Source of the DNA: a virus
IMG/VR virus record: IMGVR_UViG_3300023276_001265
Strand: one strand, 5' to 3'
Length of the DNA stretch: 64,000 bases
Shown here: positions 1-64,000 of the stretch, piece by piece
How the letters are laid out: each line of letters opens with the position of its first letter
Numbering within the stretch: the first letter of the stretch is position 1
Made by a program: the position numbers and the translations under genes
The notes under the pieces: generated by a model
Databases searched by the model: none
Told to the model about the DNA's origin: nothing
What the model saw: the letters and a program-made list of their open reading frames with translations, nothing else

Positions 1-1410
1 GTGGCGGACTTCGATGTCAGGACGTGCTCCACATTCTGGGCACTTGCCGTGTTGACCGGCGTAGTCGGTATAGCTCGTACCGCTCGCGCCGCAGCCCTTA
101 CAGCCGCAGGATTTGTCCTCGTTGCGAACATCGATCTGCTCACGATCACTGAGCTGAGGATCGGTCTTGTTGCCACCAGGCGTAGCTGAACCGCCGCCGC
201 CTTTGCCCTCTTTGTTCATGGCGACTTGCTGGCGCAAGGTCAACTGGGGGTCAGTTGACGCTGCGAGCGAATACTGAGTGTCTGGATTGCGCTGGAAGTG
301 TTCGGCATCACCCGCTTGACGCGCTGCCTGATTACCAGAACGACGCGCTCTCCTGGTAATACCCCTCCGCTCGGCGTTTCCGCTACGACCATCACCGGTA
401 CGGTCGTAGGCCTTCCCTTGAGGCTTGGAGTAGGGAGTCTGTCCAGTCTTCTGCCCCGTGTGACTCGTCGTTGCGCGGTTTAGGTGGTCGGCGAAATTGT
501 AAGCTGGTGATTTGATCGGGTAGCTGTTCTGGTGAGGAGCGCCGCCAAGTCCGGACTGCTTTCCAGGGCCGGTGTCCCTGCGGACTGATTCACTGAACGC
601 GCCAGTGTCCTTGTTCATGCGGACCAGCTGGCGCAGCTTCATCTGCGGGTCGCACTTGTTTCCACCAGAAGTAGCGCCACCGCTGCCACCGCCAGTCTCG
701 CTGTTGACGTCGACCAGTTCGCGCTTGTCGAGCTGGGCATCTCCATCTTCGACGTGCATCATCGAGTGTCGTAGAGGGCGACGATGAACAAAGCCGTTCT
801 CGTCTTCCATATCCCAAGACTCACTCTTGGAGCCCGCACCTTCAGGGGCCTTAGGAACGCGATCGTCCTTTTCCTTGACCTCTTCGAACTCCGTCTCGCT
901 CTCAGGGCCTGGGCCCTTCTTGCACTCGTTCTCGGTAAAGAACTTCTCCATGTTCCGGAGACGGCTCTTGCGACGGCCCTTTGAGCTCTTGGTCAGAGTC
1001 TTCTTGATACGGTCGAGCAGCATGTCGACGTCGGTGCGCTCCATCGTCTCTCGGAGAAGAGGCTGGCGCACCTCGATCAGGCGAGTGGTGGTGTCCCAGT
1101 CAGCGTCCTGGGTCATCTTTGTGAGCTTGTGGTAGTTGGCGTAGGTCAGGCCGGACTCGGTCATGCAGACGAATGTTTCTCTGCCATCCCAACCAGTAAC
1201 GTAGTGAGGATTTGACCCATCAGCCTCAGTGAGGCGCATCACAATGCTTGCATTGTCGCGGCCCGCACTGTTCCACTGTTCTTTGAGCGTGACGCTCGCC
1301 TCAGGGGATAGGATGGCCCGCTTTGCAGCAACGAGGTATTCCCTTCCACTGGCCCGATTACCGGTAGCCTTGAAGAGGATATCGCTGACAGTGTTTTGTT
1401 CTGCGCTCAT
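1..1410 (-). CDS. Partial (runs off the left edge) low-complexity protein with internal DPQLxxRQxVxMN/GGNKxDPQ repeats and CxxC motifs; probable virion/internal head protein
   Basis: Absent from the ORF track because it has no stop in the window. Translated by hand from ATG at 1410 (MSAEQNTVSDILFKATG...); open for 470 codons to position 1; same strand as neighbouring genes. Confidence 0.75.
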   Translation of the reverse strand, partial: MSAEQNTVSDILFKATGNRASGREYLVAAKRAILSPEASVTLKEQWNSAGRDNASIVMRLTEADGSNPHYVTGWDGRETFVCMTESGLTYANYHKLTKMTQDADWDTTTRLIEVRQPLLRETMERTDVDMLLDRIKKTLTKSSKGRRKSRLRNMEKFFTENECKKGPGPESETEFEEVKEKDDRVPKAPEGAGSKSESWDMEDENGFVHRRPLRHSMMHVEDGDAQLDKRELVDVNSETGGGSGGATSGGNKCDPQMKLRQLVRMNKDTGAFSESVRRDTGPGKQSGLGGAPHQNSYPIKSPAYNFADHLNRATTSHTGQKTGQTPYSKPQGKAYDRTGDGRSGNAERRGITRRARRSGNQAARQAGDAEHFQRNPDTQYSLAASTDPQLTLRQQVAMNKEGKGGGGSATPGGNKTDPQLSDREQIDVRNEDKSCGCKGCGASGTSYTDYAGQHGKCPECGARPDIEVRH

Positions 1411-1450
1411 GGTCAGATTCCTTCGACGGTATTCTGCATCAATGTACAGT

Positions 1451-2347
1451 CTACTTCAACAACAGGCTCAGACGGGGCAAGTTGTTGGAAGTGAGTCTAT
1501 ACGACTCATGGTGAGGTTGAGATTGTTTGATCTGCCGCAGCAGTCCTTCTAGCTCGTCATTCAGGCTATCGATCTGCTTCTGCTTTTGATCAATTTGCTG
1601 ATGAACCCCGATAAGCTGTGCCGACTGTGGTGGCGGCTGGGCGTGGTGGCGTCTCCCTTGATCGTGCTGGCGCTGTACCTGCAGACGCTCGCTATCGGAC
1701 TTTCTAATCTGACGATAGTCTCTAGATGTCTTTTTGCGCAGTCCCAGAGGCTGTTCTCGGGGTTTCTCCAGGTTATTAACCCAGGTCATTCCGCCCGCAC
1801 TGTCAGCGGGTCCGGGAGTATGTGGGTAGTCCCCGAGCGCCTCTCCAATCCGGACCGCAGATTGAGGATCATAGGCTGGTCTTTGGGACAAGGAGTCCTT
1901 CCCGGCCTGTGTTAATTGTTGCGACTGGTGGTTCAGCTCGGCGACCTTTTTCCGAAGCTCGGCGATTTCTTTGTGGATAGCATCAACCCTATCGTGTCGA
2001 TGGTCTCGGGCCCCAGGGGAGGGGTGGGCGGTCGATGAAGTGAACGATGGATGAGTAGGAGGGCTACTCTTGAATTCGCCTTCAGCCATATGCTTGGGCT
2101 TCGGAAGATCATACTTCCAGTCTTCTCGCTCTATCGCATCCCACGCATAGGGCGGCGCCATCTCGCCCCTCTGACGACCTGGTGGGACGATCTTTAGTCG
2201 CTTGATCGGTCGCTTACCCATCGTCTTCTTGAGAAGGCGCAATGGGACCCTATTGATGTTGTCTACGTCAATTCCAGGAGGAGGCGGGTCGCTGGAATAT
2301 CCACGCCCGACCGAGTTACCTGAAGTTGGAGCGAGGAATAAGCTCAT
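1451..2347 (-). CDS. Hypothetical Pro/Gln-rich protein with two coiled-coil segments
   Basis: 298-aa ORF tightly packed in the minus-strand gene run. Confidence 0.7.
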   Translation of the reverse strand: MSLFLAPTSGNSVGRGYSSDPPPPGIDVDNINRVPLRLLKKTMGKRPIKRLKIVPPGRQRGEMAPPYAWDAIEREDWKYDLPKPKHMAEGEFKSSPPTHPSFTSSTAHPSPGARDHRHDRVDAIHKEIAELRKKVAELNHQSQQLTQAGKDSLSQRPAYDPQSAVRIGEALGDYPHTPGPADSAGGMTWVNNLEKPREQPLGLRKKTSRDYRQIRKSDSERLQVQRQHDQGRRHHAQPPPQSAQLIGVHQQIDQKQKQIDSLNDELEGLLRQIKQSQPHHESYRLTSNNLPRLSLLLK

Positions 2348-2353
2348 ACTTGA

Positions 2354-3823
2354 TTAGTAGATCGACCCGCGACCCTGCGCCATATCGATCATGCGATTGA
2401 TGGTAAACACCAATGGCTCAGGAGTAGTGGACGACGCTCTAGACGCGTTTTGCTCAGTCTCGGCCGACATCATCGTCTGCCAGAGCTGGGTCAGGTTGGC
2501 GCCCTCAGCGACAAAGCCTTGATCTCTGATCCAAGGCTCTGCGAGAGAAGAGCTGACAATCTCGTGGTAAGCGTCCGGTGCGCCCTTACTGAGGCACTTC
2601 TTGTGGAGCTTCTTGGCCCACGTATCGGTGACCTTCTTGTCCTTCACGGCGGCGCAAGCATGGTCCATTTTGTGACCGAGCTGCTGGAACAGGGACGCAA
2701 CTTTGACGTTGGCGATGGTTTTGTCCATCTTGTCCGGGTCGGCCTTGATGCCCAGAGCCTTCTTATCTGGGGTCTTCTTACCACCCTTTTTGCTCTTGGT
2801 CTTGCTCTTGCTCTTCTTGGCCTCCGCGATCATGCTCTCCATCATGGTCGTCTTCTGGAAGAACCCGTTTGAGGACTTGGAGCGCGTGCGCGTGCGGCGC
2901 TTCTCGTCCCGAATCGCCTCGCTGCGGATCTCGATCTCAGCGGCTTGATCTTTTGGATCCTTCCGCTTACCGCCACCTAGCGCGTTGAGTGGCTCCCTTT
3001 GAAGAAAGGCCCCTTGGCGCATTTTGCCGATGTCGCTGAGGTCGCCGAGAGGCTTCAGAAATGGGCCGACAGATGGGGCACTAGTCGCCTCATGGCGCTG
3101 GTTTGTAGGCACCTCTTGTCGTTGGGCCGCAGTTGCGCCCTGTGCCGGATGTGCGGTGCGCTGGGGCTGACCGGTGGGTTGATCAACATTGGTGGGACCA
3201 GCGCCCTCTGGGACGGCTGATCTCTTAGCAGCTTCCTGGGCGCAGCGCTCTGACTCACAGCCGTGATAGTCCGCCAGCGCAGCATGCGACGAGCGCAGCT
3301 GCTTGAGCATCCCCATCTTCGCCTGGTGCTTCGCTGCAGTGAACGGCAGACCAGCTTTGCTAGCTTCTCCCGCTAGTCTGGTTAGCTCTTCTTCTTCCCT
3401 GCCGCTCTGGTCGGCCAGCGTTGCGTAGTGCTTCTTGAATGCAAGATGCTTGGCCGCTTCGTTCTCGGAGATAACGGGGAGTCCCTTGCGAAGCTCCTGC
3501 TCAAGGCCGAGCATCGCTGTTGCGACGAAGTCCTTGACAGCAAGCGCTTCATCACCAGCCAGGCCATAAAGACCAAGGTCTGGAATGCGGCCCATGCGCA
3601 TCGATGCCTCAACAGCACCGGCGACTACAGCCGGGTCAATCCGGCGATCTTCAGCGAATGCCATAATCTCAGGCATACGGGCTCGAAGAACCAGTTCTCT
3701 GGTGTCCGGGCTCATATCACGGGCGTAACGGCTAAAGCCGCGAACTGGCGCCTCAAGGGGCGAGTTCTCAGAAAGACGACGGCGGAAAGTCGCAGCCGCT
3801 GCGTTGAACTTGTTCTTGCTCAT
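2354..3823 (-). CDS. Hypothetical protein, probable internal head protein
   Basis: 489 aa; L/I-x-E motifs (RLSE, VISE); Lys-rich segment; SD-like GAGG upstream. Confidence 0.7.
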   Translation of the reverse strand: MSKNKFNAAAATFRRRLSENSPLEAPVRGFSRYARDMSPDTRELVLRARMPEIMAFAEDRRIDPAVVAGAVEASMRMGRIPDLGLYGLAGDEALAVKDFVATAMLGLEQELRKGLPVISENEAAKHLAFKKHYATLADQSGREEEELTRLAGEASKAGLPFTAAKHQAKMGMLKQLRSSHAALADYHGCESERCAQEAAKRSAVPEGAGPTNVDQPTGQPQRTAHPAQGATAAQRQEVPTNQRHEATSAPSVGPFLKPLGDLSDIGKMRQGAFLQREPLNALGGGKRKDPKDQAAEIEIRSEAIRDEKRRTRTRSKSSNGFFQKTTMMESMIAEAKKSKSKTKSKKGGKKTPDKKALGIKADPDKMDKTIANVKVASLFQQLGHKMDHACAAVKDKKVTDTWAKKLHKKCLSKGAPDAYHEIVSSSLAEPWIRDQGFVAEGANLTQLWQTMMSAETEQNASRASSTTPEPLVFTINRMIDMAQGRGSIY

Positions 3824-3890
3824 TCGTTTGCCTCAAACTCGCTAAAGTCTATACCAGGCTTCATGGTAACGCGGTAAGTGATGCAAGTCA

Positions 3891-4193
3891 CTACTCGTTC
3901 ACCAGCTCGGTGTAATAGCCCTTGAAAAGTAGTTCCTGACGCGCCCGCTCTCGCTGGTTGGTCAGGTGGAACCGGAATTCGGCGAAATCGGTGCCGAAGC
4001 TACCGCCAAACTGCCAGTCCTCGGGATCTGGAACCACCCCTCGGATGATCTTACCGATGCTATCCTCGGTCTCTCCGGCAATCATTGCGTGGAACGGACT
4101 CCGACGACGAACCCTGAGCACGAGAGTGTAGAGCTTTGGGCACTCTACAATCTGCTCTTTCCGCTGAGGGAGGTTGTCGGAGAGGTATCCCAT
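3891..4193 (-). CDS. Hypothetical protein
   Basis: 100 aa; start abuts the upstream stop (TAA-ATG). Confidence 0.65.
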   Translation of the reverse strand: MGYLSDNLPQRKEQIVECPKLYTLVLRVRRRSPFHAMIAGETEDSIGKIIRGVVPDPEDWQFGGSFGTDFAEFRFHLTNQRERARQELLFKGYYTELVNE

Positions 4194-6782
4194 TTAGGTG
4201 GAAAGCCTCAGTGAAACTGACTCGTAGAACACCTGCTCGTCGTGAAGAGCACGCAGCTCAGTGATGATGATGTCGAGACGACCGGGGTGGAGATTGACGT
4301 GCTCACCGAGCCACCCACGGAACAGGGCCAACATGTCGTCTTCAACGAGACGCTGATCTTGATTAGGATCATGCTCGCGCGTATGAGCACCCTGTTGTCT
4401 AGAAAACCCTTTTAGGGCTGGGTGCAAAACGTGCCATTCTTCATTATGATTTATCGCGTTTTCTGCCCGCTTAGCGACACTGCCTGTTTGTTTCCCCAAC
4501 TTATGGTCGCGCCCAACAATGGAATGCCAAAATGGGTAGTATTCGTGGGACGTGAGCTCTTCACCTTTCAAACCCTTAAGGGAACTGGTGATGCGATCCC
4601 ACTGAGGAATCTGCTTTCTAACAGCGTCCGCCATACTCTTTGAAGTCTTAACCGCCCCCCTCTCTATTTTACTCCTACCAGGCTTTTTAGAACCGGCCTG
4701 CCAATCAGCCATTAGCTTGACCGGATCGAGCTGATTGTTGTTGATCGCAATTCCGGGTGGTGGTTGAACCTCCAACTTATCAACTGAAATTGGTTGGAGC
4801 GCCGGGTGCCCAAGCGTCCGAAGCATGTCACCCCTAGCGGCTACACGCTGGGCATGAGCCTGAGGCTCTTCACCTATGTGTCGCTTAATTTCTGCGTGGG
4901 TATGCCACGCCTGTGTCGCCCGGTCCCGAAGACCATTGAGGATACCTGTCCACGGCCCACTGTGGGTGTAGTTAGGGATCACAGTCCTGAAATAATCAGC
5001 TCCAGAACCTCTCTTGAACATCCCCGCCTCTAACTGACCAGTCTTTGGGTTCTCTACCGCCGGAGCTCCGAGGGTGCTGCGCAACCAGTCCCCCATGTTG
5101 ACGGTGTAGGGCACAACCGCCCCGGTATTTGGATCTTTGTAGGATCGTTCAAAAACCCCAAGCCGCCCTTTGTTTCCACCTAGTCGTGGATCAGTAAGCA
5201 GTCTCTCCGCTCTCGCTAGAGCCCTCCCCTGGTAGGCCTTGATAGCATCTCTCGGCGACATATCTCCGTGTTGGGCCGCATCGAACTCCGAACCCATTGC
5301 GAGTCTACCGAGTGCATCGCCAGCAGCTCGCTGTTTCACAGGGTCGAGAGGTGCGGCCTGCACATCGCGTGCTCTTTCCAGGGCACCTTCTGCATGTTTA
5401 TCAATCGTCTGGTCGCGGGCAACCTGTGCCCGCTCCTTGGGCGTCATAGCTTTAAGTTCTTCAGGAGTGTAACTAGGACGGGCTGCGCCAGTCCCCTGCC
5501 GCCTATCGTTAATTGCGGACCGCAGACCCGCTTCGCCCTGCTGTCTTCCTCGTGCCCCTAAGCCTTCGACCCCCGCTTGACCTTCTATATATCTTCCCAT
5601 GTTCGTCAATTGCTTAACAAAGGTTGAAGCGTGGTCTTGGTGCGAGTCGTGGTCAACTTCGGGGTTTATTGACCCTGCCTCCCACGCCGCCTGCGCTTCC
5701 GCCCTCTTTGCACGGTGTGCATCCATTGCATCAGAAAAACCTGCCGGATCACCTCTAAAATCCTTTTTAACGGGCTCTCGCCCTAGCCCGAGGATAGCGT
5801 CATCGTGGTGCCTGAACTTCGTGGCGATGGCATTCGCCATAGCGGATCGACCGCCAATCGCATTACCCTTACCGGCGGACGGAGTCGCCCATGTGGCAAG
5901 AATCTCTGAAGCCCTAGCATCACTCTGAGGATTACTCTGCCCATCATTTAGTGCAGCAGAGATGTGTGGGTGAAGACGGGTCACCATGTCATTTATATGA
6001 GGCCTTACATTGTCCTCGACGTACTTCGCCGCAGCGCGTTTAGCCTCCGTACGCTGGGCGCGGGTCATGCCTGCTCCATGACCTTTAGCGTGTACCTCCT
6101 TAGCCCCAGCAAGCCCTTTATTGATGGCATGTCCGCTTTGGCGGGCGTCATAGCCCTCTTTGTAGCCCGCAGCGTATTCTCCACCCTCGGCCGGGTCCTC
6201 GTAAGCCTTTCCACGCTTGGATGCCACCCAACCGGCCTGATAGCCCTTACGGTGCTCAGGGGTTCCACTTGCTCCAGATTTTGATGAAGCGGGCTTAGGC
6301 TCCGGCTCCGGCTTTGATTGCGGCGCCTGACCTCCAGATCCCCGCATGAACCTGGCAGCAGCGTCATCATCAGGAAGGGAGCCAGCATCGTCTGGATTAT
6401 CATCGCTACCATCATCGATGAACAATGGCTCTGGTTCTGGTTCTGACTTTGGCTCTGACTTTGGCTCTGGCTCCTCAGAATCTTTGTGAATTTTGCGATA
6501 ACCTGGATCGTTTTTCATTCTCCAATCGTGGATAGCATCGTCGTCTTCATCTTCATCTCCAGCAGCTCTGTCGCGCTCTTCTGCGCCGTCACTCCCATCA
6601 TCAAAGTCATCGTCGTCGTAGTTATCCCAGTCGGGGCCCTCACTAAGGAGCTTCGCCTTGATACCTGGGGATAGGCTCTCCAGAACATCAAGGGTCTTCT
6701 GATACATTCGCTCAAGAACGGCGTTGCAAGAGTAGAACCCGTCAATGCTCTCGGCAATCAATTTGCCTACATCTACTGCCAT
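4194..6782 (-). CDS. Large acidic/low-complexity protein with an RMF-like GYxxG...GYxxGY hairpin; probable processed internal head protein
   Basis: 862 aa; N-terminal KLIAE and KLLSE; D-rich tract; EPKS/EPEP repeats; start overlaps the upstream stop, with AAGGAG SD. Confidence 0.75.
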   Translation of the reverse strand: MAVDVGKLIAESIDGFYSCNAVLERMYQKTLDVLESLSPGIKAKLLSEGPDWDNYDDDDFDDGSDGAEERDRAAGDEDEDDDAIHDWRMKNDPGYRKIHKDSEEPEPKSEPKSEPEPEPLFIDDGSDDNPDDAGSLPDDDAAARFMRGSGGQAPQSKPEPEPKPASSKSGASGTPEHRKGYQAGWVASKRGKAYEDPAEGGEYAAGYKEGYDARQSGHAINKGLAGAKEVHAKGHGAGMTRAQRTEAKRAAAKYVEDNVRPHINDMVTRLHPHISAALNDGQSNPQSDARASEILATWATPSAGKGNAIGGRSAMANAIATKFRHHDDAILGLGREPVKKDFRGDPAGFSDAMDAHRAKRAEAQAAWEAGSINPEVDHDSHQDHASTFVKQLTNMGRYIEGQAGVEGLGARGRQQGEAGLRSAINDRRQGTGAARPSYTPEELKAMTPKERAQVARDQTIDKHAEGALERARDVQAAPLDPVKQRAAGDALGRLAMGSEFDAAQHGDMSPRDAIKAYQGRALARAERLLTDPRLGGNKGRLGVFERSYKDPNTGAVVPYTVNMGDWLRSTLGAPAVENPKTGQLEAGMFKRGSGADYFRTVIPNYTHSGPWTGILNGLRDRATQAWHTHAEIKRHIGEEPQAHAQRVAARGDMLRTLGHPALQPISVDKLEVQPPPGIAINNNQLDPVKLMADWQAGSKKPGRSKIERGAVKTSKSMADAVRKQIPQWDRITSSLKGLKGEELTSHEYYPFWHSIVGRDHKLGKQTGSVAKRAENAINHNEEWHVLHPALKGFSRQQGAHTREHDPNQDQRLVEDDMLALFRGWLGEHVNLHPGRLDIIITELRALHDEQVFYESVSLRLST

Positions 6783-7633
6783 GCGGGTAGCTCCTTCTTG
6801 ATCGCTGAGATCAAGCCCGTTCTGTGACTACGATCCCCCCACGCTTGGCGTGCGTCGATCAGCCGTCTGTAGGTCTCATATTTTCGCGGCAGGTGGGGGA
6901 CCTGATCGCGAATCTCAAACATCCATTCTAGGATGGTAACCGAATCGTGATGCGGCCAGATCACCTGATTGGTTACTACTGATCCCCTGGTGTTGAGTTC
7001 AGCGCTGAGGCGAGACTTTACTGATTCCAGAAACTTAGGACTAGCTCCTGCGATAGATAGACCGACCATCGGCTTACGCCCAGGTCGTGATCCGTTGCTG
7101 TGGTAAACAGATCCATCACCGTCGAATAGTCCGAGCATGAAGTGCTGCATCAGACTTTCAGGAACTAGAGGAAGGTCAACCATCTTTAGGGACTTAGCCG
7201 GAACGACTCCTACCTGGGTGAGCCAGGTGGCCATTCGTGGGCTGCACACATTTAACGTGTAAACGTCGTCTTTGTAGGGACCACGGACACTACCCCCGAC
7301 CAGGGGAAGAACGGATCGCAAGTGGTCACGCCCGCTCTCATGGCTCTGACTAACGGAGAATCCGGTGCCGTTTTTCCTCACGTTCCCATCAGCGGTCAAA
7401 AACCCCACAACGTAGGACAACGACGCCGACCACGACTCGACGAATGCTTCGTTAGGAACGAGATTTGAGCCCCCGGTATGTGGGACTCGGATCTTCCAAT
7501 AACGATTGTTCCGGAGACGTACGGAGGTCCTAGACCGACCAAGTTGGTCGGCCACAGCTCCAAGATCACGGCTCTCCTCAAGGAGGAGACGGCCCAGAGA
7601 ATTATCGTCTGACGTCCAACGCTTACCGGGCAT
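6773..7633 (-). CDS. Free-standing LAGLIDADG homing endonuclease with N-terminal HTH
   Basis: Two LAGLIDADG motifs (YVVGFLTADG, FMLGLFDGDG); GVVPAKS motif; C-terminus LISAIKKELPAWQ duplicates the end of the upstream gene. Confidence 0.9.
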   Translation of the reverse strand: MPGKRWTSDDNSLGRLLLEESRDLGAVADQLGRSRTSVRLRNNRYWKIRVPHTGGSNLVPNEAFVESWSASLSYVVGFLTADGNVRKNGTGFSVSQSHESGRDHLRSVLPLVGGSVRGPYKDDVYTLNVCSPRMATWLTQVGVVPAKSLKMVDLPLVPESLMQHFMLGLFDGDGSVYHSNGSRPGRKPMVGLSIAGASPKFLESVKSRLSAELNTRGSVVTNQVIWPHHDSVTILEWMFEIRDQVPHLPRKYETYRRLIDARQAWGDRSHRTGLISAIKKELPAWQ

Positions 7634-7677
7634 CGCTATTGCCAGTTAGGCAACTCCTTCTTTATGGCAGAAATAAG
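6815..7677 (-). mobile_element. Homing-endonuclease cassette with a replacement 3' end of the ParB-like gene (boundaries approximate)
   Basis: Flanked by recoded duplicates 7636-7677 and 6773-6814 encoding LISAIKKELP(N/A)WQ*. Confidence 0.75.
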
Positions 7678-8541
7678 GAACTCATTGATCTGATCTGAAT
7701 TTGCCTGGCAAGTCTCGACCAACTCGCCAATTAGTTTATTGAGATGCGCCGTCTCGTTGACGACCAAGTGGGTGTGACCGGCAACGCCAAAGTAGAGATA
7801 TCCCTGGGTGCACGTATCTGCGCTCTGTTGCAGGACGTCCATCTGGAACGCCTTCAGTGATGTCAGCAGGGCCCTTTGATCGGCGAAGGCCTTCTTCTTA
7901 CCCTTGCCCGGCTGGGTCGTGACTTCGTTACCTTCGTCATCCTTTGGGGGACGGCGCTTATCTGGAGAGGCTCCAGTGTTGGCCTGCTCTGATGGTGTCT
8001 TGGAGTTCGAGGATCCGCCGCCGACCTTCGCCTTCTCCACTTCGACCATCGTGTCAATCACTTCTTGGCTGTAACGCTTCTTGAGATCCTCCATTCGCTC
8101 TTCACGAACGAGCATGCGCCGACGCGCAGCCTCAGATGAGATCCCCCACTTGCCAGTGATCTTCTTCTGAAGCTCTGCGTAACGCGTCCGGTTGATCTTG
8201 CCCCGGATGTTGTTCCGCTTAACGCTCCACTCCATGAGCGCTTCTTCGTCCGCATCAGAGAGGTGCTCTTTGACGACGCACGGCATGTGCGTCATCTCAA
8301 GCGCCAGGCACACCTTCTTACGGTGCTCACCACCGAGGAGACGGAACTTTCCTTTGTCCTCCCCCTCAGTGATAGGAACAACCTGTCCAGGCTCATCGAA
8401 CCCGCCGTCCCTGACTGCTTCAAGTAGGGCCGCAAATTCAGGCTCGTCCATCTCGTTCACGTTCCAGTCGCACAAGACTAGAGCATCAACGGGAATTAGA
8501 ACGGCACCCTCCCAGGTTGCGAATGACGCGTTTTTAGACAC
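7636..8541 (-). CDS. ParB/Sulfiredoxin N-terminal domain protein
   Basis: WNVNEM..EFAALLEAVRDGGFDEP..LLGGEHRKKVC..MPCVV. Confidence 0.85.
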   Translation of the reverse strand: MSKNASFATWEGAVLIPVDALVLCDWNVNEMDEPEFAALLEAVRDGGFDEPGQVVPITEGEDKGKFRLLGGEHRKKVCLALEMTHMPCVVKEHLSDADEEALMEWSVKRNNIRGKINRTRYAELQKKITGKWGISSEAARRRMLVREERMEDLKKRYSQEVIDTMVEVEKAKVGGGSSNSKTPSEQANTGASPDKRRPPKDDEGNEVTTQPGKGKKKAFADQRALLTSLKAFQMDVLQQSADTCTQGYLYFGVAGHTHLVVNETAHLNKLIGELVETCQANSDQINEFLISAIKKELPNWQ

Positions 8542-8546
8542 AGGAA

Positions 8547-10532
8547 TTATCTCCGTGGCGACCCAGTGTCGCGACGGCTTTGCCGCGCTGCAGCGTCTTG
8601 GGCGATATTGCGGCTCGGCTTGTCCTTCTTGCCGCTCTCAGCAGCCTTGTGGAGCCCAGTAATCTTGTCCTTGTCGTCGTGCTCAGGCCCGAACCCGGTC
8701 TTGTATTCACTACGACCCTTCTTAGTACCGCCTACGCCGTCATGCGAACCCTTGCACAGACGGTAGAACTCTTTCGGGTCCCGAGCCTGCAGCGCTTGAC
8801 CCGCTTGGCCGAGGTTGCCGTCCTTATCCTTCTGGCAGGCAGGGCGCTCATCGTGGAGATCACCAGTTGGGCGAACATTGATCTGGTGTCCAGACGAGTC
8901 TGCGAATCCGGTGCCCTTTACCTTGTCAATGACGCGCTGACTGGTCTCCTGGTCCTTGTGGTAGGACTTGCCCAGTGAAGCCATAGCTGATGCGTAACCG
9001 CCCTCCTTGGAGACGCGATACCACTTTTGGCGTGGATCCCTATCAGTGTCGCCGACAAAGGCGAACTGATCATCACCGGCCGACCCGCGAGATCCGGCCT
9101 TGCTCTTGTCGGTGTGAAGCATCGCGTCATCGTCTGAGTTGCCGAACGTCGTCGCGTTGGCAAACTTCTTGTTGTTCTTCTTCCCGGAAGAGTGGACGTT
9201 TTCACCTGTGTCGGGGTCCTTGTGGTGGCCCTTCCACTTCGGGTGCTCGTCCTTGCTGTAGCCCTTCGCATCGTCATGCTCGCGATCGCGCGAGGACGGG
9301 TTTGTGAACTGTGCCCGACGGAGCTTGGCAGCCTTTGCCCGTGTTGATCGTTCTGCGTAGTTAGGGTCCGAAGGATCTGTAACCCCTTGGGCCATTCCGT
9401 GCTTGTCCGGTCCTACTTTCTTGCCGGTATCCGGATCAATACGACGAGCTGAGTCGCGGTTTCCACGGCCACGGCCACGGCGCTTACGCTCGTCACTCAG
9501 CGATTGGAAGTCGGCGTTCGCCGATGCTCGATAGCGGGCGTGCTGCTCAGCGTCGTGAGTATCTTCTGGGTGATGGGCCAGAGACCTACGACGATTAGGC
9601 GCCACGAAGGGAGCGGCCTTGGTTGCCTTTCGACCCTTCTCAACGTGTTGCGTCAGGTCATTGAGCGTGTTCTGAAGCGCAGCGACCTTGTCGTGGATGC
9701 TGTCACCGGCCATGGTCTTTTCTGGCATGGCCCCGCTGCCGACCTTGCCTTCTCCACGGCGCTTGGCCATACGGTTCAGTCCGGCCTTACGACCTTGTCG
9801 ATTGCCAGCTGGTGTTTTGTAGACGTCTGCTGGGTCTTCGATCCCCGTTACCTTCTTGGCGCGGGACTTCCGAACACCTTTCAGCTTTCCTTTGATGCGG
9901 TCCGCAACTGCATCGTCGTCAGGAATCGGAGAAGGCTCAGGCCGGTCAGGACCAGGAGTAGGACGACCTAGCCAAGCTGGCCTCTTCGACTTTTTCTTGG
10001 AACCTGGATCGTCATCTAGGGCCTGGGCCCCGGCGCCTGGGGCAGCCGGAGGTGGAGTTCCACCACCACCATCACCACCACCACCACGGGGCGGCTTGTC
10101 CTTCTTGTCCTTCTTCGCCAGGGCCTTCATCTCATCTGGAGACATCCCGATCTTCTTACGGTCATAAGCGATCTTCGGCTTGAACTTGGACGCTTCCGGC
10201 TCCGGCTCACCGGCCGCTGCACGCGCCGCTTTTGCCGCCGCACGCTTTCTGGCCTGCTTAGCCTTGTTCTTCTCGTTCGCCCGGTTCTTAGCCACCTTAC
10301 GGGCGGCTTTGCCTTGAGCAAACTCTTCAGGAGATTGCTTCGGGATAGCCGCCTCCGCCAAGAAGCGAAGCGCGAAGCGCGAGTGTGTCCGACTTAGTCC
10401 TGCTGGGACTGGGGACTGGTGAGCACGTTCAACCAAGCGCATTGCGCCTGATCTACCGAGATCAGTATTGATGCTCTCAAGGATGTTGAGCACGCGAGCC
10501 GCGTGAAATTCCATCTTTGCTGTGTTGGCCAT
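8547..10532 (-). CDS. Large basic, disordered protein; probable internal head or DNA-condensing protein
   Basis: 661 aa rich in K/R/D/G; N-terminal ILE, LVE and LAE candidate cleavage motifs. Confidence 0.7.
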   Translation of the reverse strand: MANTAKMEFHAARVLNILESINTDLGRSGAMRLVERAHQSPVPAGLSRTHSRFALRFLAEAAIPKQSPEEFAQGKAARKVAKNRANEKNKAKQARKRAAAKAARAAAGEPEPEASKFKPKIAYDRKKIGMSPDEMKALAKKDKKDKPPRGGGGDGGGGTPPPAAPGAGAQALDDDPGSKKKSKRPAWLGRPTPGPDRPEPSPIPDDDAVADRIKGKLKGVRKSRAKKVTGIEDPADVYKTPAGNRQGRKAGLNRMAKRRGEGKVGSGAMPEKTMAGDSIHDKVAALQNTLNDLTQHVEKGRKATKAAPFVAPNRRRSLAHHPEDTHDAEQHARYRASANADFQSLSDERKRRGRGRGNRDSARRIDPDTGKKVGPDKHGMAQGVTDPSDPNYAERSTRAKAAKLRRAQFTNPSSRDREHDDAKGYSKDEHPKWKGHHKDPDTGENVHSSGKKNNKKFANATTFGNSDDDAMLHTDKSKAGSRGSAGDDQFAFVGDTDRDPRQKWYRVSKEGGYASAMASLGKSYHKDQETSQRVIDKVKGTGFADSSGHQINVRPTGDLHDERPACQKDKDGNLGQAGQALQARDPKEFYRLCKGSHDGVGGTKKGRSEYKTGFGPEHDDKDKITGLHKAAESGKKDKPSRNIAQDAAARQSRRDTGSPRR

Positions 10533-10680
10533 TGAGCAACTCCGAAAACCGTGTGATGGAGGAACAGACGTTGAGAGGATAGCATCAGCTGGATAGCTCC
10601 AACAAGATCAAGTAGCTTATCTTATGACGATGCGGGCTGTAATGTTGCTATAGTGATGGAGTCAAATTCCAGAGAGAAAC

Positions 10681-11370
10681 ATGGCAAAGAAGAAACAAGG
10701 CAAAAGAGCTAAGGCGACTCAGGCATCGATCCATGAGTTTCAGCAAAAGTTCGAAGCCCTCGACAATAAGCGGAAAAAGCACACAGCTCAGGCTATTGAG
10801 CGAAGGCGACATGACGTATGGGAGATGATGTGCCAAGACATCCCTCAGACTGAGATGGCTAACCTTCTATGTGTCAGTCGGTCTACGGTTGCGCTTGACG
10901 TCAAGTACTGGAAATTGAAGCTGGCTAGACGGGTTAGCCGCATCAAGGAGAACCCCGACTACGCGAACATCGAGCTTGGAACAACGATTCGCAAGCTCGA
11001 CTCCTGCACGGCAGCCGCATTTCAGGAGTACTCCATGGCCAAGAGCGGTGGAGAGAAGGCTAAGTTCCTGGACATTGTCACGAAGACACTGAGCACCAAG
11101 ACGCGTATCCTCCAGGATGCTGGATATCTGCCAAAAGCGGGCATTGAAATTCGTACTAAGGTCGAGCACGTCGCGACATTTGCGGACCGCTTTGGTGAAG
11201 ATCACGCCACCACAGCACTTGATGATGACACAAAGCGTCATAGACTCCTCGCCATGGCCGAGCGGTTCATTCGGTTGTCCGAGAGTAAAGAGACGATCGA
11301 TGTTGAGGGCACGGTGGTCTCGTCCGACCCCGATGCCAGCAAGCGCCTCACCAACGGTGATTCGGCCTAG
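10681..11370 (+). CDS. Probable terminase small subunit (HTH)
   Basis: HTH (QTEMANLLCVSRSTVALDV); immediately upstream of TerL. Confidence 0.6.
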   Translation: MAKKKQGKRAKATQASIHEFQQKFEALDNKRKKHTAQAIERRRHDVWEMMCQDIPQTEMANLLCVSRSTVALDVKYWKLKLARRVSRIKENPDYANIELGTTIRKLDSCTAAAFQEYSMAKSGGEKAKFLDIVTKTLSTKTRILQDAGYLPKAGIEIRTKVEHVATFADRFGEDHATTALDDDTKRHRLLAMAERFIRLSESKETIDVEGTVVSSDPDASKRLTNGDSA

Positions 11371-11373
11371 TCT

Positions 11374-13983
11374 TTGATCACCTACCAAAACGGACGATTT
11401 CGCAGTGTTCGACCGGTTGCAGAGGCAATGGCCCTTCTGCAGACTGAAATTGATGAGCTCACTCCTGATGAGAAAGGAGCTCTCGATCTCCTAATTAAGG
11501 ACATCGCTGGGAAGCAGGCAAAAGAGATTGCCGATGCTGCCGAGCGCCTTGAGTGGGATTCTGATACTGGACCGGCCATCCCAATCCGTCAGTGGGTCAA
11601 CGACGAATACTACCTCGGCGAGACGGCCCGCACTCTGTGGCCCAGGCTCAAGGAGGACATGATTGAGTATTTTGAGGGCGACTATGCGGAGTGCATCCTC
11701 ACTGGGTCGACACGCTGGGGTAAGGATTATTTCAGCACTACAGCCCTAATCCGGATCATCTACGAGCTTTATTGCCTGAAGCGGCCCACTGACACACTGG
11801 GACTTGGTCGTGGTGAGATCATTCACATCGTCCCTATCTCGCATACTAAGGAAGCTGCTCAACGAGTCGTTTTCCAGGGAATCGTGCGTAAGCTCGCCCT
11901 GACCCCATTCTGGAAGGGCCGGTTCGAGGTCACTAAAGAGGAGATTCGCTTCCCAGGTAAGGACATCATCATCATTGGTGGTGGATCTAATGAGGGCGCT
12001 GCACTTGGTCTTAATGTGTGGGCCGCACTTATCGATGAGGGCAACTTCATGGGTAAGCAGAAGAAGGGTCACGTAGCCGCCGGTGGCGGTAAGGACGACA
12101 AGTCCGAGTCCATCTACGATTCACTGCGACGTCGTATTCGAGGCACCTACTCGGCCACAGGCCTTCGTGGTCGTCTGATCATGATTTCATCGAAGAAGTC
12201 GATATATGACTTCACCGAGCGAAGACTCCGCGAGGCGATGCGGGAAAACGATACGAGCGTTTTTGTCCGAGATTACGCCACCTGGGACGTCCGACCAAAC
12301 GCGTTTATGGGCCAGAAATGGTGGCGTGCAGCCGTTTCTCAGAAGATTGGCCGCGTTCGCGTCCTTGATGATGGGGAAGAGGTAGAAGACCACGAGATTT
12401 GGTTCCGCTTCCCTGATGAGTATCTTCAGGACTTTCTGAACGATCCCGCAGGTGCGGCCCGAGACATTGCTGGTATTGCGCTGGAATCGTTCCGTCCGTT
12501 CTTCTCGAATCGAGAAGCCATTGACGCAATGATGAAGCCAGAGCGGGCGCACCCATTCCATATCTACGAGTGGGTCACCAGTAGGGAGATCAAGCCGATC
12601 TGGGACAACATGATGATCCGGAACGTGCACGGAGATCCGGTCCCGAGATGTTGCCCAAACGCACACCGACACGTCCACATGGACCTTTCAAAGAACAAGG
12701 ACGCTACAGGGTTTTGTGTGGGCCACGTTGCCGGAGAGGTCGAAGTCTCGCGCCTGGACCCAGAGACTCACGAGAAGAGGAAAGAGGACGCCCCTCTAAT
12801 CCACATTGACTTGTGCCTCCGTATCCTGGCCCCTCATGCGGGAGAGATTGAACATCAACTTGTCAGATCGTTGATCTACATGCTCCGAGAGGGTGGTCTC
12901 CCGATCAAGTCGGTATCTGCGGACCGTTGGATGGGGCTTCCAAACCTCCAGCTCATCGCTAAGCACGGATTCAAGACACAGGAGATATCGACCCAGAGAA
13001 CCCTTGATCCTTACCTGTCTGCACAGGGAGCTCTCTATGAGGGGCGGATTGAGAGCCCTGTTTACACCTTCTTGGCGAAGGAGCTCCGAGAGCTTGAGCT
13101 GAATTCCCAGGGAACCAAAGTCGATCACCCGCGCACGGGCTGCTTCGCGGGTGACACGAAGGTTCGCCTCTTGGACGGGAGGGCGATCACGTTTGAGCAG
13201 CTAGTGGCTGAGTATGGAGAAGGTCAGAGATTCCACACCTATACGATGCGAGAAGGTGCCGTGTCTGTCGGAATCGGTTACGCACCACGTCTGACGGCTA
13301 AGAACGCGCCTGTAGTGGCGGTCACGTTGGACAACGGCGAGACCGTCAGGTGTACGCCTGACCACAGGTTCATGCTCCGAGATGGGAGTTATCGCGAGGC
13401 CGGGGAGCTGCAACCCGGCGACTCGTTGATGCCGCTCTACACCAAGTTGTCCACAAAGTCGGCCCACAAGATGGTCGGTTACGAGCTCTACTTGTGCCCC
13501 GGCGATGGTAAGTGGCACTTCACCCATCGGATGGTCGGAAAGTGGAAGTACCCGGGCTACACAGGCAACCAGCACGGTAATGGACTGATTCACCACGACC
13601 GGGGGAAGCTAAACAACGCGCCCGACGCGTTCTGCATCGCGCCCGGTAATCACAAGGTCGTGAGCGTTGAGCCTAGTGGGACCGCCGATGTCTACGACAT
13701 TTCAGTCGAAGAGACATCGAACTTCGCTCTTGATGCAGGAATCTTTGTCCACAACTCAAAGGATCTGGCCGATGCGTTTGCGGCCGTCTGCTACTTCCTA
13801 GCCACGAACTGGAGATCCATTGGAGGGGGCGGCATTTCAATGGGCGCCTCTGTTATCGAGACTCCAGGCCTGCCAGGCGAGGCGGTTCCTACGTCAGACG
13901 GTAATTTCAGGTGGCCAGACGAGCCGCCCCTACCCACTGAGGGCGGGGAAGATTGGACCGGTCTACCAACGTGGATCATCTGA
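11374..13983 (+). CDS. terL: Terminase large subunit, intein-containing
   Basis: Walker A-like GSTRWGKD; Walker B ALIDEG; coupling motif ISS; RNase H-like nuclease (HVHMDLS, ADRW, DHP..SKDLADA). Confidence 0.92.
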   Translation: MITYQNGRFRSVRPVAEAMALLQTEIDELTPDEKGALDLLIKDIAGKQAKEIADAAERLEWDSDTGPAIPIRQWVNDEYYLGETARTLWPRLKEDMIEYFEGDYAECILTGSTRWGKDYFSTTALIRIIYELYCLKRPTDTLGLGRGEIIHIVPISHTKEAAQRVVFQGIVRKLALTPFWKGRFEVTKEEIRFPGKDIIIIGGGSNEGAALGLNVWAALIDEGNFMGKQKKGHVAAGGGKDDKSESIYDSLRRRIRGTYSATGLRGRLIMISSKKSIYDFTERRLREAMRENDTSVFVRDYATWDVRPNAFMGQKWWRAAVSQKIGRVRVLDDGEEVEDHEIWFRFPDEYLQDFLNDPAGAARDIAGIALESFRPFFSNREAIDAMMKPERAHPFHIYEWVTSREIKPIWDNMMIRNVHGDPVPRCCPNAHRHVHMDLSKNKDATGFCVGHVAGEVEVSRLDPETHEKRKEDAPLIHIDLCLRILAPHAGEIEHQLVRSLIYMLREGGLPIKSVSADRWMGLPNLQLIAKHGFKTQEISTQRTLDPYLSAQGALYEGRIESPVYTFLAKELRELELNSQGTKVDHPRTGCFAGDTKVRLLDGRAITFEQLVAEYGEGQRFHTYTMREGAVSVGIGYAPRLTAKNAPVVAVTLDNGETVRCTPDHRFMLRDGSYREAGELQPGDSLMPLYTKLSTKSAHKMVGYELYLCPGDGKWHFTHRMVGKWKYPGYTGNQHGNGLIHHDRGKLNNAPDAFCIAPGNHKVVSVEPSGTADVYDISVEETSNFALDAGIFVHNSKDLADAFAAVCYFLATNWRSIGGGGISMGASVIETPGLPGEAVPTSDGNFRWPDEPPLPTEGGEDWTGLPTWII
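13141..13755 (+). mobile_element. Intein (205 aa) in the TerL nuclease domain, with an HNH-like remnant
   Basis: Starts CFAGDTKVRLLDG; block B CTPDHRF; block F VYDISVEETSNF; ends VHN followed by Ser; removal restores DHPRTG|SKDLADA. Confidence 0.92.
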
Positions 13984-14029
13984 TCACCAGGTCTGGACCT
14001 CACCGGTCGACTATTGGTAAAATACTGGG

Positions 14030-14350
14030 ATGACTTTGCCTAGACGACAACAAGTCAGCGATGCACTGCATTTAATCGCAGACAGCATTCAAGAGGCAGA
14101 TATTCTCTTGCGTGAAGGGATAGTGCACGGCAAGTTTGATGCTCCGAAGCCGAAGCTAAAGGATGGCGTCGAACCCCATAAACGTGGAATCATGGACCGC
14201 ATCGAGCGGCGAGTTCGAGAAAAGGTCACCCCACTATCTCGCAATGTCTTGCGAGCGCGACGTGAGCGGAAAGCTCGCGACCGTTATCAAACGCTCAAGA
14301 ACGTCAAGACGCCTCGTAAGGTGCTCGGATCGAGAATCCGTAAGCGATGA
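14030..14350 (+). CDS. Small basic hypothetical protein
   Basis: 106 aa, Arg/Lys-rich; TAAAAT 6 nt before the ATG. Confidence 0.65.
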   Translation: MTLPRRQQVSDALHLIADSIQEADILLREGIVHGKFDAPKPKLKDGVEPHKRGIMDRIERRVREKVTPLSRNVLRARRERKARDRYQTLKNVKTPRKVLGSRIRKR

Positions 14351-14595
14351 AATGCCCTCGGTGTGAGCATGAGAAGACGTATGTCTTAAAGTCGACAAGA
14401 CCGTCCCGCAAAGCGGTTGATGTTTGCAAACAGAGAAGGCGTTCATGCGCCAAGTGCAAACGATCGTTCATGACGTTTGAAGTTCACGAAGTAGAGTTTG
14501 AACGTCTCTGCGCTCTAATTAAGCTAGAAGGCCCGACACGGAGCCCTCTACTAACTAGGACAACGGCGTCAGAGCCAGAGTCCAAGAAGTCCTAA
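14347..14595 (+). CDS. NrdR-like zinc-ribbon protein lacking an ATP cone
   Basis: MKCPRC..T.V..S....RRRSC..C..SF.TFE matches the NrdR N-terminal ribbon; ATGA overlap with the upstream gene. Confidence 0.75.
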   Translation: MKCPRCEHEKTYVLKSTRPSRKAVDVCKQRRRSCAKCKRSFMTFEVHEVEFERLCALIKLEGPTRSPLLTRTTASEPESKKS

Positions 14596-14625
14596 TCACC
14601 ACCAGCAAACAGCTGAGGTAAGCAA

Positions 14626-15546
14626 ATGAGCGTTACTGATACCATCGAGACCCGCATCAAGTCCTTTAAGGCCTCCTCGTTCTTTACGGCAGGAGACCCT
14701 TATAGCTTCAGCGTGAAGCTGAGTGATGAGTTTGCGCTTCCCGGAAAGTACAACCCCCGAGACTACCTGGCTCGCCTCGGGCTTGAACTTGAGGGCAAGA
14801 ATGTCCTAGTTGTCTGCCCAGGCAATTCTGGCCTCTGCATCGAGGCGATCCACGCAGGAGCATCAACGGTCGTAGGGTTCGAGCCGCGCACGATCTACTT
14901 GCGGCCCATGAACACGATCGCTGAGTTCGTTGACGAGCTTGTCGGGACATCGTTTATCCGCAGGAAGGCAGACGCCGAACTCGTTGAGAAGTTCGATGTG
15001 GTCATTTGGGCCGAAGGTGTCGATGACATCCCCCACCCAAGGCAGATATTCAACAAGGTCTTCGACGCTATTGCCCCTGGCGGGCAGTTCTGCTTGGAGA
15101 TTGGTCTCGGGACTCACGGAGAGCTCCCCCTGACCACTAACTGCTGGAAGCCAACCTCCCAGGCCGTTGTGTCCACCGTTGAGTCCTACGGTGACTTCTC
15201 GGTCATTGGGAAGTCTGCGGGCCGCAATCAAACGCGAAAGATATTCACGATCGCCAACAACGAAAAAATGAAGGTGGAATCCCTGTCCGGTTCGGGGTTC
15301 ACCACGGTTGAGAGTGTTGAAGATTTCGCTGCAAAGCTCAAGGAGGAGCTGTCCCCTAGCGATACCGACATCGACATTACGGTGAGCACCCCCAAGAGGG
15401 GCGCCCCGGACACTGGACTGGATTCGGTCTACGATGCGGCTGCCGATGACCAGAAAACGGCTTCAACGCCCAAGAGTCAGGCCAAAAAGGACAAAGCAGC
15501 AGCTGAGGCTGCCATCAAGCCAAAGAATGGCAAGCCTAAGGCATAA
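14626..15546 (+). CDS. Class I SAM-dependent methyltransferase-like protein (CmoB/DUF1698-like, degenerate motif I)
   Basis: LEGKNVLVVCPGNSG..AIHAGASTVVGFEP; KFDVVI; IAPGGQF. Confidence 0.6.
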   Translation: MSVTDTIETRIKSFKASSFFTAGDPYSFSVKLSDEFALPGKYNPRDYLARLGLELEGKNVLVVCPGNSGLCIEAIHAGASTVVGFEPRTIYLRPMNTIAEFVDELVGTSFIRRKADAELVEKFDVVIWAEGVDDIPHPRQIFNKVFDAIAPGGQFCLEIGLGTHGELPLTTNCWKPTSQAVVSTVESYGDFSVIGKSAGRNQTRKIFTIANNEKMKVESLSGSGFTTVESVEDFAAKLKEELSPSDTDIDITVSTPKRGAPDTGLDSVYDAAADDQKTASTPKSQAKKDKAAAEAAIKPKNGKPKA

Positions 15547-15604
15547 AGGTAACTGGCTACGCGCGACTGATGCTGTCGTGTAGAATGCCTGGACGAGGTG
15601 CGGT

Positions 15605-15967
15605 ATGGGTGCAAAGACAATCAAGGTCAACGGTACTTTCCAGGTCTACAATTCTGCTGGAACTATCGAGGCGCAGAAGGTCCTCAACGACACACTCCTC
15701 GTGTCTGAGGTCACTCAGCACTTTCCAATGGTCATCGCTGGCGGGGCTGTAGATCAGCAAGTAGGCTTCGGAGGGGTGCAGCTGTGTAAGCGGTTGTTCC
15801 TGCGGACCAACTTTCCGGTCATGCTTAAGTTCGATAGTATTGTCGCGCCTGCATTCTCGTTCGGTCCTGGAGATGGAATCCTGATGTCTGAAAACGGCAT
15901 CACCGCTCTCTTCGTCACGGCCGGTCCAAATGCAACAGAGCTTGAGGCGATGATCGCCGGTGACTAA
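15605..15967 (+). CDS. Small beta-rich probable virion structural protein
   Basis: 120 aa; GAGGTG SD. Confidence 0.6.
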   Translation: MGAKTIKVNGTFQVYNSAGTIEAQKVLNDTLLVSEVTQHFPMVIAGGAVDQQVGFGGVQLCKRLFLRTNFPVMLKFDSIVAPAFSFGPGDGILMSENGITALFVTAGPNATELEAMIAGD

Positions 15968-16010
15968 CACCACTAGTCGCCCTCAACACAGAAAGTAACG
16001 GGAGAATCAG

Positions 16011-16355
16011 ATGCACATCAAAAAGGACGACATCCCGCTCGTTGCAGCGCCGCTGGACGATCTCTGGATCAAGTTTGACACCCAGTCTCTAGGCGCTGTT
16101 ATCTGGGTTTCGTCCGTGTCGTCTGGCGCCACGTTCGAAATTTCGAGTGGCGTGACGGCTGAGCCAGGACTTCTCACGGTTCCAGTTGTGACTACCCTAG
16201 GTCAGAAGGGTCTCGTCGCCCTGACAACACTCCCTCTTGGTGCTGGAGACGTTTCGCACCGCTACGTGCGAGTGCGCCCTACTGCTGGACAGATATCTGT
16301 TTCAGTGGCCGGACCCCTTGGGTTTAGCCACCACATGAAGGTGCTGATCACGTAA
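16011..16355 (+). CDS. Small beta-rich probable virion structural protein
   Basis: 114 aa; GGGAG SD. Confidence 0.6.
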   Translation: MHIKKDDIPLVAAPLDDLWIKFDTQSLGAVIWVSSVSSGATFEISSGVTAEPGLLTVPVVTTLGQKGLVALTTLPLGAGDVSHRYVRVRPTAGQISVSVAGPLGFSHHMKVLIT

Positions 16356-16365
16356 CCTGGCATCA

Positions 16366-18216
16366 ATGCCACTGAATAGGTCAGCCCAGATGTCACTACA
16401 GCGATCTGCCTTAGTACTACGTGAGTCCGAGAGTATTGCCTGTCGGGCTTATCATCTAGTTGAGCATCAAGAGCTCGAACTGGAACACGCTCTTTACCGG
16501 AGCCCCCTGATTCTCCTTGATGAAGGCTTGGCCGGAGATGCGGCCAGAGGAATCGGAAGAGGACTTGGCTGGGCAGGCAAGGGAATTGCCGGAGGGATCG
16601 GCAGGGGGATCGGTCACGTAGGCAAAACAGCGTTCGATGCCGGAAGTCACGCCGCTAAGAAGGTTGCTGGCGGTGTCGCTGATACGGCTGTGAACTTTGC
16701 CCGTGGAGCAGCTGGAGGGGGCGATGATAAGGCCAAGGAGACCGCAGCTTACGCCCTTGGCAATAGGATGCAGTCGACACAGGTCGGCGGTAAGACCGCA
16801 GGAGGTGCTTTGGCCGGTGCTGCAATTGGCTCAGCCATCGCTCCTGGCGTTGGAACGGCCATCGGCGCTGGTATAGGTGCGGCAGCCCCTCACATCGCCA
16901 GTGGGGCAGCAAAAGCTGGTAAGAGCATCGCCGGTGGGGCAGCGGCGGCTGGACGCGGCGCAGCAAAAGCTGGTAAGTGGGTGCGCCAGAAGTGGCAGGA
17001 CCGTGGGGGCGGTCCAACCGCAGATGCGCCAACTGGGGACGAACACGGCCCTGTAAGATCAACACAGAATGCCCAAGATGCCCCGTTTACAAGGTGGGAA
17101 GCAGGTGAAAAGGAAAAAGCAGCCATTAACGCAAGGGCTACTGCTGCTGGTGACGACACACCGAAACTAGACACGTTTAATATGAATCCGGAAGCCGCCG
17201 CCGCCGAGCGCAACCGGACCGCTAAGGCCTCTAAGGCTACGGCTGATGCCTTACAAAAGCAGCAATGGACACAAGGTAAGGCGATAGCCAATGCCGGACC
17301 TTCCGCCGAATTCGCGGATCAAGCTCGCAAGCAGGCACGACTTGATAAGGTAGCCAAGGCAAAAGCGGCAGCAGTTCTACCGCCCGATGCTGTACCTAGC
17401 ATCGGACCCAGCGCACGGGCAGCGGCAGCACCAACGGCAGCACCAACGGCAGCACCAACGGCAGCGCCAACACCAGCAGCTTCTGATGCCAGTGCGATGA
17501 GCCAGGCCTACGCCCAGGGCGCCCAGACTCAGAGGGCGCCATTCTCCTACCCAGAAGGCGCCAAGCCTGAGGTCAAGCCTGAGGTCGAGCTGACCCCACA
17601 ACAAAAGAACGACCAGGCCTCTGCTGATTTTGCAAATCAGCAAAACATTAACAGGAGAAATACTCAGCAGACTAATCAGCCAACATCCAACATCCCGAGT
17701 AACCTTAAAGGTGGGGGAGCGCCAGTTGCTGCCCAAGGCCAGCAACTTCCAAGTAATCTTGGAGGAGGAGCAGCGCCAGTCGCCAGTAACCCAGAAGCCA
17801 ACCCTCTCGGTGACCCTACTGGAGATGGTGAGCAGATAGACCTTCACGACACACCACCGCACGCAGCAGCGCCTCCAGGTGGTGCTGCCCAGGCTATTCC
17901 GAATATCGGAGGAAAGAGGGAAAAGTCAGCTGGCGGTGGCGGTGGTAATGCTGATGACGCGGCCAGTTTAATGCCAGGCGTCGAAAACGCTGGCGACGAT
18001 GATGATCCAACAAGCTGCAACAAACAAGCTGATGGCTCCACAAAGTGCTACAACCGAAGCCTGTCGAAGAAGGGCTTGAAGGGTAACGTAGGGCGCAAGC
18101 CATCAGGAAAAACAGCAACGGCAACACCGACAGCATCGGTTAATGCGCTGATCGACTCCTTCGATTACTCACGAACCTTCAGAGCTAGGACCTGCCGGTT
18201 CAAGCTGCTAGCCTAG
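16366..18216 (+). CDS. Gly/Ala-rich disordered protein with LYRSPLILLDE tag and a glycine-zipper segment
   Basis: Tag at aa ~43-53; GGALAGAAIGSAIAPGVGTAIGAGIGA; AAPT repeats. Confidence 0.75.
   Translation: MPLNRSAQMSLQRSALVLRESESIACRAYHLVEHQELELEHALYRSPLILLDEGLAGDAARGIGRGLGWAGKGIAGGIGRGIGHVGKTAFDAGSHAAKKVAGGVADTAVNFARGAAGGGDDKAKETAAYALGNRMQSTQVGGKTAGGALAGAAIGSAIAPGVGTAIGAGIGAAAPHIASGAAKAGKSIAGGAAAAGRGAAKAGKWVRQKWQDRGGGPTADAPTGDEHGPVRSTQNAQDAPFTRWEAGEKEKAAINARATAAGDDTPKLDTFNMNPEAAAAERNRTAKASKATADALQKQQWTQGKAIANAGPSAEFADQARKQARLDKVAKAKAAAVLPPDAVPSIGPSARAAAAPTAAPTAAPTAAPTPAASDASAMSQAYAQGAQTQRAPFSYPEGAKPEVKPEVELTPQQKNDQASADFANQQNINRRNTQQTNQPTSNIPSNLKGGGAPVAAQGQQLPSNLGGGAAPVASNPEANPLGDPTGDGEQIDLHDTPPHAAAPPGGAAQAIPNIGGKREKSAGGGGGNADDAASLMPGVENAGDDDDPTSCNKQADGSTKCYNRSLSKKGLKGNVGRKPSGKTATATPTASVNALIDSFDYSRTFRARTCRFKLLA
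17425..17472 (+). repeat. 4 x 12-bp tandem repeat GCAGCACCAACG, coding (AAPT)4
   Basis: Three exact copies and one degenerate copy. Confidence 0.9.
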
Positions 18217-18582
18217 GATACCTGGGATATCTAGCCCTTCACTCTTAGCCAGCTTCTTAGCGATGTCGAGGAGTCCGTTCCCGACGCCTGGTTGCACGCT
18301 GCGCAGCTTGTCGATCTCTGCGTCGAGGTCGAGGCCTTCGTACTTGGCGAGCTTCCTCAGCACTACGAGGAAGTCCTCTACGCACTTGTCCGGGTCTAGC
18401 TTTCCAGTCCGGTAGACCACCTTTGATGCGGTCTCTCTAGTAGTTGCTAGAGCTTGGGCCGCATTTAGGATCTCCTGAGCCATCGGATGATCCCTAGGGA
18501 TACTTAGACTGATGGGTGCGGTCGGCTGGCCTGTTGGCGGATTAGACAGCCCACCGAGTAAACCGAGTAGATCACCAAGCAC
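18208..18582 (-). CDS. Hypothetical protein with an internal duplicated KLAKxEGLD motif
   Basis: 124 aa at the end of the tail operon; GGAGAG SD. Confidence 0.6.
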   Translation of the reverse strand: MLGDLLGLLGGLSNPPTGQPTAPISLSIPRDHPMAQEILNAAQALATTRETASKVVYRTGKLDPDKCVEDFLVVLRKLAKYEGLDLDAEIDKLRSVQPGVGNGLLDIAKKLAKSEGLDIPGILG

Positions 18583-18600
18583 TTTGTCACTCTCCGATTA

Positions 18601-21141
18601 CTAACCAACGAACATCACAACTGCGCCGCCAGTTATGGCCAGGGATGGTGTCAGTGTTATACCGCCAGCCCCGAGGGCCGACGAGACTATGGCAGCGGAG
18701 AAACCGACATTGTTTTGGAAGGATGTCCCCCACCCACCTGTGAGGGCATCCAACACTCCAGCAATCTCTCCTGAAGCTGTACACGTGGTATGGACGTGCC
18801 CATTGCCGCCACCTGTGGCCATGTGGGTGCCGCCGACCGCCCACTGACCCGCACCGGTGATGAACCCGAAGCTGTTCGCAGATTCACTGATACTTCTGAC
18901 AGTCGTGTATCCGGAGAAGATGACGAAGCCGAAGAGAGGGGTAAAGGAGACGACGCCGGTACTTTGACCGGTCAAAGAGTTGGCCCAGGCTAGAGGAACT
19001 ACATCGACCTTTAAAGAGGCTGGGTGAGTGTGGTCTGATGCTGAGGCAAGTAGACTTCCAAGAGGGTTAGCAGCGCCAGACCCACTTTCGATCAAGGGTG
19101 GGGTCCCTGTTTCTAGCGCCAGTCCGGCAGGAGGCGCTACCGCTGTCGACCTGATAGTGATGTTGATCCGCCCTGTTGCTGGATCGTCTTTGACGACGAG
19201 TCCAATATCCGCCCCTTCAATGAAGTTGAGCACTCCCTGAGGCGCACTGATTGCCGTTGCGCCTAGGGTAGAGCCCGTGTCCGTGCCCGCATACTGAGCC
19301 CTGACCGACAGAGGAGCTTCGCCTGGTTGCGCGTCGAGGGCCGCATTGAAGTTTGATTTCTCTGCCGTAAACCACGCTGGGAAATAGAACTGGTAGTCAC
19401 CGGCTGGAAGTGTAGCCGCTACTTCAGCGCCAGCGACCACTGTGTAGAACTCAAGAATGTAACGATGCCGGGTCATGCTGCCGACGTTGATCGCGGTCGG
19501 GCCAACGTAAGGCTTGGCGACTGGAGTGTCGAAGCTCGTGATCGGACCGCCGGTGACCGAGGATATCTCGTAGAACCTTCCATCATCGCCTTCGATGATG
19601 TCTCCAACGTCGAGATCCGCTGGGGTGTTGATGGTTCCCGCAGCTACAACTACCGTCGACGTGCTCGCCGTGAAGTTGAGTTGCTGGCCCGCCGCCAGTG
19701 TCAGGGCTCCTGGATTACTTGCCCCGCCAGGACCGTAGACCACTCGACCATAGATGATCTGGCCGGTGGTGTTGACGAGCTTCTGACCAGTGTCGGAGTC
19801 GACAATGGTTGCTACGTTCCGGCTCTCAATTACGGCCCCAGAGACCTCTGTAACGGCACCTTCTCTTAGGCTCACGGTTGAGACTGTTGCCGTTGCCGCA
19901 GGAGGGCCGCTCTGGTTAATTACCTCGCCGACAAAGAGTGATCCGACAAAATCACCTAACGTGAGTGTGAGCCCGACCACCTCTTTAACGATGGCAGTGC
20001 CACCGCTCGTAGCTCCTGTTATGAGGAGTCCCGGTGTGAAGGTTCCAACCAGTCCGGTGATCACTACGTCAATGAACTCAGATCCATCGTCAGCAATGAT
20101 TACGGGCACTCCTGCTGGTAAGTTAATTCCGGTAGCAGGGGAGATGTCCTTGTACGGCTCAAAGTCCCTATTGCGGGCCGCAAATGATCCGGAGACGTTA
20201 GCAGAGGTTCCAGGGGCAGCGAGTGTGAACTCGTTGCCTCTGACAGTGATGAGATTTTTACCCAGTCTCCCTGCCATGCTTACGTTAGACAGATCAGCTT
20301 TAAGACGCGCTGGGAGTCCAGTCGTTTGAGGAAAGAGCGAGTCGAACGTGCTCCCAGCAGTTCCATCGATGAGTTGGCGTGACGCGATTACCTCTTCTGT
20401 AGTGATCGCGGCAGCGATCAGCTTGGTGATCGAGCCGCCCGGCATGAAGCCGATCCGAGTGCCGTCGAACGCTACGGGCTCGTGTCGTGTCACGGGTGCT
20501 GTCGCAGCAACCGTCAGCACTGCTCCTACCTTTGTCACGACACAGATCAGGACCTCCGCAGCGCCGGACGGTTCTGGGGTAGTTCTGGTAATAATCGAGC
20601 CTAGAGTCGCGGCCCCAACCTCGTAAGACGCCTGAAGGATGACGTAGTAAGTGCCGTCGCTGAATCCTGTGAAGTCCAGCGAGGTGGTGTCTGTGGTTAC
20701 CACATCCAGCATGCGATCACTGCGGCCCGCAGATAGTGCAGAACTGGAGACAACACGCCCTATAGAAACATCCTCTTCTATGAAGAGTGCCACCGTAGCG
20801 GATATAGGACCACTAGTGACGGTCTCCCCTGTTTGGAATATCCCGACCACATTGTCTACGAGGATGTAGCCATCGCTGATTACGCGGATGGTTGCGGTCG
20901 CTCCGCTAATACCGCCGAGGATCGCGCTTCCGATAACGAATGACCCTACCAGCGTAGTGAATGTGATGGCCTTATCGACCTTGAGATCGAGAACAGCTCC
21001 AGTAGGGGACGGGACAAACCCGAGGTAGATCCCACGGGGAAGCCCGAGGAATTTCTTGTTGATGGCATCTGATGTATAGCGTTCAGTCCAACGCGCTTTG
21101 ACGTCGTCCTTTGTGAAAACTTGAACTGGTCCGGCTACCAT
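18601..21141 (-). CDS. Tail fibre/baseplate-associated structural protein
   Basis: 846 aa, T/G/A/V-rich beta protein with repeated FxxGExxTGxxSGATA modules; end of the baseplate operon. Confidence 0.7.
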   Translation of the reverse strand: MVAGPVQVFTKDDVKARWTERYTSDAINKKFLGLPRGIYLGFVPSPTGAVLDLKVDKAITFTTLVGSFVIGSAILGGISGATATIRVISDGYILVDNVVGIFQTGETVTSGPISATVALFIEEDVSIGRVVSSSALSAGRSDRMLDVVTTDTTSLDFTGFSDGTYYVILQASYEVGAATLGSIITRTTPEPSGAAEVLICVVTKVGAVLTVAATAPVTRHEPVAFDGTRIGFMPGGSITKLIAAAITTEEVIASRQLIDGTAGSTFDSLFPQTTGLPARLKADLSNVSMAGRLGKNLITVRGNEFTLAAPGTSANVSGSFAARNRDFEPYKDISPATGINLPAGVPVIIADDGSEFIDVVITGLVGTFTPGLLITGATSGGTAIVKEVVGLTLTLGDFVGSLFVGEVINQSGPPAATATVSTVSLREGAVTEVSGAVIESRNVATIVDSDTGQKLVNTTGQIIYGRVVYGPGGASNPGALTLAAGQQLNFTASTSTVVVAAGTINTPADLDVGDIIEGDDGRFYEISSVTGGPITSFDTPVAKPYVGPTAINVGSMTRHRYILEFYTVVAGAEVAATLPAGDYQFYFPAWFTAEKSNFNAALDAQPGEAPLSVRAQYAGTDTGSTLGATAISAPQGVLNFIEGADIGLVVKDDPATGRINITIRSTAVAPPAGLALETGTPPLIESGSGAANPLGSLLASASDHTHPASLKVDVVPLAWANSLTGQSTGVVSFTPLFGFVIFSGYTTVRSISESANSFGFITGAGQWAVGGTHMATGGGNGHVHTTCTASGEIAGVLDALTGGWGTSFQNNVGFSAAIVSSALGAGGITLTPSLAITGGAVVMFVG

Positions 21142-21143
21142 GC

Positions 21144-22766
21144 TTAAACCCCAGTAATCCTGTCTACGATGCGAAGGAGTAGGTTATCAAAGTCACCATC
21201 AAGGTCGGCGAACGTATCCCAGTTAAAGAAGTAAGGATCGCCAGATGGTGTCGCTGCGAGACTGTCTACGCCGCTATCGGCATCACCTTGCGTCATCGGG
21301 AAATACTGGTCTCCATCGATTGAATACTCAGGGAGTATTCCAACAGTACGCGCCGGATCGGCCTTTACGATGTAATCAATCCTAACCCGACCAGGGAAAG
21401 GTTGTGCGGCACTTGTGATGTGGACCGTTGGCTGCAGATTTGTAAAGGTTGCGCCTTCGCCTGTGCGCGTAGCTGGTAGAAGAAAGTCGGACCCGGTAAT
21501 GATCCCTTCTTCTACAAGAGCGGAGGCCCCATCCCAGGATGTAACTAGAGTCGTCCCTGCGTTCAGGTCGCGGATCAAAAGAGTCTGAAGAATGTTATCG
21601 CGGCGTCGGTCATCGGTGTATAGCGTAATGCCGAGGCTCGTCTTGGCCGCTATCGCTGAGGGGAGGATAGTGTTTGTCAGATCCAAGAACGAAAGAGGAA
21701 ATAGCTTACTGGTTGTTTTCGCCAACTTGGTGCTACCAGACCCAGAGTAAAACAAGCAGAGGTCGTCAGTCTTGTTGACGAACATCGACCACATACCGGC
21801 ATCTCCCGATACGGTTGCGATACCAACGTCACCGACTCCTGTGAAGATGACAGCCGTCCACTGCGGGGCAGGGACAACGAGAGGGGCTTCCCAGCTCGCG
21901 TCGAGCGAGTAGATCCTGATAGGACCATTGACCGTCTTCGGCTGCATAAAGTAGAGATTGCCATCCCAGCTTGCAAAGCTCCCGAGCAGGTTCGCTGAGC
22001 CCGATGCTCCCGTAAGGAACGTGTCGCTTCCGGTATCCGGTGCAGCGTTTACGAATGATGTGCTCGACGAAAAGTTTCCAGTGGCACCGCTGTTAAGACC
22101 GGTGACTACATCACCTATGGCAAAGCCAGTTCCTGAGACCGTATCAATGCGAAGCAGGGAACCGCTGAAGCTCCTGACCACACCTGTAGTTAGGCTAACG
22201 CTTCCGGTAACGGTCTCACCTGCTGTGTAGGCCCCTACGATACCGGCGAGCGTAATGAACCTGGCTAGGGGCGCATAACTCCACAGACCAATCGCCGTTG
22301 CAAACCAAATGGCGCCACGATATACGATTGAGTCTCCACCGTTTGATGCGCCGATTACGGCCAGCTCAGTCAAAGGCGTTGACCACGTAGTTCCGTCAGT
22401 AGACGACGAGACCGAGATTCCGTCCCCCGCGCCCGCTTCGTCTGACCACAGGGCCACAACGGTGTCATTGACGATCTGTAAGCAGATTGGCGTAAGGACA
22501 TGCCCAACTAGAGGAGAGAACGGCCCAGCAACGACGGACCATGTCCCAGCTATCAGCTGGTGAACTTCTATGTCCCCGACGGCGGACACGACGAGTATCA
22601 GGGGATTTCCCTGGAATACGGTGTAGATATTCACACAACGCGCTGGAAATGGCGCTGCAGTTTGCACGCCAGTGATGACAGTGCCTAAATCTGTGGCCGT
22701 AGCCTCCACCGTGTTGATGGTTACTGGCTGGCCAGTCGACCTCTTTAGCGCAAACGCTTTAGCCAT
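21144..22766 (-). CDS. Baseplate/tail structural protein
   Basis: 540 aa, beta-rich; Asp-box SSTDGTTWS; same GETVTG module. Confidence 0.65.
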   Translation of the reverse strand: MAKAFALKRSTGQPVTINTVEATATDLGTVITGVQTAAPFPARCVNIYTVFQGNPLILVVSAVGDIEVHQLIAGTWSVVAGPFSPLVGHVLTPICLQIVNDTVVALWSDEAGAGDGISVSSSTDGTTWSTPLTELAVIGASNGGDSIVYRGAIWFATAIGLWSYAPLARFITLAGIVGAYTAGETVTGSVSLTTGVVRSFSGSLLRIDTVSGTGFAIGDVVTGLNSGATGNFSSSTSFVNAAPDTGSDTFLTGASGSANLLGSFASWDGNLYFMQPKTVNGPIRIYSLDASWEAPLVVPAPQWTAVIFTGVGDVGIATVSGDAGMWSMFVNKTDDLCLFYSGSGSTKLAKTTSKLFPLSFLDLTNTILPSAIAAKTSLGITLYTDDRRRDNILQTLLIRDLNAGTTLVTSWDGASALVEEGIITGSDFLLPATRTGEGATFTNLQPTVHITSAAQPFPGRVRIDYIVKADPARTVGILPEYSIDGDQYFPMTQGDADSGVDSLAATPSGDPYFFNWDTFADLDGDFDNLLLRIVDRITGV

Positions 22767-22776
22767 TTAACCCTCT

Positions 22777-24585
22777 CTAGACCGCGACGTCTGCTGATAC
22801 AGGACCGGTTGTCCATACCTGCGAAGTTGCTAGTTGATTTCCGACCACTGAAGCTGACCACACGGCAGCTGCGGACGAGTCCGCATTAACCCCAGCTATC
22901 CGCCACACCTGTGATGACGCACGTGCCCCATCGAACGAAATTTTATCAAACTCGACGTGAATCGGCCTAAAAGACTCTAGAGCGAGCAGAACTCGGGCCG
23001 CGACATCGGTAAAGTTCTCGATTTCGGTGTTGTCTGGGGTAAAGAAGAAGAGTCTCAGTGAGTGAGACCGGCACTCACCATCGGTGATGATCCCTCCCCT
23101 AATTCTCACAGGTCTGAGCGTGTCGGGCCATTCTTCGTATCTGTCCGTCTTGATGAGGTCTATAGGCAGGAGGTCCGCACTCACCTCATCGTAGGACGCT
23201 AAGAACTGGGTAGGGCCAGCAGTAAGTAGTTCGACAACGAAGTTAACCGTGGAACCGGCCAGAAGAGGCACAGTCTCTCCGACCATCGATCCGCCGATGT
23301 AATCAATTGTGCCGTACGAGATTGCGTCAATGGTGGCCGAGTTGGCCCCAGAGGTAATAGTTTCCCCAACAGAAAATCCTGGGAGAGTGATCAATTCGAC
23401 GTTGATAGCTGATCCGCTGACACTTCCCACCAACCCTACAGAGGTGCTAGTGCCGCCAGTGACCTCGTCATCTGCGATAAACGCGCCAACTATGGCTGAG
23501 AGCGTAAGGCGAGCCCGTAGAGGACCAGGCACTAGTTGAGTGGTAATTCCGGCGATAGCGCGGCCTGAGCCCGTCAGACAGCGCAGAACTTCTCCGGGAG
23601 TGAACCCGGCAAGCGTGGTAATCCGGTCAATGATCATGAAAGACGTTTTGAAGTCTCTGAGAACTGCGGTAGTCCCAGATGTTTCTCCTACGAACGTATC
23701 CCCAGCAGCGATTACATCTGGCGAGGTGATGGTAACCGTAGCTGTAGCGAGAGACGTGGTGTCGAGGATAGCGCCTGTCCCAAACACGCCAGCAGTAGTG
23801 ACAACATTGATAGAGGAGGCGCCTATGGCGATGATCGTCCCGGTTGTGGCGCCCTGGGTGACCGTGTTGCCGACTCCGAAAAGCCCGACGATTGACGTGA
23901 GAGACAGAGTAGTAGTAGGGGTAATATCGATGCGAGTAAGTGGACCGTTTTGCTGATTGCCAGTTCCGAATAGCGAACCAAGTTCGTCATCGCTGATCTG
24001 TTCCGAAATACCGTATTTCGTGGTCACGTTGATGTGTAAGGTTCCAGGGCCGATAGGACGTGGATTGAGGAGAGTTGTGGAAAGATCGAACGGAGTTGCG
24101 AGCTCTCCAATAGTGCTGAGAACATGGTCCGCAGGCCCACAGGTCTGGGCCCACAGTGGGGTGGTCGTAACGAGCAGTCCTTCAAATGCGGCAGTGATGT
24201 CGTAACCCTTATCGGTGCCCTTATTCACCCAGAGTGTGCTGGCATTGAGGACCGAGCTTCGCTGTAGGCCTTCAGACTTGGTTGGATCGACCGTAATCCC
24301 GACGTTGTAGGCCAGCTGCGGGAGTTGGTCTAACGGAACCCTGATCGCATCCCACAGAGTTAAAAACTGGTGCCATTTGATCCGTAGATCCTGGTAGGAC
24401 GGTTTGAGCGCCGATTGGAACTTTCTTAGTGGCTGCTGGACCGAGCTTCCTGTTGGACCTTCTTCATCACAATCCCTGTAAGTCTCTGGAATAGCTTTCC
24501 AGAGCATCTCTTCGGCCCAATCACCAAACCCGAATTGGTGACTTCCGAACGGATTGTGTCCCCAACCGATAGAGGAATCAGGCAC
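22777..24585 (-). CDS. Baseplate wedge protein (P2 gpI / T4 gp7-like)
   Basis: LPQLAYNVG..NKGTDKG motif; C-terminal LESFRPIHV; lies downstream of the gp6/J gene. Confidence 0.7.
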   Translation of the reverse strand: MPDSSIGWGHNPFGSHQFGFGDWAEEMLWKAIPETYRDCDEEGPTGSSVQQPLRKFQSALKPSYQDLRIKWHQFLTLWDAIRVPLDQLPQLAYNVGITVDPTKSEGLQRSSVLNASTLWVNKGTDKGYDITAAFEGLLVTTTPLWAQTCGPADHVLSTIGELATPFDLSTTLLNPRPIGPGTLHINVTTKYGISEQISDDELGSLFGTGNQQNGPLTRIDITPTTTLSLTSIVGLFGVGNTVTQGATTGTIIAIGASSINVVTTAGVFGTGAILDTTSLATATVTITSPDVIAAGDTFVGETSGTTAVLRDFKTSFMIIDRITTLAGFTPGEVLRCLTGSGRAIAGITTQLVPGPLRARLTLSAIVGAFIADDEVTGGTSTSVGLVGSVSGSAINVELITLPGFSVGETITSGANSATIDAISYGTIDYIGGSMVGETVPLLAGSTVNFVVELLTAGPTQFLASYDEVSADLLPIDLIKTDRYEEWPDTLRPVRIRGGIITDGECRSHSLRLFFFTPDNTEIENFTDVAARVLLALESFRPIHVEFDKISFDGARASSQVWRIAGVNADSSAAAVWSASVVGNQLATSQVWTTGPVSADVAV

Positions 24586-25598
24586 TAGAACTCGACCTCG
24601 CGGAAGACGGTGAACCTCTCACCGGTAACCGCAGGAATGGTGATCGTGACCAGACCAGATGGTAGATCCAGTGTGTAGTCATCTGGAGCAGATTGGATCG
24701 AACCGTTTCGGTGGAACTCGATGCGCTGCAGAGCTGGGTAATCCAGAGATGTGACAAGCATGTCGATTTGGAAGGTCCCTGAGAGGGGATCAACGACACG
24801 CGGCGCCATATGTTGGTGATCGCCGGTAGTAATGATTGGAGGGAAGGTCTCCATCAAGATGACGAATCGCTCTGGATCCGGATCGAGGAGGTTCGGCCGA
24901 AAGCTGGGTACTACAAGCGTGACCAGTCCGGTACCAGTGTCTACAGAGTAATCATCTGGCTCACTCTGGAACTCGCCGTTACGGAAGAGCCTAATCCGCT
25001 TGAGGAGCGCCGGGGCGAAGCTGGCAATGTTCAGATCAAGGATTGATGTCCCTGAAAGTGGGGGCTCTATGATCTTCGCCGTCTGATGCTCGTGTGGTTG
25101 GACAGTAGATCCGGTGCCTCCACCGAATATCTCTCCAGACTCTCCATCCTTCAGGGACTTTCCGTCAGCGAAGAATACAGTTGTCCCTACCCGCGTGGCG
25201 AGGAGAGTGATGTCGTGGAGTCGTGTGCCAGGAATTAGAGTGATCGGGCCAACAATTAGAGAGGCGATCTGATTTCCAACGAGCAGTCGGGGGTGCTTGA
25301 AATAGGCACACTCGCCATCCAGTAGTACTACAGAACCACCGGGGGCAGGCGGACCTTGAATGGTGATGTTCCAGACCGTTGTCTTGGTGCGGATTTCCAC
25401 TGGGTTCGACCATATAAGAGCGCCCGTAGTGGCGCTCCAGGAGAAAGACCCACCTCCGGACCACACAAAGTTATCGTTCTCAGCAAGAGCCCAATCGGCC
25501 ATGTCGGTAGCGAGAAAGTAAGACTTGATGGTCGGGTAGTAGGGCTCCTCGAACTCTGTCGGGATCGGGAATTCATTTTGTGGGGTTAGGTCGGCCAT
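24585..25598 (-). CDS. Structural protein with two repeated C-terminal beta domains
   Basis: Duplicated RIxxxRNGxxQSxPDDYxxDxxxGLVT unit. Confidence 0.65.
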   Translation of the reverse strand: MADLTPQNEFPIPTEFEEPYYPTIKSYFLATDMADWALAENDNFVWSGGGSFSWSATTGALIWSNPVEIRTKTTVWNITIQGPPAPGGSVVLLDGECAYFKHPRLLVGNQIASLIVGPITLIPGTRLHDITLLATRVGTTVFFADGKSLKDGESGEIFGGGTGSTVQPHEHQTAKIIEPPLSGTSILDLNIASFAPALLKRIRLFRNGEFQSEPDDYSVDTGTGLVTLVVPSFRPNLLDPDPERFVILMETFPPIITTGDHQHMAPRVVDPLSGTFQIDMLVTSLDYPALQRIEFHRNGSIQSAPDDYTLDLPSGLVTITIPAVTGERFTVFREVEF

Positions 25599-25611
25599 TG
25601 TTTCCTATCTC

Positions 25612-28176
25612 CTACAAGAGCGATATATCAGGAGAAGCGCCCATCGTAATCACCTCGAACTCCGAGATTTCGAGATCGCCGAACGAGTTGAGTCTGGTGG
25701 AGCTAATATCGTCCCCGATGTTGTTTCGCACAACCACTGTGATGTGGGAATAGTCGACCCCCGTGATAGCCTCGACTGTCTGGTAGAGGTCTCCAGCCCT
25801 AAGAGAGTCGCCAAACTCCCGACCAATCAGGAGACTTTGAACTGCCGTACGAACATTGTCGACGATGCCGATTCGTATCTCATCACTGGTGATGTTACTA
25901 AGGGTTTTGACACCAATGATGGCATCCACCGATAGTAGGTTGACGGAACCATCTGTTACGACCGCCTCCACAGTGCTTTCAGCGATACCATTCAAAAACG
26001 TCGCTAGGTTTCTTGCCAGGCCTTCACTGGCAGGGACGTAGCGCCCGATCGAATCGGCCGCGAGGATCTGCGCGTTGACCACATTAGCCGAACAGTTTGA
26101 TGACAGGATAGCTTCGACGTAGTCCGAGAGGCGAGTTGTGAGCGAGGTTGGGACGTTGAGGGCGATCAGGCTAGCAATAATGCTCTGGGCTTCAGCGTCA
26201 GCAATAGCTGACCTAGGCGATGTGGCACGGCCTTTAGATACCGCGCCAAACACAGGATCAACGTAAGAGTTGATCCAGCCCGTTAGGTCGTCAGCCGTGA
26301 CCGCCCGTCCAGCTGCTTGGAATACTTGAGGGGCGTTGACCTTGATGCTGTTCAGCGGCTCTGGGTCAGACCCTGGAGTAGACGGGGACGTGTTTGAGAG
26401 CACGGTCGAGATGGTGGTCGTCCCGGCCACAATTGGAGTGGTGAAGTTTCCAATCGTGTCAGAGGCAATCGACCCAAATACGCCAGATGTTACGAAGAAC
26501 GTGACGATGATCTCCGCATCTTTAGGTGGAATGTTTCCGGCAATACCATCGCCGAAGATCACGCGCGGAGGGGACAGGCCATACTCGATCTCAACCTGAT
26601 CAGTCTGCTCATACGCTAGTAGAGCGGTCTCCGGCCACAGAATGCCAGCTACTGAGGTAACAGGCGATCCCTGGGCGATGGTAGAGGTTCCCGGTACAGA
26701 GAGTTCGTATATCTGGAACGGCTCTCCAGTGCTACGGAACACAGCCTGAAGCGTTCTCCCCTCCCGCATCTGAACGATCTTGATCGGATCATCAATCCCA
26801 TTGTTGATCGGATCCCATGTGACTGCTGAATTGATCGACACGAAGATGCCGCCATCGGTTGACCCAGCGTAGACGGTTACCGGGGTCAACGGATCAATAG
26901 CAAGGGCCTGATTGTTCGTGGCCGTCAGACCAGAAACAGCTGTGGCCCAGTTTGCGCCGCTATCGACGGTCTTAAAGACACCAGAGTCACTTGATGCCGC
27001 GTAAATGATCGATGGGGTGACCGGGTCGATTTTAATGTCTACTGGGGAGGTTGCGGTGAAACCGGCGTTAGTCTGGGCCCAGAGTGCACCAGATGTCGTC
27101 GTCTTGTAGATCCCCCCGCCTACGGTAGCCAAGTAGATCGTTGCGGGGGTGACTGGGTCGATGGCGATGTCTGTGACGTTGGTATCTGCGAGCCCGGTGT
27201 TCGATGCGGACCATGACAGGGCAGAGTTGATGGTCTTGAATACTCCCCCGCTGAACATTCCCGCGTAGATAGTAGCCGGGGTAACAGGATCGATGGCAAT
27301 GGACTGAATGACAAAATCAATGATTCCTACGTTGACCGACGACCACGTAGTCCCTGAGTTGATTGACTTGTACAGCCCGCCAGCGTTTGTCCCGGCGTAA
27401 AGCGTCGAAGGGGTAACCGGGTCGACTGCAAGCGCGGTTATCTTGATGTTCGACAAGCCGGTGCTGGAGGGTCCCCACGTTAGTCCGCCATCTGTCGTCT
27501 TGAAGACCCCAGAAGTAAGCGTCCCTGCGTAGAGGGTGGTAGGTGAAAGCGGATCAATAACCAACGCCGTTATGTTGGTGTTGCTCAGACCACTATTGGC
27601 AGAACTCCACAGCGTACCGGATGAGAGTGTTTTCAACACTCCGGACGTTGTGGCCGCATAGATCGTCGCTGGTGTCGCTGGATCGATGACCAGTTCGACC
27701 ACGTTCATGCCCAGGGGCAGCCCAGCGCCAACTTGACCAGGATCAAACACGAGATCCGCTAGGGTCTCGAAGCCTAGCCCGTCAGGTCCGGACGCCTTCT
27801 GACCCTTCGGAATGGTGAGTTGCACTGGAGGGGCTGTTACGAGCTGGACTCTTACATCAACTACGGCTGGAACTGACGAGGTGGTCTTGTAGCCCAACTG
27901 ACGGGCGATAGTGACGGCCGCAAAACGCAAGCGTGCGTATTGAAGTGTGACGTCATCGCCCTGACGATCTCCATACCACGACAGGGTAGAGAGGGCGTTA
28001 GCGTTCGCCTCGATGAGCATGACTCCCTGCTCAGATGCGACGATGTTTGATGCTACATCTGCGCCAAATGTGGCGTTGATCGCATCAATGATCTCCTGAC
28101 GATGGGTGTCGAAGTCTTTGCCGAAAAATGTGGACCGTGTCAGGAGCCGTGCGGTTGGGCTAAGTTCGATGCTCAT
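25612..28176 (-). CDS. Baseplate wedge subunit (T4 gp6 / baseplate J-like) with an inserted 7-bladed BNR/VPS10-type beta-propeller
   Basis: gp6 motifs KDFD, ARQLGYK, FGDGIAGNIPP, RAVTADD; seven ~44-aa AIDPxTPxTIYAGT..GVFKT..GxTW repeats. Confidence 0.88.
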   Translation of the reverse strand: MSIELSPTARLLTRSTFFGKDFDTHRQEIIDAINATFGADVASNIVASEQGVMLIEANANALSTLSWYGDRQGDDVTLQYARLRFAAVTIARQLGYKTTSSVPAVVDVRVQLVTAPPVQLTIPKGQKASGPDGLGFETLADLVFDPGQVGAGLPLGMNVVELVIDPATPATIYAATTSGVLKTLSSGTLWSSANSGLSNTNITALVIDPLSPTTLYAGTLTSGVFKTTDGGLTWGPSSTGLSNIKITALAVDPVTPSTLYAGTNAGGLYKSINSGTTWSSVNVGIIDFVIQSIAIDPVTPATIYAGMFSGGVFKTINSALSWSASNTGLADTNVTDIAIDPVTPATIYLATVGGGIYKTTTSGALWAQTNAGFTATSPVDIKIDPVTPSIIYAASSDSGVFKTVDSGANWATAVSGLTATNNQALAIDPLTPVTVYAGSTDGGIFVSINSAVTWDPINNGIDDPIKIVQMREGRTLQAVFRSTGEPFQIYELSVPGTSTIAQGSPVTSVAGILWPETALLAYEQTDQVEIEYGLSPPRVIFGDGIAGNIPPKDAEIIVTFFVTSGVFGSIASDTIGNFTTPIVAGTTTISTVLSNTSPSTPGSDPEPLNSIKVNAPQVFQAAGRAVTADDLTGWINSYVDPVFGAVSKGRATSPRSAIADAEAQSIIASLIALNVPTSLTTRLSDYVEAILSSNCSANVVNAQILAADSIGRYVPASEGLARNLATFLNGIAESTVEAVVTDGSVNLLSVDAIIGVKTLSNITSDEIRIGIVDNVRTAVQSLLIGREFGDSLRAGDLYQTVEAITGVDYSHITVVVRNNIGDDISSTRLNSFGDLEISEFEVITMGASPDISLL

Positions 28177-28182
28177 TGTCCG

Positions 28183-28551
28183 TTACACCACTCGTGGGAG
28201 GGCCAAAGTCGTTCTGGCTTCAAGGTTTCCACTAGACCTCCATGTTACATGGAGGGTGATCGTAGTATCGTCCAGCTCGAACAAAACATCTTGAACAGCG
28301 ACCCTTGGCTCCCATACTGAAATGGCCCGAAACACCTCAGCACGAGCGCGGAACCCGGTGGCCCTTGAGATCGAATCGAACAGAATAATGCGTAGGTAAG
28401 ACCCGAAGGTCGACCGCATTACGCGTTCTCCTGGAATCGTGCTTAGGATTGTGAATACGGAGTCGTGAAGACACTTCTCATCCACACACGACTCTGGATA
28501 ACCACGACTCGTGAACTTGAAGGGGACTGAGATTCCTTTGATTCTGGTCAT
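28183..28551 (-). CDS. Baseplate wedge protein, gp25/gpW-like
   Basis: GISVPF..ILSTIPGERVMRSTFGS..WEPRV. Confidence 0.9.
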   Translation of the reverse strand: MTRIKGISVPFKFTSRGYPESCVDEKCLHDSVFTILSTIPGERVMRSTFGSYLRIILFDSISRATGFRARAEVFRAISVWEPRVAVQDVLFELDDTTITLHVTWRSSGNLEARTTLALPRVV

Positions 28552-28552
28552 G

Positions 28553-29995
28553 TTAGGTCGACTTCATGATTGATGCGTATTGGGCCAAGGTAATAGGGGG
28601 CAAAGCGTTTCCAACGAATCCAGGGGCAAGCGTGCTGATAGGCCCTGGAGTAGGTATTCCGGTCGGCGAGCCTGAGTCTCCGAGAGGGTGCTCGTGATTA
28701 AGCACAAAGTCTACAAGAAGGTCATTGGCCAGGTTCCTGGCAGTAGCCGGGTTACCGATGGTGACGAGCCCGCCGAACAACACGATCCCCGTTCCAGGGG
28801 GCCCCAGAGACACAGCCGCTGCGGGGACGTTGAAGATCCCCGAGTTAATGATCAGGGAAGGCGTAGTAATGAGCATCGATGTGGTCGCAGTAATCGCCAC
28901 GGTCGCGGCCGTCTGGGCAAACGATCCCAGCGTCTCAGTGACAGCTCCTACGAAGTTGATGATCTTCGCACCGACCCCTGTCTCGACTGCAACCCCAGGA
29001 CCACTAGGAGCAGGTGGCGCAGCCCCAGAGCCCATCGCGATGCCTCCAGCAGCGGACATGGTTAGAGCCCCAGTAGCAGTCACGTTGATGTTCCCGGTGT
29101 TCGAGTCGATAACGACAGACTGAGTGGGCCCAACTCTTGACTGAATTGTGATCAGGCCAGTCTTGTTATCAAGGTCGATCGTATGCGCTAAGCCTGCTGG
29201 ACCAGCTGTCTTAACCGTGACCTTGCCAGGTATGTCTTCTATCTTGATCGAGTTGGCATTGATTCCATCTACATCAGCTCGGAGTCCGGAGATCATGATG
29301 TATTTGGATGTGTCGTTAAGAGCGATGCGGTGACCGTAGATCGTGTCGGCGTAAATGCCTTCCTCAACTGTTTCATCCCTCACAGTGGGAGCGGCCGTCG
29401 TATCAGAGAGCGTGATCTGCTGACTGCGCCGAGCCTCACCCTGCTTAGGACGCCCCTTGTCGTCTTTTCCTAGCTGCTCGCCGCTCCAGATCGCCACATA
29501 GGGCTCCTCTGGGTCATCGCAGAAGATCAGACCATGGCCGAACCCAGTCTTGATTCCACGCTTCAGTGGAATGCCCTTCCCCTTTTTGGCTTTGAATTCG
29601 GTCGGTAGGTGAGATGTGCTAGCCGCCTTCGACGCGTTTGGGTTCGACCAGAAACTTCCGACCTGTCGAGGGGCTTGACCATCACCGTGATCGAAGGACA
29701 CGTAGATCGAATCACCGTCTTCTGGAGGGAAGTAGATGCCGTGCTCGACCCCTGCGTAAATGGACATAGGCATGAGCATTTCCGGGTGAACGTCCGGAGT
29801 AAAAACTTTAGCCGCGTCCGTAGTCCCGATTGCTAAGACGCCAATTCTCGCTGAGACACGTCCTTGCTGGCGCCTGTCATCGTTCGACTCTACAGTGGCT
29901 CCGTAGAGCCCGTAGTAGCGCCTCGACGCGAACTCTAGCCCGAGCTCGGTTACGTTTGAGATCCATCTCACTACTGAGTTAGCTGTAAATTCCAT
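28553..29995 (-). CDS. Baseplate central spike (gp5/gpV/VgrG-like OB-fold plus beta-helix)
   Basis: YYGLYGATVESNDD..QGRV; GIYFPPEDGDSIYVSFDHGD..GSFW; terminal HEH metal-binding tip motif. Confidence 0.85.
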   Translation of the reverse strand: MEFTANSVVRWISNVTELGLEFASRRYYGLYGATVESNDDRRQQGRVSARIGVLAIGTTDAAKVFTPDVHPEMLMPMSIYAGVEHGIYFPPEDGDSIYVSFDHGDGQAPRQVGSFWSNPNASKAASTSHLPTEFKAKKGKGIPLKRGIKTGFGHGLIFCDDPEEPYVAIWSGEQLGKDDKGRPKQGEARRSQQITLSDTTAAPTVRDETVEEGIYADTIYGHRIALNDTSKYIMISGLRADVDGINANSIKIEDIPGKVTVKTAGPAGLAHTIDLDNKTGLITIQSRVGPTQSVVIDSNTGNINVTATGALTMSAAGGIAMGSGAAPPAPSGPGVAVETGVGAKIINFVGAVTETLGSFAQTAATVAITATTSMLITTPSLIINSGIFNVPAAAVSLGPPGTGIVLFGGLVTIGNPATARNLANDLLVDFVLNHEHPLGDSGSPTGIPTPGPISTLAPGFVGNALPPITLAQYASIMKST

Positions 29996-29996
29996 A

Positions 29997-31676
29997 CTAA
30001 TTCCCCAGATTGAGGACTTGGTCCTTTTGAAGGTCTAGTTTCTCTTCCTCAATTGCACTTGCAGTAGCATCCCCTCCGCCAGCCCCGGTTGTCGGCGAGC
30101 GCACGTCTTTCGGCTTTTTCACATCGTGCCCTTTAACCGTGAGTCGCATCAATTCAAGCTGCATGTCATAGCCGCTATTCCCGATGGTGTGCGTCGCATT
30201 CAAGACGTAGTAAGGACCATCAAACAGGACGCTAGTGCCCTCAAGTTGCACAACTACACCAGGCCACATATCAACAACACCTGGGGCGGTCACCCCCACC
30301 TTGGGGTGGGAAAATGTCTGCGCCTCCTTGACTACGGCCGCAGCTTTCTGATTAGCGTTGTGGCCTTTAGCTGGAGTGGATAGCACGTTAGGAAGATCCT
30401 TATCCTTCTCGTTTGCGGGTGACGGTGTAGTAGGGCCTATCTCTTCGTCCGGCTCGCTTACTCCGCTTCCTTTATCGAAAAGAATTCCAGCATCCTCGGG
30501 AGAGTTCCCTGTGGTCTTACCGGGCTCACCGCTTCCCGGACCGAGCAGGGGTTTGTCTGAGTCTGCCCCAGTGTCCTCAACCATTGAGCTTTTGTCGTCA
30601 CCGTCAGCATCAGGATCGTATTTGTAAGAAACTAACCCTCTACCGGATACTGGTAGGAAAACCCACGGTTGCAGATTCCCGTTAATGTTCATGACGGGTA
30701 TATCGTTCGGCCCCTCAGGGGCTTGACGATAAAGAAACCGATAGGAGTAGGTGTTGTCCTTAGACGAATCGTGCAAAGAAAAAATGCGGAACGTGTTGCT
30801 CGATGATGTGAAGGTCAACGAGTGGTCACGGCACAGTCTTCTAATGAGGGCCCAATCTGTGACCTGCTGCATAACCCCGCCTGGAGGGGCTGGGGGCCCC
30901 TCTTCTACCGGCCTGTTCGCTCCGGTAAGGAAGGTTGAATCTTCCGGCACTGCCGAGATGTCTAGAAGGGTCTGAGTTCGGCCTACGATCTCAGCTACGA
31001 TCTCGCAATCGTTCTTGTACTCTTTGAACAGCCAGTTCCTACGACCTGTGTTCCTAGAACCAACAGAGTAGGTCAGGTCATGCCCAGAAACGGTGATCGA
31101 AATATCCTCCCCAAATTGGGCCTGCGGATAGTTGTTCCGGAACACATAGACATCGCTAAGAATGGTGGCCCCTCCCCAACCCGCGTAGCCCCATTGAACC
31201 TTTACTAGGGTTCCGAAGTTAAGCAGTTTATTGTTCAGCAGCCTGATCCCATCATCGTATGGAGGGGTCAGAACCAGCGTGAACTTCAACGGGGACCCAG
31301 CCTTTGATTCAATCTTCAGATTCGCGGCTATATTCTGGAGCAGTCTGGAATCGAGCGCGAACGAATCATCTCCTGGAACCAAGGATTCTTGCTCAGAGAA
31401 ATCTGAACTTCCAAGATTGGAGATGATGCTCCCGAGAGCCGATACATTCGTTGCGCCCGCAAGTGGATCTGCACCTGGAACGAGTGCAAGCGCGTCGTTT
31501 ATTTGATCGATGTCGAACTGATCCTGGTTTCTTTGGTTAGCGACTTGCTCCTTGGAGACGTTCTTAAACTGCACTCGAAAGAATGGCGCAAACAGATCAC
31601 CGACGTTGCCGGTCTGGGAGGACCCAGATACAGGATCGGCACTATCGTCTGGAAGTTTGGCGCCCGCTTGACTCAC
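29997..31676 (-). CDS. Baseplate hub protein (gp27 / P2 gpD-like)
   Basis: VKVQWGY; QVTDWALIRRLCRDH; PGVVVQLEG..FDGPYYVLNATHTI..GY. Confidence 0.8.
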   Translation of the reverse strand: MSQAGAKLPDDSADPVSGSSQTGNVGDLFAPFFRVQFKNVSKEQVANQRNQDQFDIDQINDALALVPGADPLAGATNVSALGSIISNLGSSDFSEQESLVPGDDSFALDSRLLQNIAANLKIESKAGSPLKFTLVLTPPYDDGIRLLNNKLLNFGTLVKVQWGYAGWGGATILSDVYVFRNNYPQAQFGEDISITVSGHDLTYSVGSRNTGRRNWLFKEYKNDCEIVAEIVGRTQTLLDISAVPEDSTFLTGANRPVEEGPPAPPGGVMQQVTDWALIRRLCRDHSLTFTSSSNTFRIFSLHDSSKDNTYSYRFLYRQAPEGPNDIPVMNINGNLQPWVFLPVSGRGLVSYKYDPDADGDDKSSMVEDTGADSDKPLLGPGSGEPGKTTGNSPEDAGILFDKGSGVSEPDEEIGPTTPSPANEKDKDLPNVLSTPAKGHNANQKAAAVVKEAQTFSHPKVGVTAPGVVDMWPGVVVQLEGTSVLFDGPYYVLNATHTIGNSGYDMQLELMRLTVKGHDVKKPKDVRSPTTGAGGGDATASAIEEEKLDLQKDQVLNLGN

Positions 31677-31978
31677 TTAACGATCCCCCGTGCCTGCAAG
31701 CTCGCCCTAGTCGGGATAAAGATCCTGTGACCAGGTACGAGATCGTTGGGAGCTAGGCGGAGGTCGTTCCGGTGGAGAATGACCCAGCCCAGTTGTTCAT
31801 CCAGGAGCTGCTCCGCTGCAATGTTGTCGAGGCGGTCGTGACTGCGGATGAGATAGACAACATCATCGTCACGAGGCAGGATCTCCGGGGGCCTGGTTGG
31901 CGCCCAGAAGATTACCTCGTTCACTCGACGCAGAGTCGACGTGGTAAGTGGTCCAGTTGGGTTTCGTTTAACTCCCAT
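31673..31978 (-). CDS. LysM-domain baseplate protein (gpX/gp53-like)
   Basis: YLIRSHDRLDNIAAEQL..WVILHRN..LVPGHRIFIP. Confidence 0.8.
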   Translation of the reverse strand: MGVKRNPTGPLTTSTLRRVNEVIFWAPTRPPEILPRDDDVVYLIRSHDRLDNIAAEQLLDEQLGWVILHRNDLRLAPNDLVPGHRIFIPTRASLQARGIVK

Positions 31979-34900
31979 TTATTGACCGGCTCCAGTCTTT
32001 CCGGCTAGATCATTCTCATCAGCCTTCACTTTGAGACTCTCTTGAGCATTCGCAGCGAGTCCGACCTGGAAATGGGGCGGAACCTGCCACCACGCGGGAG
32101 GTTTGTCCCAGAACGCCCCTTGACCTTGTCCCTGACCGGGGGCAACCGGGCCAAGCCCCGCTGACGCAGCCCCGGCCGGGGTTGGGACTGCCTTTGCAGT
32201 GGCCTTACGCACGTTCTCCTGAACAGCTTGTGACGGGTCAGCCGATCCTGCCGTCTTGTAGGCATCACTAGCCTTAGCCTCGCCAAGCACCTGTGACCCG
32301 ACAAGGCCTTCTGTCTCCTTCATGAGAGACATCATCTTGTTTGGATCGTGCATGACCGTGAACTTGTCAATGTTCTCGCTCATCTGCGACATTGTTGAAC
32401 CGATGCGATCCGCGAATTCAATCTTGCCCGCCTTGGCGTACTGGCCTTGGTAGTGGGCAAGACGACCCATCAGGGCCTCGGTACGGCCAATAAATCCGCC
32501 GCGCATCTTGTCGGCGATTGCGCCCTGGGCGAGCTTTTCATCGTGTACAGCTTTACGGCGGAGGTGCTTAGATTTCGCTGTCTGCTCAGCACGGCCTCGT
32601 CGCTCTCTTGCATTCTTATCACGCGCCTCAGCCTTGAGCTTGTAAGACGCCTTACCCCTCTTTTCTTCTTCAGCGAAAATAGTCGCGTAACCGTCCGCAG
32701 CCGTCCGAGCTGCCTTTGCCGCTTCTTCGATCCCCTTTGTCTTGATTGTGCTCGCTTTTATCGATGCCTCGGCCTCTTTGCCCAGAGAGGCGGCTGTGGC
32801 ATCGGCGACCTTCATTCGCTCTTTGTAGAGAGCGTTCGCCTTTAACAGGTCAGCCTCCTCGCCGTTAGCTGCATAACTGGCCTCAGCCATCGCCATTGCT
32901 ACCTTTGCGTAGCCCTGCAACAGCGGCCCGAATGTATGCTCAATTATCCAGCCGATGGCTGTGGCCATTGAGTACTTAATGGTGTTCCACGTCTTTGACG
33001 TTTCTACGACCAAGGCTGACCATACCTCTAAGGCATCCGCTTTTACCTCTAACCACGTTGCGGTAATCGGAGCCATTGCTACGTCTTTGAACCAATCTGC
33101 CCAGTCCTGGAACCAATCTCCGACATCCTGGAACGACGCCTTAACCTCCTCCAGGCTGGACCCAAAGCTCAAGAATATCTCCTCGGCAACCCCAGCAGAA
33201 AATTCTGACACGACGTCCCAAACCCCTCCCAAGATGTTCATGAAAGAGTTATTGAGATCCGTATCAGAGGCGAACCATTCGGTGACGGCTTTCCACGCCT
33301 TCTGCCAGTTACTGACTTTGAACAGCTCTTTGATGCCGTCCCAGGCCCACTTTCCCAGTCGACCCAAGACTCGACCGATGTTCTTACCCATTTCACGAGC
33401 ACCGGTCTTCCAGCCCTCAAGTTTCCCCTTCATGTTGGCCCAGATGTTGTCGAGCTTTTCGCCCATCCAAATGCCGATTCTGGTGAACACCTCTGAGAAC
33501 GAGGAATTACCGGCTCGAACCATCTCCGCTTGGAGGTGGAGGAACAAACGACGAGTACCATCTGCGAGTGTACCCCGCATTTTAGGGAAGAAGAACTTCA
33601 CGATCTTTGTTGGGATGCCCATCAGTAGCCCATCGACGAGGTCAACGATGCCAACAAAGACGCTTTCAACTCCCTTCAGCATCGCCTCAGCGCCGCCGAG
33701 GTTCGGGTCGGCCAGGGCTTTACCAAACCCCTCGATAGCCGTAACAACGGCCGCGATAGCCGTAAGCGGGAACAGGATCTTCTTGCCGAGAGTCATGGCG
33801 ATCTTCCCAAGACCGCCGAAGAGACTAGAAACCGGACCGCCTACGATCGGGAGTCTAGTCAGAAGTACCTTCAAAGATGTGAACGGCAGGACCAGAGCAC
33901 CGACAGCTGAGGCCAGCGTGGCAGCAGTAGCTCCGAGGATGGCGCCGTACTTAATCAGCTTCTGAATCTGAGCAACAACAGGTTTGTTTTCGTCCCGCCA
34001 ATCAGCGAAGCTGGTTGCAAGGCCCTTGATCCTGAGGTTGAGAGCCTTCGCCCAGTCATGGAGATCCTCGAAAGATTTCGAGGCGTCGTCCACTATTGAA
34101 AGCCCAATAATGGACTTCCCAAGGTCTAGAAGGTTTTTGAGGGTGTCGAGCGCCGTAGCTCCAACTTTACGGAGTGCGCCGGACATTTGAGCGAAAGTTG
34201 CTTTCCCCTTTCCAAAATTAGACGCCGCCTCCTTCTCGGCCGCACTCGCAGCCTCAAACGACTCTTTAATCTTGCTCGGGAACTGGAGCATATCCTGTAC
34301 GGTCTCGGAAGATGACGCCCTTACCTGCTCCATCAAGCGGCCTGCCATCATCTCCCCGGCCGGGCCTGTCGCGAGCATCGCATCGCGCATCTTCAAAATT
34401 TGATCAGCAAATTCGGCTGGATTATCTTGACCCTTAGTTATCAACTCATCGACTTCGCTGAACTGCAGACCAGCTTCAAATAAGGCATTGGTGAGAGGGC
34501 TAAAGCTATCCGCCAATCCGAGGAATACCTTCTTGTTTGTCGCAGACTGCTGCATGAAGTGCTGCTGGTGCTGCTGAGCTTTAGCGATCCCGCCAGCGAT
34601 GTCTGTCCCGTAGACCTTCGCGAAGGTAGCACCGAGCTTTATCGTATTTTCGACCATATCCCGCGAGTTAACTCCGAGGAGTGCTCCGAACTCCACAACG
34701 GACTTCTCGGCGAATGACACGGCTATAGGGATCTGGCCGATCATTCCGGGGATCTTGTATTCCTTCTGCCACTTGGTGACATCGTCTGACAAATCCCCCA
34801 GGGACGATCCCATGTGACTAAGCGACTTGTTCGTCTTGATAACGGCGGACGCAGCTAGACCATGTCGACCGGTCAGCTCGGCCATCATCTCAAGGTTCTT

Positions 34901-35254
34901 GGCGCCGCCCTTACTGATGGCCCCGAAGGTGTCCTTTTGTCCCTTAAGACTCTTGTCCAAGTCTTCGGCGGTTAGTCCGGCCGCAGCCATTGCGTTGACG
35001 AGTGCGCCCGTCTTTTCGGTACTCAGTCCAGTGACGTTGGACAGACCGGTAATCGTGTCTGCCATCTGCGTCGTCTGTTGGCGATTGAGTCCCATCTGAA
35101 TGCCAAAATTCTTGATCTGTCGATCAATGGCAAACGTCTTGGTAGCGGCGATCCGAGTTACATCTAGTTGAGATGCAATTTGGTTAAGGTTCGTGATGAT
35201 GGCGCGTGCACCACGAAACTCTCCTTGGATTGCGTAGTTTGGGTTCCTAGGCAT
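31979..35254 (-). CDS. Tail tape measure protein
   Basis: 1091 aa, helical, Ala/Lys-rich, with hydrophobic segments and periodic Trp/Phe; follows the tail chaperones. Confidence 0.85.
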   Translation of the reverse strand: MPRNPNYAIQGEFRGARAIITNLNQIASQLDVTRIAATKTFAIDRQIKNFGIQMGLNRQQTTQMADTITGLSNVTGLSTEKTGALVNAMAAAGLTAEDLDKSLKGQKDTFGAISKGGAKNLEMMAELTGRHGLAASAVIKTNKSLSHMGSSLGDLSDDVTKWQKEYKIPGMIGQIPIAVSFAEKSVVEFGALLGVNSRDMVENTIKLGATFAKVYGTDIAGGIAKAQQHQQHFMQQSATNKKVFLGLADSFSPLTNALFEAGLQFSEVDELITKGQDNPAEFADQILKMRDAMLATGPAGEMMAGRLMEQVRASSSETVQDMLQFPSKIKESFEAASAAEKEAASNFGKGKATFAQMSGALRKVGATALDTLKNLLDLGKSIIGLSIVDDASKSFEDLHDWAKALNLRIKGLATSFADWRDENKPVVAQIQKLIKYGAILGATAATLASAVGALVLPFTSLKVLLTRLPIVGGPVSSLFGGLGKIAMTLGKKILFPLTAIAAVVTAIEGFGKALADPNLGGAEAMLKGVESVFVGIVDLVDGLLMGIPTKIVKFFFPKMRGTLADGTRRLFLHLQAEMVRAGNSSFSEVFTRIGIWMGEKLDNIWANMKGKLEGWKTGAREMGKNIGRVLGRLGKWAWDGIKELFKVSNWQKAWKAVTEWFASDTDLNNSFMNILGGVWDVVSEFSAGVAEEIFLSFGSSLEEVKASFQDVGDWFQDWADWFKDVAMAPITATWLEVKADALEVWSALVVETSKTWNTIKYSMATAIGWIIEHTFGPLLQGYAKVAMAMAEASYAANGEEADLLKANALYKERMKVADATAASLGKEAEASIKASTIKTKGIEEAAKAARTAADGYATIFAEEEKRGKASYKLKAEARDKNARERRGRAEQTAKSKHLRRKAVHDEKLAQGAIADKMRGGFIGRTEALMGRLAHYQGQYAKAGKIEFADRIGSTMSQMSENIDKFTVMHDPNKMMSLMKETEGLVGSQVLGEAKASDAYKTAGSADPSQAVQENVRKATAKAVPTPAGAASAGLGPVAPGQGQGQGAFWDKPPAWWQVPPHFQVGLAANAQESLKVKADENDLAGKTGAGQ

Positions 35255-35275
35255 GCCGTCTTCCTTTTGATGCTC

Positions 35276-35653
35276 CTATACGCCGTAGTCTAAGCTAATC
35301 GCCTCCGAAGAAGTATGTGCTGGCTCGATACCTGTCGGAACTGATGGCTGTAGATTTGTTGTTTGACCTTTACTTGCTGCGTTTTCCTGCCGTGTGACCT
35401 CTTCTTGCAATCGGAGCATCCTCCGACGTCTTGATGAGGTCATGTTCATGACTGACTCTGGTGACCAGTGAAATACCTTGGCCAGAATTAGCATGTCGAT
35501 TTCAAGCTGCGATTTTGACCCGAGTGGGGAAAACGCAAAGAACCTGGGGCCATCCACAGTCCACCAGCCGGACTGGTCGTAGATGACGGGGGTTTCTACA
35601 CCCAGTCCAGAGTCTCCACGCTGAGCTCTTCCTCCTCGGGGTTGGAGAAAAAA
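35276..35653 (-). CDS. Tail assembly chaperone extension (gpE'/GT-like), expressed by -1 frameshift
   Basis: FHWSPESVMNM..RRR motif; -1 frame open from the slippery site to the stop at 35276. Confidence 0.75.
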   Translation of the reverse strand, partial: FFLQPRGGRAQRGDSGLGVETPVIYDQSGWWTVDGPRFFAFSPLGSKSQLEIDMLILAKVFHWSPESVMNMTSSRRRRMLRLQEEVTRQENAASKGQTTNLQPSVPTGIEPAHTSSEAISLDYGV

Positions 35654-36477
35654 ACCTGGCCCAAATCCAAGTCAAATTTGAACTCGGTCTGACAGCCGGG
35701 TCGATTGCAATTGATTTCGATCTCTGTCTCGATACTCCCTTCCATGATGTTGATTACGTTAATGAGGTGAATGCGATCTACGCGAGGCAGACTTTGAACT
35801 ACCTTCAGGTCCTCAACGTCATTCTCGCCGGTAACGGCGTAGTCATCGATTGAGACCAGCCGTCCGAGGATGGCGTAGGATCGAGCGTTCTTGGCTGTGG
35901 GACGCGCCTCAGACACACGACGCTCTCCCGAAGCCGCGAGAACTGTGAGAGTGGCCGTCTTCTTACTCTTGGGCAGCTTGACCCGCACATTGCGCTTCGT
36001 AGCGTCTTTGCAGAAGCCAACCTCTAGCTTAGACAGGTCGATGCGCTTGTTGTGGAGCGGCTTGTTGCACCCTGGGCAAATGCGCCCGTCCACCTTGTAG
36101 TTGTCACCAAGAGACAGCCGACGAATGTAGAGCAAACACGCCATGCGGTCCGCAATTGTGAACGCCAATCCACCTTTCAGATCATCACCCACAGCGCCCA
36201 TGATCTCGTCTCGATCGGTGATCATCTGAGGGCCTGCGCCCTCCTTGCTTATCGTGGAGAGCTTTTCGATGCAGTTGCCAATGATCTGAGTCATACGATC
36301 TGATAGGTGCAGATCGTCGTCTCCCATAATGTCGTCCTCCAGACCAGACATTTCTCGGAGGTAGACATGGTTGTAAACACGACCCTCGGCGCTGACATAG
36401 CCGCACGGCAGCCTGAAGTCGCCGCGCCCTTTGCCGAACACTTCTAGGTTCGGGATGTTGTTGTGTGGTGCTGCCAC
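35596..36477 (-). CDS. Tail/baseplate assembly chaperone (T4 gp26-like) with Zn-binding CxxC
   Basis: FRLPCGY; REMSGLEDDI; DRMACLLYIRRLSLG; CPGC; AAGGAG SD. Confidence 0.75.
   Translation of the reverse strand: MAAPHNNIPNLEVFGKGRGDFRLPCGYVSAEGRVYNHVYLREMSGLEDDIMGDDDLHLSDRMTQIIGNCIEKLSTISKEGAGPQMITDRDEIMGAVGDDLKGGLAFTIADRMACLLYIRRLSLGDNYKVDGRICPGCNKPLHNKRIDLSKLEVGFCKDATKRNVRVKLPKSKKTATLTVLAASGERRVSEARPTAKNARSYAILGRLVSIDDYAVTGENDVEDLKVVQSLPRVDRIHLINVINIMEGSIETEIEINCNRPGCQTEFKFDLDLGQVFFSNPEEEELSVETLDWV
35647..35653 (-). other. Programmed -1 ribosomal frameshift heptamer T TTT TTC
   Basis: CAG GTT TTT TTC near the chaperone 3' end; the -1 frame joins the downstream ORF with no stop. Confidence 0.75.
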
Positions 36478-36503
36478 TGTGATGCTCCTTGGCGGTAAAG
36501 CGC

Positions 36504-37001
36504 TTAAGTTGTTGGCTTACCTTGAGTTACAAATGCTTTGCATAGATCGTAGACTAGTTCTTCGACTGGCTGCTGGCGATCAGCAGCCACCATCGCCAAT
36601 TTGGTGAAGGTGATCCGGTCAATGAAAGGTGCGATCCTCACCATTTCAGTGCCAGCATGGTTTGCTCTTGTAGACAAGAACTCATTAAGCAGGAACGCGA
36701 TCACCGCGCTTTTGCCTGGGTATCCGTCCTCGGTCAGCTTTTTATCGAATGTGGTTAATGAATGAGCTGACATCCACATGTCCGTCCGTCGATCTCTGCG
36801 ATCACCATCACGCACAAAGGCGACGATATCCGCCGGAGGGGGCAATGGGCGGTCGTCCTCAAGGACCTCGCATACGAGCTGTCTCACTAGGTCCGATGCG
36901 GTCCGACCCGTGATCTCGCAGTAGCCGGAGAGGAGATCGTCTATCGAATTAGAAATCGTGTAGTTAAGCCGGACATTATCTGGCGCCATAGTGATTAGCA
37001 T
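36504..37001 (-). CDS. Tandem ribbon-helix-helix DNA-binding protein
   Basis: VRLNYTISNSIDDLL..TGRTASDLVRQLV plus two similar units. Confidence 0.65.
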   Translation of the reverse strand: MLITMAPDNVRLNYTISNSIDDLLSGYCEITGRTASDLVRQLVCEVLEDDRPLPPPADIVAFVRDGDRRDRRTDMWMSAHSLTTFDKKLTEDGYPGKSAVIAFLLNEFLSTRANHAGTEMVRIAPFIDRITFTKLAMVAADRQQPVEELVYDLCKAFVTQGKPTT

Positions 37002-37253
37002 GCCTCGCTCGTATTCCCTCGAAAGAGTCGATCAGACTCACCGAGTCTATCAGAATCATCAATGTCTGCAAGGTATTGATGTAGATGCCCTTTATTAGGC
37101 ATCATTTGGCGAAATGCTGATATCAGAACCCACTTAATGCGCTCTGGGGATCGCTTAATTGATCGATTCTGGCGGGACGCATCTATCCCTTGTTGAAATT
37201 GCCCTTGCCCACGGTCACTGATGGACTTAGAACCATCACTAACGGAGACATCT

Positions 37254-38099
37254 ATGTCAAACGATTCGACTATTGCAGAAGCACTCCGAGCTGCCCGTGG
37301 TGAGGTTGACCTCATCACTAAGCTCAAGGAGGGTTCGCTTGAAGCTCGTCGTGATCGCATCTCAGAAGCTCTTAAAAGTAATGACTGGGATGGAGGACCG
37401 GCTGAGCTTATTGCCAGCTACCCCCACCACGCCATTGCTCGCAAGGAAGGGGTCCTGATGCGGATCCCCGTAGCCGAAGAAGATGGCAACCTCACATTCG
37501 GCAAAGCCGATGTGTTCTCCGTCCCCACACCTGTCGGGGATATCGGAACCGAGGTCATGGAGACGGCGAAGCGAGCCGTCGAGTTCCTCCTCGCAGAGGA
37601 CCACGAGGCCGCAGACCCGATGATTCGTGGCATTGCGGGCGCCCTCGACGTGAAGGGTGACCTCCACCGTCGCCTGTCGATGGCAGTTCAGTTGAAGAGC
37701 CTGGGCCGCAAAACGTGGTGGCAGGAGACGATCGGTGAGCAGTTCGCCGCTGACGTCGTCATTCCAGGGGTCGTTCAGTCGAGTGAGCTGGCAGAAATGT
37801 CTGACGCCATTGAGGCGATGCACACACTCCTGAAGGAGAGCACGACTTTCGCGGTTACCGCGTTGACCGAGCTCCATACCGCCGGGACCCCAAATACTGG
37901 CGCGATTGAGTGCGCTGGTGATATTGCCGAAGACCTCAAATCGGCGATGTCAATTTTGAATGACGTCAACCGCACCGATCTTGAAGAGATGATCCAAGTC
38001 CACGAGGAAGTACGGCAAGTTGTGCCGCGCCTACTCGCAGGCATCAACTTCCTCACCCACTTGACCGGGGCGACTTCCAGGGATTCCGGACAGGAGTAA
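37254..38099 (+). CDS. Head-module protein (probable prohead core component)
   Basis: Start at ATG 37254 after GGAG; acidic and helical; first gene of the head operon. Confidence 0.65.
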   Translation: MSNDSTIAEALRAARGEVDLITKLKEGSLEARRDRISEALKSNDWDGGPAELIASYPHHAIARKEGVLMRIPVAEEDGNLTFGKADVFSVPTPVGDIGTEVMETAKRAVEFLLAEDHEAADPMIRGIAGALDVKGDLHRRLSMAVQLKSLGRKTWWQETIGEQFAADVVIPGVVQSSELAEMSDAIEAMHTLLKESTTFAVTALTELHTAGTPNTGAIECAGDIAEDLKSAMSILNDVNRTDLEEMIQVHEEVRQVVPRLLAGINFLTHLTGATSRDSGQE

Positions 38100-38102
38100 G
38101 AA

Positions 38103-39083
38103 ATGTACGACCAGAAGCCGACAACCTCGCTGATGGAGGACCTCCAAGTCCTCGGTCTCGTCAAGCAGCCAAGGGGCAATCGCCGTCTCAACGAGATGGA
38201 TGATCCGAATGATCCGATGGCGCCTGAAGAAGATCCCAGCATGGCCGCGCCAGATCCGACCGGCGCTCCCGCTGCTCCGGCGCCCAAGCTCACTCCGTTC
38301 CAGCCCAAGGGCGGCGGCGGAGCTCCTCCTGCTCCTGCTCCTGCTCCTGCCCCTGAGCCGGAAGAGAAGGAAAACTACGACACGGGCGCTGGCTTCAGCG
38401 ACTACGACATGTCCCCAGAAGAAGAGTACGCGTCCTACGAGTCCGCATGGAACTGCGTCAAGCAGTACTACGCCCTCAACGAGCGCAATGAGCGTCTCAA
38501 CGAGTCCGACTATAAGACCGTCGTCAACGCCATGTCCTTCATCATCGAGACCCAGGGCAAGTACCTCAAGCAGGAGCCTGACCACGATCCCGATGAGCTT
38601 CCCGCCGGAAACTTCCCAGCATGGGCTGGTAACGGCGAGAACAACCCGATCGAAAAGGTCGACGGGACTAACGCGATGCGTCAGAACAAGGGCTGGCGTT
38701 ACCACGACGCTTCCCCTCGCCCCAGCGAAAAGGCCGAGTCTCTCGGCAGCCTCGTCGGTGAGCTCAAGAAGCTGACGGCGAAGACCGAGTCCAACGACGA
38801 GATGCAGGATCTTGGCAACAAGATCATCGAGGGTTTCGAGGCGATCCGCGACACGGCCAGCGAAGTTGCTCACGGCATCGCTAACCAGCTCCGCGAGTCG
38901 AACCAGCGGGTCACGTCCGGCAACCCACGCGTGAAGCTCGGCAAGTTCTTCGAGGGTGTCGCAAGCGATGCGGTGCTTCTCCTCAGGGCGATCTCCGAAA
39001 GCCAGACCACTGATGTGGACGACGCGATCGAAGACCTCAACAGCCTGTCTCGCGATCTCAAGAGGGGTCTCGCACAGCTGTAA
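38103..39083 (+). CDS. Acidic prohead core/scaffold-like protein
   Basis: Many L/I-x-E sites (LME, LNE x3, LRE, ISE); PA repeat; strong C-ending codon bias. Confidence 0.65.
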   Translation: MYDQKPTTSLMEDLQVLGLVKQPRGNRRLNEMDDPNDPMAPEEDPSMAAPDPTGAPAAPAPKLTPFQPKGGGGAPPAPAPAPAPEPEEKENYDTGAGFSDYDMSPEEEYASYESAWNCVKQYYALNERNERLNESDYKTVVNAMSFIIETQGKYLKQEPDHDPDELPAGNFPAWAGNGENNPIEKVDGTNAMRQNKGWRYHDASPRPSEKAESLGSLVGELKKLTAKTESNDEMQDLGNKIIEGFEAIRDTASEVAHGIANQLRESNQRVTSGNPRVKLGKFFEGVASDAVLLLRAISESQTTDVDDAIEDLNSLSRDLKRGLAQL

Positions 39084-39120
39084 CGTTTGATGCTAGCCTG
39101 ATGCTTGGCTAGCAATGGTT

Positions 39121-39188
39121 TGTGGAGTGCCCATTGGGGGCAAGCTGGCCTTAACAACTAGCGCCGGGTTCGAATCCTGGCTTCACGA
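39121..39188 (+). tRNA. Atypical tRNA-like element (anticodon ambiguous, no encoded CCA)
   Basis: Acceptor TGTGGAG/CTTCACG; D arm GCCC-ATTGG-GGGC; stem GCTGG/CTAGC with a 9-nt loop; T arm CCGGG-TTCGAAT-CCTGG. Confidence 0.55.
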
Positions 39189-39209
39189 TAAAGAAACAAG
39201 GGAGCACAC

Positions 39210-41015
39210 ATGTCGACCACGCTAATTACTGAGCGTCGTGTTCTGATCGACAACCAGGGCGTAGCGCAACTCGCGGCGTCCATCGTTGAATCGGAGGACG
39301 GCGGAGACAAGAAGCTCTTCGCAGAAGGCAAGATCGGACACTGCGACACCCCAACAGCTAACGGGCGCATCTACCCCACTCGACTCATGAACCGTGAGTT
39401 GGACCGCCTTCAGACACGCATCGATGAGTCGTCTCTCTACGCAGCCGTTGATCACCCAGGCGATGGCAAGAGTCGTATCCGCGACACCGGTGCGATCATC
39501 CGTGCCCTCCGCATCGAATCTGACGGAACGATCTTCGGCAAGTTCCAGATCATTGAAGAGACCGACCACGGCCGCAACCTGGCCGCAATTCTTCGCGCTG
39601 GCGGCGCCGTTGGTGTTTCTAGCCGTGGCCTCGGGTCGACCCGCCCACACCACGAGTCCGGCAAAGAGATCGTTGGTGAGGACTTCCGCCTCGTCGCGTT
39701 CGACTTCGTCCTCGACCCCGCAGTCTCCACCGCCTACCCCAAGTTCTTCTCCGAATCAGATGAGGGCATCGCCGAGAACGTCACCTCAGACGATCTTCGC
39801 GCCAAGTTCCCTAGCTTGATCAACTCGATTGAGGAGCAGGCACTCAGCATTGGATCTTCGACCACCGTCGAGGCGATGCGAGTCGAGATGGAGCAAGACG
39901 TCCAGAAGGCACTTGCGGCGAGTCGTGAGACCCTCCGTGAGGACTTCAAGGTCGAGCTCTACCCAGTGGTCGTCAAGGAGCTGAAAGAAGACTTCGCGGC
40001 CAAGCTGGTTCGGGCAACCGCTGGTATCCGCGAAGAGGTCGAAGCCGTCGTCCGCTCTGAGATGGCAGCGGATCCACAGGTCGCTGGCGCCAAGCTCGCT
40101 CTGGAGCAGATCGCCAAGCTCGTGATCCCCTTCAACCCTCCCGTCGACGTCAAGAAGGTCATTGACGAGAAGCATGAGGAAGTTCAGAGCCTCTCCCAGA
40201 ACATCAAGGGCTACCAGGCCAAGCTCGCAGAAGCTGCGGCTGAGAAGGCCGAAGCTGTCGAGCACGCCCGTAACCTCGGCTTCCGCCTCTACGTCTCCGA
40301 GATCACTGCGGGCCGCAGCGATGCGACCACGATCAAAGAGATGGTCGGCGACATTGCCCTTATTACCGACGTCGAGGTTCTTCAGCAGCGCGTTGAGACG
40401 GCGATCAACTCTGCCGACCAGGCTTTGGAAGAGGCGAAATCTGCGGTCCGCGAAGAGCGCGACACTGAGCTCAAGGTTGAGCAGCAGAAGGCCAAGCTCG
40501 CCCAGAAGCGTGCGGACCGTCTCAAGGAAGAAGACTCCGAACTGCGCAAGCAGATGTCAGCTCTCGCTGAGCGCCTTGAAGAGGGCCTCGCCAGTAAGGA
40601 TCGAACGATCTCTAACCTGGCCCAGCAGAACGACGAGATGCAGCAGCGCCTTGGACGGGCCAATCAGCTCGCTGCACAGATGGAGGATCGCTCCTACGCG
40701 TCCACCCGTCTGGCCGGTCACCCAAACCGTCGAGAGCTCCTGGGCCGCATCGAAAGCGGCGAGGTTCGCGGCAAAGAACGAATCAATCAAATCGCCGAAC
40801 ACTCCGACTGGAGTGCGGACGAAATGGGCGCCAAAGAGCGCGTCCGTACGTTCTTCGGCTCAGGCCGGGAGTTCGCCCCCGATCAGGATCGCCGTCGTCA
40901 AGAAGTGATGAACGAGCAGTCCGGCGGTCGTGGAACCCCAGTCCCCAACCTCGAAGGAATGGACATCTCCATGGAGGAGATCAGGACTTTGGGATCTGCA
41001 GGTCGGCGCAGGTAG
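39210..41015 (+). CDS. Prohead protease (T4 gp21-like) fused to a long coiled-coil scaffold (gp22-like)
   Basis: ANGRIYP; VDHPGD; GRNLAAIL..GVSSRGLGS; DFRLVAFDFVLDPA; then ~400 aa of coiled coil. Confidence 0.9.
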   Translation: MSTTLITERRVLIDNQGVAQLAASIVESEDGGDKKLFAEGKIGHCDTPTANGRIYPTRLMNRELDRLQTRIDESSLYAAVDHPGDGKSRIRDTGAIIRALRIESDGTIFGKFQIIEETDHGRNLAAILRAGGAVGVSSRGLGSTRPHHESGKEIVGEDFRLVAFDFVLDPAVSTAYPKFFSESDEGIAENVTSDDLRAKFPSLINSIEEQALSIGSSTTVEAMRVEMEQDVQKALAASRETLREDFKVELYPVVVKELKEDFAAKLVRATAGIREEVEAVVRSEMAADPQVAGAKLALEQIAKLVIPFNPPVDVKKVIDEKHEEVQSLSQNIKGYQAKLAEAAAEKAEAVEHARNLGFRLYVSEITAGRSDATTIKEMVGDIALITDVEVLQQRVETAINSADQALEEAKSAVREERDTELKVEQQKAKLAQKRADRLKEEDSELRKQMSALAERLEEGLASKDRTISNLAQQNDEMQQRLGRANQLAAQMEDRSYASTRLAGHPNRRELLGRIESGEVRGKERINQIAEHSDWSADEMGAKERVRTFFGSGREFAPDQDRRRQEVMNEQSGGRGTPVPNLEGMDISMEEIRTLGSAGRRR

Positions 41016-41034
41016 CGCCGAGCTAATTCACAAC

Positions 41035-41054
41035 AGCCGACAAAGGCGTCGGCT
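41035..41054 (+). promoter_or_regulatory. Stem-loop in the 5' leader of the major capsid gene
   Basis: AGCCGAC/GTCGGCT hairpin just upstream of the AAGGAGG SD. Confidence 0.5.
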
Positions 41055-41073
41055 TTGATTTGCCAAGGAGGCA

Positions 41074-42510
41074 ATGATGTTTCAAGCAAGACAAATGCTG
41101 ACAGAGAACATGGATGGTGTTGCTCTGTCGGACGACAGTGTGGTCGGCGCCTACACGCGCAAGTGGGCCCCGGTACTAGAGGGCATGGAGCACGAGATCG
41201 CGGATTTCGTTCCTCCAGGCCATACCTCCTACGTGAAGAGCATCGCTGCCTTCATGCTGGAAAACGAGAGTAAGCACCTTCGCCGTCTCTCTGAGGAAAC
41301 CCGCGCCTTGTCGGTCGGCCCATTCCTCAAATTCGTTTTCCCCGTTATCAGGCGAACCGCGATTCGCTTGGTTGCAACCTCGATCGCATCGGTCCAGCCC
41401 ATGACGGGCCCGATCGGTGGCATCGCGTTCTACCGTCCTCGCTACGCTTCTGACAAGGGTCAGATCACGGCTGGCACGGAGATGAACAAGAACTTTAACC
41501 GCTGGTATTCCAGCAACTTCATCGACGGCGAGCCGTTCGGCACCGGCGATGGCGTTACTGCTACCTTCACGGGTGCCCTCAAGTGGCCTCCAGTGATCGG
41601 CGGAACGGTTCAGATTCGCACCCAGGCTGGCGGAACGGCTGTCCTCGCGGTTGACGCCGGTGGCACCTTCACCGCTCTGGCTGGCGCCATGGCTGGTGGT
41701 TCTGGAACCATCAACTACACCACGGGCACCGTCACCCTCAACTTCGGAACCGCGCCTGCGCTCGGTGACACGGTCGAGGTCTTCTACCGGTACAACAACG
41801 AGCTCAACGCTCGTATCCCGGAAGTTCAGCTGGACATCACGATCCAGGAGATCCAGGCCGAGAGCCGCAAGCTCAAGAGCCTCGCCAGCGTCGAAGCCGC
41901 TGATGACCTCCGCGCCCTCTGGGGCCGTGACGTCGATGCGGACCTGGTCGCCCAGATGTCCGATGAGATGACCGCTGAAATCGATCGCGAGATCGTCGGC
42001 ACGATTCTTAACGGTGTCGAGTCTGCCGCCATTGTCCCTTGGGACCGTGCGACACCTTCGGCCGTTTCGGATCCTGAGCACCTCAAGTCGCTCGTGATCC
42101 GCATGTCGACTGCCTCGCAGGTCATTCACCGTCGCACCCAGCGTGCACCGGCCAACTGGGCGATCACCTCGTCTGAGGTCGCTGCTCTTCTGGAGACGAT
42201 GGAAGGCTTCTCGGCGATTGACGAAGGTCACGTCTACCAGGGCGGCATCAGCAAGGCTGGTGTTCTCAACCGCAAGTGGGTCATCTACGTTGATCCTGTC
42301 TTCCCGCAAGACAAGATCCTCATGGGGTATCAAGGACCAAGCATCCTCGATACGGGCGTCATCTACTCGCCCTACATCCCGATGGAGATCACGCCGAACT
42401 TCGTTGATCCAAATGACATGTCGCTGAGGCGTGCCATCCGGACCCGACACAAGATCTCGATGGTTCGTCCTGAATTCTTTTCTATGGTTAACATCACAAA
42501 CCTTGTCTAG
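41074..42510 (+). CDS. Major capsid protein (T4 gp23-like)
   Basis: KWAPVLEG; SVQPMTGPIGGI; AESRKLK; EAADDLRA; EIDREI; YSPYIP; RTR motifs. Confidence 0.95.
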   Translation: MMFQARQMLTENMDGVALSDDSVVGAYTRKWAPVLEGMEHEIADFVPPGHTSYVKSIAAFMLENESKHLRRLSEETRALSVGPFLKFVFPVIRRTAIRLVATSIASVQPMTGPIGGIAFYRPRYASDKGQITAGTEMNKNFNRWYSSNFIDGEPFGTGDGVTATFTGALKWPPVIGGTVQIRTQAGGTAVLAVDAGGTFTALAGAMAGGSGTINYTTGTVTLNFGTAPALGDTVEVFYRYNNELNARIPEVQLDITIQEIQAESRKLKSLASVEAADDLRALWGRDVDADLVAQMSDEMTAEIDREIVGTILNGVESAAIVPWDRATPSAVSDPEHLKSLVIRMSTASQVIHRRTQRAPANWAITSSEVAALLETMEGFSAIDEGHVYQGGISKAGVLNRKWVIYVDPVFPQDKILMGYQGPSILDTGVIYSPYIPMEITPNFVDPNDMSLRRAIRTRHKISMVRPEFFSMVNITNLV

Positions 42511-42552
42511 GCAAGGGGTTAGGTCCTAGACCTGACCAGTGTGACCAAGAAG

Positions 42553-42579
42553 AAGCCCACCCTTCGGGGTGGGCTTTTT
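42553..42579 (+). terminator. Rho-independent terminator, possibly bidirectional
   Basis: AAGCCCACCC-TTCG-GGGTGGGCTT followed by TTT. Confidence 0.9.
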
Positions 42580-42584
42580 CGCAT

Positions 42585-43445
42585 CTACAGGTGTTTCCAG
42601 GATCGCTGATATTTGATGTCGCCGATGGTAGCCGAGTGGACGCCGAACTCTTTGGCCAAGACGATGTTCTTCTCGCCGGAATTCAATCGCTCGCGGATTG
42701 CTATTACGTCCTCCGGCTGCAGCTTAGCCTTTCCGGCAGATGCGCCGCGTGCCTTTCGGCCTCGGCCACGCGCATACATGTCCTCAAGGTTCTTGCGCTG
42801 TGTCCCGCCGACTAGGTGCTGTGGGTTCACGCACCACGGTTCATCACATTCGTGAAGAACGAACAGTCCGTGCCCATATCCATTCGCGAGGGCGTAGCTG
42901 ATCTTGTGGGTATCGACCGTTTTCCCGGAGATCCGAAGCACTCCATAGCCTCGACCATCAGCGAACTGATTCTTCCTGGTGGCACCGATCCATAGCCAGC
43001 ACTCGTCTGGGGCTCCTTTATCGACGTAGGACCAGAACCTGTCCTCGTCAGGACCAGTGAGCTCAGGGATGGGCTTAGTAGGTCTGTGCGGCCTGTAGAC
43101 CTTCGGCTTGGCCGTGCCCTTACGCCAGTGGCGGCCCGCAGCCACCATCTGCTGCATATTTTGTAGGTGCGTTCCAGGGCTCAGGTGAGCAGGATTGCAG
43201 CAGGACCTAACGTGGCAGCTGTGGAGCGCGTCTAAGGGCCCCAGGACCTTACCGTTGCCGAGGATGTAGGCCACGCGGTGCGCTCGGTAGAGCTTTTTCC
43301 TGACCCTCCAGAGGCCATACCCGTGGGCCTTGCTCTTGGCGATCCACGGCCAGCACTGATCGGGCCGCAGTTTCTGCACCTTAGCCCAGAATCGTGCTTC
43401 TTCTTGAGATTCGAGCTCTAGGAGGATACTCTCGCTGGCAGCCAT
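42585..43445 (-). CDS. HNH homing endonuclease with two tandem HNH (His-Cys box-like) domains and a C-terminal HTH
   Basis: RFWxxV..CWxW..GYG..HxxxY..LHxCxxxxCxNPxHL, twice; LAKEFGV..WKH. Confidence 0.9.
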   Translation of the reverse strand: MAASESILLELESQEEARFWAKVQKLRPDQCWPWIAKSKAHGYGLWRVRKKLYRAHRVAYILGNGKVLGPLDALHSCHVRSCCNPAHLSPGTHLQNMQQMVAAGRHWRKGTAKPKVYRPHRPTKPIPELTGPDEDRFWSYVDKGAPDECWLWIGATRKNQFADGRGYGVLRISGKTVDTHKISYALANGYGHGLFVLHECDEPWCVNPQHLVGGTQRKNLEDMYARGRGRKARGASAGKAKLQPEDVIAIRERLNSGEKNIVLAKEFGVHSATIGDIKYQRSWKHL

Positions 43446-43529
43446 GTGGACCCTCTCCGGTCTGCTGGTCAGGGCCGGTATAAGGTGTTAGCGCACCTTT
43501 CCCGGCTCGTCCTATGGGTATAACACATC

Positions 43530-44540
43530 ATGGGCTTAATAGACATGACAGGGAAGAGGTACGGCAGTCTCCTAGTGGTCAAGCGAGTCGATCCTCCTCC
43601 GGAAGCTGGGCTCTACATAAGGCAGCACGCACACTGGCTGTGCGTATGCGACTGCGGCAACGAGAAGGTCATCCCAGGTCGCCACATGAGAAAAAATGGC
43701 GTCCGGACGTGCGGGCATGATCTTAGTGAACGTAGGTCGGCGGCCCGCCGAGACCACGGTCTGACATATACCGTGGAATGGTATACCTGGAGTGGGATGA
43801 GCGCTCGTTGCTACAACCCAAACAGTGCGTCTTATGGGCGGTATGGTGGTCGCGGAATCAGGGTGTGCGACCGCTGGAGGGGGAAGAATGGGTTTCGCAA
43901 CTTCTACGAAGACATGGGAAAGCGCCCGTCCGATAAGCATTCAATAAATCGCATCGACAACGACGGCAATTACACTCTCAAGAACTGCGAGTGGGCGACT
44001 GACACAGAACAGGCTAACAACAAGAGCTCCAACCGCCGACTTACACTTGGTGATGAAACGCACACACTCACCGAGTGGGCTCGCATAAAGAGCACGAAAC
44101 CGCACGTGTTCTACAATAGACTGAACGCGGGGTGGTCTGTTGAGAAGACGCTGACTACCCCGGCCCGCGTTAATGTCATGAACCGTAGGCTGACTGCAGA
44201 CGAAGTTCGCGAGATCAAGGCCTGGCTGCGAGACAATCCAGCCAAGAAGGACGTAGATATCGCCGGTGTCTATGGAGTCAGCATCGACACCATCGCGAAT
44301 GTTCGGACAGGAAAAGCATGGGACCACGTTGTAGTTGAGGGATTTACTCCGCACAGGAAGATCCCAGTCTTCTCTGGTGAGAACAACCCTCGCGCAAAGA
44401 TGAACTGGGCCAAGGTCAGAGAGGTTCGAGCACGAGCCGCACAGGGAGAGAAGGTGTCTGATCTAGCGGAAGAGTTCAAGGTGGGTCGCTGGATCATCAG
44501 TGACATCGTAAATCTACGAACATGGAAAGAGGCCAGATGA
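43530..44540 (+). CDS. HNH homing endonuclease with two C-terminal HTHs
   Basis: DMTGKRYG..WLCVCDCG; YGGRGIRVCDRW; SINRIDNDGNY..NCEWAT..QANN. Confidence 0.9.
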   Translation: MGLIDMTGKRYGSLLVVKRVDPPPEAGLYIRQHAHWLCVCDCGNEKVIPGRHMRKNGVRTCGHDLSERRSAARRDHGLTYTVEWYTWSGMSARCYNPNSASYGRYGGRGIRVCDRWRGKNGFRNFYEDMGKRPSDKHSINRIDNDGNYTLKNCEWATDTEQANNKSSNRRLTLGDETHTLTEWARIKSTKPHVFYNRLNAGWSVEKTLTTPARVNVMNRRLTADEVREIKAWLRDNPAKKDVDIAGVYGVSIDTIANVRTGKAWDHVVVEGFTPHRKIPVFSGENNPRAKMNWAKVREVRARAAQGEKVSDLAEEFKVGRWIISDIVNLRTWKEAR

Positions 44541-44564
44541 TTCTCTGGCACTGCAGCCTCTCTG

Positions 44565-44594
44565 AGCATGGTCAACATCACAAACCTTGTCTAA
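44565..44594 (+). pseudogene. Displaced duplicate of the major capsid gene 3' end
   Basis: AGC ATG GTC AAC ATC ACA AAC CTT GTC TAA versus TCT ATG GTT AAC ATC ACA AAC CTT GTC TAG. Confidence 0.85.
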
Positions 44595-44613
44595 CCGACG
44601 GTCGGCGATTGCG

Positions 44614-44641
44614 AAAGGTCACCCTTCGGGGTGGCCTTTTT
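44614..44641 (+). terminator. Rho-independent terminator, paralogous to 42553-42579
   Basis: AAAGGTCACCC-TTCG-GGGTGGCCTTTTT. Confidence 0.9.
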
Positions 44642-44652
44642 GCATGTACGGA

Positions 44653-44922
44653 CTAGAGATTCAGTGAGCGATGGAACAGGAACGACTCGTTGCTCAGAAG
44701 GATCGCTCTGGCGGACTCCATGAACTCCCTGATTGGGGCATCAGGGAATCTCTTTTCCAACATGGATACCTGCTCCTCAGACTGAGCTATGGCGGATGGA
44801 TCCGGCACTAGGGAGACCATAGCTGTGAGCATGACCTGACAGCGAAGGCACATCGGCTCTTCAGTGACCGGAGGGAGAAGGTCGGCTTCGTTTCCGCAAT
44901 CGCACGTTTGTGGTTGATTCAT
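44653..44922 (-). CDS. Small Cys-containing hypothetical protein
   Basis: CDC..CLRC; TATAAG 5 nt before the ATG. Confidence 0.55.
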   Translation of the reverse strand: MNQPQTCDCGNEADLLPPVTEEPMCLRCQVMLTAMVSLVPDPSAIAQSEEQVSMLEKRFPDAPIREFMESARAILLSNESFLFHRSLNL

Positions 44923-44951
44923 GTCTTCTTATACCCAGCCTTCGGTGGGGG

Positions 44952-45110
44952 GCTCCCCAGGAACCCGGCGCTCCCCAGGGAACCTGAATCCGCTCCCCAG
45001 GGAGCGCGACTAGTCCTGAGCTAGGCGCGACTAGTCCTGGCCGATTCCGGCTGATTCCGGCCAAACGCGGCTAGCCACGGCTAGCCACGGCTGGCTGCGG
45101 CTGGCCCGAC
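44952..45110. repeat. Intergenic cluster of short direct repeats
   Basis: GCTCCCCAGG x3 (44952, 44970, 44992); GCGCGACTAGTCCTG x2 (45004, 45025); GATTCCGG x2; CGGCTAGCCA x2; CGGCTGGC x2. Confidence 0.85.
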
Positions 45111-45146
45111 TAACCGTAATCCACGAGTTAAGTTAATAAGCACGAA

Positions 45147-45162
45147 TGGCACGGATCCTGCG
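45147..45162 (+). promoter_or_regulatory. sigma54-type -24/-12 promoter
   Basis: TGGCACGGATCCTGCG gives GG-N10-GC with TGGCACG, ending 45 nt before the ATG at 45208. Confidence 0.6.
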
Positions 45163-45207
45163 TCTTGGTTTGGTGATTTAGTAAACACCAACAGATACCA
45201 GGATCTC

Positions 45208-45846
45208 ATGCACCTCTCCCTTTCCTTTTCCCAAGACCTCTCCTATCGGCAAGAACTACGACTTGATCAACGACTCACACTGACCCAACGACTAATAGTC
45301 GAGGAGCGGATGCTCGCCAAGCGCCTGCTGCTAATCAAGAGAGTCCACGACATCAAATACAGGCTCTGGTGCGAGTGCGATAACTGCGGCCGGATGATCA
45401 AACCCATCGATATCCTGAAAGGCTTCAGCAACGACGTCACCGACACGAGGACTGCGTGCCCTAGATGCGGGAACAAGACACAGCCGAGACTGCTCGGCAA
45501 GGTCCAGGAGACAGGACGCTACAACTTCGCCTTCTATTGCCCAGAGCAGACGCTAGACAGGCTGGTGGACCTCGGCAGCGTGCCGTTCTATCAGCTTGAG
45601 CGAGACTACACTGATGTCCTACACTCTGCGGTCGTCCACTTCGGGAACATCTCCGCCGCCTACAAGCGGATCGGAATTGATTACGAAGTGCCAGCAATTC
45701 CGGACTGGAAACGGAGAGCTAGGCCGGTCCTTGGACTGCTGCCGGATAAGCAGATCGCCGACATAGTCGGAACAACCGTATACCAGATCAGAAAGCTGAG
45801 GAAGCGGTTCAAGATCGCCGGATTCAGCAAACGAAAGCTGCTGTGA
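45208..45846 (+). CDS. Zn-ribbon/HTH regulator with an RpoN Region I-like N-terminus
   Basis: LSLSFSQDLSYRQELRLDQRLTLTQRL; CDNC and CPRC; LPDKQIADIVG..RKLRKRFKI..SKRK. Confidence 0.65.
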   Translation: MHLSLSFSQDLSYRQELRLDQRLTLTQRLIVEERMLAKRLLLIKRVHDIKYRLWCECDNCGRMIKPIDILKGFSNDVTDTRTACPRCGNKTQPRLLGKVQETGRYNFAFYCPEQTLDRLVDLGSVPFYQLERDYTDVLHSAVVHFGNISAAYKRIGIDYEVPAIPDWKRRARPVLGLLPDKQIADIVGTTVYQIRKLRKRFKIAGFSKRKLL

Positions 45847-45860
45847 AGGTAGAACACTGT

Positions 45861-45995
45861 ATGGAAGATCACAAAGAATCCTGTCACTGCACGTGCCACG
45901 AACCTTACGAGACGTTCGATAGGGGCGATCTCTGCAGTGATGGGACCAGCTACTGGTGCGATCCCTGCTGGCAGAGCACGTGCGAGAACGGGTAG
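45861..45995 (+). CDS. 44-aa Cys-rich miniprotein
   Basis: MEDHKESCHCTCHEPYETFDRGDLCSDGTSYWCDPCWQSTCENG*; fills the gap between genes; GAAGGT upstream. Confidence 0.5.
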   Translation: MEDHKESCHCTCHEPYETFDRGDLCSDGTSYWCDPCWQSTCENG

Positions 45996-46000
45996 GGTCC

Positions 46001-46609
46001 TTAGCGTGCCATCCGATCGACAACGTGAACGGTGCCGGTGAGCGGGATCCAGTCGGACAAGCGCTCTCCCTGGGAGTTCTTCAGAAGGTTATTTGACCGG
46101 ACCGCTGGCACTCCGTGAGCCGACCCTATCGTCACGTGCTTGTCCGGCTTGTTCGAGAGGTGGTTAAGTCCTCGAACTCGCCCTGCTTCGATCTCGTCGT
46201 TTGCAGCGCGGTGAGTTACGTGGAAGTTAACCTGCTGACCGATGTGCTTGGAGAGCGCTTTCTTATGTTCATCCGTAAGATGTTGACCTGGAGGAACAAT
46301 CGTCACATGATCGCCCTGCACATTGGCGTGCTTCGGAGGGACGCCATTAAGCAGTCGTTGCTTAGATTTAGGCGACAAGGTGACCGCGACGTGATGTCGA
46401 GCTGGATCGTAGTGCGCTAGACTCGGATGAACTGGCTGCGAGGGTGCGCCTGGCTTAGTTCTAGGCTCTCTAGGACGACTGGGCCCAACCGGACGCCTAT
46501 GCGGCGCCCCTGATGGAGATACGGCTTCAACTGAAACATGATTCAGCGGGGACCTGAATAACTGATTCAGCAGAATCAGAGGAGTTCTACCTGTACGAGG
46601 TCCTACCAT
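46001..46609 (-). CDS. 2H phosphoesterase (cyclic phosphodiesterase, tRNA-ligase CPD-like) with an N-terminal tag
   Basis: Two HxT motifs (DHVTI, KHVTI); AVRSNNLL..LTGTV; N-terminus GRTPLILL..LFRSPL. Confidence 0.75.
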   Translation of the reverse strand: MVGPRTGRTPLILLNQLFRSPLNHVSVEAVSPSGAPHRRPVGPSRPREPRTKPGAPSQPVHPSLAHYDPARHHVAVTLSPKSKQRLLNGVPPKHANVQGDHVTIVPPGQHLTDEHKKALSKHIGQQVNFHVTHRAANDEIEAGRVRGLNHLSNKPDKHVTIGSAHGVPAVRSNNLLKNSQGERLSDWIPLTGTVHVVDRMAR

Positions 46610-46660
46610 GTTGCCCAGTATACCTCTAAGGGCGGCTATTCGAGTTTGGTGGCGGACTCG

Positions 46661-46746
46661 GATAGGCTAAGATGAGCTGATGCTCGCACAAAACTTCAAT
46701 CTTATTGAAGGTTCGCTCTACCGGTCCCCTCTAAGGCTGATGGAAG
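46661..46746 (+). repeat. 86-bp exact direct repeat, copy 1 (promoter plus tag codons)
   Basis: Identical to 47714-47799. Confidence 0.95.
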
Positions 46747-47690
46747 AGATGGACCCAGAGCTGAAAAAGGTGTGGGACCGTGGCTACCACCACGCCGTCA
46801 GAGGTACCGGGGTAAGCAATTTCGATTTTCAAGGTGAAGAATATAAAGCCTACAACGCTGGCTACGATTCTGGGATGAAGAGTCACGAGAAGATTCAGGT
46901 GGCGCCAGCTGAAGAGGGTGACGAAGTCTGGGATGCCTTTGACCGTAGTCAGCCTAAAACTCCCTGGTGGCATCGAGTCTTTAAGAATGATCGTAAAGAC
47001 TTCCAGTATGACATGTATGACTCAATTAGAGACGCCAGTGGGGATCTGGAGAGTAGTCAGGGGCACAAGTACGGGGAGCGGTTAGGGATCGGCGGCACTG
47101 CTATGGTCTTCAGGGGAGGATTGCACCCAGACCACGTCACTAAGCTCGAACTGGGTAACAGCGAAGCGCGACTAGCTGAATATGTAATGGGCAATGAAGC
47201 TCTTCGGAACAACGGAGCTTTACCTAATTTCCATGGGGTAACCCGCACGGAACACGCCCCGAGGGACAGGCGGATGGAACCTGGTCAGACTGTGCACGCC
47301 ATCCATCGCGAGGATCTCAAAGACGTTGAATTCAATGACGAAGAGGCGTGGCGCAAATATGTTAGCGCCGCAGGCAATTCAATCGGGACCCAGCAGTTCA
47401 ACTTTCACACTACTGCCGGGCGCGACAATATCGGTAGTCTTCTGGACCAGATCACCAGTGAACATCGACCGAATATGCACCCAGAGGATCTTGAGCAGTT
47501 CGATCAGTTTTCAGAGAACATAAAGTCAATGGCCCAAAACGGGATCCTGCCATCTGATATGTCCGTTACAGACAATGACCGCCATCTTGTGAACCTCGGT
47601 GTCAGACCATCCACGAACGAGGTCGTTGTCCGCGATATCGGCAGCTATCGTGTCGTAAGAAAGCCCTCTGGTCCGCGTCCGCAGATTTAG
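46680..47690 (+). CDS. Protein-kinase-fold protein with tag and RMF-like hairpin
   Basis: LGIGGTAMVF; VTKLE; IHREDL; PSDM....N; RDIG. Confidence 0.75.
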   Translation: MLAQNFNLIEGSLYRSPLRLMEEMDPELKKVWDRGYHHAVRGTGVSNFDFQGEEYKAYNAGYDSGMKSHEKIQVAPAEEGDEVWDAFDRSQPKTPWWHRVFKNDRKDFQYDMYDSIRDASGDLESSQGHKYGERLGIGGTAMVFRGGLHPDHVTKLELGNSEARLAEYVMGNEALRNNGALPNFHGVTRTEHAPRDRRMEPGQTVHAIHREDLKDVEFNDEEAWRKYVSAAGNSIGTQQFNFHTTAGRDNIGSLLDQITSEHRPNMHPEDLEQFDQFSENIKSMAQNGILPSDMSVTDNDRHLVNLGVRPSTNEVVVRDIGSYRVVRKPSGPRPQI

Positions 47691-47713
47691 AGCTAACCCC
47701 TCTGACTCTGAGA

Positions 47714-47799
47714 GATAGGCTAAGATGAGCTGATGCTCGCACAAAACTTCAATCTTATTGAAGGTTCGCTCTACCGGTCCCCTCTAAGGCTGATGGAAG
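47714..47799 (+). repeat. 86-bp exact direct repeat, copy 2
   Basis: Identical to 46661-46746. Confidence 0.95.
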
Positions 47800-48875
47800 G
47801 ATCCCCATCTGGATATTGGGACCATGAGAAAGAGGACTGGGTCCTTAACACCCCTAAGAGCCCCGCCACAGTGGCACGCGAAAAGGCAGAAATGGCTGCC
47901 AACACGAAGGCTTTTTACGACAACATGCGAGCGAATGAAACGCCCGAGGACAAGAAGAGACGCGCCCACGACCTCGGCTACCATCATGCTGTTCGCGGAC
48001 ATGAGCAGGACCCTAGCGCCTCCGATAACCAAGAGGCCTATATGGCCGGGTTCGAGGCGGCTAGAGGGAAGCACATTCCTGGGCTTCCTCCTAGCCTACG
48101 CCGAGACCTTGGCGGGCACTCCGGCATGCCCCGCTCCCGCCAGCACAAAAGTTTGATAGCGCTGCGTGACGCTTACGGTGATGATGGCCTTGCACGGACA
48201 ATGCGTGAGACGGGAGAGACCGCCGTTAAGGAACTAAAACAGTCTCGCCCAGAGCTCCAACTCGGTGATGAGCTCGGCTGCGGCAAGTTCGGCTGCGTCT
48301 ACAGGGCCCCTCCGCTATCAGATGGCACGGAGGCGATCATGAAGATCGATAGAGGCCTTGATGAAGGTGTGCTCGCTGAGGCCGTAATGCGAGACCCTGT
48401 CCTCAGCAAGCTCTCGTCCCTCCCGCGCTTTGGAAGCGTTACACCATTAAGTACTAATGACCCAGTGATGAAAAGAGGGGTAACGGCGATCCATCGAGAG
48501 AACCTTCGTGACCTTAACGCTGATGACCCACAGGAAAAGCAGCTTCAAGCATTCTTCGGGAATTGGTACCGGCCGTCCGGATTTGGACGGCATCTGAACG
48601 ACATTCTCCTTTACATGAGAGCAAAAAGGGGCATGGGTCGAGAGGACTACCTGCGCGGTTACGACGAGTTAATAAAGGAGGAACGACAACGGGCGGCTAA
48701 GAGCTTCGAGCCCCATGTAGGGGAACAGTTCGAGCGTGTCGCAGCTGATGTGCGTGAGCTTGTATCGCGAGGTGTGGTGCCGTGTGACCTTCATGAGGAT
48801 AATTGGGGAATTCGCCACAGTACCGGCGAGATTGTGATGCGCGATGTAGGCTGCGCTAAGGTGGCCGATGACTAG
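47733..48875 (+). CDS. Ser/Thr protein-kinase-like enzyme with tag and RMF-like hairpin
   Basis: LGCGKFGCVY; IMKI..E; CDLHEDNWG; RDVG. Confidence 0.85.
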   Translation: MLAQNFNLIEGSLYRSPLRLMEGSPSGYWDHEKEDWVLNTPKSPATVAREKAEMAANTKAFYDNMRANETPEDKKRRAHDLGYHHAVRGHEQDPSASDNQEAYMAGFEAARGKHIPGLPPSLRRDLGGHSGMPRSRQHKSLIALRDAYGDDGLARTMRETGETAVKELKQSRPELQLGDELGCGKFGCVYRAPPLSDGTEAIMKIDRGLDEGVLAEAVMRDPVLSKLSSLPRFGSVTPLSTNDPVMKRGVTAIHRENLRDLNADDPQEKQLQAFFGNWYRPSGFGRHLNDILLYMRAKRGMGREDYLRGYDELIKEERQRAAKSFEPHVGEQFERVAADVRELVSRGVVPCDLHEDNWGIRHSTGEIVMRDVGCAKVADD

Positions 48876-50526
48876 GCCCCTACTAAATCTGATAGAAGGG
48901 TCACTCTACCGGTCCCCTCTGAGACTGCTGGAAGCGCTGCAGGGCGAGCGTAAGCGCTCGTGGGACCTCGGCTATCGCCACTTCAAGAGATACGGGCCTG
49001 ATGGCTTCGATGACAGTAAGGCCGTTGACAAGGCCGCTTACAAGGTCGGATTTGATGGCGCAAGAGAGGAAGCCTCACAGGGAGCCTCACAAAGCGGACT
49101 TCGCGAGGTAAGCCGCGCTTCAGCTGTCCAAACACTGAAAGCCCTTCCGAGGGGTCTTCTGGCTGGATGGTTCAGGAACGCGGACCGAAAATACAAGGCC
49201 ATGCTCCTGAACCACATCAAGAAGAATCCAGAGGTTCGGAACGCCGGGCTGAACATCATGCACCAGGAATACCAGTCCATGACCAGGTCTCAGGTGCCGT
49301 TTGATGAGTTCATGGACACCCCCATCAGAATGTATCGAGGGGGTGGATCTCCTGCGGACGAGGCAGCCACGTCCTATTCCATGGACCAGAAGGTCGCCGA
49401 CTCATTCGTAGACCGGAAGGGCGCTGGTCTGTCTGTGATAGAGATCAAACCAAGGGATACCCTTGGGTCCTATCAGACCACCGCTGAGACTGAGGTTTTG
49501 ATTCCCTCGTGGGAAGGGAAGGACTTCATGGACGGTGACCCGCAGTTTAGAGGCCGCTCGAACTATGAGCTCCAGGCTGCAATCGGGGACACGAAGGCAG
49601 AACTGCGTCAGGACCGAAGCAGGTTGCCTGAGCTAAAAGCTCGCCACGGGGCCCTTCGTAACGAGCTCAAGGTTAGAGCTGCATCTGGCCATCAGAGCGT
49701 GAACCCTTACGATGTAGACCTGGAAGACGAGCGTAGAGAAGACGCGTGGGAACTAGGACGGTCTCACCGCGTAGACGGTCTCCCTAGAGACCCTGATCAC
49801 GCCGATGTCCGGCACAAAGGAGGTTATGAGGAAGGGTATAGTTCCGCCGAGATGAGTAGGGGTCAATTCCCCCAGGCTTCATGGGATGCAGGGCATGCTG
49901 CTGCCGATGCTGGAGAACTGGCCGATCGCCACCATCCGGACGTAGAAGATCCCAATGTCTACTTGAATGGCTACATGGCCAGTATGAATAAGCGCCCAGA
50001 TCCAAGGACGTCCGATCCGAACTATACCTATACGCCAGCCAACGATAACTATTACGACGTCGACCCAAATGATCACATCCAGCTACTAATTGATAGGTGG
50101 CAACAGGAGGAGCAGAGGCCTCGTCACGGAATAGGTCCTTTAATGGTTCCAGTTCACGAACTTTGGCCACACCGAGAGTATCTGCGCAACCCTGAACACA
50201 GTCGCGGTGGCGCCGAGCATTGGCATCAACTGAAGAAGAAGATGTCAGATGAGGGGTGGAATTCAGAGGAACCACTCGAACTACGCGTAGGCAGCGACGG
50301 GGGTGTGAAGATCGGCGAAGGAAATCACCGGCTGGCTATATCGAGAGAGCTAGGAGTCGACAAGGTGCCCGTTGATGTCGTCTACGATATAGGGCGTGTG
50401 ACGAAGAGTCCCCAGTCAACGCGTAGGACGCTCCCTAAAGAGAAGCCTCCAGAGTGGATGACCAAGGAACCCGGACCAGATAGCGATGAAGACCCGTTGA
50501 TTAAAGAACTATCAGGCCTATTTTGA
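48868..50526 (+). CDS. Multidomain protein: tag, RMF-like hairpins x3, ADP-ribosyltransferase-like domain, ParB/Srx domain
   Basis: R-S-E pattern MYRG..TSYS.D..VA..F..ETEVL; IGEGNHRLAISRELGVDKVPV. Confidence 0.75.
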   Translation: MTRPLLNLIEGSLYRSPLRLLEALQGERKRSWDLGYRHFKRYGPDGFDDSKAVDKAAYKVGFDGAREEASQGASQSGLREVSRASAVQTLKALPRGLLAGWFRNADRKYKAMLLNHIKKNPEVRNAGLNIMHQEYQSMTRSQVPFDEFMDTPIRMYRGGGSPADEAATSYSMDQKVADSFVDRKGAGLSVIEIKPRDTLGSYQTTAETEVLIPSWEGKDFMDGDPQFRGRSNYELQAAIGDTKAELRQDRSRLPELKARHGALRNELKVRAASGHQSVNPYDVDLEDERREDAWELGRSHRVDGLPRDPDHADVRHKGGYEEGYSSAEMSRGQFPQASWDAGHAAADAGELADRHHPDVEDPNVYLNGYMASMNKRPDPRTSDPNYTYTPANDNYYDVDPNDHIQLLIDRWQQEEQRPRHGIGPLMVPVHELWPHREYLRNPEHSRGGAEHWHQLKKKMSDEGWNSEEPLELRVGSDGGVKIGEGNHRLAISRELGVDKVPVDVVYDIGRVTKSPQSTRRTLPKEKPPEWMTKEPGPDSDEDPLIKELSGLF

Positions 50527-50548
50527 TACTCGCACAAACTTCAATCTT
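50524..50548 (+). pseudogene. Degenerate remnant of the tag-coding repeat
   Basis: TGATACTCGCACAAACTTCAATCTT versus TGATGCTCGCACAAAACTTCAATCTT (ATG>ATA, 1-nt deletion). Confidence 0.75.
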
Positions 50549-50553
50549 GTAGC

Positions 50554-50865
50554 CTATTTGAACTTGAGGTGGATCCGGTTACCAGTCTTCGGGTGTTCCC
50601 AGTAGTGGATCGTAACCTTACTCCCACCACTGGCCCGAGAGACGGCCTGACCTTTTAGGTGCCCCCTACGCTCGTCCTTACGGGTGCCAGGCTCGCCGCC
50701 TGGGTGAATGATGTGTTTACCCGTTCTGTTGTCCCGAAGGAATGACCCACCGTGTCCTGCCTGGACCGCACTTTTGAACATGTGCTCGTGGGTGTTGTTA
50801 GGCTCCTCACGGTAGGCCTGACCCTCGGCGATCAGACGAAGCGGAGATCGATGTAGCAGGGCCAT
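50554..50865 (-). CDS. Tagged miniprotein with a polymorphic-toxin-like C-terminus
   Basis: MALLHRSPLRLIAE; ends KVTIHYWEHPKTGNRIHLKFK. Confidence 0.65.
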   Translation of the reverse strand: MALLHRSPLRLIAEGQAYREEPNNTHEHMFKSAVQAGHGGSFLRDNRTGKHIIHPGGEPGTRKDERRGHLKGQAVSRASGGSKVTIHYWEHPKTGNRIHLKFK

Positions 50866-50927
50866 ACCCCCAGAATATCACACGTCGTTTTGCCTAGATC
50901 CCCTTTCTTGTCCATAAGGAGGCAGCA

Positions 50928-51101
50928 ATGGACGACATCGATAAAGAGGTCATTGCCCTAAAGGCGGCGATGGACAAAATCCTCGACGACCGAAGATCCA
51001 TCCACGCACCGTGCGAGAATGCCTACAAGGACGGCAGGGACGGTCTATGCTTCTGTGCTTGCTGGCGCTGCAGAGGGAGGGAGACCAGACACTGGCGTTA
51101 G
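50928..51101 (+). CDS. 57-aa protein with a Cys-rich C-terminus
   Basis: TAAGGAGG SD; MDDIDKEVIALK...CFCACWRC. Confidence 0.55.
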   Translation: MDDIDKEVIALKAAMDKILDDRRSIHAPCENAYKDGRDGLCFCACWRCRGRETRHWR

Positions 51102-51587
51102 GGCACACGTAGGGCACCCTTTCCGTATTTTCAGGAGTTGGCCGACCAGGAGCTCCAGCGATGCAACACGTTTACGCAGGGCATCCTTTGTTATCGGCTT
51201 GAGCTTCTCCTCAGGACAAGCGTTAGAGGTCACGTCGTAGAGGGGTTCCTCCTTGTTAGAGACCGTGCAGACCCTGGTCTGCCCTATCGCCGAGACGAGC
51301 CCATGAGCGCGAAGATCGTAAAGCCGTCGCACAAACGTGCTACCACGCGATACGTCCTTTGCGGTGTAGGCTTTTGTCGGCACCCCAGCCGCAACCGAAG
51401 CGTCCCGGTCCAGTTCTCTGAGAGTAAGGGGTCCACCCTCGTAAAGGACCTGGTAGACGACTCTCAGCGCCTTGGTAGCCCATCCTGATGCTTTGACCGA
51501 CTCCCAGGCCTCCGCAGACGCCGGACGCTTCCACGGACTAGAGTGAAGCATTGAATCATCAATTGTCGGCATGTCGTTCTCGTTCAT
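51045..51587 (-). CDS. Winged-helix-like DNA-binding protein
   Basis: VYQVLYEGGPLTLRELD..RRLYDLRAHGLV..RVCTVS. Confidence 0.6.
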   Translation of the reverse strand: MNENDMPTIDDSMLHSSPWKRPASAEAWESVKASGWATKALRVVYQVLYEGGPLTLRELDRDASVAAGVPTKAYTAKDVSRGSTFVRRLYDLRAHGLVSAIGQTRVCTVSNKEEPLYDVTSNACPEEKLKPITKDALRKRVASLELLVGQLLKIRKGCPTCALTPVSGLPPSAAPASTEA

Positions 51588-51748
51588 CTAGTACCACTTC
51601 CCGCAATCAAGGCACTCTCGCGATGGATCCCCTGTGCGAGCGAAGTTTGATGAAGATCGTGGCGGTTGCTGGACGCTGTGCGTCCCGCTCGACGTAGTCG
51701 CATATCAGCTCTACGTCGAGACCGGGCCACACATCAATCTGCTTGTCG

Positions 51749-52789
51749 CTACGACCCATCTGCGAGAGCGTGCTTGGCCACGCTGGACTTGAGCTTATCG
51801 ATCTCAATGCACCACGTCTCCATGCCGTTGAGACCGGCGTCACGGCGCAGAGTTGGACTCTTGAACCGAATGGACTTCTGGGCGACACGGACGATGGTCC
51901 GCACCTGCCGAGGAGTGGTGGCGCCGAGATCACGCACGACGGCTCCTACGACCTGGAGCATCCCAGGGACGCAGTAGGCGCTCTTGCAGGACGCCACGAC
52001 GCGCTTGGAGATACAGCGTGTGACCTCACCCTTCTTTTCATCCGGGAACTTGCCAGGAGTCCACCGCTTGTCGGTAGTCCACATAGTGAGGATGGTCCGC
52101 ATTTGCGTAACGAAGGTCTCGGGAATGACCGCATCGTGGGCCACCTCGTCCCAATACTTGGTCGTCTTTCCGCCCAGGAGTCCGATCCCGAGGCGCTTGA
52201 TGTGCTCGTAGAAGGTGCTGTATTCGCTAGCCAGGTCACGGGTCAGCTTTGCGACCTCGTTGTTCGAGACCAGACCGATGAACTTCTTCGACACCTTCGT
52301 CGCCTTGGAGTTGTAGATCAAGAACAGGTATCGAGCCTGCTCAAGGGACTTCACGGTGATGGTGACTGCAGGAATGCTCAGGCCAGCCTGAAGGGCGCCC
52401 TTCAGACGATGCTGACCATCAATGCACCACCGCTTGAGTCCGCGCTCACCTTTGAGGCGGGCCAGGAGAATAGGCGGCACAACAGGCGTGGGAGAGTAGA
52501 GCATGAACGCCGCCACCTCGTTGACCTGCTTATTGGAGAGCTGGCGCTGAAATCCGCCCTCCGTAGAAGTCCACTGCTGGACCTGATTCATCTCAGCGAG
52601 CGTGAGGTCCTTATAGGCCTTGGGAAGTTGGCGCTTAATGGCAGCTTTCCTGAGCTTGGACATCTCGGAAGCAGAGAGGGGTTGAGGTCCCTTCCGCTTC
52701 TTTTTCTTCTTGGTCGTCTTTTTGGTCGCCTTCTTGGTGACCTTCTTCTTCTTCTTGGTCTTTTTCTTTGCCTTCTTCTTGGTAGCCAT
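51749..52789 (-). CDS. DGQHR (ParB/DndB-superfamily) protein with a Lys-rich histone-like N-terminal tail
   Basis: FQRQL..IDGQHRL..FLIYNS; MATKKKAKKKTKKKKK... Confidence 0.8.
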   Translation of the reverse strand: MATKKKAKKKTKKKKKVTKKATKKTTKKKKKRKGPQPLSASEMSKLRKAAIKRQLPKAYKDLTLAEMNQVQQWTSTEGGFQRQLSNKQVNEVAAFMLYSPTPVVPPILLARLKGERGLKRWCIDGQHRLKGALQAGLSIPAVTITVKSLEQARYLFLIYNSKATKVSKKFIGLVSNNEVAKLTRDLASEYSTFYEHIKRLGIGLLGGKTTKYWDEVAHDAVIPETFVTQMRTILTMWTTDKRWTPGKFPDEKKGEVTRCISKRVVASCKSAYCVPGMLQVVGAVVRDLGATTPRQVRTIVRVAQKSIRFKSPTLRRDAGLNGMETWCIEIDKLKSSVAKHALADGS

Positions 52790-52836
52790 AGGGCCCCTTT
52801 CGTTGTCAATCCTTATACCTGGATGCTTGGCCGCGA

Positions 52837-53208
52837 TTAAAGCATTGCCATCCAGTCGAGAACAGACATATCAATGACCGCCTGACGGGCCAGACTCCAG
52901 GCTGATCTCATGTTCCACTTACCTGACTTCAGGATATCGATGGGGCGGTCCACGTGTTTACTGTGGAATGCCCCTCCCACCGTGACCGTCCACTCTTTGA
53001 GGGCATCGTCGCACGTAAGCTCAATCCCACAGGGCTCTGAGGTGGCATTGATGATCACGTCTGGGTTGTTATCGATCTCGTGATCCTCGTAGGACATCTT
53101 CTCTACGAGATAGAGTTTGATGGGCGCATTGTCTCGTTCACCTTGTGCGACGAACCTGACCCAACCTATAGCTGCTTTCATCGGTCCCAAGTCGGTATGT
53201 CCTATCAC
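52837..53208 (-). CDS. Hypothetical protein with C-terminal SVLDWMAML motif
   Basis: 123-aa ORF. Confidence 0.55.
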   Translation of the reverse strand: MIGHTDLGPMKAAIGWVRFVAQGERDNAPIKLYLVEKMSYEDHEIDNNPDVIINATSEPCGIELTCDDALKEWTVTVGGAFHSKHVDRPIDILKSGKWNMRSAWSLARQAVIDMSVLDWMAML

Positions 53209-53243
53209 GACATGGTTATACCGACTTAGGCGCTAGCAGCTAC

Positions 53244-54653
53244 TTAGTTCCCACTCTCACGACCGCCGCCAGGGGCGCGACGTCCGCCTCGTCTACGGCT
53301 GTTCGTGCGACCACGACCGCCCCCCTCATGGGGGCGGTGGCTGGTGCGGTTGCTGCCACGATTTCTGCCGCTTTGGGGATTATCATCTGCCCCGCCGCCT
53401 TGGGGGTCCTTACGCTGTCCAGTTCTAGCCCAACGCGGCTCGCCACGACCCGCAGGACCTGAGAATTCTCCAGGAGATGTATCTGGTTCTGGACGGGACG
53501 CTTGCCGGTCGCCCCTACCTTGGCGGGTGAATCTCGCATGGTAGCGATCGCGATCCTGCTGTCGAGCACTGGCTCTCTCTTGAGTATCCTTCTCATGCTC
53601 TGCCGAACTACCGTCAAACTGAGGGTAGTCTGGGTGTCCTGGGTAACCTGGATGGTTCTCGTAACCGCCTATGACCGGAGCACTATCGTCGTCGTAGTCA
53701 TCGTAGTCGAAGCGTCGATCGTCGTAGTCATAATCGTCATCGTAGTCATCGTAGTCGGCATAGTGGTAGCGATCGAGGTCATCGTCATCCCCGTTAGCCA
53801 GACGTGCCGCTCTCTGTGCTTCCCTGTCAGCCGCTTCAACGTCTCTCTGGCGTTGATCTATTACCCTTTTCCTCTTAGCCGCCCTAAGCGTTGTCTTCCG
53901 ATCAGGAATTCTTTCGACGTCCGCGTCGGACAGACCACTGATGTCCGAGTTCTTCTCACGACCACTAAGCGTCGACCGAACATACTTTTCATCGTAACCA
54001 CGATCTGTGTAGTGGTTGACAATTCGGTCGCGTTCCGCCTGGCGTTCCCGCCCGTAACGGCCAATCCCTGGATTACCCTGTGTAAACGCGTGCCCAATGT
54101 GTTCTGGGCTATGAGGAAGAGCGCGAGGCGTCTCGTTGTCATGCGGCTCGTAGATGCGCGGTCCGTGTGGGTGATCCCAGTTAATCTTGCTCCCCTTCTT
54201 GGAATAGATGGGCGAGTTTTCTACCTCTGGAGTTCGGGCTATTTCTGCCCGCTTAGTCCAGCGATCCGATGCTGGGTTAGCGTCATGGTCCCAACTGACT
54301 TTATTCTCCGGCTCCATCTCTTCAGGACTTTTGGTGTTGTATTGATGTTTATCCGGGTCGTCATCACCAATACAGGTGTTGTGCTGTGTTGCCTTAGAAC
54401 CTGAAGGGCACTTACCACCGTTCCACTGAGGACGAGTGAACCAACCCTTACCGTTGAAGCGCCAGTTGTGTTCTTTATCTGGAGGACCAGCACGCCTCTT
54501 CTCATGACCGGCCCGCTGTTGGGCGTGCGTATCTGTTGGATCTGCGGCTGCTCGACGCTCAAGTGCGCGGAGCCCACGATCCATCTCGCTGAGCAATTTC
54601 AACGGTGATCGACCGATGGAATCTAGAAGGATGAGGCTGGATCTGGTGAGCAT
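53244..54653 (-). CDS. Tagged disordered protein with D/Y-rich and R/G-rich tracts
   Basis: MLTRSSLILLDSIGRSPLKLLSE; TATACT 7 nt before the ATG. Confidence 0.75.
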   Translation of the reverse strand: MLTRSSLILLDSIGRSPLKLLSEMDRGLRALERRAAADPTDTHAQQRAGHEKRRAGPPDKEHNWRFNGKGWFTRPQWNGGKCPSGSKATQHNTCIGDDDPDKHQYNTKSPEEMEPENKVSWDHDANPASDRWTKRAEIARTPEVENSPIYSKKGSKINWDHPHGPRIYEPHDNETPRALPHSPEHIGHAFTQGNPGIGRYGRERQAERDRIVNHYTDRGYDEKYVRSTLSGREKNSDISGLSDADVERIPDRKTTLRAAKRKRVIDQRQRDVEAADREAQRAARLANGDDDDLDRYHYADYDDYDDDYDYDDRRFDYDDYDDDSAPVIGGYENHPGYPGHPDYPQFDGSSAEHEKDTQERASARQQDRDRYHARFTRQGRGDRQASRPEPDTSPGEFSGPAGRGEPRWARTGQRKDPQGGGADDNPQSGRNRGSNRTSHRPHEGGGRGRTNSRRRGGRRAPGGGRESGN

Positions 54654-54716
54654 GATGCTCAGTATAACTCCTTGTTGGTCCCCTATTGTAGGTAGAAAGG
54701 ACTAGATAGGAGCCCT

Positions 54717-54929
54717 ATGAGCAATGACGCAGACGCACGTAGACGGCAGGCCATAGCCAAGCTCAGCAGCGCAATAATGATCATAACCCACCTAGTCGGC
54801 GAGCCTGAGCTATCTGACTACTACAAGGAGCGACTCAGTGAGGTCTTAGAGAGCCTCACTAGATCCCGATACCTACTCGTTGAGCATGAGGAGCCGGATG
54901 GGATCCTAGACGAACTAGCGCAACTATGA
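54717..54929 (+). CDS. Small helical protein with C-terminal GILDELAQL motif
   Basis: AGGAG SD; 70 aa. Confidence 0.6.
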   Translation: MSNDADARRRQAIAKLSSAIMIITHLVGEPELSDYYKERLSEVLESLTRSRYLLVEHEEPDGILDELAQL

Positions 54930-54966
54930 AGTTCAGACCAGTGCTTCCTTTGGGTATACTTTGGTC

Positions 54967-56604
54967 ATGTCCAAGCATCACCTCAATCTGATCGAAGGCT
55001 GTCTCTACAGGACACCTCTCATTTTAGAGGCGAAATCGCCGACCGACATGTCCTGGGACCTCGGCTTCCACCACGCCAATCGTGGCAAGAAGGCTGAACC
55101 TAACGGCCCCACCGTCAGCGACGGTGACGCCTACATGGCTGGGTATAACCACTCCAGGCAAAAGGTGACAGCCGCACAGCCGGATCACGGTCAAGGTGGC
55201 GACCAAGAACTACGTCCCTCTAACTGGGCCGATAGTCGACCAGAACAGGACATCAAACCCAGTATGAGACTCAGTCTCCACGATGTGCCTAAATCCGTGC
55301 TAACCCTTGCGAAGGCCCTCGAAGCGGCTGGAGGGCGTGCGCTTGTGGTTGGTGGAGCGGTACGTGACAAGATCATCGGCAGCTCTCCGAAGGATTGGGA
55401 CGTCGAAGTCTACGGGATGGACCCGGACAAGTTGACGGAGGAGCTTTCCAAGCTAGGTCGAGTTGACGCCGTTGGAAAGAAGTTCGGCATCCTGAAAATC
55501 GTCATTGGGGACGAGGACTTTGATGTGTCGATCCCTAGACGTGAGAATAAGGTGGGCCAAGGACACAAAGGCTTCATCCCCGTCCCAGACCCGACAATGA
55601 CGATCAGTGAGGCGGCTAAGCGGCGCGACGTCACCATCAACACCGTGTCGATGGATCCGTTCACCGGGGATGTCTACGACCCCTACAACGGGGTCGATGA
55701 CATCAACAACCGCGTACTAAGGGCCACGGACCCTGAAGCGTTCGCCGAAGACGCGGTTCGGATACTTCGCGGTGCCCAGTTTGCCGCCCGATTTCAACTC
55801 TCTGTAGATCCTGAGACGATGCAGCTAATGGCGGACGCCGCTCCGGAACTCGCCCTTGAGCCCCCGGAGCGCGTTGGAGATGAATGGCGGAAGCTCCTGC
55901 TAAAGAAGGGCGTAAAGCCGTCTATTGGCATGGAGGTGCTAAAGCGGTCTGGCGCCCTGAAGATCCTTCACCCCGATCTCGCCTCTCAGGCTGATAGTGA
56001 GTCCTGGGAAAGGCTTAAGCAGGTCACAGATCGTTCGATTGGCCTCACCGCCGAGTCGGAAGAAGACTTCAAGGTAATGGTTCGTTTTGCGTCAGTGTTC
56101 CACAACACTAATCCGCGTGGAATGGCCAAGATGCTCCACTCAAGTCTGAGGATTCCTAAAAACTCTGGGCAAGCGATGAGGATCGAGCGACTGGTCGGAG
56201 CGCTACCTCACGCTAACAGCGAGATGTCGGACGCTGATATCCGACATCTGTCCAAGCGTCTTAGCCCTAAAAATATCCAAGACCCGACTAACACATCAAT
56301 CGAAGCCTTCGCTCTCCTGGTCGGGAGTGTTCGCGGTGAAGAAGAAGGAGCACAGCTCCTTCAAAGGGCAGAAAATCTAGGTGTGAGCAAAGCGCCACCT
56401 GTTGAGCTCTTCACAGGAGATCACCTGAACAGTTTCGGGGTTAAGCCCAGTCGGCAGTTCGGAGAGATCCTTAGGCAGGTCTACAAATTGCAGCTAGACG
56501 GCCAGGTTGTAGACCTTGATAGCGCGAAGGTAGCCGCCAGGCAACTCGCCGGGCTTCCTCCAGAAGATCCAAGCCAGCAGCGAGAATCGCTCAACCTGAT
56601 CTAA
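54967..56604 (+). CDS. cca: Class II tRNA nucleotidyltransferase (CCA-adding enzyme) with tag and RMF-like hairpin
   Basis: VGGAVRD..KDWDVE; RRDVTIN; EDAVRILRGAQFAARF; PERVGDEW. Confidence 0.88.
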   Translation: MSKHHLNLIEGCLYRTPLILEAKSPTDMSWDLGFHHANRGKKAEPNGPTVSDGDAYMAGYNHSRQKVTAAQPDHGQGGDQELRPSNWADSRPEQDIKPSMRLSLHDVPKSVLTLAKALEAAGGRALVVGGAVRDKIIGSSPKDWDVEVYGMDPDKLTEELSKLGRVDAVGKKFGILKIVIGDEDFDVSIPRRENKVGQGHKGFIPVPDPTMTISEAAKRRDVTINTVSMDPFTGDVYDPYNGVDDINNRVLRATDPEAFAEDAVRILRGAQFAARFQLSVDPETMQLMADAAPELALEPPERVGDEWRKLLLKKGVKPSIGMEVLKRSGALKILHPDLASQADSESWERLKQVTDRSIGLTAESEEDFKVMVRFASVFHNTNPRGMAKMLHSSLRIPKNSGQAMRIERLVGALPHANSEMSDADIRHLSKRLSPKNIQDPTNTSIEAFALLVGSVRGEEEGAQLLQRAENLGVSKAPPVELFTGDHLNSFGVKPSRQFGEILRQVYKLQLDGQVVDLDSAKVAARQLAGLPPEDPSQQRESLNLI

Positions 56605-56723
56605 ATCAGGTCAGCAGCTATCTGCTGGCTAATTAGGCCATTAGACATTCGGCTCTAATGCTCTGTAAATGATTAAGCCTAGTCAACCGTACTGATGCGT
56701 AATACGCTGCATTGGAGGGTTGT

Positions 56724-57056
56724 ATGGGACAATTTGAGATAGGACTCATTTACAAGAAAAGTGGACGCCTCCACATCGCGGTGGACCCCGACACACTTGT
56801 CAGCTGCAAGAACGGCAAAGCCAGCAAGATTAAACCGACATCAAAGTATGAGGTGGTCCGGTCGATCTCAGTTGAGGCTCTCACAGAGAGCTGGGGTATT
56901 ACCCTCGATGCGTTCGACAAACTGGTTGGCGCCTACCTTGGTCCACCAGAAGGTTGCGTCAAGGCAAGGCCGCGTGGAACGCGCCGCACTACCCAAACTG
57001 AAGAGGACTACTGGAAGCGTTCGCGCACTGGCAGGATCGCTCGGCCTCGTCTCTAA
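56724..57056 (+). CDS. Basic hypothetical protein
   Basis: GGAGG SD before ATG 56724. Confidence 0.6.
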   Translation: MGQFEIGLIYKKSGRLHIAVDPDTLVSCKNGKASKIKPTSKYEVVRSISVEALTESWGITLDAFDKLVGAYLGPPEGCVKARPRGTRRTTQTEEDYWKRSRTGRIARPRL

Positions 57057-57063
57057 TAGGCGC

Positions 57064-57315
57064 ATGACCAAGTGCACTAACGAGATAACCGGAATGGATC
57101 TTACCTGCGGCGAGGTTGGGTCCCACGACCTCAGACGCTACTGCTCTGACGAATGTGCGGACCGAGAGGGAAAGGCAGAGCTAGCGGCCCTCGGCATTAC
57201 GCAGGGAATGATGGAAGAGGCGCGTGACGGCTACTACGAGTGCAAGGATATGATCGAGCAACGCAAGGGCAGAAGTTCTACTTCCGGCGAAGAGACACCA
57301 TCGTGCTCCCCCTAG
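57064..57315 (+). CDS. Small Zn-finger-like protein
   Basis: C..C..YCSDEC. Confidence 0.5.
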   Translation: MTKCTNEITGMDLTCGEVGSHDLRRYCSDECADREGKAELAALGITQGMMEEARDGYYECKDMIEQRKGRSSTSGEETPSCSP

Positions 57316-57721
57316 TCGTCAGACTAAGGGTGATGATGTTGTGGGCCAAGAGCGCGTCGATATAGACGTCGATGACTGAGATTTCGAGGTTGAGCTCACG
57401 GCAGAGACGTTGTTTCGTCCGAGCGCCGTGGTCCACAAGATTCTGTAGGATTTCTTGAGCTGTGATACCACGGAGGTTGACGTCGGTGGGCGCCGTCAGC
57501 CCCTGGCGGATTCGGTCGTCCTCATCAGCACGGCGACGGATATCGGCGGCTACCCTACGACTGTAGGGATTCAGCTCTACATGTTCAGGGCAGTATGGTT
57601 TGCCCTCACGTGTGGCTAGCACGCACTCATCCGCAGAGCACGAACGAGTATTGGAGAGACTTGATTTGACTCTCGCCGGGAGCACTACTTTCATTTCCAT
57701 CTCCGTTCTGTCGGAGCCCAA
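57278..57721 (-). CDS. Zn-finger plus winged-helix protein
   Basis: CSADEC..YCPEH; RTKQRLCRELNL..YIDALL..II. Confidence 0.6.
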   Translation of the reverse strand: MGSDRTEMEMKVVLPARVKSSLSNTRSCSADECVLATREGKPYCPEHVELNPYSRRVAADIRRRADEDDRIRQGLTAPTDVNLRGITAQEILQNLVDHGARTKQRLCRELNLEISVIDVYIDALLAHNIITLSLTTRGSTMVSLRRK

Positions 57722-57804
57722 ACCGTAGACATTCGCAAATGAACGTCACTAGGTCCAGAACTCCTAGTCTGCTTTTACCCAGTTACGACAGGTATACATA
57801 AGTC

Positions 57805-58107
57805 ATGAGGACACCTAGTTGGATTGCAATGGAGCAGGTTCGGCTCGACTCCAAACTTGCATTCACGATAGAACCGGCGCCGCCCCATCCTCCCAGGTCA
57901 GAGCTAGCCTTGGAGAAAGGTCAGAGAGTGTTCCTTCTAACCATTGAGGGAGAATTTCCAGCACGGGTAGTTAAGGCCTGGACTGGAGGAAATATGCTGA
58001 TCCCCGTCAGGGCTCTCCTCGATGGCGCCGAAGAGTCCCGATGGATTCGAATGCACCGTAAGAGCTTTAGAGCTTTCTCAGTGCTGGATTTGCTGGCTGA
58101 TGTGTAG
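57805..58107 (+). CDS. Hypothetical protein with C-terminal SVLDLLADV motif
   Basis: 100-aa ORF; GGTATAC upstream. Confidence 0.6.
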   Translation: MRTPSWIAMEQVRLDSKLAFTIEPAPPHPPRSELALEKGQRVFLLTIEGEFPARVVKAWTGGNMLIPVRALLDGAEESRWIRMHRKSFRAFSVLDLLADV

Positions 58108-58178
58108 AGGATTCGTACCACTGAGAGTTTGGAGCTATCGCTGATTCTGGAAAGCATCACATCTGATACACTTAGTGG

Positions 58179-58670
58179 ATGATATTACCGAAAACCCCCA
58201 GATACGGCACCTTCGATCAACTCATGGAGAATCGTCCGGGGCACGGCGGCTACGGAGATGTGACCTGGAACGTAGGACCTCACTCATCCCCCATCCAAGA
58301 AGGTAGGGTCGTGTGGGCAGATGTGGGACGTCTGCTGACCATGATTCCTAAGAAGAAGTTGGCTGAGTCGATTGATCGATTCGTGAACTCGGCCAGTCAA
58401 TCCATGGTTCGCGGTGACGTTGTAGAGGTCCCAAAGATCGTATTTGAGGGAATGGCGGCTGTGATCGACCCAGCGCACCATGGCGCTATGGTCGCCGCAA
58501 GTAGGCGAGGTGCGACCCGCGTACCAATCGTCTACCAGGAGGGCTCTCCTGGCGTCCTAGGGCTAGGCGGTGTCGAGCCTATCTCTCCGGGTCGCCCTGA
58601 CCAGAGCCCTGACCAGAAGTGGCGCTGGAACGGTCGTAGCTGGTACACCAACGACAGCTTCGGCAAATAG
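58179..58670 (+). CDS. Degenerate ParB-like protein with a Trp-rich tail
   Basis: VIDPAHHGAMVAASRRGATRVPI; SPDQKWRWNGRSW; N-terminal TFDQLME. Confidence 0.55.
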   Translation: MILPKTPRYGTFDQLMENRPGHGGYGDVTWNVGPHSSPIQEGRVVWADVGRLLTMIPKKKLAESIDRFVNSASQSMVRGDVVEVPKIVFEGMAAVIDPAHHGAMVAASRRGATRVPIVYQEGSPGVLGLGGVEPISPGRPDQSPDQKWRWNGRSWYTNDSFGK

Positions 58671-58772
58671 CTTTATTTATCGATTTTCAGGCCTCATCGC
58701 CCAAATAAACCTTCCCAGTCGGGTAAAAGGTTGAGAGCTTAAGTATGTACTAACCCCCCCAGGAGAATTCTC

Positions 58773-59039
58773 ATGATGATCTTTCCATCGTCCATGAAGC
58801 CCAAGGCACTACTACAGAACAAAGGTCAGCCTCACCCGTTTAAGTGCGACCTCTGCGGTGAGTCCGATGAGGGCGTATGCGTTCAGCCAGACGATTCGGA
58901 GCGGAGCGCCTGGGCCGTATTGCCTGAGGAATGGGAAGAGGTCGAGGATCGCAGACCGAAGGTCAAGCAGAAATTCATGATCGTCTGCTCCAGTTCGGAA
59001 TGCCTCCACAAAGCCCACGAGCGGGCCAACGTCGGGTAG
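58773..59039 (+). CDS. Zn-ribbon protein
   Basis: CDLC..LPEEW..CSSSEC; AGGAG SD. Confidence 0.6.
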   Translation: MMIFPSSMKPKALLQNKGQPHPFKCDLCGESDEGVCVQPDDSERSAWAVLPEEWEEVEDRRPKVKQKFMIVCSSSECLHKAHERANVG

Positions 59040-59227
59040 CCATTGGCGTTAGGATCATCGCCGAGAACCAGGTTGCACGAAAGCCGTGAGAGTTGTAATT
59101 TGGTCGATACGGGGCCAGAATCTAAAGAAAAATAGATTCTTCGAACATTCGGGCCATGAAGTCGGGTATACGAACATTGCAGCGACGATGATTCTACCCA
59201 CGACACAGACAACAGGAGGTTAAACCA

Positions 59228-60931
59228 ATGGCCCACACTTCGACCGATACCAACACCTACATTGGCGTTCACGTAGGCGCCGCCCTTAGCAGGGCAGCAA
59301 ACAAGTACAAGACGCTCTGGGAGGCCATTCTTGAGGCCATTCAGAACGCCATTGACGCGGGGGCCAGGAAGGTCAACGTCAACATTAACCAGCAGACCCA
59401 TACCGTCTACGTCCATGACGACGGCGAAGGGGCCTCTGTAGAGCACATGAACGCGGCCCTGTTGCTGGTCGGCAACTCCCTGAAGCCGAAGAGCGAGGGT
59501 AAGCTCGGCCAGTTCGGAATTGGCGTCATCGCCAGCTTTGGTAAGTGCGAGCGCTTCATCTTTACGACCACCCCAATTGACGGTAGTAACGGCACCAAGA
59601 AGTGGACCTTTGAGTGCGCGAAGCTGAAGAAGCTCTCTAACACTGGCCGCATTCCGTGCGTGGACGTTACGAACGATCAGTGGTGGCGTTCTGAACTCAT
59701 CATCAAGAACTACACGAAGGATCAGCTGCGTTCAGCCATCAACTTCGACGAATTCTGCACCGCCATCTACGACCGCTACAACACCGCCATGCTGCGGTCG
59801 CCGAAGACTACTGTCTTCGTCAAGTTGACGACCCCCGACGGCAAGCACCACGCGGCAAAGCTGACGCCGCTGAACTACACGGGCAGACCTCTGAAGGTTT
59901 GCACCTACGATAGTGACATCTGTGGGCAGACCACGATCCGCATGTTCATCGCTAAGAAACCTCTTGGGGCGAACAAGAAGCGTAAGGGCCGCGTCAAGCT
60001 CATGGACTCGACGGGTTACACGATCCCCCTCTCTGACAAGGCTCTGTCTCACCTCCTCACCAAGAAGGACGTGAACACTCTCACCAGTGGCTACTTTGAA
60101 GGCGAAATCGTCTTCTCCGATAAGCTACGGGTAGACCCCTCTCGTAGATTCTTCAACGAAGACGAGATCACGCTTGAGGCCACGAGCCACATCGAACTGT
60201 GGTTGAAAGATCACGGGCGCAAGCTCATCTCCAAGATGGAGGATGAGGAGTCGATGACTCGTTACCGGAATCTCGGAATTGGCTCGCTCAAGATTATTCG
60301 CAGCCTGGCGTCGTCGATGGGACTTAAGCACGTCCTCAAGTGCCCTAGCTGGGGCCACCAAGGCGATGCTCACACCAAGAACAACGCCGAGCGTAACGGC
60401 AAGATCGCCGCTACGTCCATTGATGGGACCGGCAAGCGGACTCCCAAGGACAAAGACAAGGACAAGACCAAGACGCCACGGAAGCCTAGAGAGAAGAAGG
60501 CTCACAACCCGCTTGCGGTGGGCGGAGGTGATAAGTCTAGAACTCAGGTGAAGGATACTTCCACCGGACTGATTCTCGATTTCGTCCCCTCTGACAAAGA
60601 GGCTCTTTGGACATTTGACAATGTGAATGGGATCATCGCTATCAGCATCAGCCACCCTGTGTGGGTAGAGTCCGATCGCCTTGAAGGGACCACTGAAGGC
60701 GTTCGCAATTTACGTCTCCAGCATCTCCAGGAGCGGATCATCCTCCACGTTCTCGTAGCTCTGAAGCTGGAACAGGACAAGAACGACGGAGGCATCCTGG
60801 TCAAGCCCGACGCCTACGCTCAGGAATTCGTTAAGTACGAGCACTTTTTAACCATCCAGGCAGATCGTATTGCCAAGCGTGGCCGCTTCCGCCAGAGCGG
60901 AAAGCACACGTTCGGAGGAGAGAACAAATGA
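59228..60931 (+). CDS. GHKL (Hsp90/MORC-like) ATPase
   Basis: EAIQNAIDAGA; HDDGEG; GKLGQFGIG; AGGAGGT SD. Confidence 0.85.
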   Translation: MAHTSTDTNTYIGVHVGAALSRAANKYKTLWEAILEAIQNAIDAGARKVNVNINQQTHTVYVHDDGEGASVEHMNAALLLVGNSLKPKSEGKLGQFGIGVIASFGKCERFIFTTTPIDGSNGTKKWTFECAKLKKLSNTGRIPCVDVTNDQWWRSELIIKNYTKDQLRSAINFDEFCTAIYDRYNTAMLRSPKTTVFVKLTTPDGKHHAAKLTPLNYTGRPLKVCTYDSDICGQTTIRMFIAKKPLGANKKRKGRVKLMDSTGYTIPLSDKALSHLLTKKDVNTLTSGYFEGEIVFSDKLRVDPSRRFFNEDEITLEATSHIELWLKDHGRKLISKMEDEESMTRYRNLGIGSLKIIRSLASSMGLKHVLKCPSWGHQGDAHTKNNAERNGKIAATSIDGTGKRTPKDKDKDKTKTPRKPREKKAHNPLAVGGGDKSRTQVKDTSTGLILDFVPSDKEALWTFDNVNGIIAISISHPVWVESDRLEGTTEGVRNLRLQHLQERIILHVLVALKLEQDKNDGGILVKPDAYAQEFVKYEHFLTIQADRIAKRGRFRQSGKHTFGGENK

Positions 60932-61638
60932 CCGACACTGACGCACAGATTGCGCCGACCCTGCTAGAGCGGGTGATCGACTACACGAATATCCTCGACA
61001 TGGAACGGAAGAGAAAACTCGCCGACTTTGTCGGCGTCCAACCGCAGACCGTCCGTCAATGGCAGAGGGGGAAGTCCGTACCGATGGGGCGAAGGGCCCT
61101 CCAGCTTCACTACCTACTCGAATGGGTAGGGTATGGAGATCATCAGTGGAGAGAGACGAACGTCTCGGCTGAGATGGTAGGCAGGTGCTTGGCATTTGGC
61201 CTTATCTCTGACGAGAAGCTCCTAGATGCGTTCAAGGGTGAATGTGATGAGCCGACCAGAATCACGCAGATTTTGAGCGGCCATAAGCACATCACGCCGA
61301 GAAGCCAAGAGATCATCAACGACCTGGCCGATGAATTTAGTTGGCACGTCCAAGACGCCCAAACAAAATGGGCGTGTCTCAAGGTCTCCAACGAAAAGGA
61401 ACGACTGCTCTCTGAGCTAGCTACTCGTCTCCGTAATATCCTGCCGCTGGTCAAGGACATGGTCTCGGACAACTGGTCCGAGGGAGATCGCTATGAACTC
61501 CGAGATCGTGCCGGTACCTATACCGTGTTTGAGCTCTACCACGCTATGGGTGCTCTTTGCGGAGAACGTATGCGGCAGGCGAACGAATCTGATCGCTCCG
61601 AAGCTGCACGGGCGGCATTGATGATCACAAAGGAGTAG
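60928..61638 (+). CDS. XRE-type HTH protein
   Basis: RKLADFVGVQPQTVRQWQRGKSVP; ATGA overlap with the ATPase gene. Confidence 0.75.
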   Translation: MTDTDAQIAPTLLERVIDYTNILDMERKRKLADFVGVQPQTVRQWQRGKSVPMGRRALQLHYLLEWVGYGDHQWRETNVSAEMVGRCLAFGLISDEKLLDAFKGECDEPTRITQILSGHKHITPRSQEIINDLADEFSWHVQDAQTKWACLKVSNEKERLLSELATRLRNILPLVKDMVSDNWSEGDRYELRDRAGTYTVFELYHAMGALCGERMRQANESDRSEAARAALMITKE

Positions 61639-61654
61639 TCCGCGAAACCAACTA

Positions 61655-61680
61655 GAAAGCGCCCCAAAGGCGCTTTCGTT
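61655..61680 (+). terminator. Probable terminator hairpin
   Basis: GAAAGCGCC-CCAAA-GGCGCTTTC, weak U tail. Confidence 0.55.
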
Positions 61681-61708
61681 ATGTACAGAGATCCGCTAGG
61701 GTTTACCC

Positions 61709-62008
61709 ATGTTCCACAACTACCAGACTAAAGAAGACATCCAGGCGATCATTATCGACGCGCTCGTCTCGATGGACCGACCATCGTTGATGGTCGAAGT
61801 GTCGTCATGGGCCTGGCATCGAACACTGATCGATGGGACCGCAGACACTGTCCGCCAAACCATCAAAGTAGAGATGGCCCACATGCAGAATGTCGGCGTC
61901 CTCGATACTGTCTTTCGTAGAGGTGCCGGTTACGGGATCTACTTCGTCATCCAATGCCCATTGTCCGCGATTGCAATCAAGCAGGTACAGCAAAACAGCC
62001 AGGCATAA
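61709..62008 (+). CDS. Hypothetical protein
   Basis: 99-aa ORF. Confidence 0.5.
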   Translation: MFHNYQTKEDIQAIIIDALVSMDRPSLMVEVSSWAWHRTLIDGTADTVRQTIKVEMAHMQNVGVLDTVFRRGAGYGIYFVIQCPLSAIAIKQVQQNSQA

Positions 62009-62053
62009 ACCTGGCTGCTTTGAGGCCCGTTAGTCGAAACCGCAGGGTGGGTA

Positions 62054-62353
62054 TTAGTCGTACTGCGAGTTCTCGGTGGGGAGCACTGGCTCCTGAATGA
62101 CGTTGCTGTCGCCCGAGGAATCGGGTGGAAGCGTGCCGGTGCTTTGCTGCAGACCGAGCTGATCCGCGAGCGGAACAGCAATGTAGTGGTCGGGCAAATA
62201 CTGGAGACCAGCAACCCGAGCACGGGGGACTGCATCAAGTGACGCGGCTGCGGCGACGACGGCAGGAAGACTTTGGGCCGCATTTAGAATGTCGCCCCGG
62301 AGGTAAGGAAGCCCCTCGAAAGTGAGGTCGGCAGTCAGAACGTATCGAGCCAT
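62054..62353 (-). CDS. Hypothetical protein
   Basis: GAGGAG SD; 99 aa. Confidence 0.6.
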   Translation of the reverse strand: MARYVLTADLTFEGLPYLRGDILNAAQSLPAVVAAAASLDAVPRARVAGLQYLPDHYIAVPLADQLGLQQSTGTLPPDSSGDSNVIQEPVLPTENSQYD

Positions 62354-62611
62354 GTCAATCTCCTCTGTTGAGAGTATTCAATCTACATCAGAAGGGTAAC
62401 TGATGCCACAGAAGTGCCGAAAACAATCGAGCCGCCCAGTAGGCGGCTCGACCGCCCTATGACGGCCCTCACCCGCGCAGGGTGAGTTACCTAGATGGTC
62501 CCAATCATTGATGCTCTTCGCAAGGGTCTAGCGGGGCATCAGGCCTTATGATGTGCTATGTAGTGGTGTCGGCAGGAAAACGCTAAACTGACGTCACCCC
62601 AGGAGCCTCTA

Positions 62612-63331
62612 ATGGGCATGACCGAAGACGAAATCAAGGCTTACGTTCTCCGACGCCTGGGCTCTGGCATCATTGACGTCGAGCTGACTGGCGCTATGCA
62701 GAATGACGTCATCAAGGACACCAAGCGCTGGTTTGGATTCCGTGTTGGCCAGAAGCGAGTGGTCCAGATTCCGCTCACAACAGCTACTAACGTCTACATC
62801 CTCGAACCGGACGTAACTGAAGTTCTGCGGGTGTTCCTACCGTCATCCCACTTTCCAGCTGTGGATACAGACGACTTCTCTTACACCTATTCGCTCCTAT
62901 TCGGACAATGGCGCTCCCCAGGAGCATCACCAATGCCGTATTCCGACCTCATTCAGCGCCTCCAATACCTGAATGTGAGCAAGAGGATCTTTTCTGCGGA
63001 CCGTGAATGGACCTATGACAGGGACACGCATGAGCTTCAGATCATGCCCCGCCCATCCATCGTGGGCAACGCGCTGATCGAGGTGTGGACTAAGGACATC
63101 GATACGCGTCAATTCGGCCCAGAAGACGAGGACATCTTCCTTCGCTACTCACTGGCGCACTCTAAGACGTTCCTCGGTGAGATCCGATCGAAGTACGACA
63201 GCATGTCTATGGTCGGAGGGGATCGGAGCCTGAACGGTGAATCCCTGCTTGAGGCTGCTAAAGCGGAGAAGGAGCAGCTTGAGAAGGACGTGATTAACTG
63301 GAGGAGAGCTACCCCACTCATCATGGAGTAG
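62612..63331 (+). CDS. Neck/head-completion protein (T4 gp13-like)
   Basis: IKAYVLRRLG..IDVELT; LGEIRSKY..LNGESLL.AAKAEKEQLE. Confidence 0.85.
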   Translation: MGMTEDEIKAYVLRRLGSGIIDVELTGAMQNDVIKDTKRWFGFRVGQKRVVQIPLTTATNVYILEPDVTEVLRVFLPSSHFPAVDTDDFSYTYSLLFGQWRSPGASPMPYSDLIQRLQYLNVSKRIFSADREWTYDRDTHELQIMPRPSIVGNALIEVWTKDIDTRQFGPEDEDIFLRYSLAHSKTFLGEIRSKYDSMSMVGGDRSLNGESLLEAAKAEKEQLEKDVINWRRATPLIME

Positions 63332-63884
63332 AGTCGTTTATATGAGCAAGTGGAGACCAATTCCTGGGTTTGACGGTTACTGCGCTTCTGCGGATGGGGA
63401 GATTTTCTCTGCAAAGAGGAACGTAGTAATGAAGCCTCAGAAGATGTCGAACAAACACAACGCTCGCCATCTTTACGTGGGACTCTACCTAGGTAAAGGG
63501 CGGCGCATGCGCCGTGGGGTGCATCAACTTGTGGCATTAACTTACCTGGACCCCAAGCCGACCACGGAGCACGAGGTCAACCACATCAACGGCGATCCGA
63601 CGGACAACCGGTCGACGAATCTGGAATGGCTCACCAGGGCTGAAAATGAGGCGCACGCTGTAGTCAATAGGCTCAAGGCCAGCGGTAAGCGACATGGCAG
63701 GAGCACGAAACCAGAACGAACGGCACGCGGCACGCGGCATGGCCGATCTAAGATCACCGAGGACATCGTTAGGGAGATCAGAACTTTCAGAGAAGAAGGA
63801 GTAACCGAGCCGGTATTGGCAGAGAGGTTTGGAATCTCCAGATCGCTGGTAGGTCAGATCGGGCGCTGTGAGATCTGGAAACAC
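63290..63884 (+). mobile_element. HNH cassette with a replacement 3' end of the neck gene (boundaries approximate)
   Basis: VINWRRATPLIME* encoded at 63290-63331 and 63885-63926 with different codons. Confidence 0.8.
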
Positions 63885-63926
63885 GTAATCAACTGGCGCC
63901 GTGCAACTCCTTTGATCATGGAGTGA
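63342..63926 (+). CDS. NUMOD4-HNH homing endonuclease with C-terminal HTH
   Basis: WRPIPGFDGY..S..G.I; VHQLVA..VNHINGDPTDNRSTNLEW.T..EN. Confidence 0.92.
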   Translation: MSKWRPIPGFDGYCASADGEIFSAKRNVVMKPQKMSNKHNARHLYVGLYLGKGRRMRRGVHQLVALTYLDPKPTTEHEVNHINGDPTDNRSTNLEWLTRAENEAHAVVNRLKASGKRHGRSTKPERTARGTRHGRSKITEDIVREIRTFREEGVTEPVLAERFGISRSLVGQIGRCEIWKHVINWRRATPLIME

Positions 63927-63929
63927 TAG

Positions 63930-64000
63930 ATGCCTACGCATAAGCTCCCCAATGGTTTTCCTGAACCAGATTCGCTGATTCGAGACCCTAAATGGAACGA
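63930..64000 (+). CDS. Partial next gene of the neck operon
   Basis: ATG 6 nt after GGAG; MPTHKLPNGFPEPDSLIRDPKWN.. open to the window edge. Confidence 0.5.
   Translation, partial: MPTHKLPNGFPEPDSLIRDPKWN

Follow-up and report, generated by a model that had tools for sequence, protein, structure and literature searches.

The nearest solved relative of the nuclease described below, I-HmuI (PDB 1U3E), is an HNH nicking endonuclease of the Bacillus phage SPO1 and is encoded within a self-splicing group I intron. Homing with co-conversion by free-standing endonucleases of the HNH and GIY-YIG types is established in T4, where the Seg and Mob families (e.g., SegF, SegG, and MobE) accomplish intronless homing and the HNH members nick their targets (PMC2988022). 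Another arrangement has been described from fungal mitochondria, in the mORFs of Allomyces macrogynus (atp6) and Glomus sp. (atp6, atp9, cox2, and nad3), which carry a foreign C-terminus (PMC3630166). There the gene is made whole by the carried C-terminus, which differs from its native counterpart chiefly by silent changes, whereas the native C*-terminus lies farther downstream and corresponds to the allele that close relatives without the ORF possess; cleavage by the endonuclease of the Allomyces mORF was shown biochemically (PMC3630166, which cites Paquin et al. 1994 for elements of the mORF type).

The window (the whole 64,000-nt stretch of DNA that was analysed) belongs to a marine T4-like phage with gp13, gp23, and a prohead protease, and the sequencing runs that contain its DNA are seawater metagenomes. 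At its right end, a gp13-like neck gene is directly followed by an HNH endonuclease gene that repeats the end of the neck gene (Table 1). On the evidence of sequence comparisons, we consider it highly probable (about 85%) that positions 63295-63902 constitute a free-standing homing-endonuclease cassette of the type of the fungal mitochondrial mORFs, situated inside the coding end of the neck gene.

Table 1. Features of the neck-gene locus and of two further duplicated gene ends in the window.
Feature	Position	Strand	Basis or remarks
gp13-like neck gene	62612-63331	+	PF26809; matches to T4 gp13 structures; no mismatch with empty allele L005 through nt 683
Carried (substitute) tail, 13 codons and TAG	63290-63331	+	divergence from the empty allele begins at 63295
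Spacer, 10 nt, from neck stop to HNH ATG at 63342	63332-63341	+	spacers of 9-10 nt at the same position in L012 and L013
I-HmuI-like HNH endonuclease ORF, 194 aa	63342-63926	+	Pfam; PDB 1U3E by sequence and fold
Displaced resident tail and TGA, in-frame C-terminus of the HNH ORF	63885-63926	+	63885-63902 move together with the cassette; 63903-63926 show no difference from the empty allele
Putative mobile block, all bases distinguishing the filled from the empty allele	63295-63902	+	comparison with L005; net insertion 595 nt
GGAG (63920-63923), TGA and TAG stops, ATG (63930) of next gene	63920-64000	+	same arrangement in empty allele L005
Case (a): 300-aa gene (7636-8541) with substitute tail, then LAGLIDADG ORF (6773-7633) fused in frame to displaced tail	6773-8541	-	
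Case (b): gp23 capsid gene (41074-42510) with tail and terminator, intervening ORFs, second copy of tail and terminator	41074-44650	+	

The neck gene encodes 239 amino acids, which is the exact length of the majority of its 110 homologues; it falls into the Pfam family PF26809 (Phage_T4_gp13) and its profile matches structures of T4 gp13 (E = 2e-11). Both the neck ORF and the HNH ORF end in VINWRRATPLIME followed by a stop codon. The first-pass annotation had stated that the two products share 13 of 13 C-terminal residues with 8 codons synonymously changed, and the comparison of the ORFs confirmed this: the upstream (63290-63328) and downstream (63885-63923) copies are identical as protein and agree in 28 of 39 nucleotides, the 11 differing bases being distributed over 8 codons and all silent (the stop codons are TAG upstream and TGA downstream). 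When 11 random substitutions were placed in the tail, the peptide was preserved in none of 200,000 trials (P < 5e-6). Across the gp13 family (110 homologues) the motif at the tail shows strong conservation, and it is therefore likely to be an interaction element.

The HNH protein consists of a NUMOD4-like N-terminus and an HNH core (residues 1-108), a disordered basic linker (113-135), a three-helix HTH (140-174), and the appended gp13 tail (182-194). Pfam identified HNH_3 (PF13392) at residues 59-103 with 42.2 bits (cut-off 24.8); NUMOD4 (PF07463) reached 19.4 bits, under its cut-off of 23.4, and close homologues do score for this domain. Residues 3-104 align with residues 2-98 of I-HmuI (sequence match to 1U3E, E = 8e-8), and the same structure was the sole significant Foldseek match of the predicted model (E = 1.4e-7 over 184 columns). 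In an alignment of 10 homologues, H81, N89, N93, and N102 were invariant, and they align with the H/N positions of the beta-beta-alpha-metal site of I-HmuI. Distant homologues terminate at W-x-H(V), and in the window the gp13 tail is appended after exactly this terminus, so the earlier statement that the family terminus runs into the duplicate also stands. Scanning the cassette revealed no promoter-like site and, on the coding strand, no terminator-like site (one weak terminator-like match on the opposite strand is within chance expectation); the RNA around the HNH start folds no more stably than shuffled sequences (z = +1.1), which gives no support to a translation-locking hairpin.

The fact that I-HmuI, the nearest solved relative, is intron-encoded might suggest a neck gene split by a group I intron or an intein, with the two tail copies as alternative exon ends. 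We regard this as hardly conceivable: in positions 62500-64000 there were 0 Rfam matches at E <= 1, the non-coding part of the insert is just 10 nt long, and a TAG ends the neck ORF before the HNH ORF, the 239-aa neck protein being already full length, as in relatives that lack the nuclease (HEG-less). The absence of Rfam matches and the stop codon between the two ORFs agree with the non-splicing arrangement that had been claimed for the locus.

An empty-site allele was found in contig L005, which encodes an identical neck protein and has no HNH gene; its flanks are about 99.75% identical to those of the window (9 differences in about 3,700 nt). The two alleles agree throughout the neck-gene body, whereas 13 of the last 37 nt of the gene differ (11 in coding positions, all silent, with the stop changed from TGA to TAG), and the silent changes all fall within 25 nt (63295-63319), leaving untouched the three final codons, where the Shine-Dalgarno sequence (SD) is located. 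On the other side, the displaced tail differs from L005 in 4 of 42 positions, all silent (tail nt 3, 6, 9, and 18), and is identical to it from nt 19; beyond nt 18, the other 1866 nt of the right flank contain only 3 differences. The dense differences are thus bounded, extending 37 nt to the left and 18 nt to the right of the HNH ORF. Because the downstream copy matches the empty-site allele and the upstream copy does not, the downstream copy is the displaced resident tail, in accordance with the first-pass annotation, and the upstream copy arrived with the nuclease. The neck gene of the window is now a hybrid of a resident body (nt 1-683) and a carried replacement tail. At three of the four positions that differ from L005, the displaced tail agrees with the displaced tail of L012, which contains a diverged homologue of the nuclease. 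The empty allele as a simple deletion derivative was rejected, since its first codons match neither copy of the window and its tail is no chimera of them.

The upstream tail differs from the resident tail in 13 of 42 positions, but from the sole tail of the HEG-less relative L025, the closest tail, in only 4 of 42, and the 3' half of the tail of L016 is one base away from it. The upstream tail is more readily explained as a natural allele brought in from a relative than as a deliberately recoded one; recoding de novo was largely set aside, as natural alleles of relatives already have those codons. The tail leucine of the resident peptide is uncommon among the 110 homologues, yet it is encoded by the carried tail too; that the carried tail specifies the exact resident peptide is not predicted for a purely imported tail and counts against such an origin. 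It would be expected if the tail had been duplicated locally at the time of insertion and the upstream copy then recoded silently against self-cleavage or direct-repeat deletion, an origin that could also account for the confinement of the changes to 25 nt and for the untouched codons with the SD. Such an in-situ origin is nevertheless quite improbable in view of the natural tails of L025 and L016, the commonness of AGR-type codons in HEG-less relatives, and the flanks, whose 0.25% divergence is too small for 11 changes to have accumulated locally unless the block moves as a whole.

Filled and empty alleles occur in one population. The exact neck protein was present in 9 contigs, 7 of them filled and 2 empty, and the HNH ORF was intact in every filled contig. 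Four sequencing runs yielded low-depth contigs (2-4x), in which uncovered stretches and allele ratios carry no weight, and from these data only the junction contig X7 and HNH-bearing pieces were used: X7, from an independent run, has the same empty junction with the neck-gene body directly before position 63883 (a loose end) and no cover of the HNH gene, and X6, X8, and X10 contain the HNH gene, X10 with a hint of a recombinant junction. An intact ORF, together with a GC and GC3 content equal to that of the phage, might also be expected of a domesticated, non-mobile gene (a packaging or repair accessory, for which terminase-associated HNH proteins are an example), with the tail repeat as the scar of an old rearrangement. 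We consider this very unlikely, because the gene varies in presence among near-identical genomes, is absent from 15 related loci, adjoins the neck gene instead of a terminase gene, and has the architecture of the I-HmuI homing type.

The same junction and layout recur in two further lineages, L012 (HNH homologue with 79% identity) and L013 (61%), in both of which the HNH protein is fused to the gp13 tail. In the window, L012, and L013 the functional tails are all of the form TGG-AGR, whereas the displaced tails (3/3) and the empty allele read TGG-CGC-CGY. None of 15 further related gp13 loci has a nuclease at the neck-end site; in these relatives the next gene begins 1-15 nt past the gp13 stop, and their tails usually have codons of the AGR type. 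In other lineages (L016 and L029), CGC-type tails occur in alleles without the HEG, and a CGC tail is therefore not always paired with invasion. A pattern scan of IMG/VR for CGC-type tails gave 0 matches and so no further case for the idea that such tails form a susceptible class. A blastn search of the locus against deposited phages returned no match.

The gene that follows (161 aa in L004) has its native translation-initiation region inside the displaced tail. The GGAG of the tail sits 6 nt before the ATG at 63930, as it does in the empty allele, which upholds the proposal that the duplicate provides the SD of this gene. That the tail is fused in frame to the nuclease is probably a by-product, by which the following gene retains its ribosome-binding site. 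Alternatively, or in addition to homing, with which it is compatible, the read-through itself might be selected, either because ribosomes translating the nuclease terminate at the native stop codon, 3 nt before the next ATG, thereby preserving translational coupling and keeping the SD unfolded, or because the nuclease docks by means of the gp13 tail peptide. Three HNH lineages, with identities as low as 61%, have retained the fusion, with the tail intact and in frame, a second locus in the window (case (a) in Table 1) is likewise fused in frame, some fungal mORFs are in phase with the native C*-terminus (PMC3630166), and the conserved tail motif, being likely to mediate an interaction, would suit a docking peptide. 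Selection on the read-through is nonetheless unlikely, if worth bearing in mind: a single ancestral join could account for all three lineages, chance provides one frame in three (the +1 frame meets a TAA at once), and each homing event would renew the tail from a working gene and so keep it intact without selection. Furthermore, residues 185-194 are predicted to be unstructured (pLDDT < 50, with a mean of 76 for the AlphaFold model of the protein), case (b) is unfused, and distant homologues work without the tail.

The block comprises four parts, from 5' to 3': a replacement of the last about 12-13 neck codons with its own stop, which keeps the neck protein at full length; the 10-nt spacer; an I-HmuI-like NUMOD4/HNH/HTH ORF that lacks a stop codon; and about 18 nt from the beginning of the displaced tail. 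The resident tail has been shifted 595 nt downstream, where it is read in frame onto the nuclease and still supplies the next gene of the neck module with its GGAG and stop/start junction. We infer that the nuclease would nick or cut alleles that lack the HEG and have a tail of the TGG-CGC-CGC type, with a target at the junction or close to it, at about neck nt 680-700 (a position deduced solely from where the differences cluster), and that repair would copy the cassette from a co-infecting HEG-bearing genome, with the neck body on one side and the displaced tail plus the next gene on the other as homologous arms. The filled genome would be immune, its functional tail having 11 silent differences and its displaced tail being devoid of the left half of the site. 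It counts against this homing reading that the displaced tail keeps an intact TGG-CGC-CGT core, so that the cassette would be immune to its own nuclease only if, as assumed, the left half-site is required.

When the whole window was scanned in six frames, exactly three C-terminal duplications beside nucleases came to light, at 6785/7648 (minus strand), at 42481/44565 (plus strand), and at the neck/HNH locus. In case (a), the next gene (4194-6782) overlaps the displaced tail, within which its ATG lies, and a 77% relative (L047) has no nuclease at that position. In case (b), gp23 is followed by a double-HNH ORF on the minus strand (42585-43445), a 336-aa ORF with no assigned identity (43530-44540), and an unfused second copy of the gp23 tail and terminator at 44565-44650; in the relatives L034-L037 the terminator hairpin comes directly after the gp23 stop. 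Exact-protein look-ups with gp23 and the 300-aa gene of case (a) found no empty-site contigs with DNA. The first-pass annotation regarded the three loci as signs of a general homing strategy, and the part of the claim that holds is that three nuclease architectures show the same layout within the window. It is not general for the HNH family: six deposited phages with distant HNH homologues, checked blind, showed only chance 6-mers and no tail duplication (0/6), a comparison by exact 6-mers that may miss diverged repeats. It also seems rather unlikely that homing endonucleases systematically use gene-end replacement as a third means, in addition to introns and inteins, of occupying essential phage genes, with read-through selected for coupling or for a docking peptide.

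Under the mORF-type reading, a free-standing nuclease gene could reside within a structural gene that is essential to a phage, at hardly any cost and without ribozyme or protein splicing, by bringing along a spare gene end and leaving the start signals of the neighbour intact. For annotation, this would account for short orphan repeats of gene ends and for odd C-terminal extensions on HNH or LAGLIDADG genes, and it calls for caution, as conserved phage genes can end in codons of foreign origin and thus be hybrids. Being about 99.75% identical, the filled and empty alleles from seawater form a natural and directly testable homing pair, with sequences available for target, donor, and predicted immune variants alike. 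With at least two further cases in the same 64 kb, this phage group suggests itself as a good system for local mosaicism driven by HEGs.

The claim that this class is undescribed in phages holds insofar as our literature search, with limited coverage of subscription journals, found no phage paper describing a gene-end-replacing cassette; as a class it is known from fungal mitochondria (mORFs, PMC3630166). With I-HmuI, the phage enzyme shares the N-terminal beta motif, the HNH core, the extended linker, and the C-terminal helix-turn-helix in the same order and fold, but it is not located in an intron and has 13 extra C-terminal residues. Like the Seg and Mob genes of T4, the cassette is a free-standing HEG in a T4-type phage that is variably present with dense polymorphism alongside; its start codon is near the stop of the upstream gene, suggesting weak, coupled translation (PMC2988022), and it would likewise spread through the repair of breaks, in the course of which flanking markers are co-converted. 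The T4 genes, however, lie between genes or overlap gene ends with no duplication, whereas the cassette lies inside a coding sequence and brings a replacement end, the old end becoming a repeat that is read onto the nuclease. The mORFs likewise have an endonuclease ORF placed towards the 3' end of the coding sequence of a conserved gene, together with a carried end and a displaced native end. The differences are the host (a marine T4-like phage versus fungal mitochondria), the enzyme (I-HmuI-like HNH versus LAGLIDADG or GIY-YIG), the shortness of the duplicated piece (only 13 codons), the retention of the ribosome-binding site of the next gene in the displaced tail, and the kind of evidence (biochemical demonstration of cleavage in Allomyces, sequence comparison for the phage cassette). 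The phage cassette would work like an mORF but is no member of the fungal elements.

The 239-aa neck ORF, a member of PF26809 (Phage_T4_gp13), and the 194-aa HNH endonuclease ORF behind it share their C-terminal 13 residues, VINWRRATPLIME. Between the two copies of this tail (63290-63328 and 63885-63923), 11 of 39 bases are changed, which affects 8 codons, all silently; when 11 substitutions were placed at random in the tail, the peptide was kept in 0 of 200,000 trials. The neck-family profile matches the solved T4 gp13 neck protein, and most of the 110 relatives of the neck protein in the database are exactly 239 aa long. In a six-frame shared-peptide scan of the whole window, a C-terminal peptide recurred just downstream in exactly three places: the neck locus, 6785/7648 (-) and 42481/44565 (+). 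The first-pass annotation had described the shared neck/HNH end correctly (13 identical residues, 8 codons changed synonymously); the observation is real, and its reading as non-splicing homing into the ends of conserved genes is, overall, supported.

Features of the window and predicted segments of the HNH nuclease
Feature	Position	Strand	Confidence	Source
Neck ORF, 239 aa	62612-63331	+		sequence and ORF list
HNH ORF, 194 aa	63342-63926	+		sequence and ORF list
HNH: N-terminal part and HNH core	residues 1-108		confident	AlphaFold
HNH: basic linker, disordered	residues 113-135			AlphaFold
HNH: HTH, three helices	residues 140-174			AlphaFold
HNH: unstructured end	residues 185-194		pLDDT < 50	AlphaFold
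LAGLIDADG locus: LAGLIDADG_3 ORF fused in frame to displaced tail of upstream 300-aa gene	6773-8541	-
gp23 locus: gp23 tail and terminator hairpin duplicated around two inserted ORFs	41074-44650	+
ORFs with shared leader (four of six)	46680-47690, 47733-48875, 48868-50526, 54961-56604	+
ORFs with shared leader (two of six)	53244-54653, 50554-50865	-

Nine contigs encode an identical neck protein, seven with the HNH gene and two without it; in L005, which represents the latter (empty) allele, the next gene begins 3 nt past the neck stop. Compared base by base, nt 1-683 of the neck gene are identical in L005 and the window, and the last 37 nt differ from the window's upstream tail at 13 positions (the left flank otherwise shows 0 differences over 1,822 nt). 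The L005 tail aligns to the downstream copy of the window, where 4 silent changes fall within the first 18 nt; past these, only 3 positions differ over the other 1,866 nt of the right flank. Divergence reaches 35% and 22% in these two patches against a background of ~0.25%; the downstream copy is the resident tail, displaced by the insertion, and the upstream copy came in with the nuclease. Filled and empty alleles are separated by a 608-nt block (63295-63902; net insertion 595 nt in the filled allele), within which lie a substitute gene end, the nuclease and the start of the original end. The empty allele is not a deletion product of recombination between the window's two tails, since its Ile and Asn codons fit neither copy. 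If the HNH gene had been domesticated to a fixed function, its presence would not be expected to vary, as it does, among near-identical genomes. In an independent sequencing run from another study (X7), a contig joins the body of the neck gene straight to the resident tail, with the same four-letter signature and the HNH gene without cover, and HNH-bearing pieces are present in runs X6, X8 and X10; all runs carrying the locus are seawater or marine metagenomes. One X10 contig (63719-63949 onward; depth 2.5) starts in the HNH end, crosses the displaced tail, follows the next gene for 20 nt and then switches to a diverged allele of that gene (L-P-E-G-W-P-D type, as in other relatives), a hint that a recombination boundary may lie just downstream of the cassette.

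Close relatives of the HNH protein are few, and the two closest, P0112 (79% identity) and P0113 (61%), are each flanked by gp13 and the gene after it in other phages (L012 and L013, respectively) and continue in frame into a tail of gp13 type. In both of these genomes the functional tail is about 9 bases away from the displaced one; L012 has silent changes only, and L013 a single non-silent one. The functional tails carry TGG-AGR in all three phages, and the displaced tails, like the empty allele, TGG-CGC-CGY. At three of the four positions that separate the window's displaced tail from the empty allele it agrees with the displaced tail of L012, so its first 18 nt move with the cassette. In more distant homologues the protein stops at W-x-H(V) or only a few residues past it, so the gp13 tail is an addition to the HNH protein; the valine at the junction is probably the nuclease's own. 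No nuclease was found at the junction of gp13 and the next gene in 15 further metagenome loci (the next gene starting 1-15 nt past the stop). In a blind sample of 6 deposited phages with distant relatives of the HNH protein, no tail duplication was seen, so the layout does not come with the HNH family in general.

Among 23 tail sequences, the window's upstream tail was nearest to the sole tail of a relative lacking the homing endonuclease gene (HEG), L025 (4/42 differences, versus 13/42 to its own lineage's resident tail), and the downstream tail to the empty allele (4/42). The 3' half of the tail of L016, also HEG-less, differs by 1 base from the upstream tail, and TGG-AGR is the Trp-Arg coding in most HEG-less relatives, as in upstream tails. 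On these similarities the "recoded" upstream tail is most plausibly a natural allele that came from a related lineage by import, not by recoding on the spot, which would make the neck gene a hybrid. Import alone does not explain that the carried tail encodes the exact resident peptide, including a leucine uncommon in the gp13 family.

The nuclease ORF matches Pfam HNH_3 above threshold and NUMOD4 just under it, and its catalytic His and Asn residues do not vary across homologues. Its sole solved relative by sequence is I-HmuI (1U3E; E = 8e-8, residues 3-104), which was also the only significant Foldseek match (184 columns) of an AlphaFold model made from the homologue alignment (mean pLDDT 76). 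GC and GC3 equal the phage values, although arginine is encoded by AGR more often than in six phage genes. A promoter/terminator scan found no promoter-like site in the cassette and one weak terminator-like match on the opposite strand, and there is no significant RNA hairpin over the HNH start. This start lies 10 nt past the neck stop, with GGAG 13 nt upstream, and resembles the weak, coupled starts of T4 free-standing endonucleases (PMC2988022); expression would be by read-through of the late neck transcript. The region has no match in Rfam and the insert contains just 10 nt of non-coding sequence, which rules out an intron; the stop codon between the two ORFs rules out an intein.

The putative nuclease site would lie across the junction of CGC-type alleles that lack the HEG. 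Nicking of the target is the mode of action of such HNH enzymes (PMC2988022). The block would then be copied by repair from a co-infecting filled genome, itself spared because its working tail carries the 11 silent differences and its displaced tail lacks the left half-site. The displaced tail would be kept because the GGAG (63920-63923) and stop/start junction of the next gene (ATG 63930) sit in it. The same duplicated-end layout, claimed earlier for two further loci of the window, was found at both, and the logic of retention holds there too. At the LAGLIDADG locus, the next gene (862 aa) overlaps the displaced tail and has its ATG there, and an Asn in the substitute tail versus an Ala in the displaced one removes this ATG from the substitute; a relative at 77% (L047) lacks a nuclease here. 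At the gp23 locus, the displaced tail was copied together with the terminator hairpin and is intergenic, and the inserted ORFs encode a double HNH_3/zf-His_Me endonuclease (minus strand) and a 336-aa protein with no Pfam match, whose end, TWKEAR, recalls the W-x-H in which HNH homing enzymes end. That the in-frame fusion of HNH and tail is itself selected, either to couple translation or to provide a docking peptide, seems unlikely: one ancestral join accounts for the three lineages, read-through arises by chance in one frame of three, the tail would be renewed from the working gene at each homing event and is predicted to be disordered, and the gp23 tail is unfused.

A Peptidase_S77 prohead protease adjoins gp23, and six ORFs with otherwise unrelated bodies (one a PolyA_pol/CCA-adding-type nucleotidyltransferase) share an N-terminal leader of ~20 residues (core NLIEGSLYRSPLRL, then M/L-E) whose L-x-E motifs resemble T4 prohead-protease cleavage sites; the six may be internal or ejected proteins targeted to the capsid. 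Two of them share their first 75 nt (46671-46745 and 47724-47798) at 100% identity. The neck module is immediately preceded (59228-61638, +) by a gene for a 567-aa ATPase of the HATPase_c_3 type (GHKL/MORC-like) and one for a 236-aa protein that weakly matches a Cro-type HTH; such a pair is unusual among structural genes. In an 854-aa structural protein (25612-28176, -), the 12-residue peptide IAIDPVTPATIY is repeated at 27133-27301 (132 nt apart, 81% DNA identity), probably as a fibre or baseplate repeat.

We found no phage description of a gene-end-replacing layout in the literature searched, which is weak negative evidence because coverage was incomplete. The cassette fits the intronless homing of the T4 Seg and Mob genes, although these show no gene-end duplication (PMC2988022). 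Its architecture matches the mobile endonuclease ORFs (mORFs) of fungal mitochondria, found first in Allomyces atp6 and later in Glomus atp6, atp9, cox2 and nad3, which carry a C-terminus and displace a native one that matches ORF-less relatives; the two ends diverge mostly at silent sites, and some mORFs are in phase with the native terminus (PMC3630166). The neck/HNH element is a phage example of an already known kind of homing cassette and not a new principle; what makes it valuable is the clean pair of empty and filled alleles together with the conservation in three lineages, through which homing can be tested directly.
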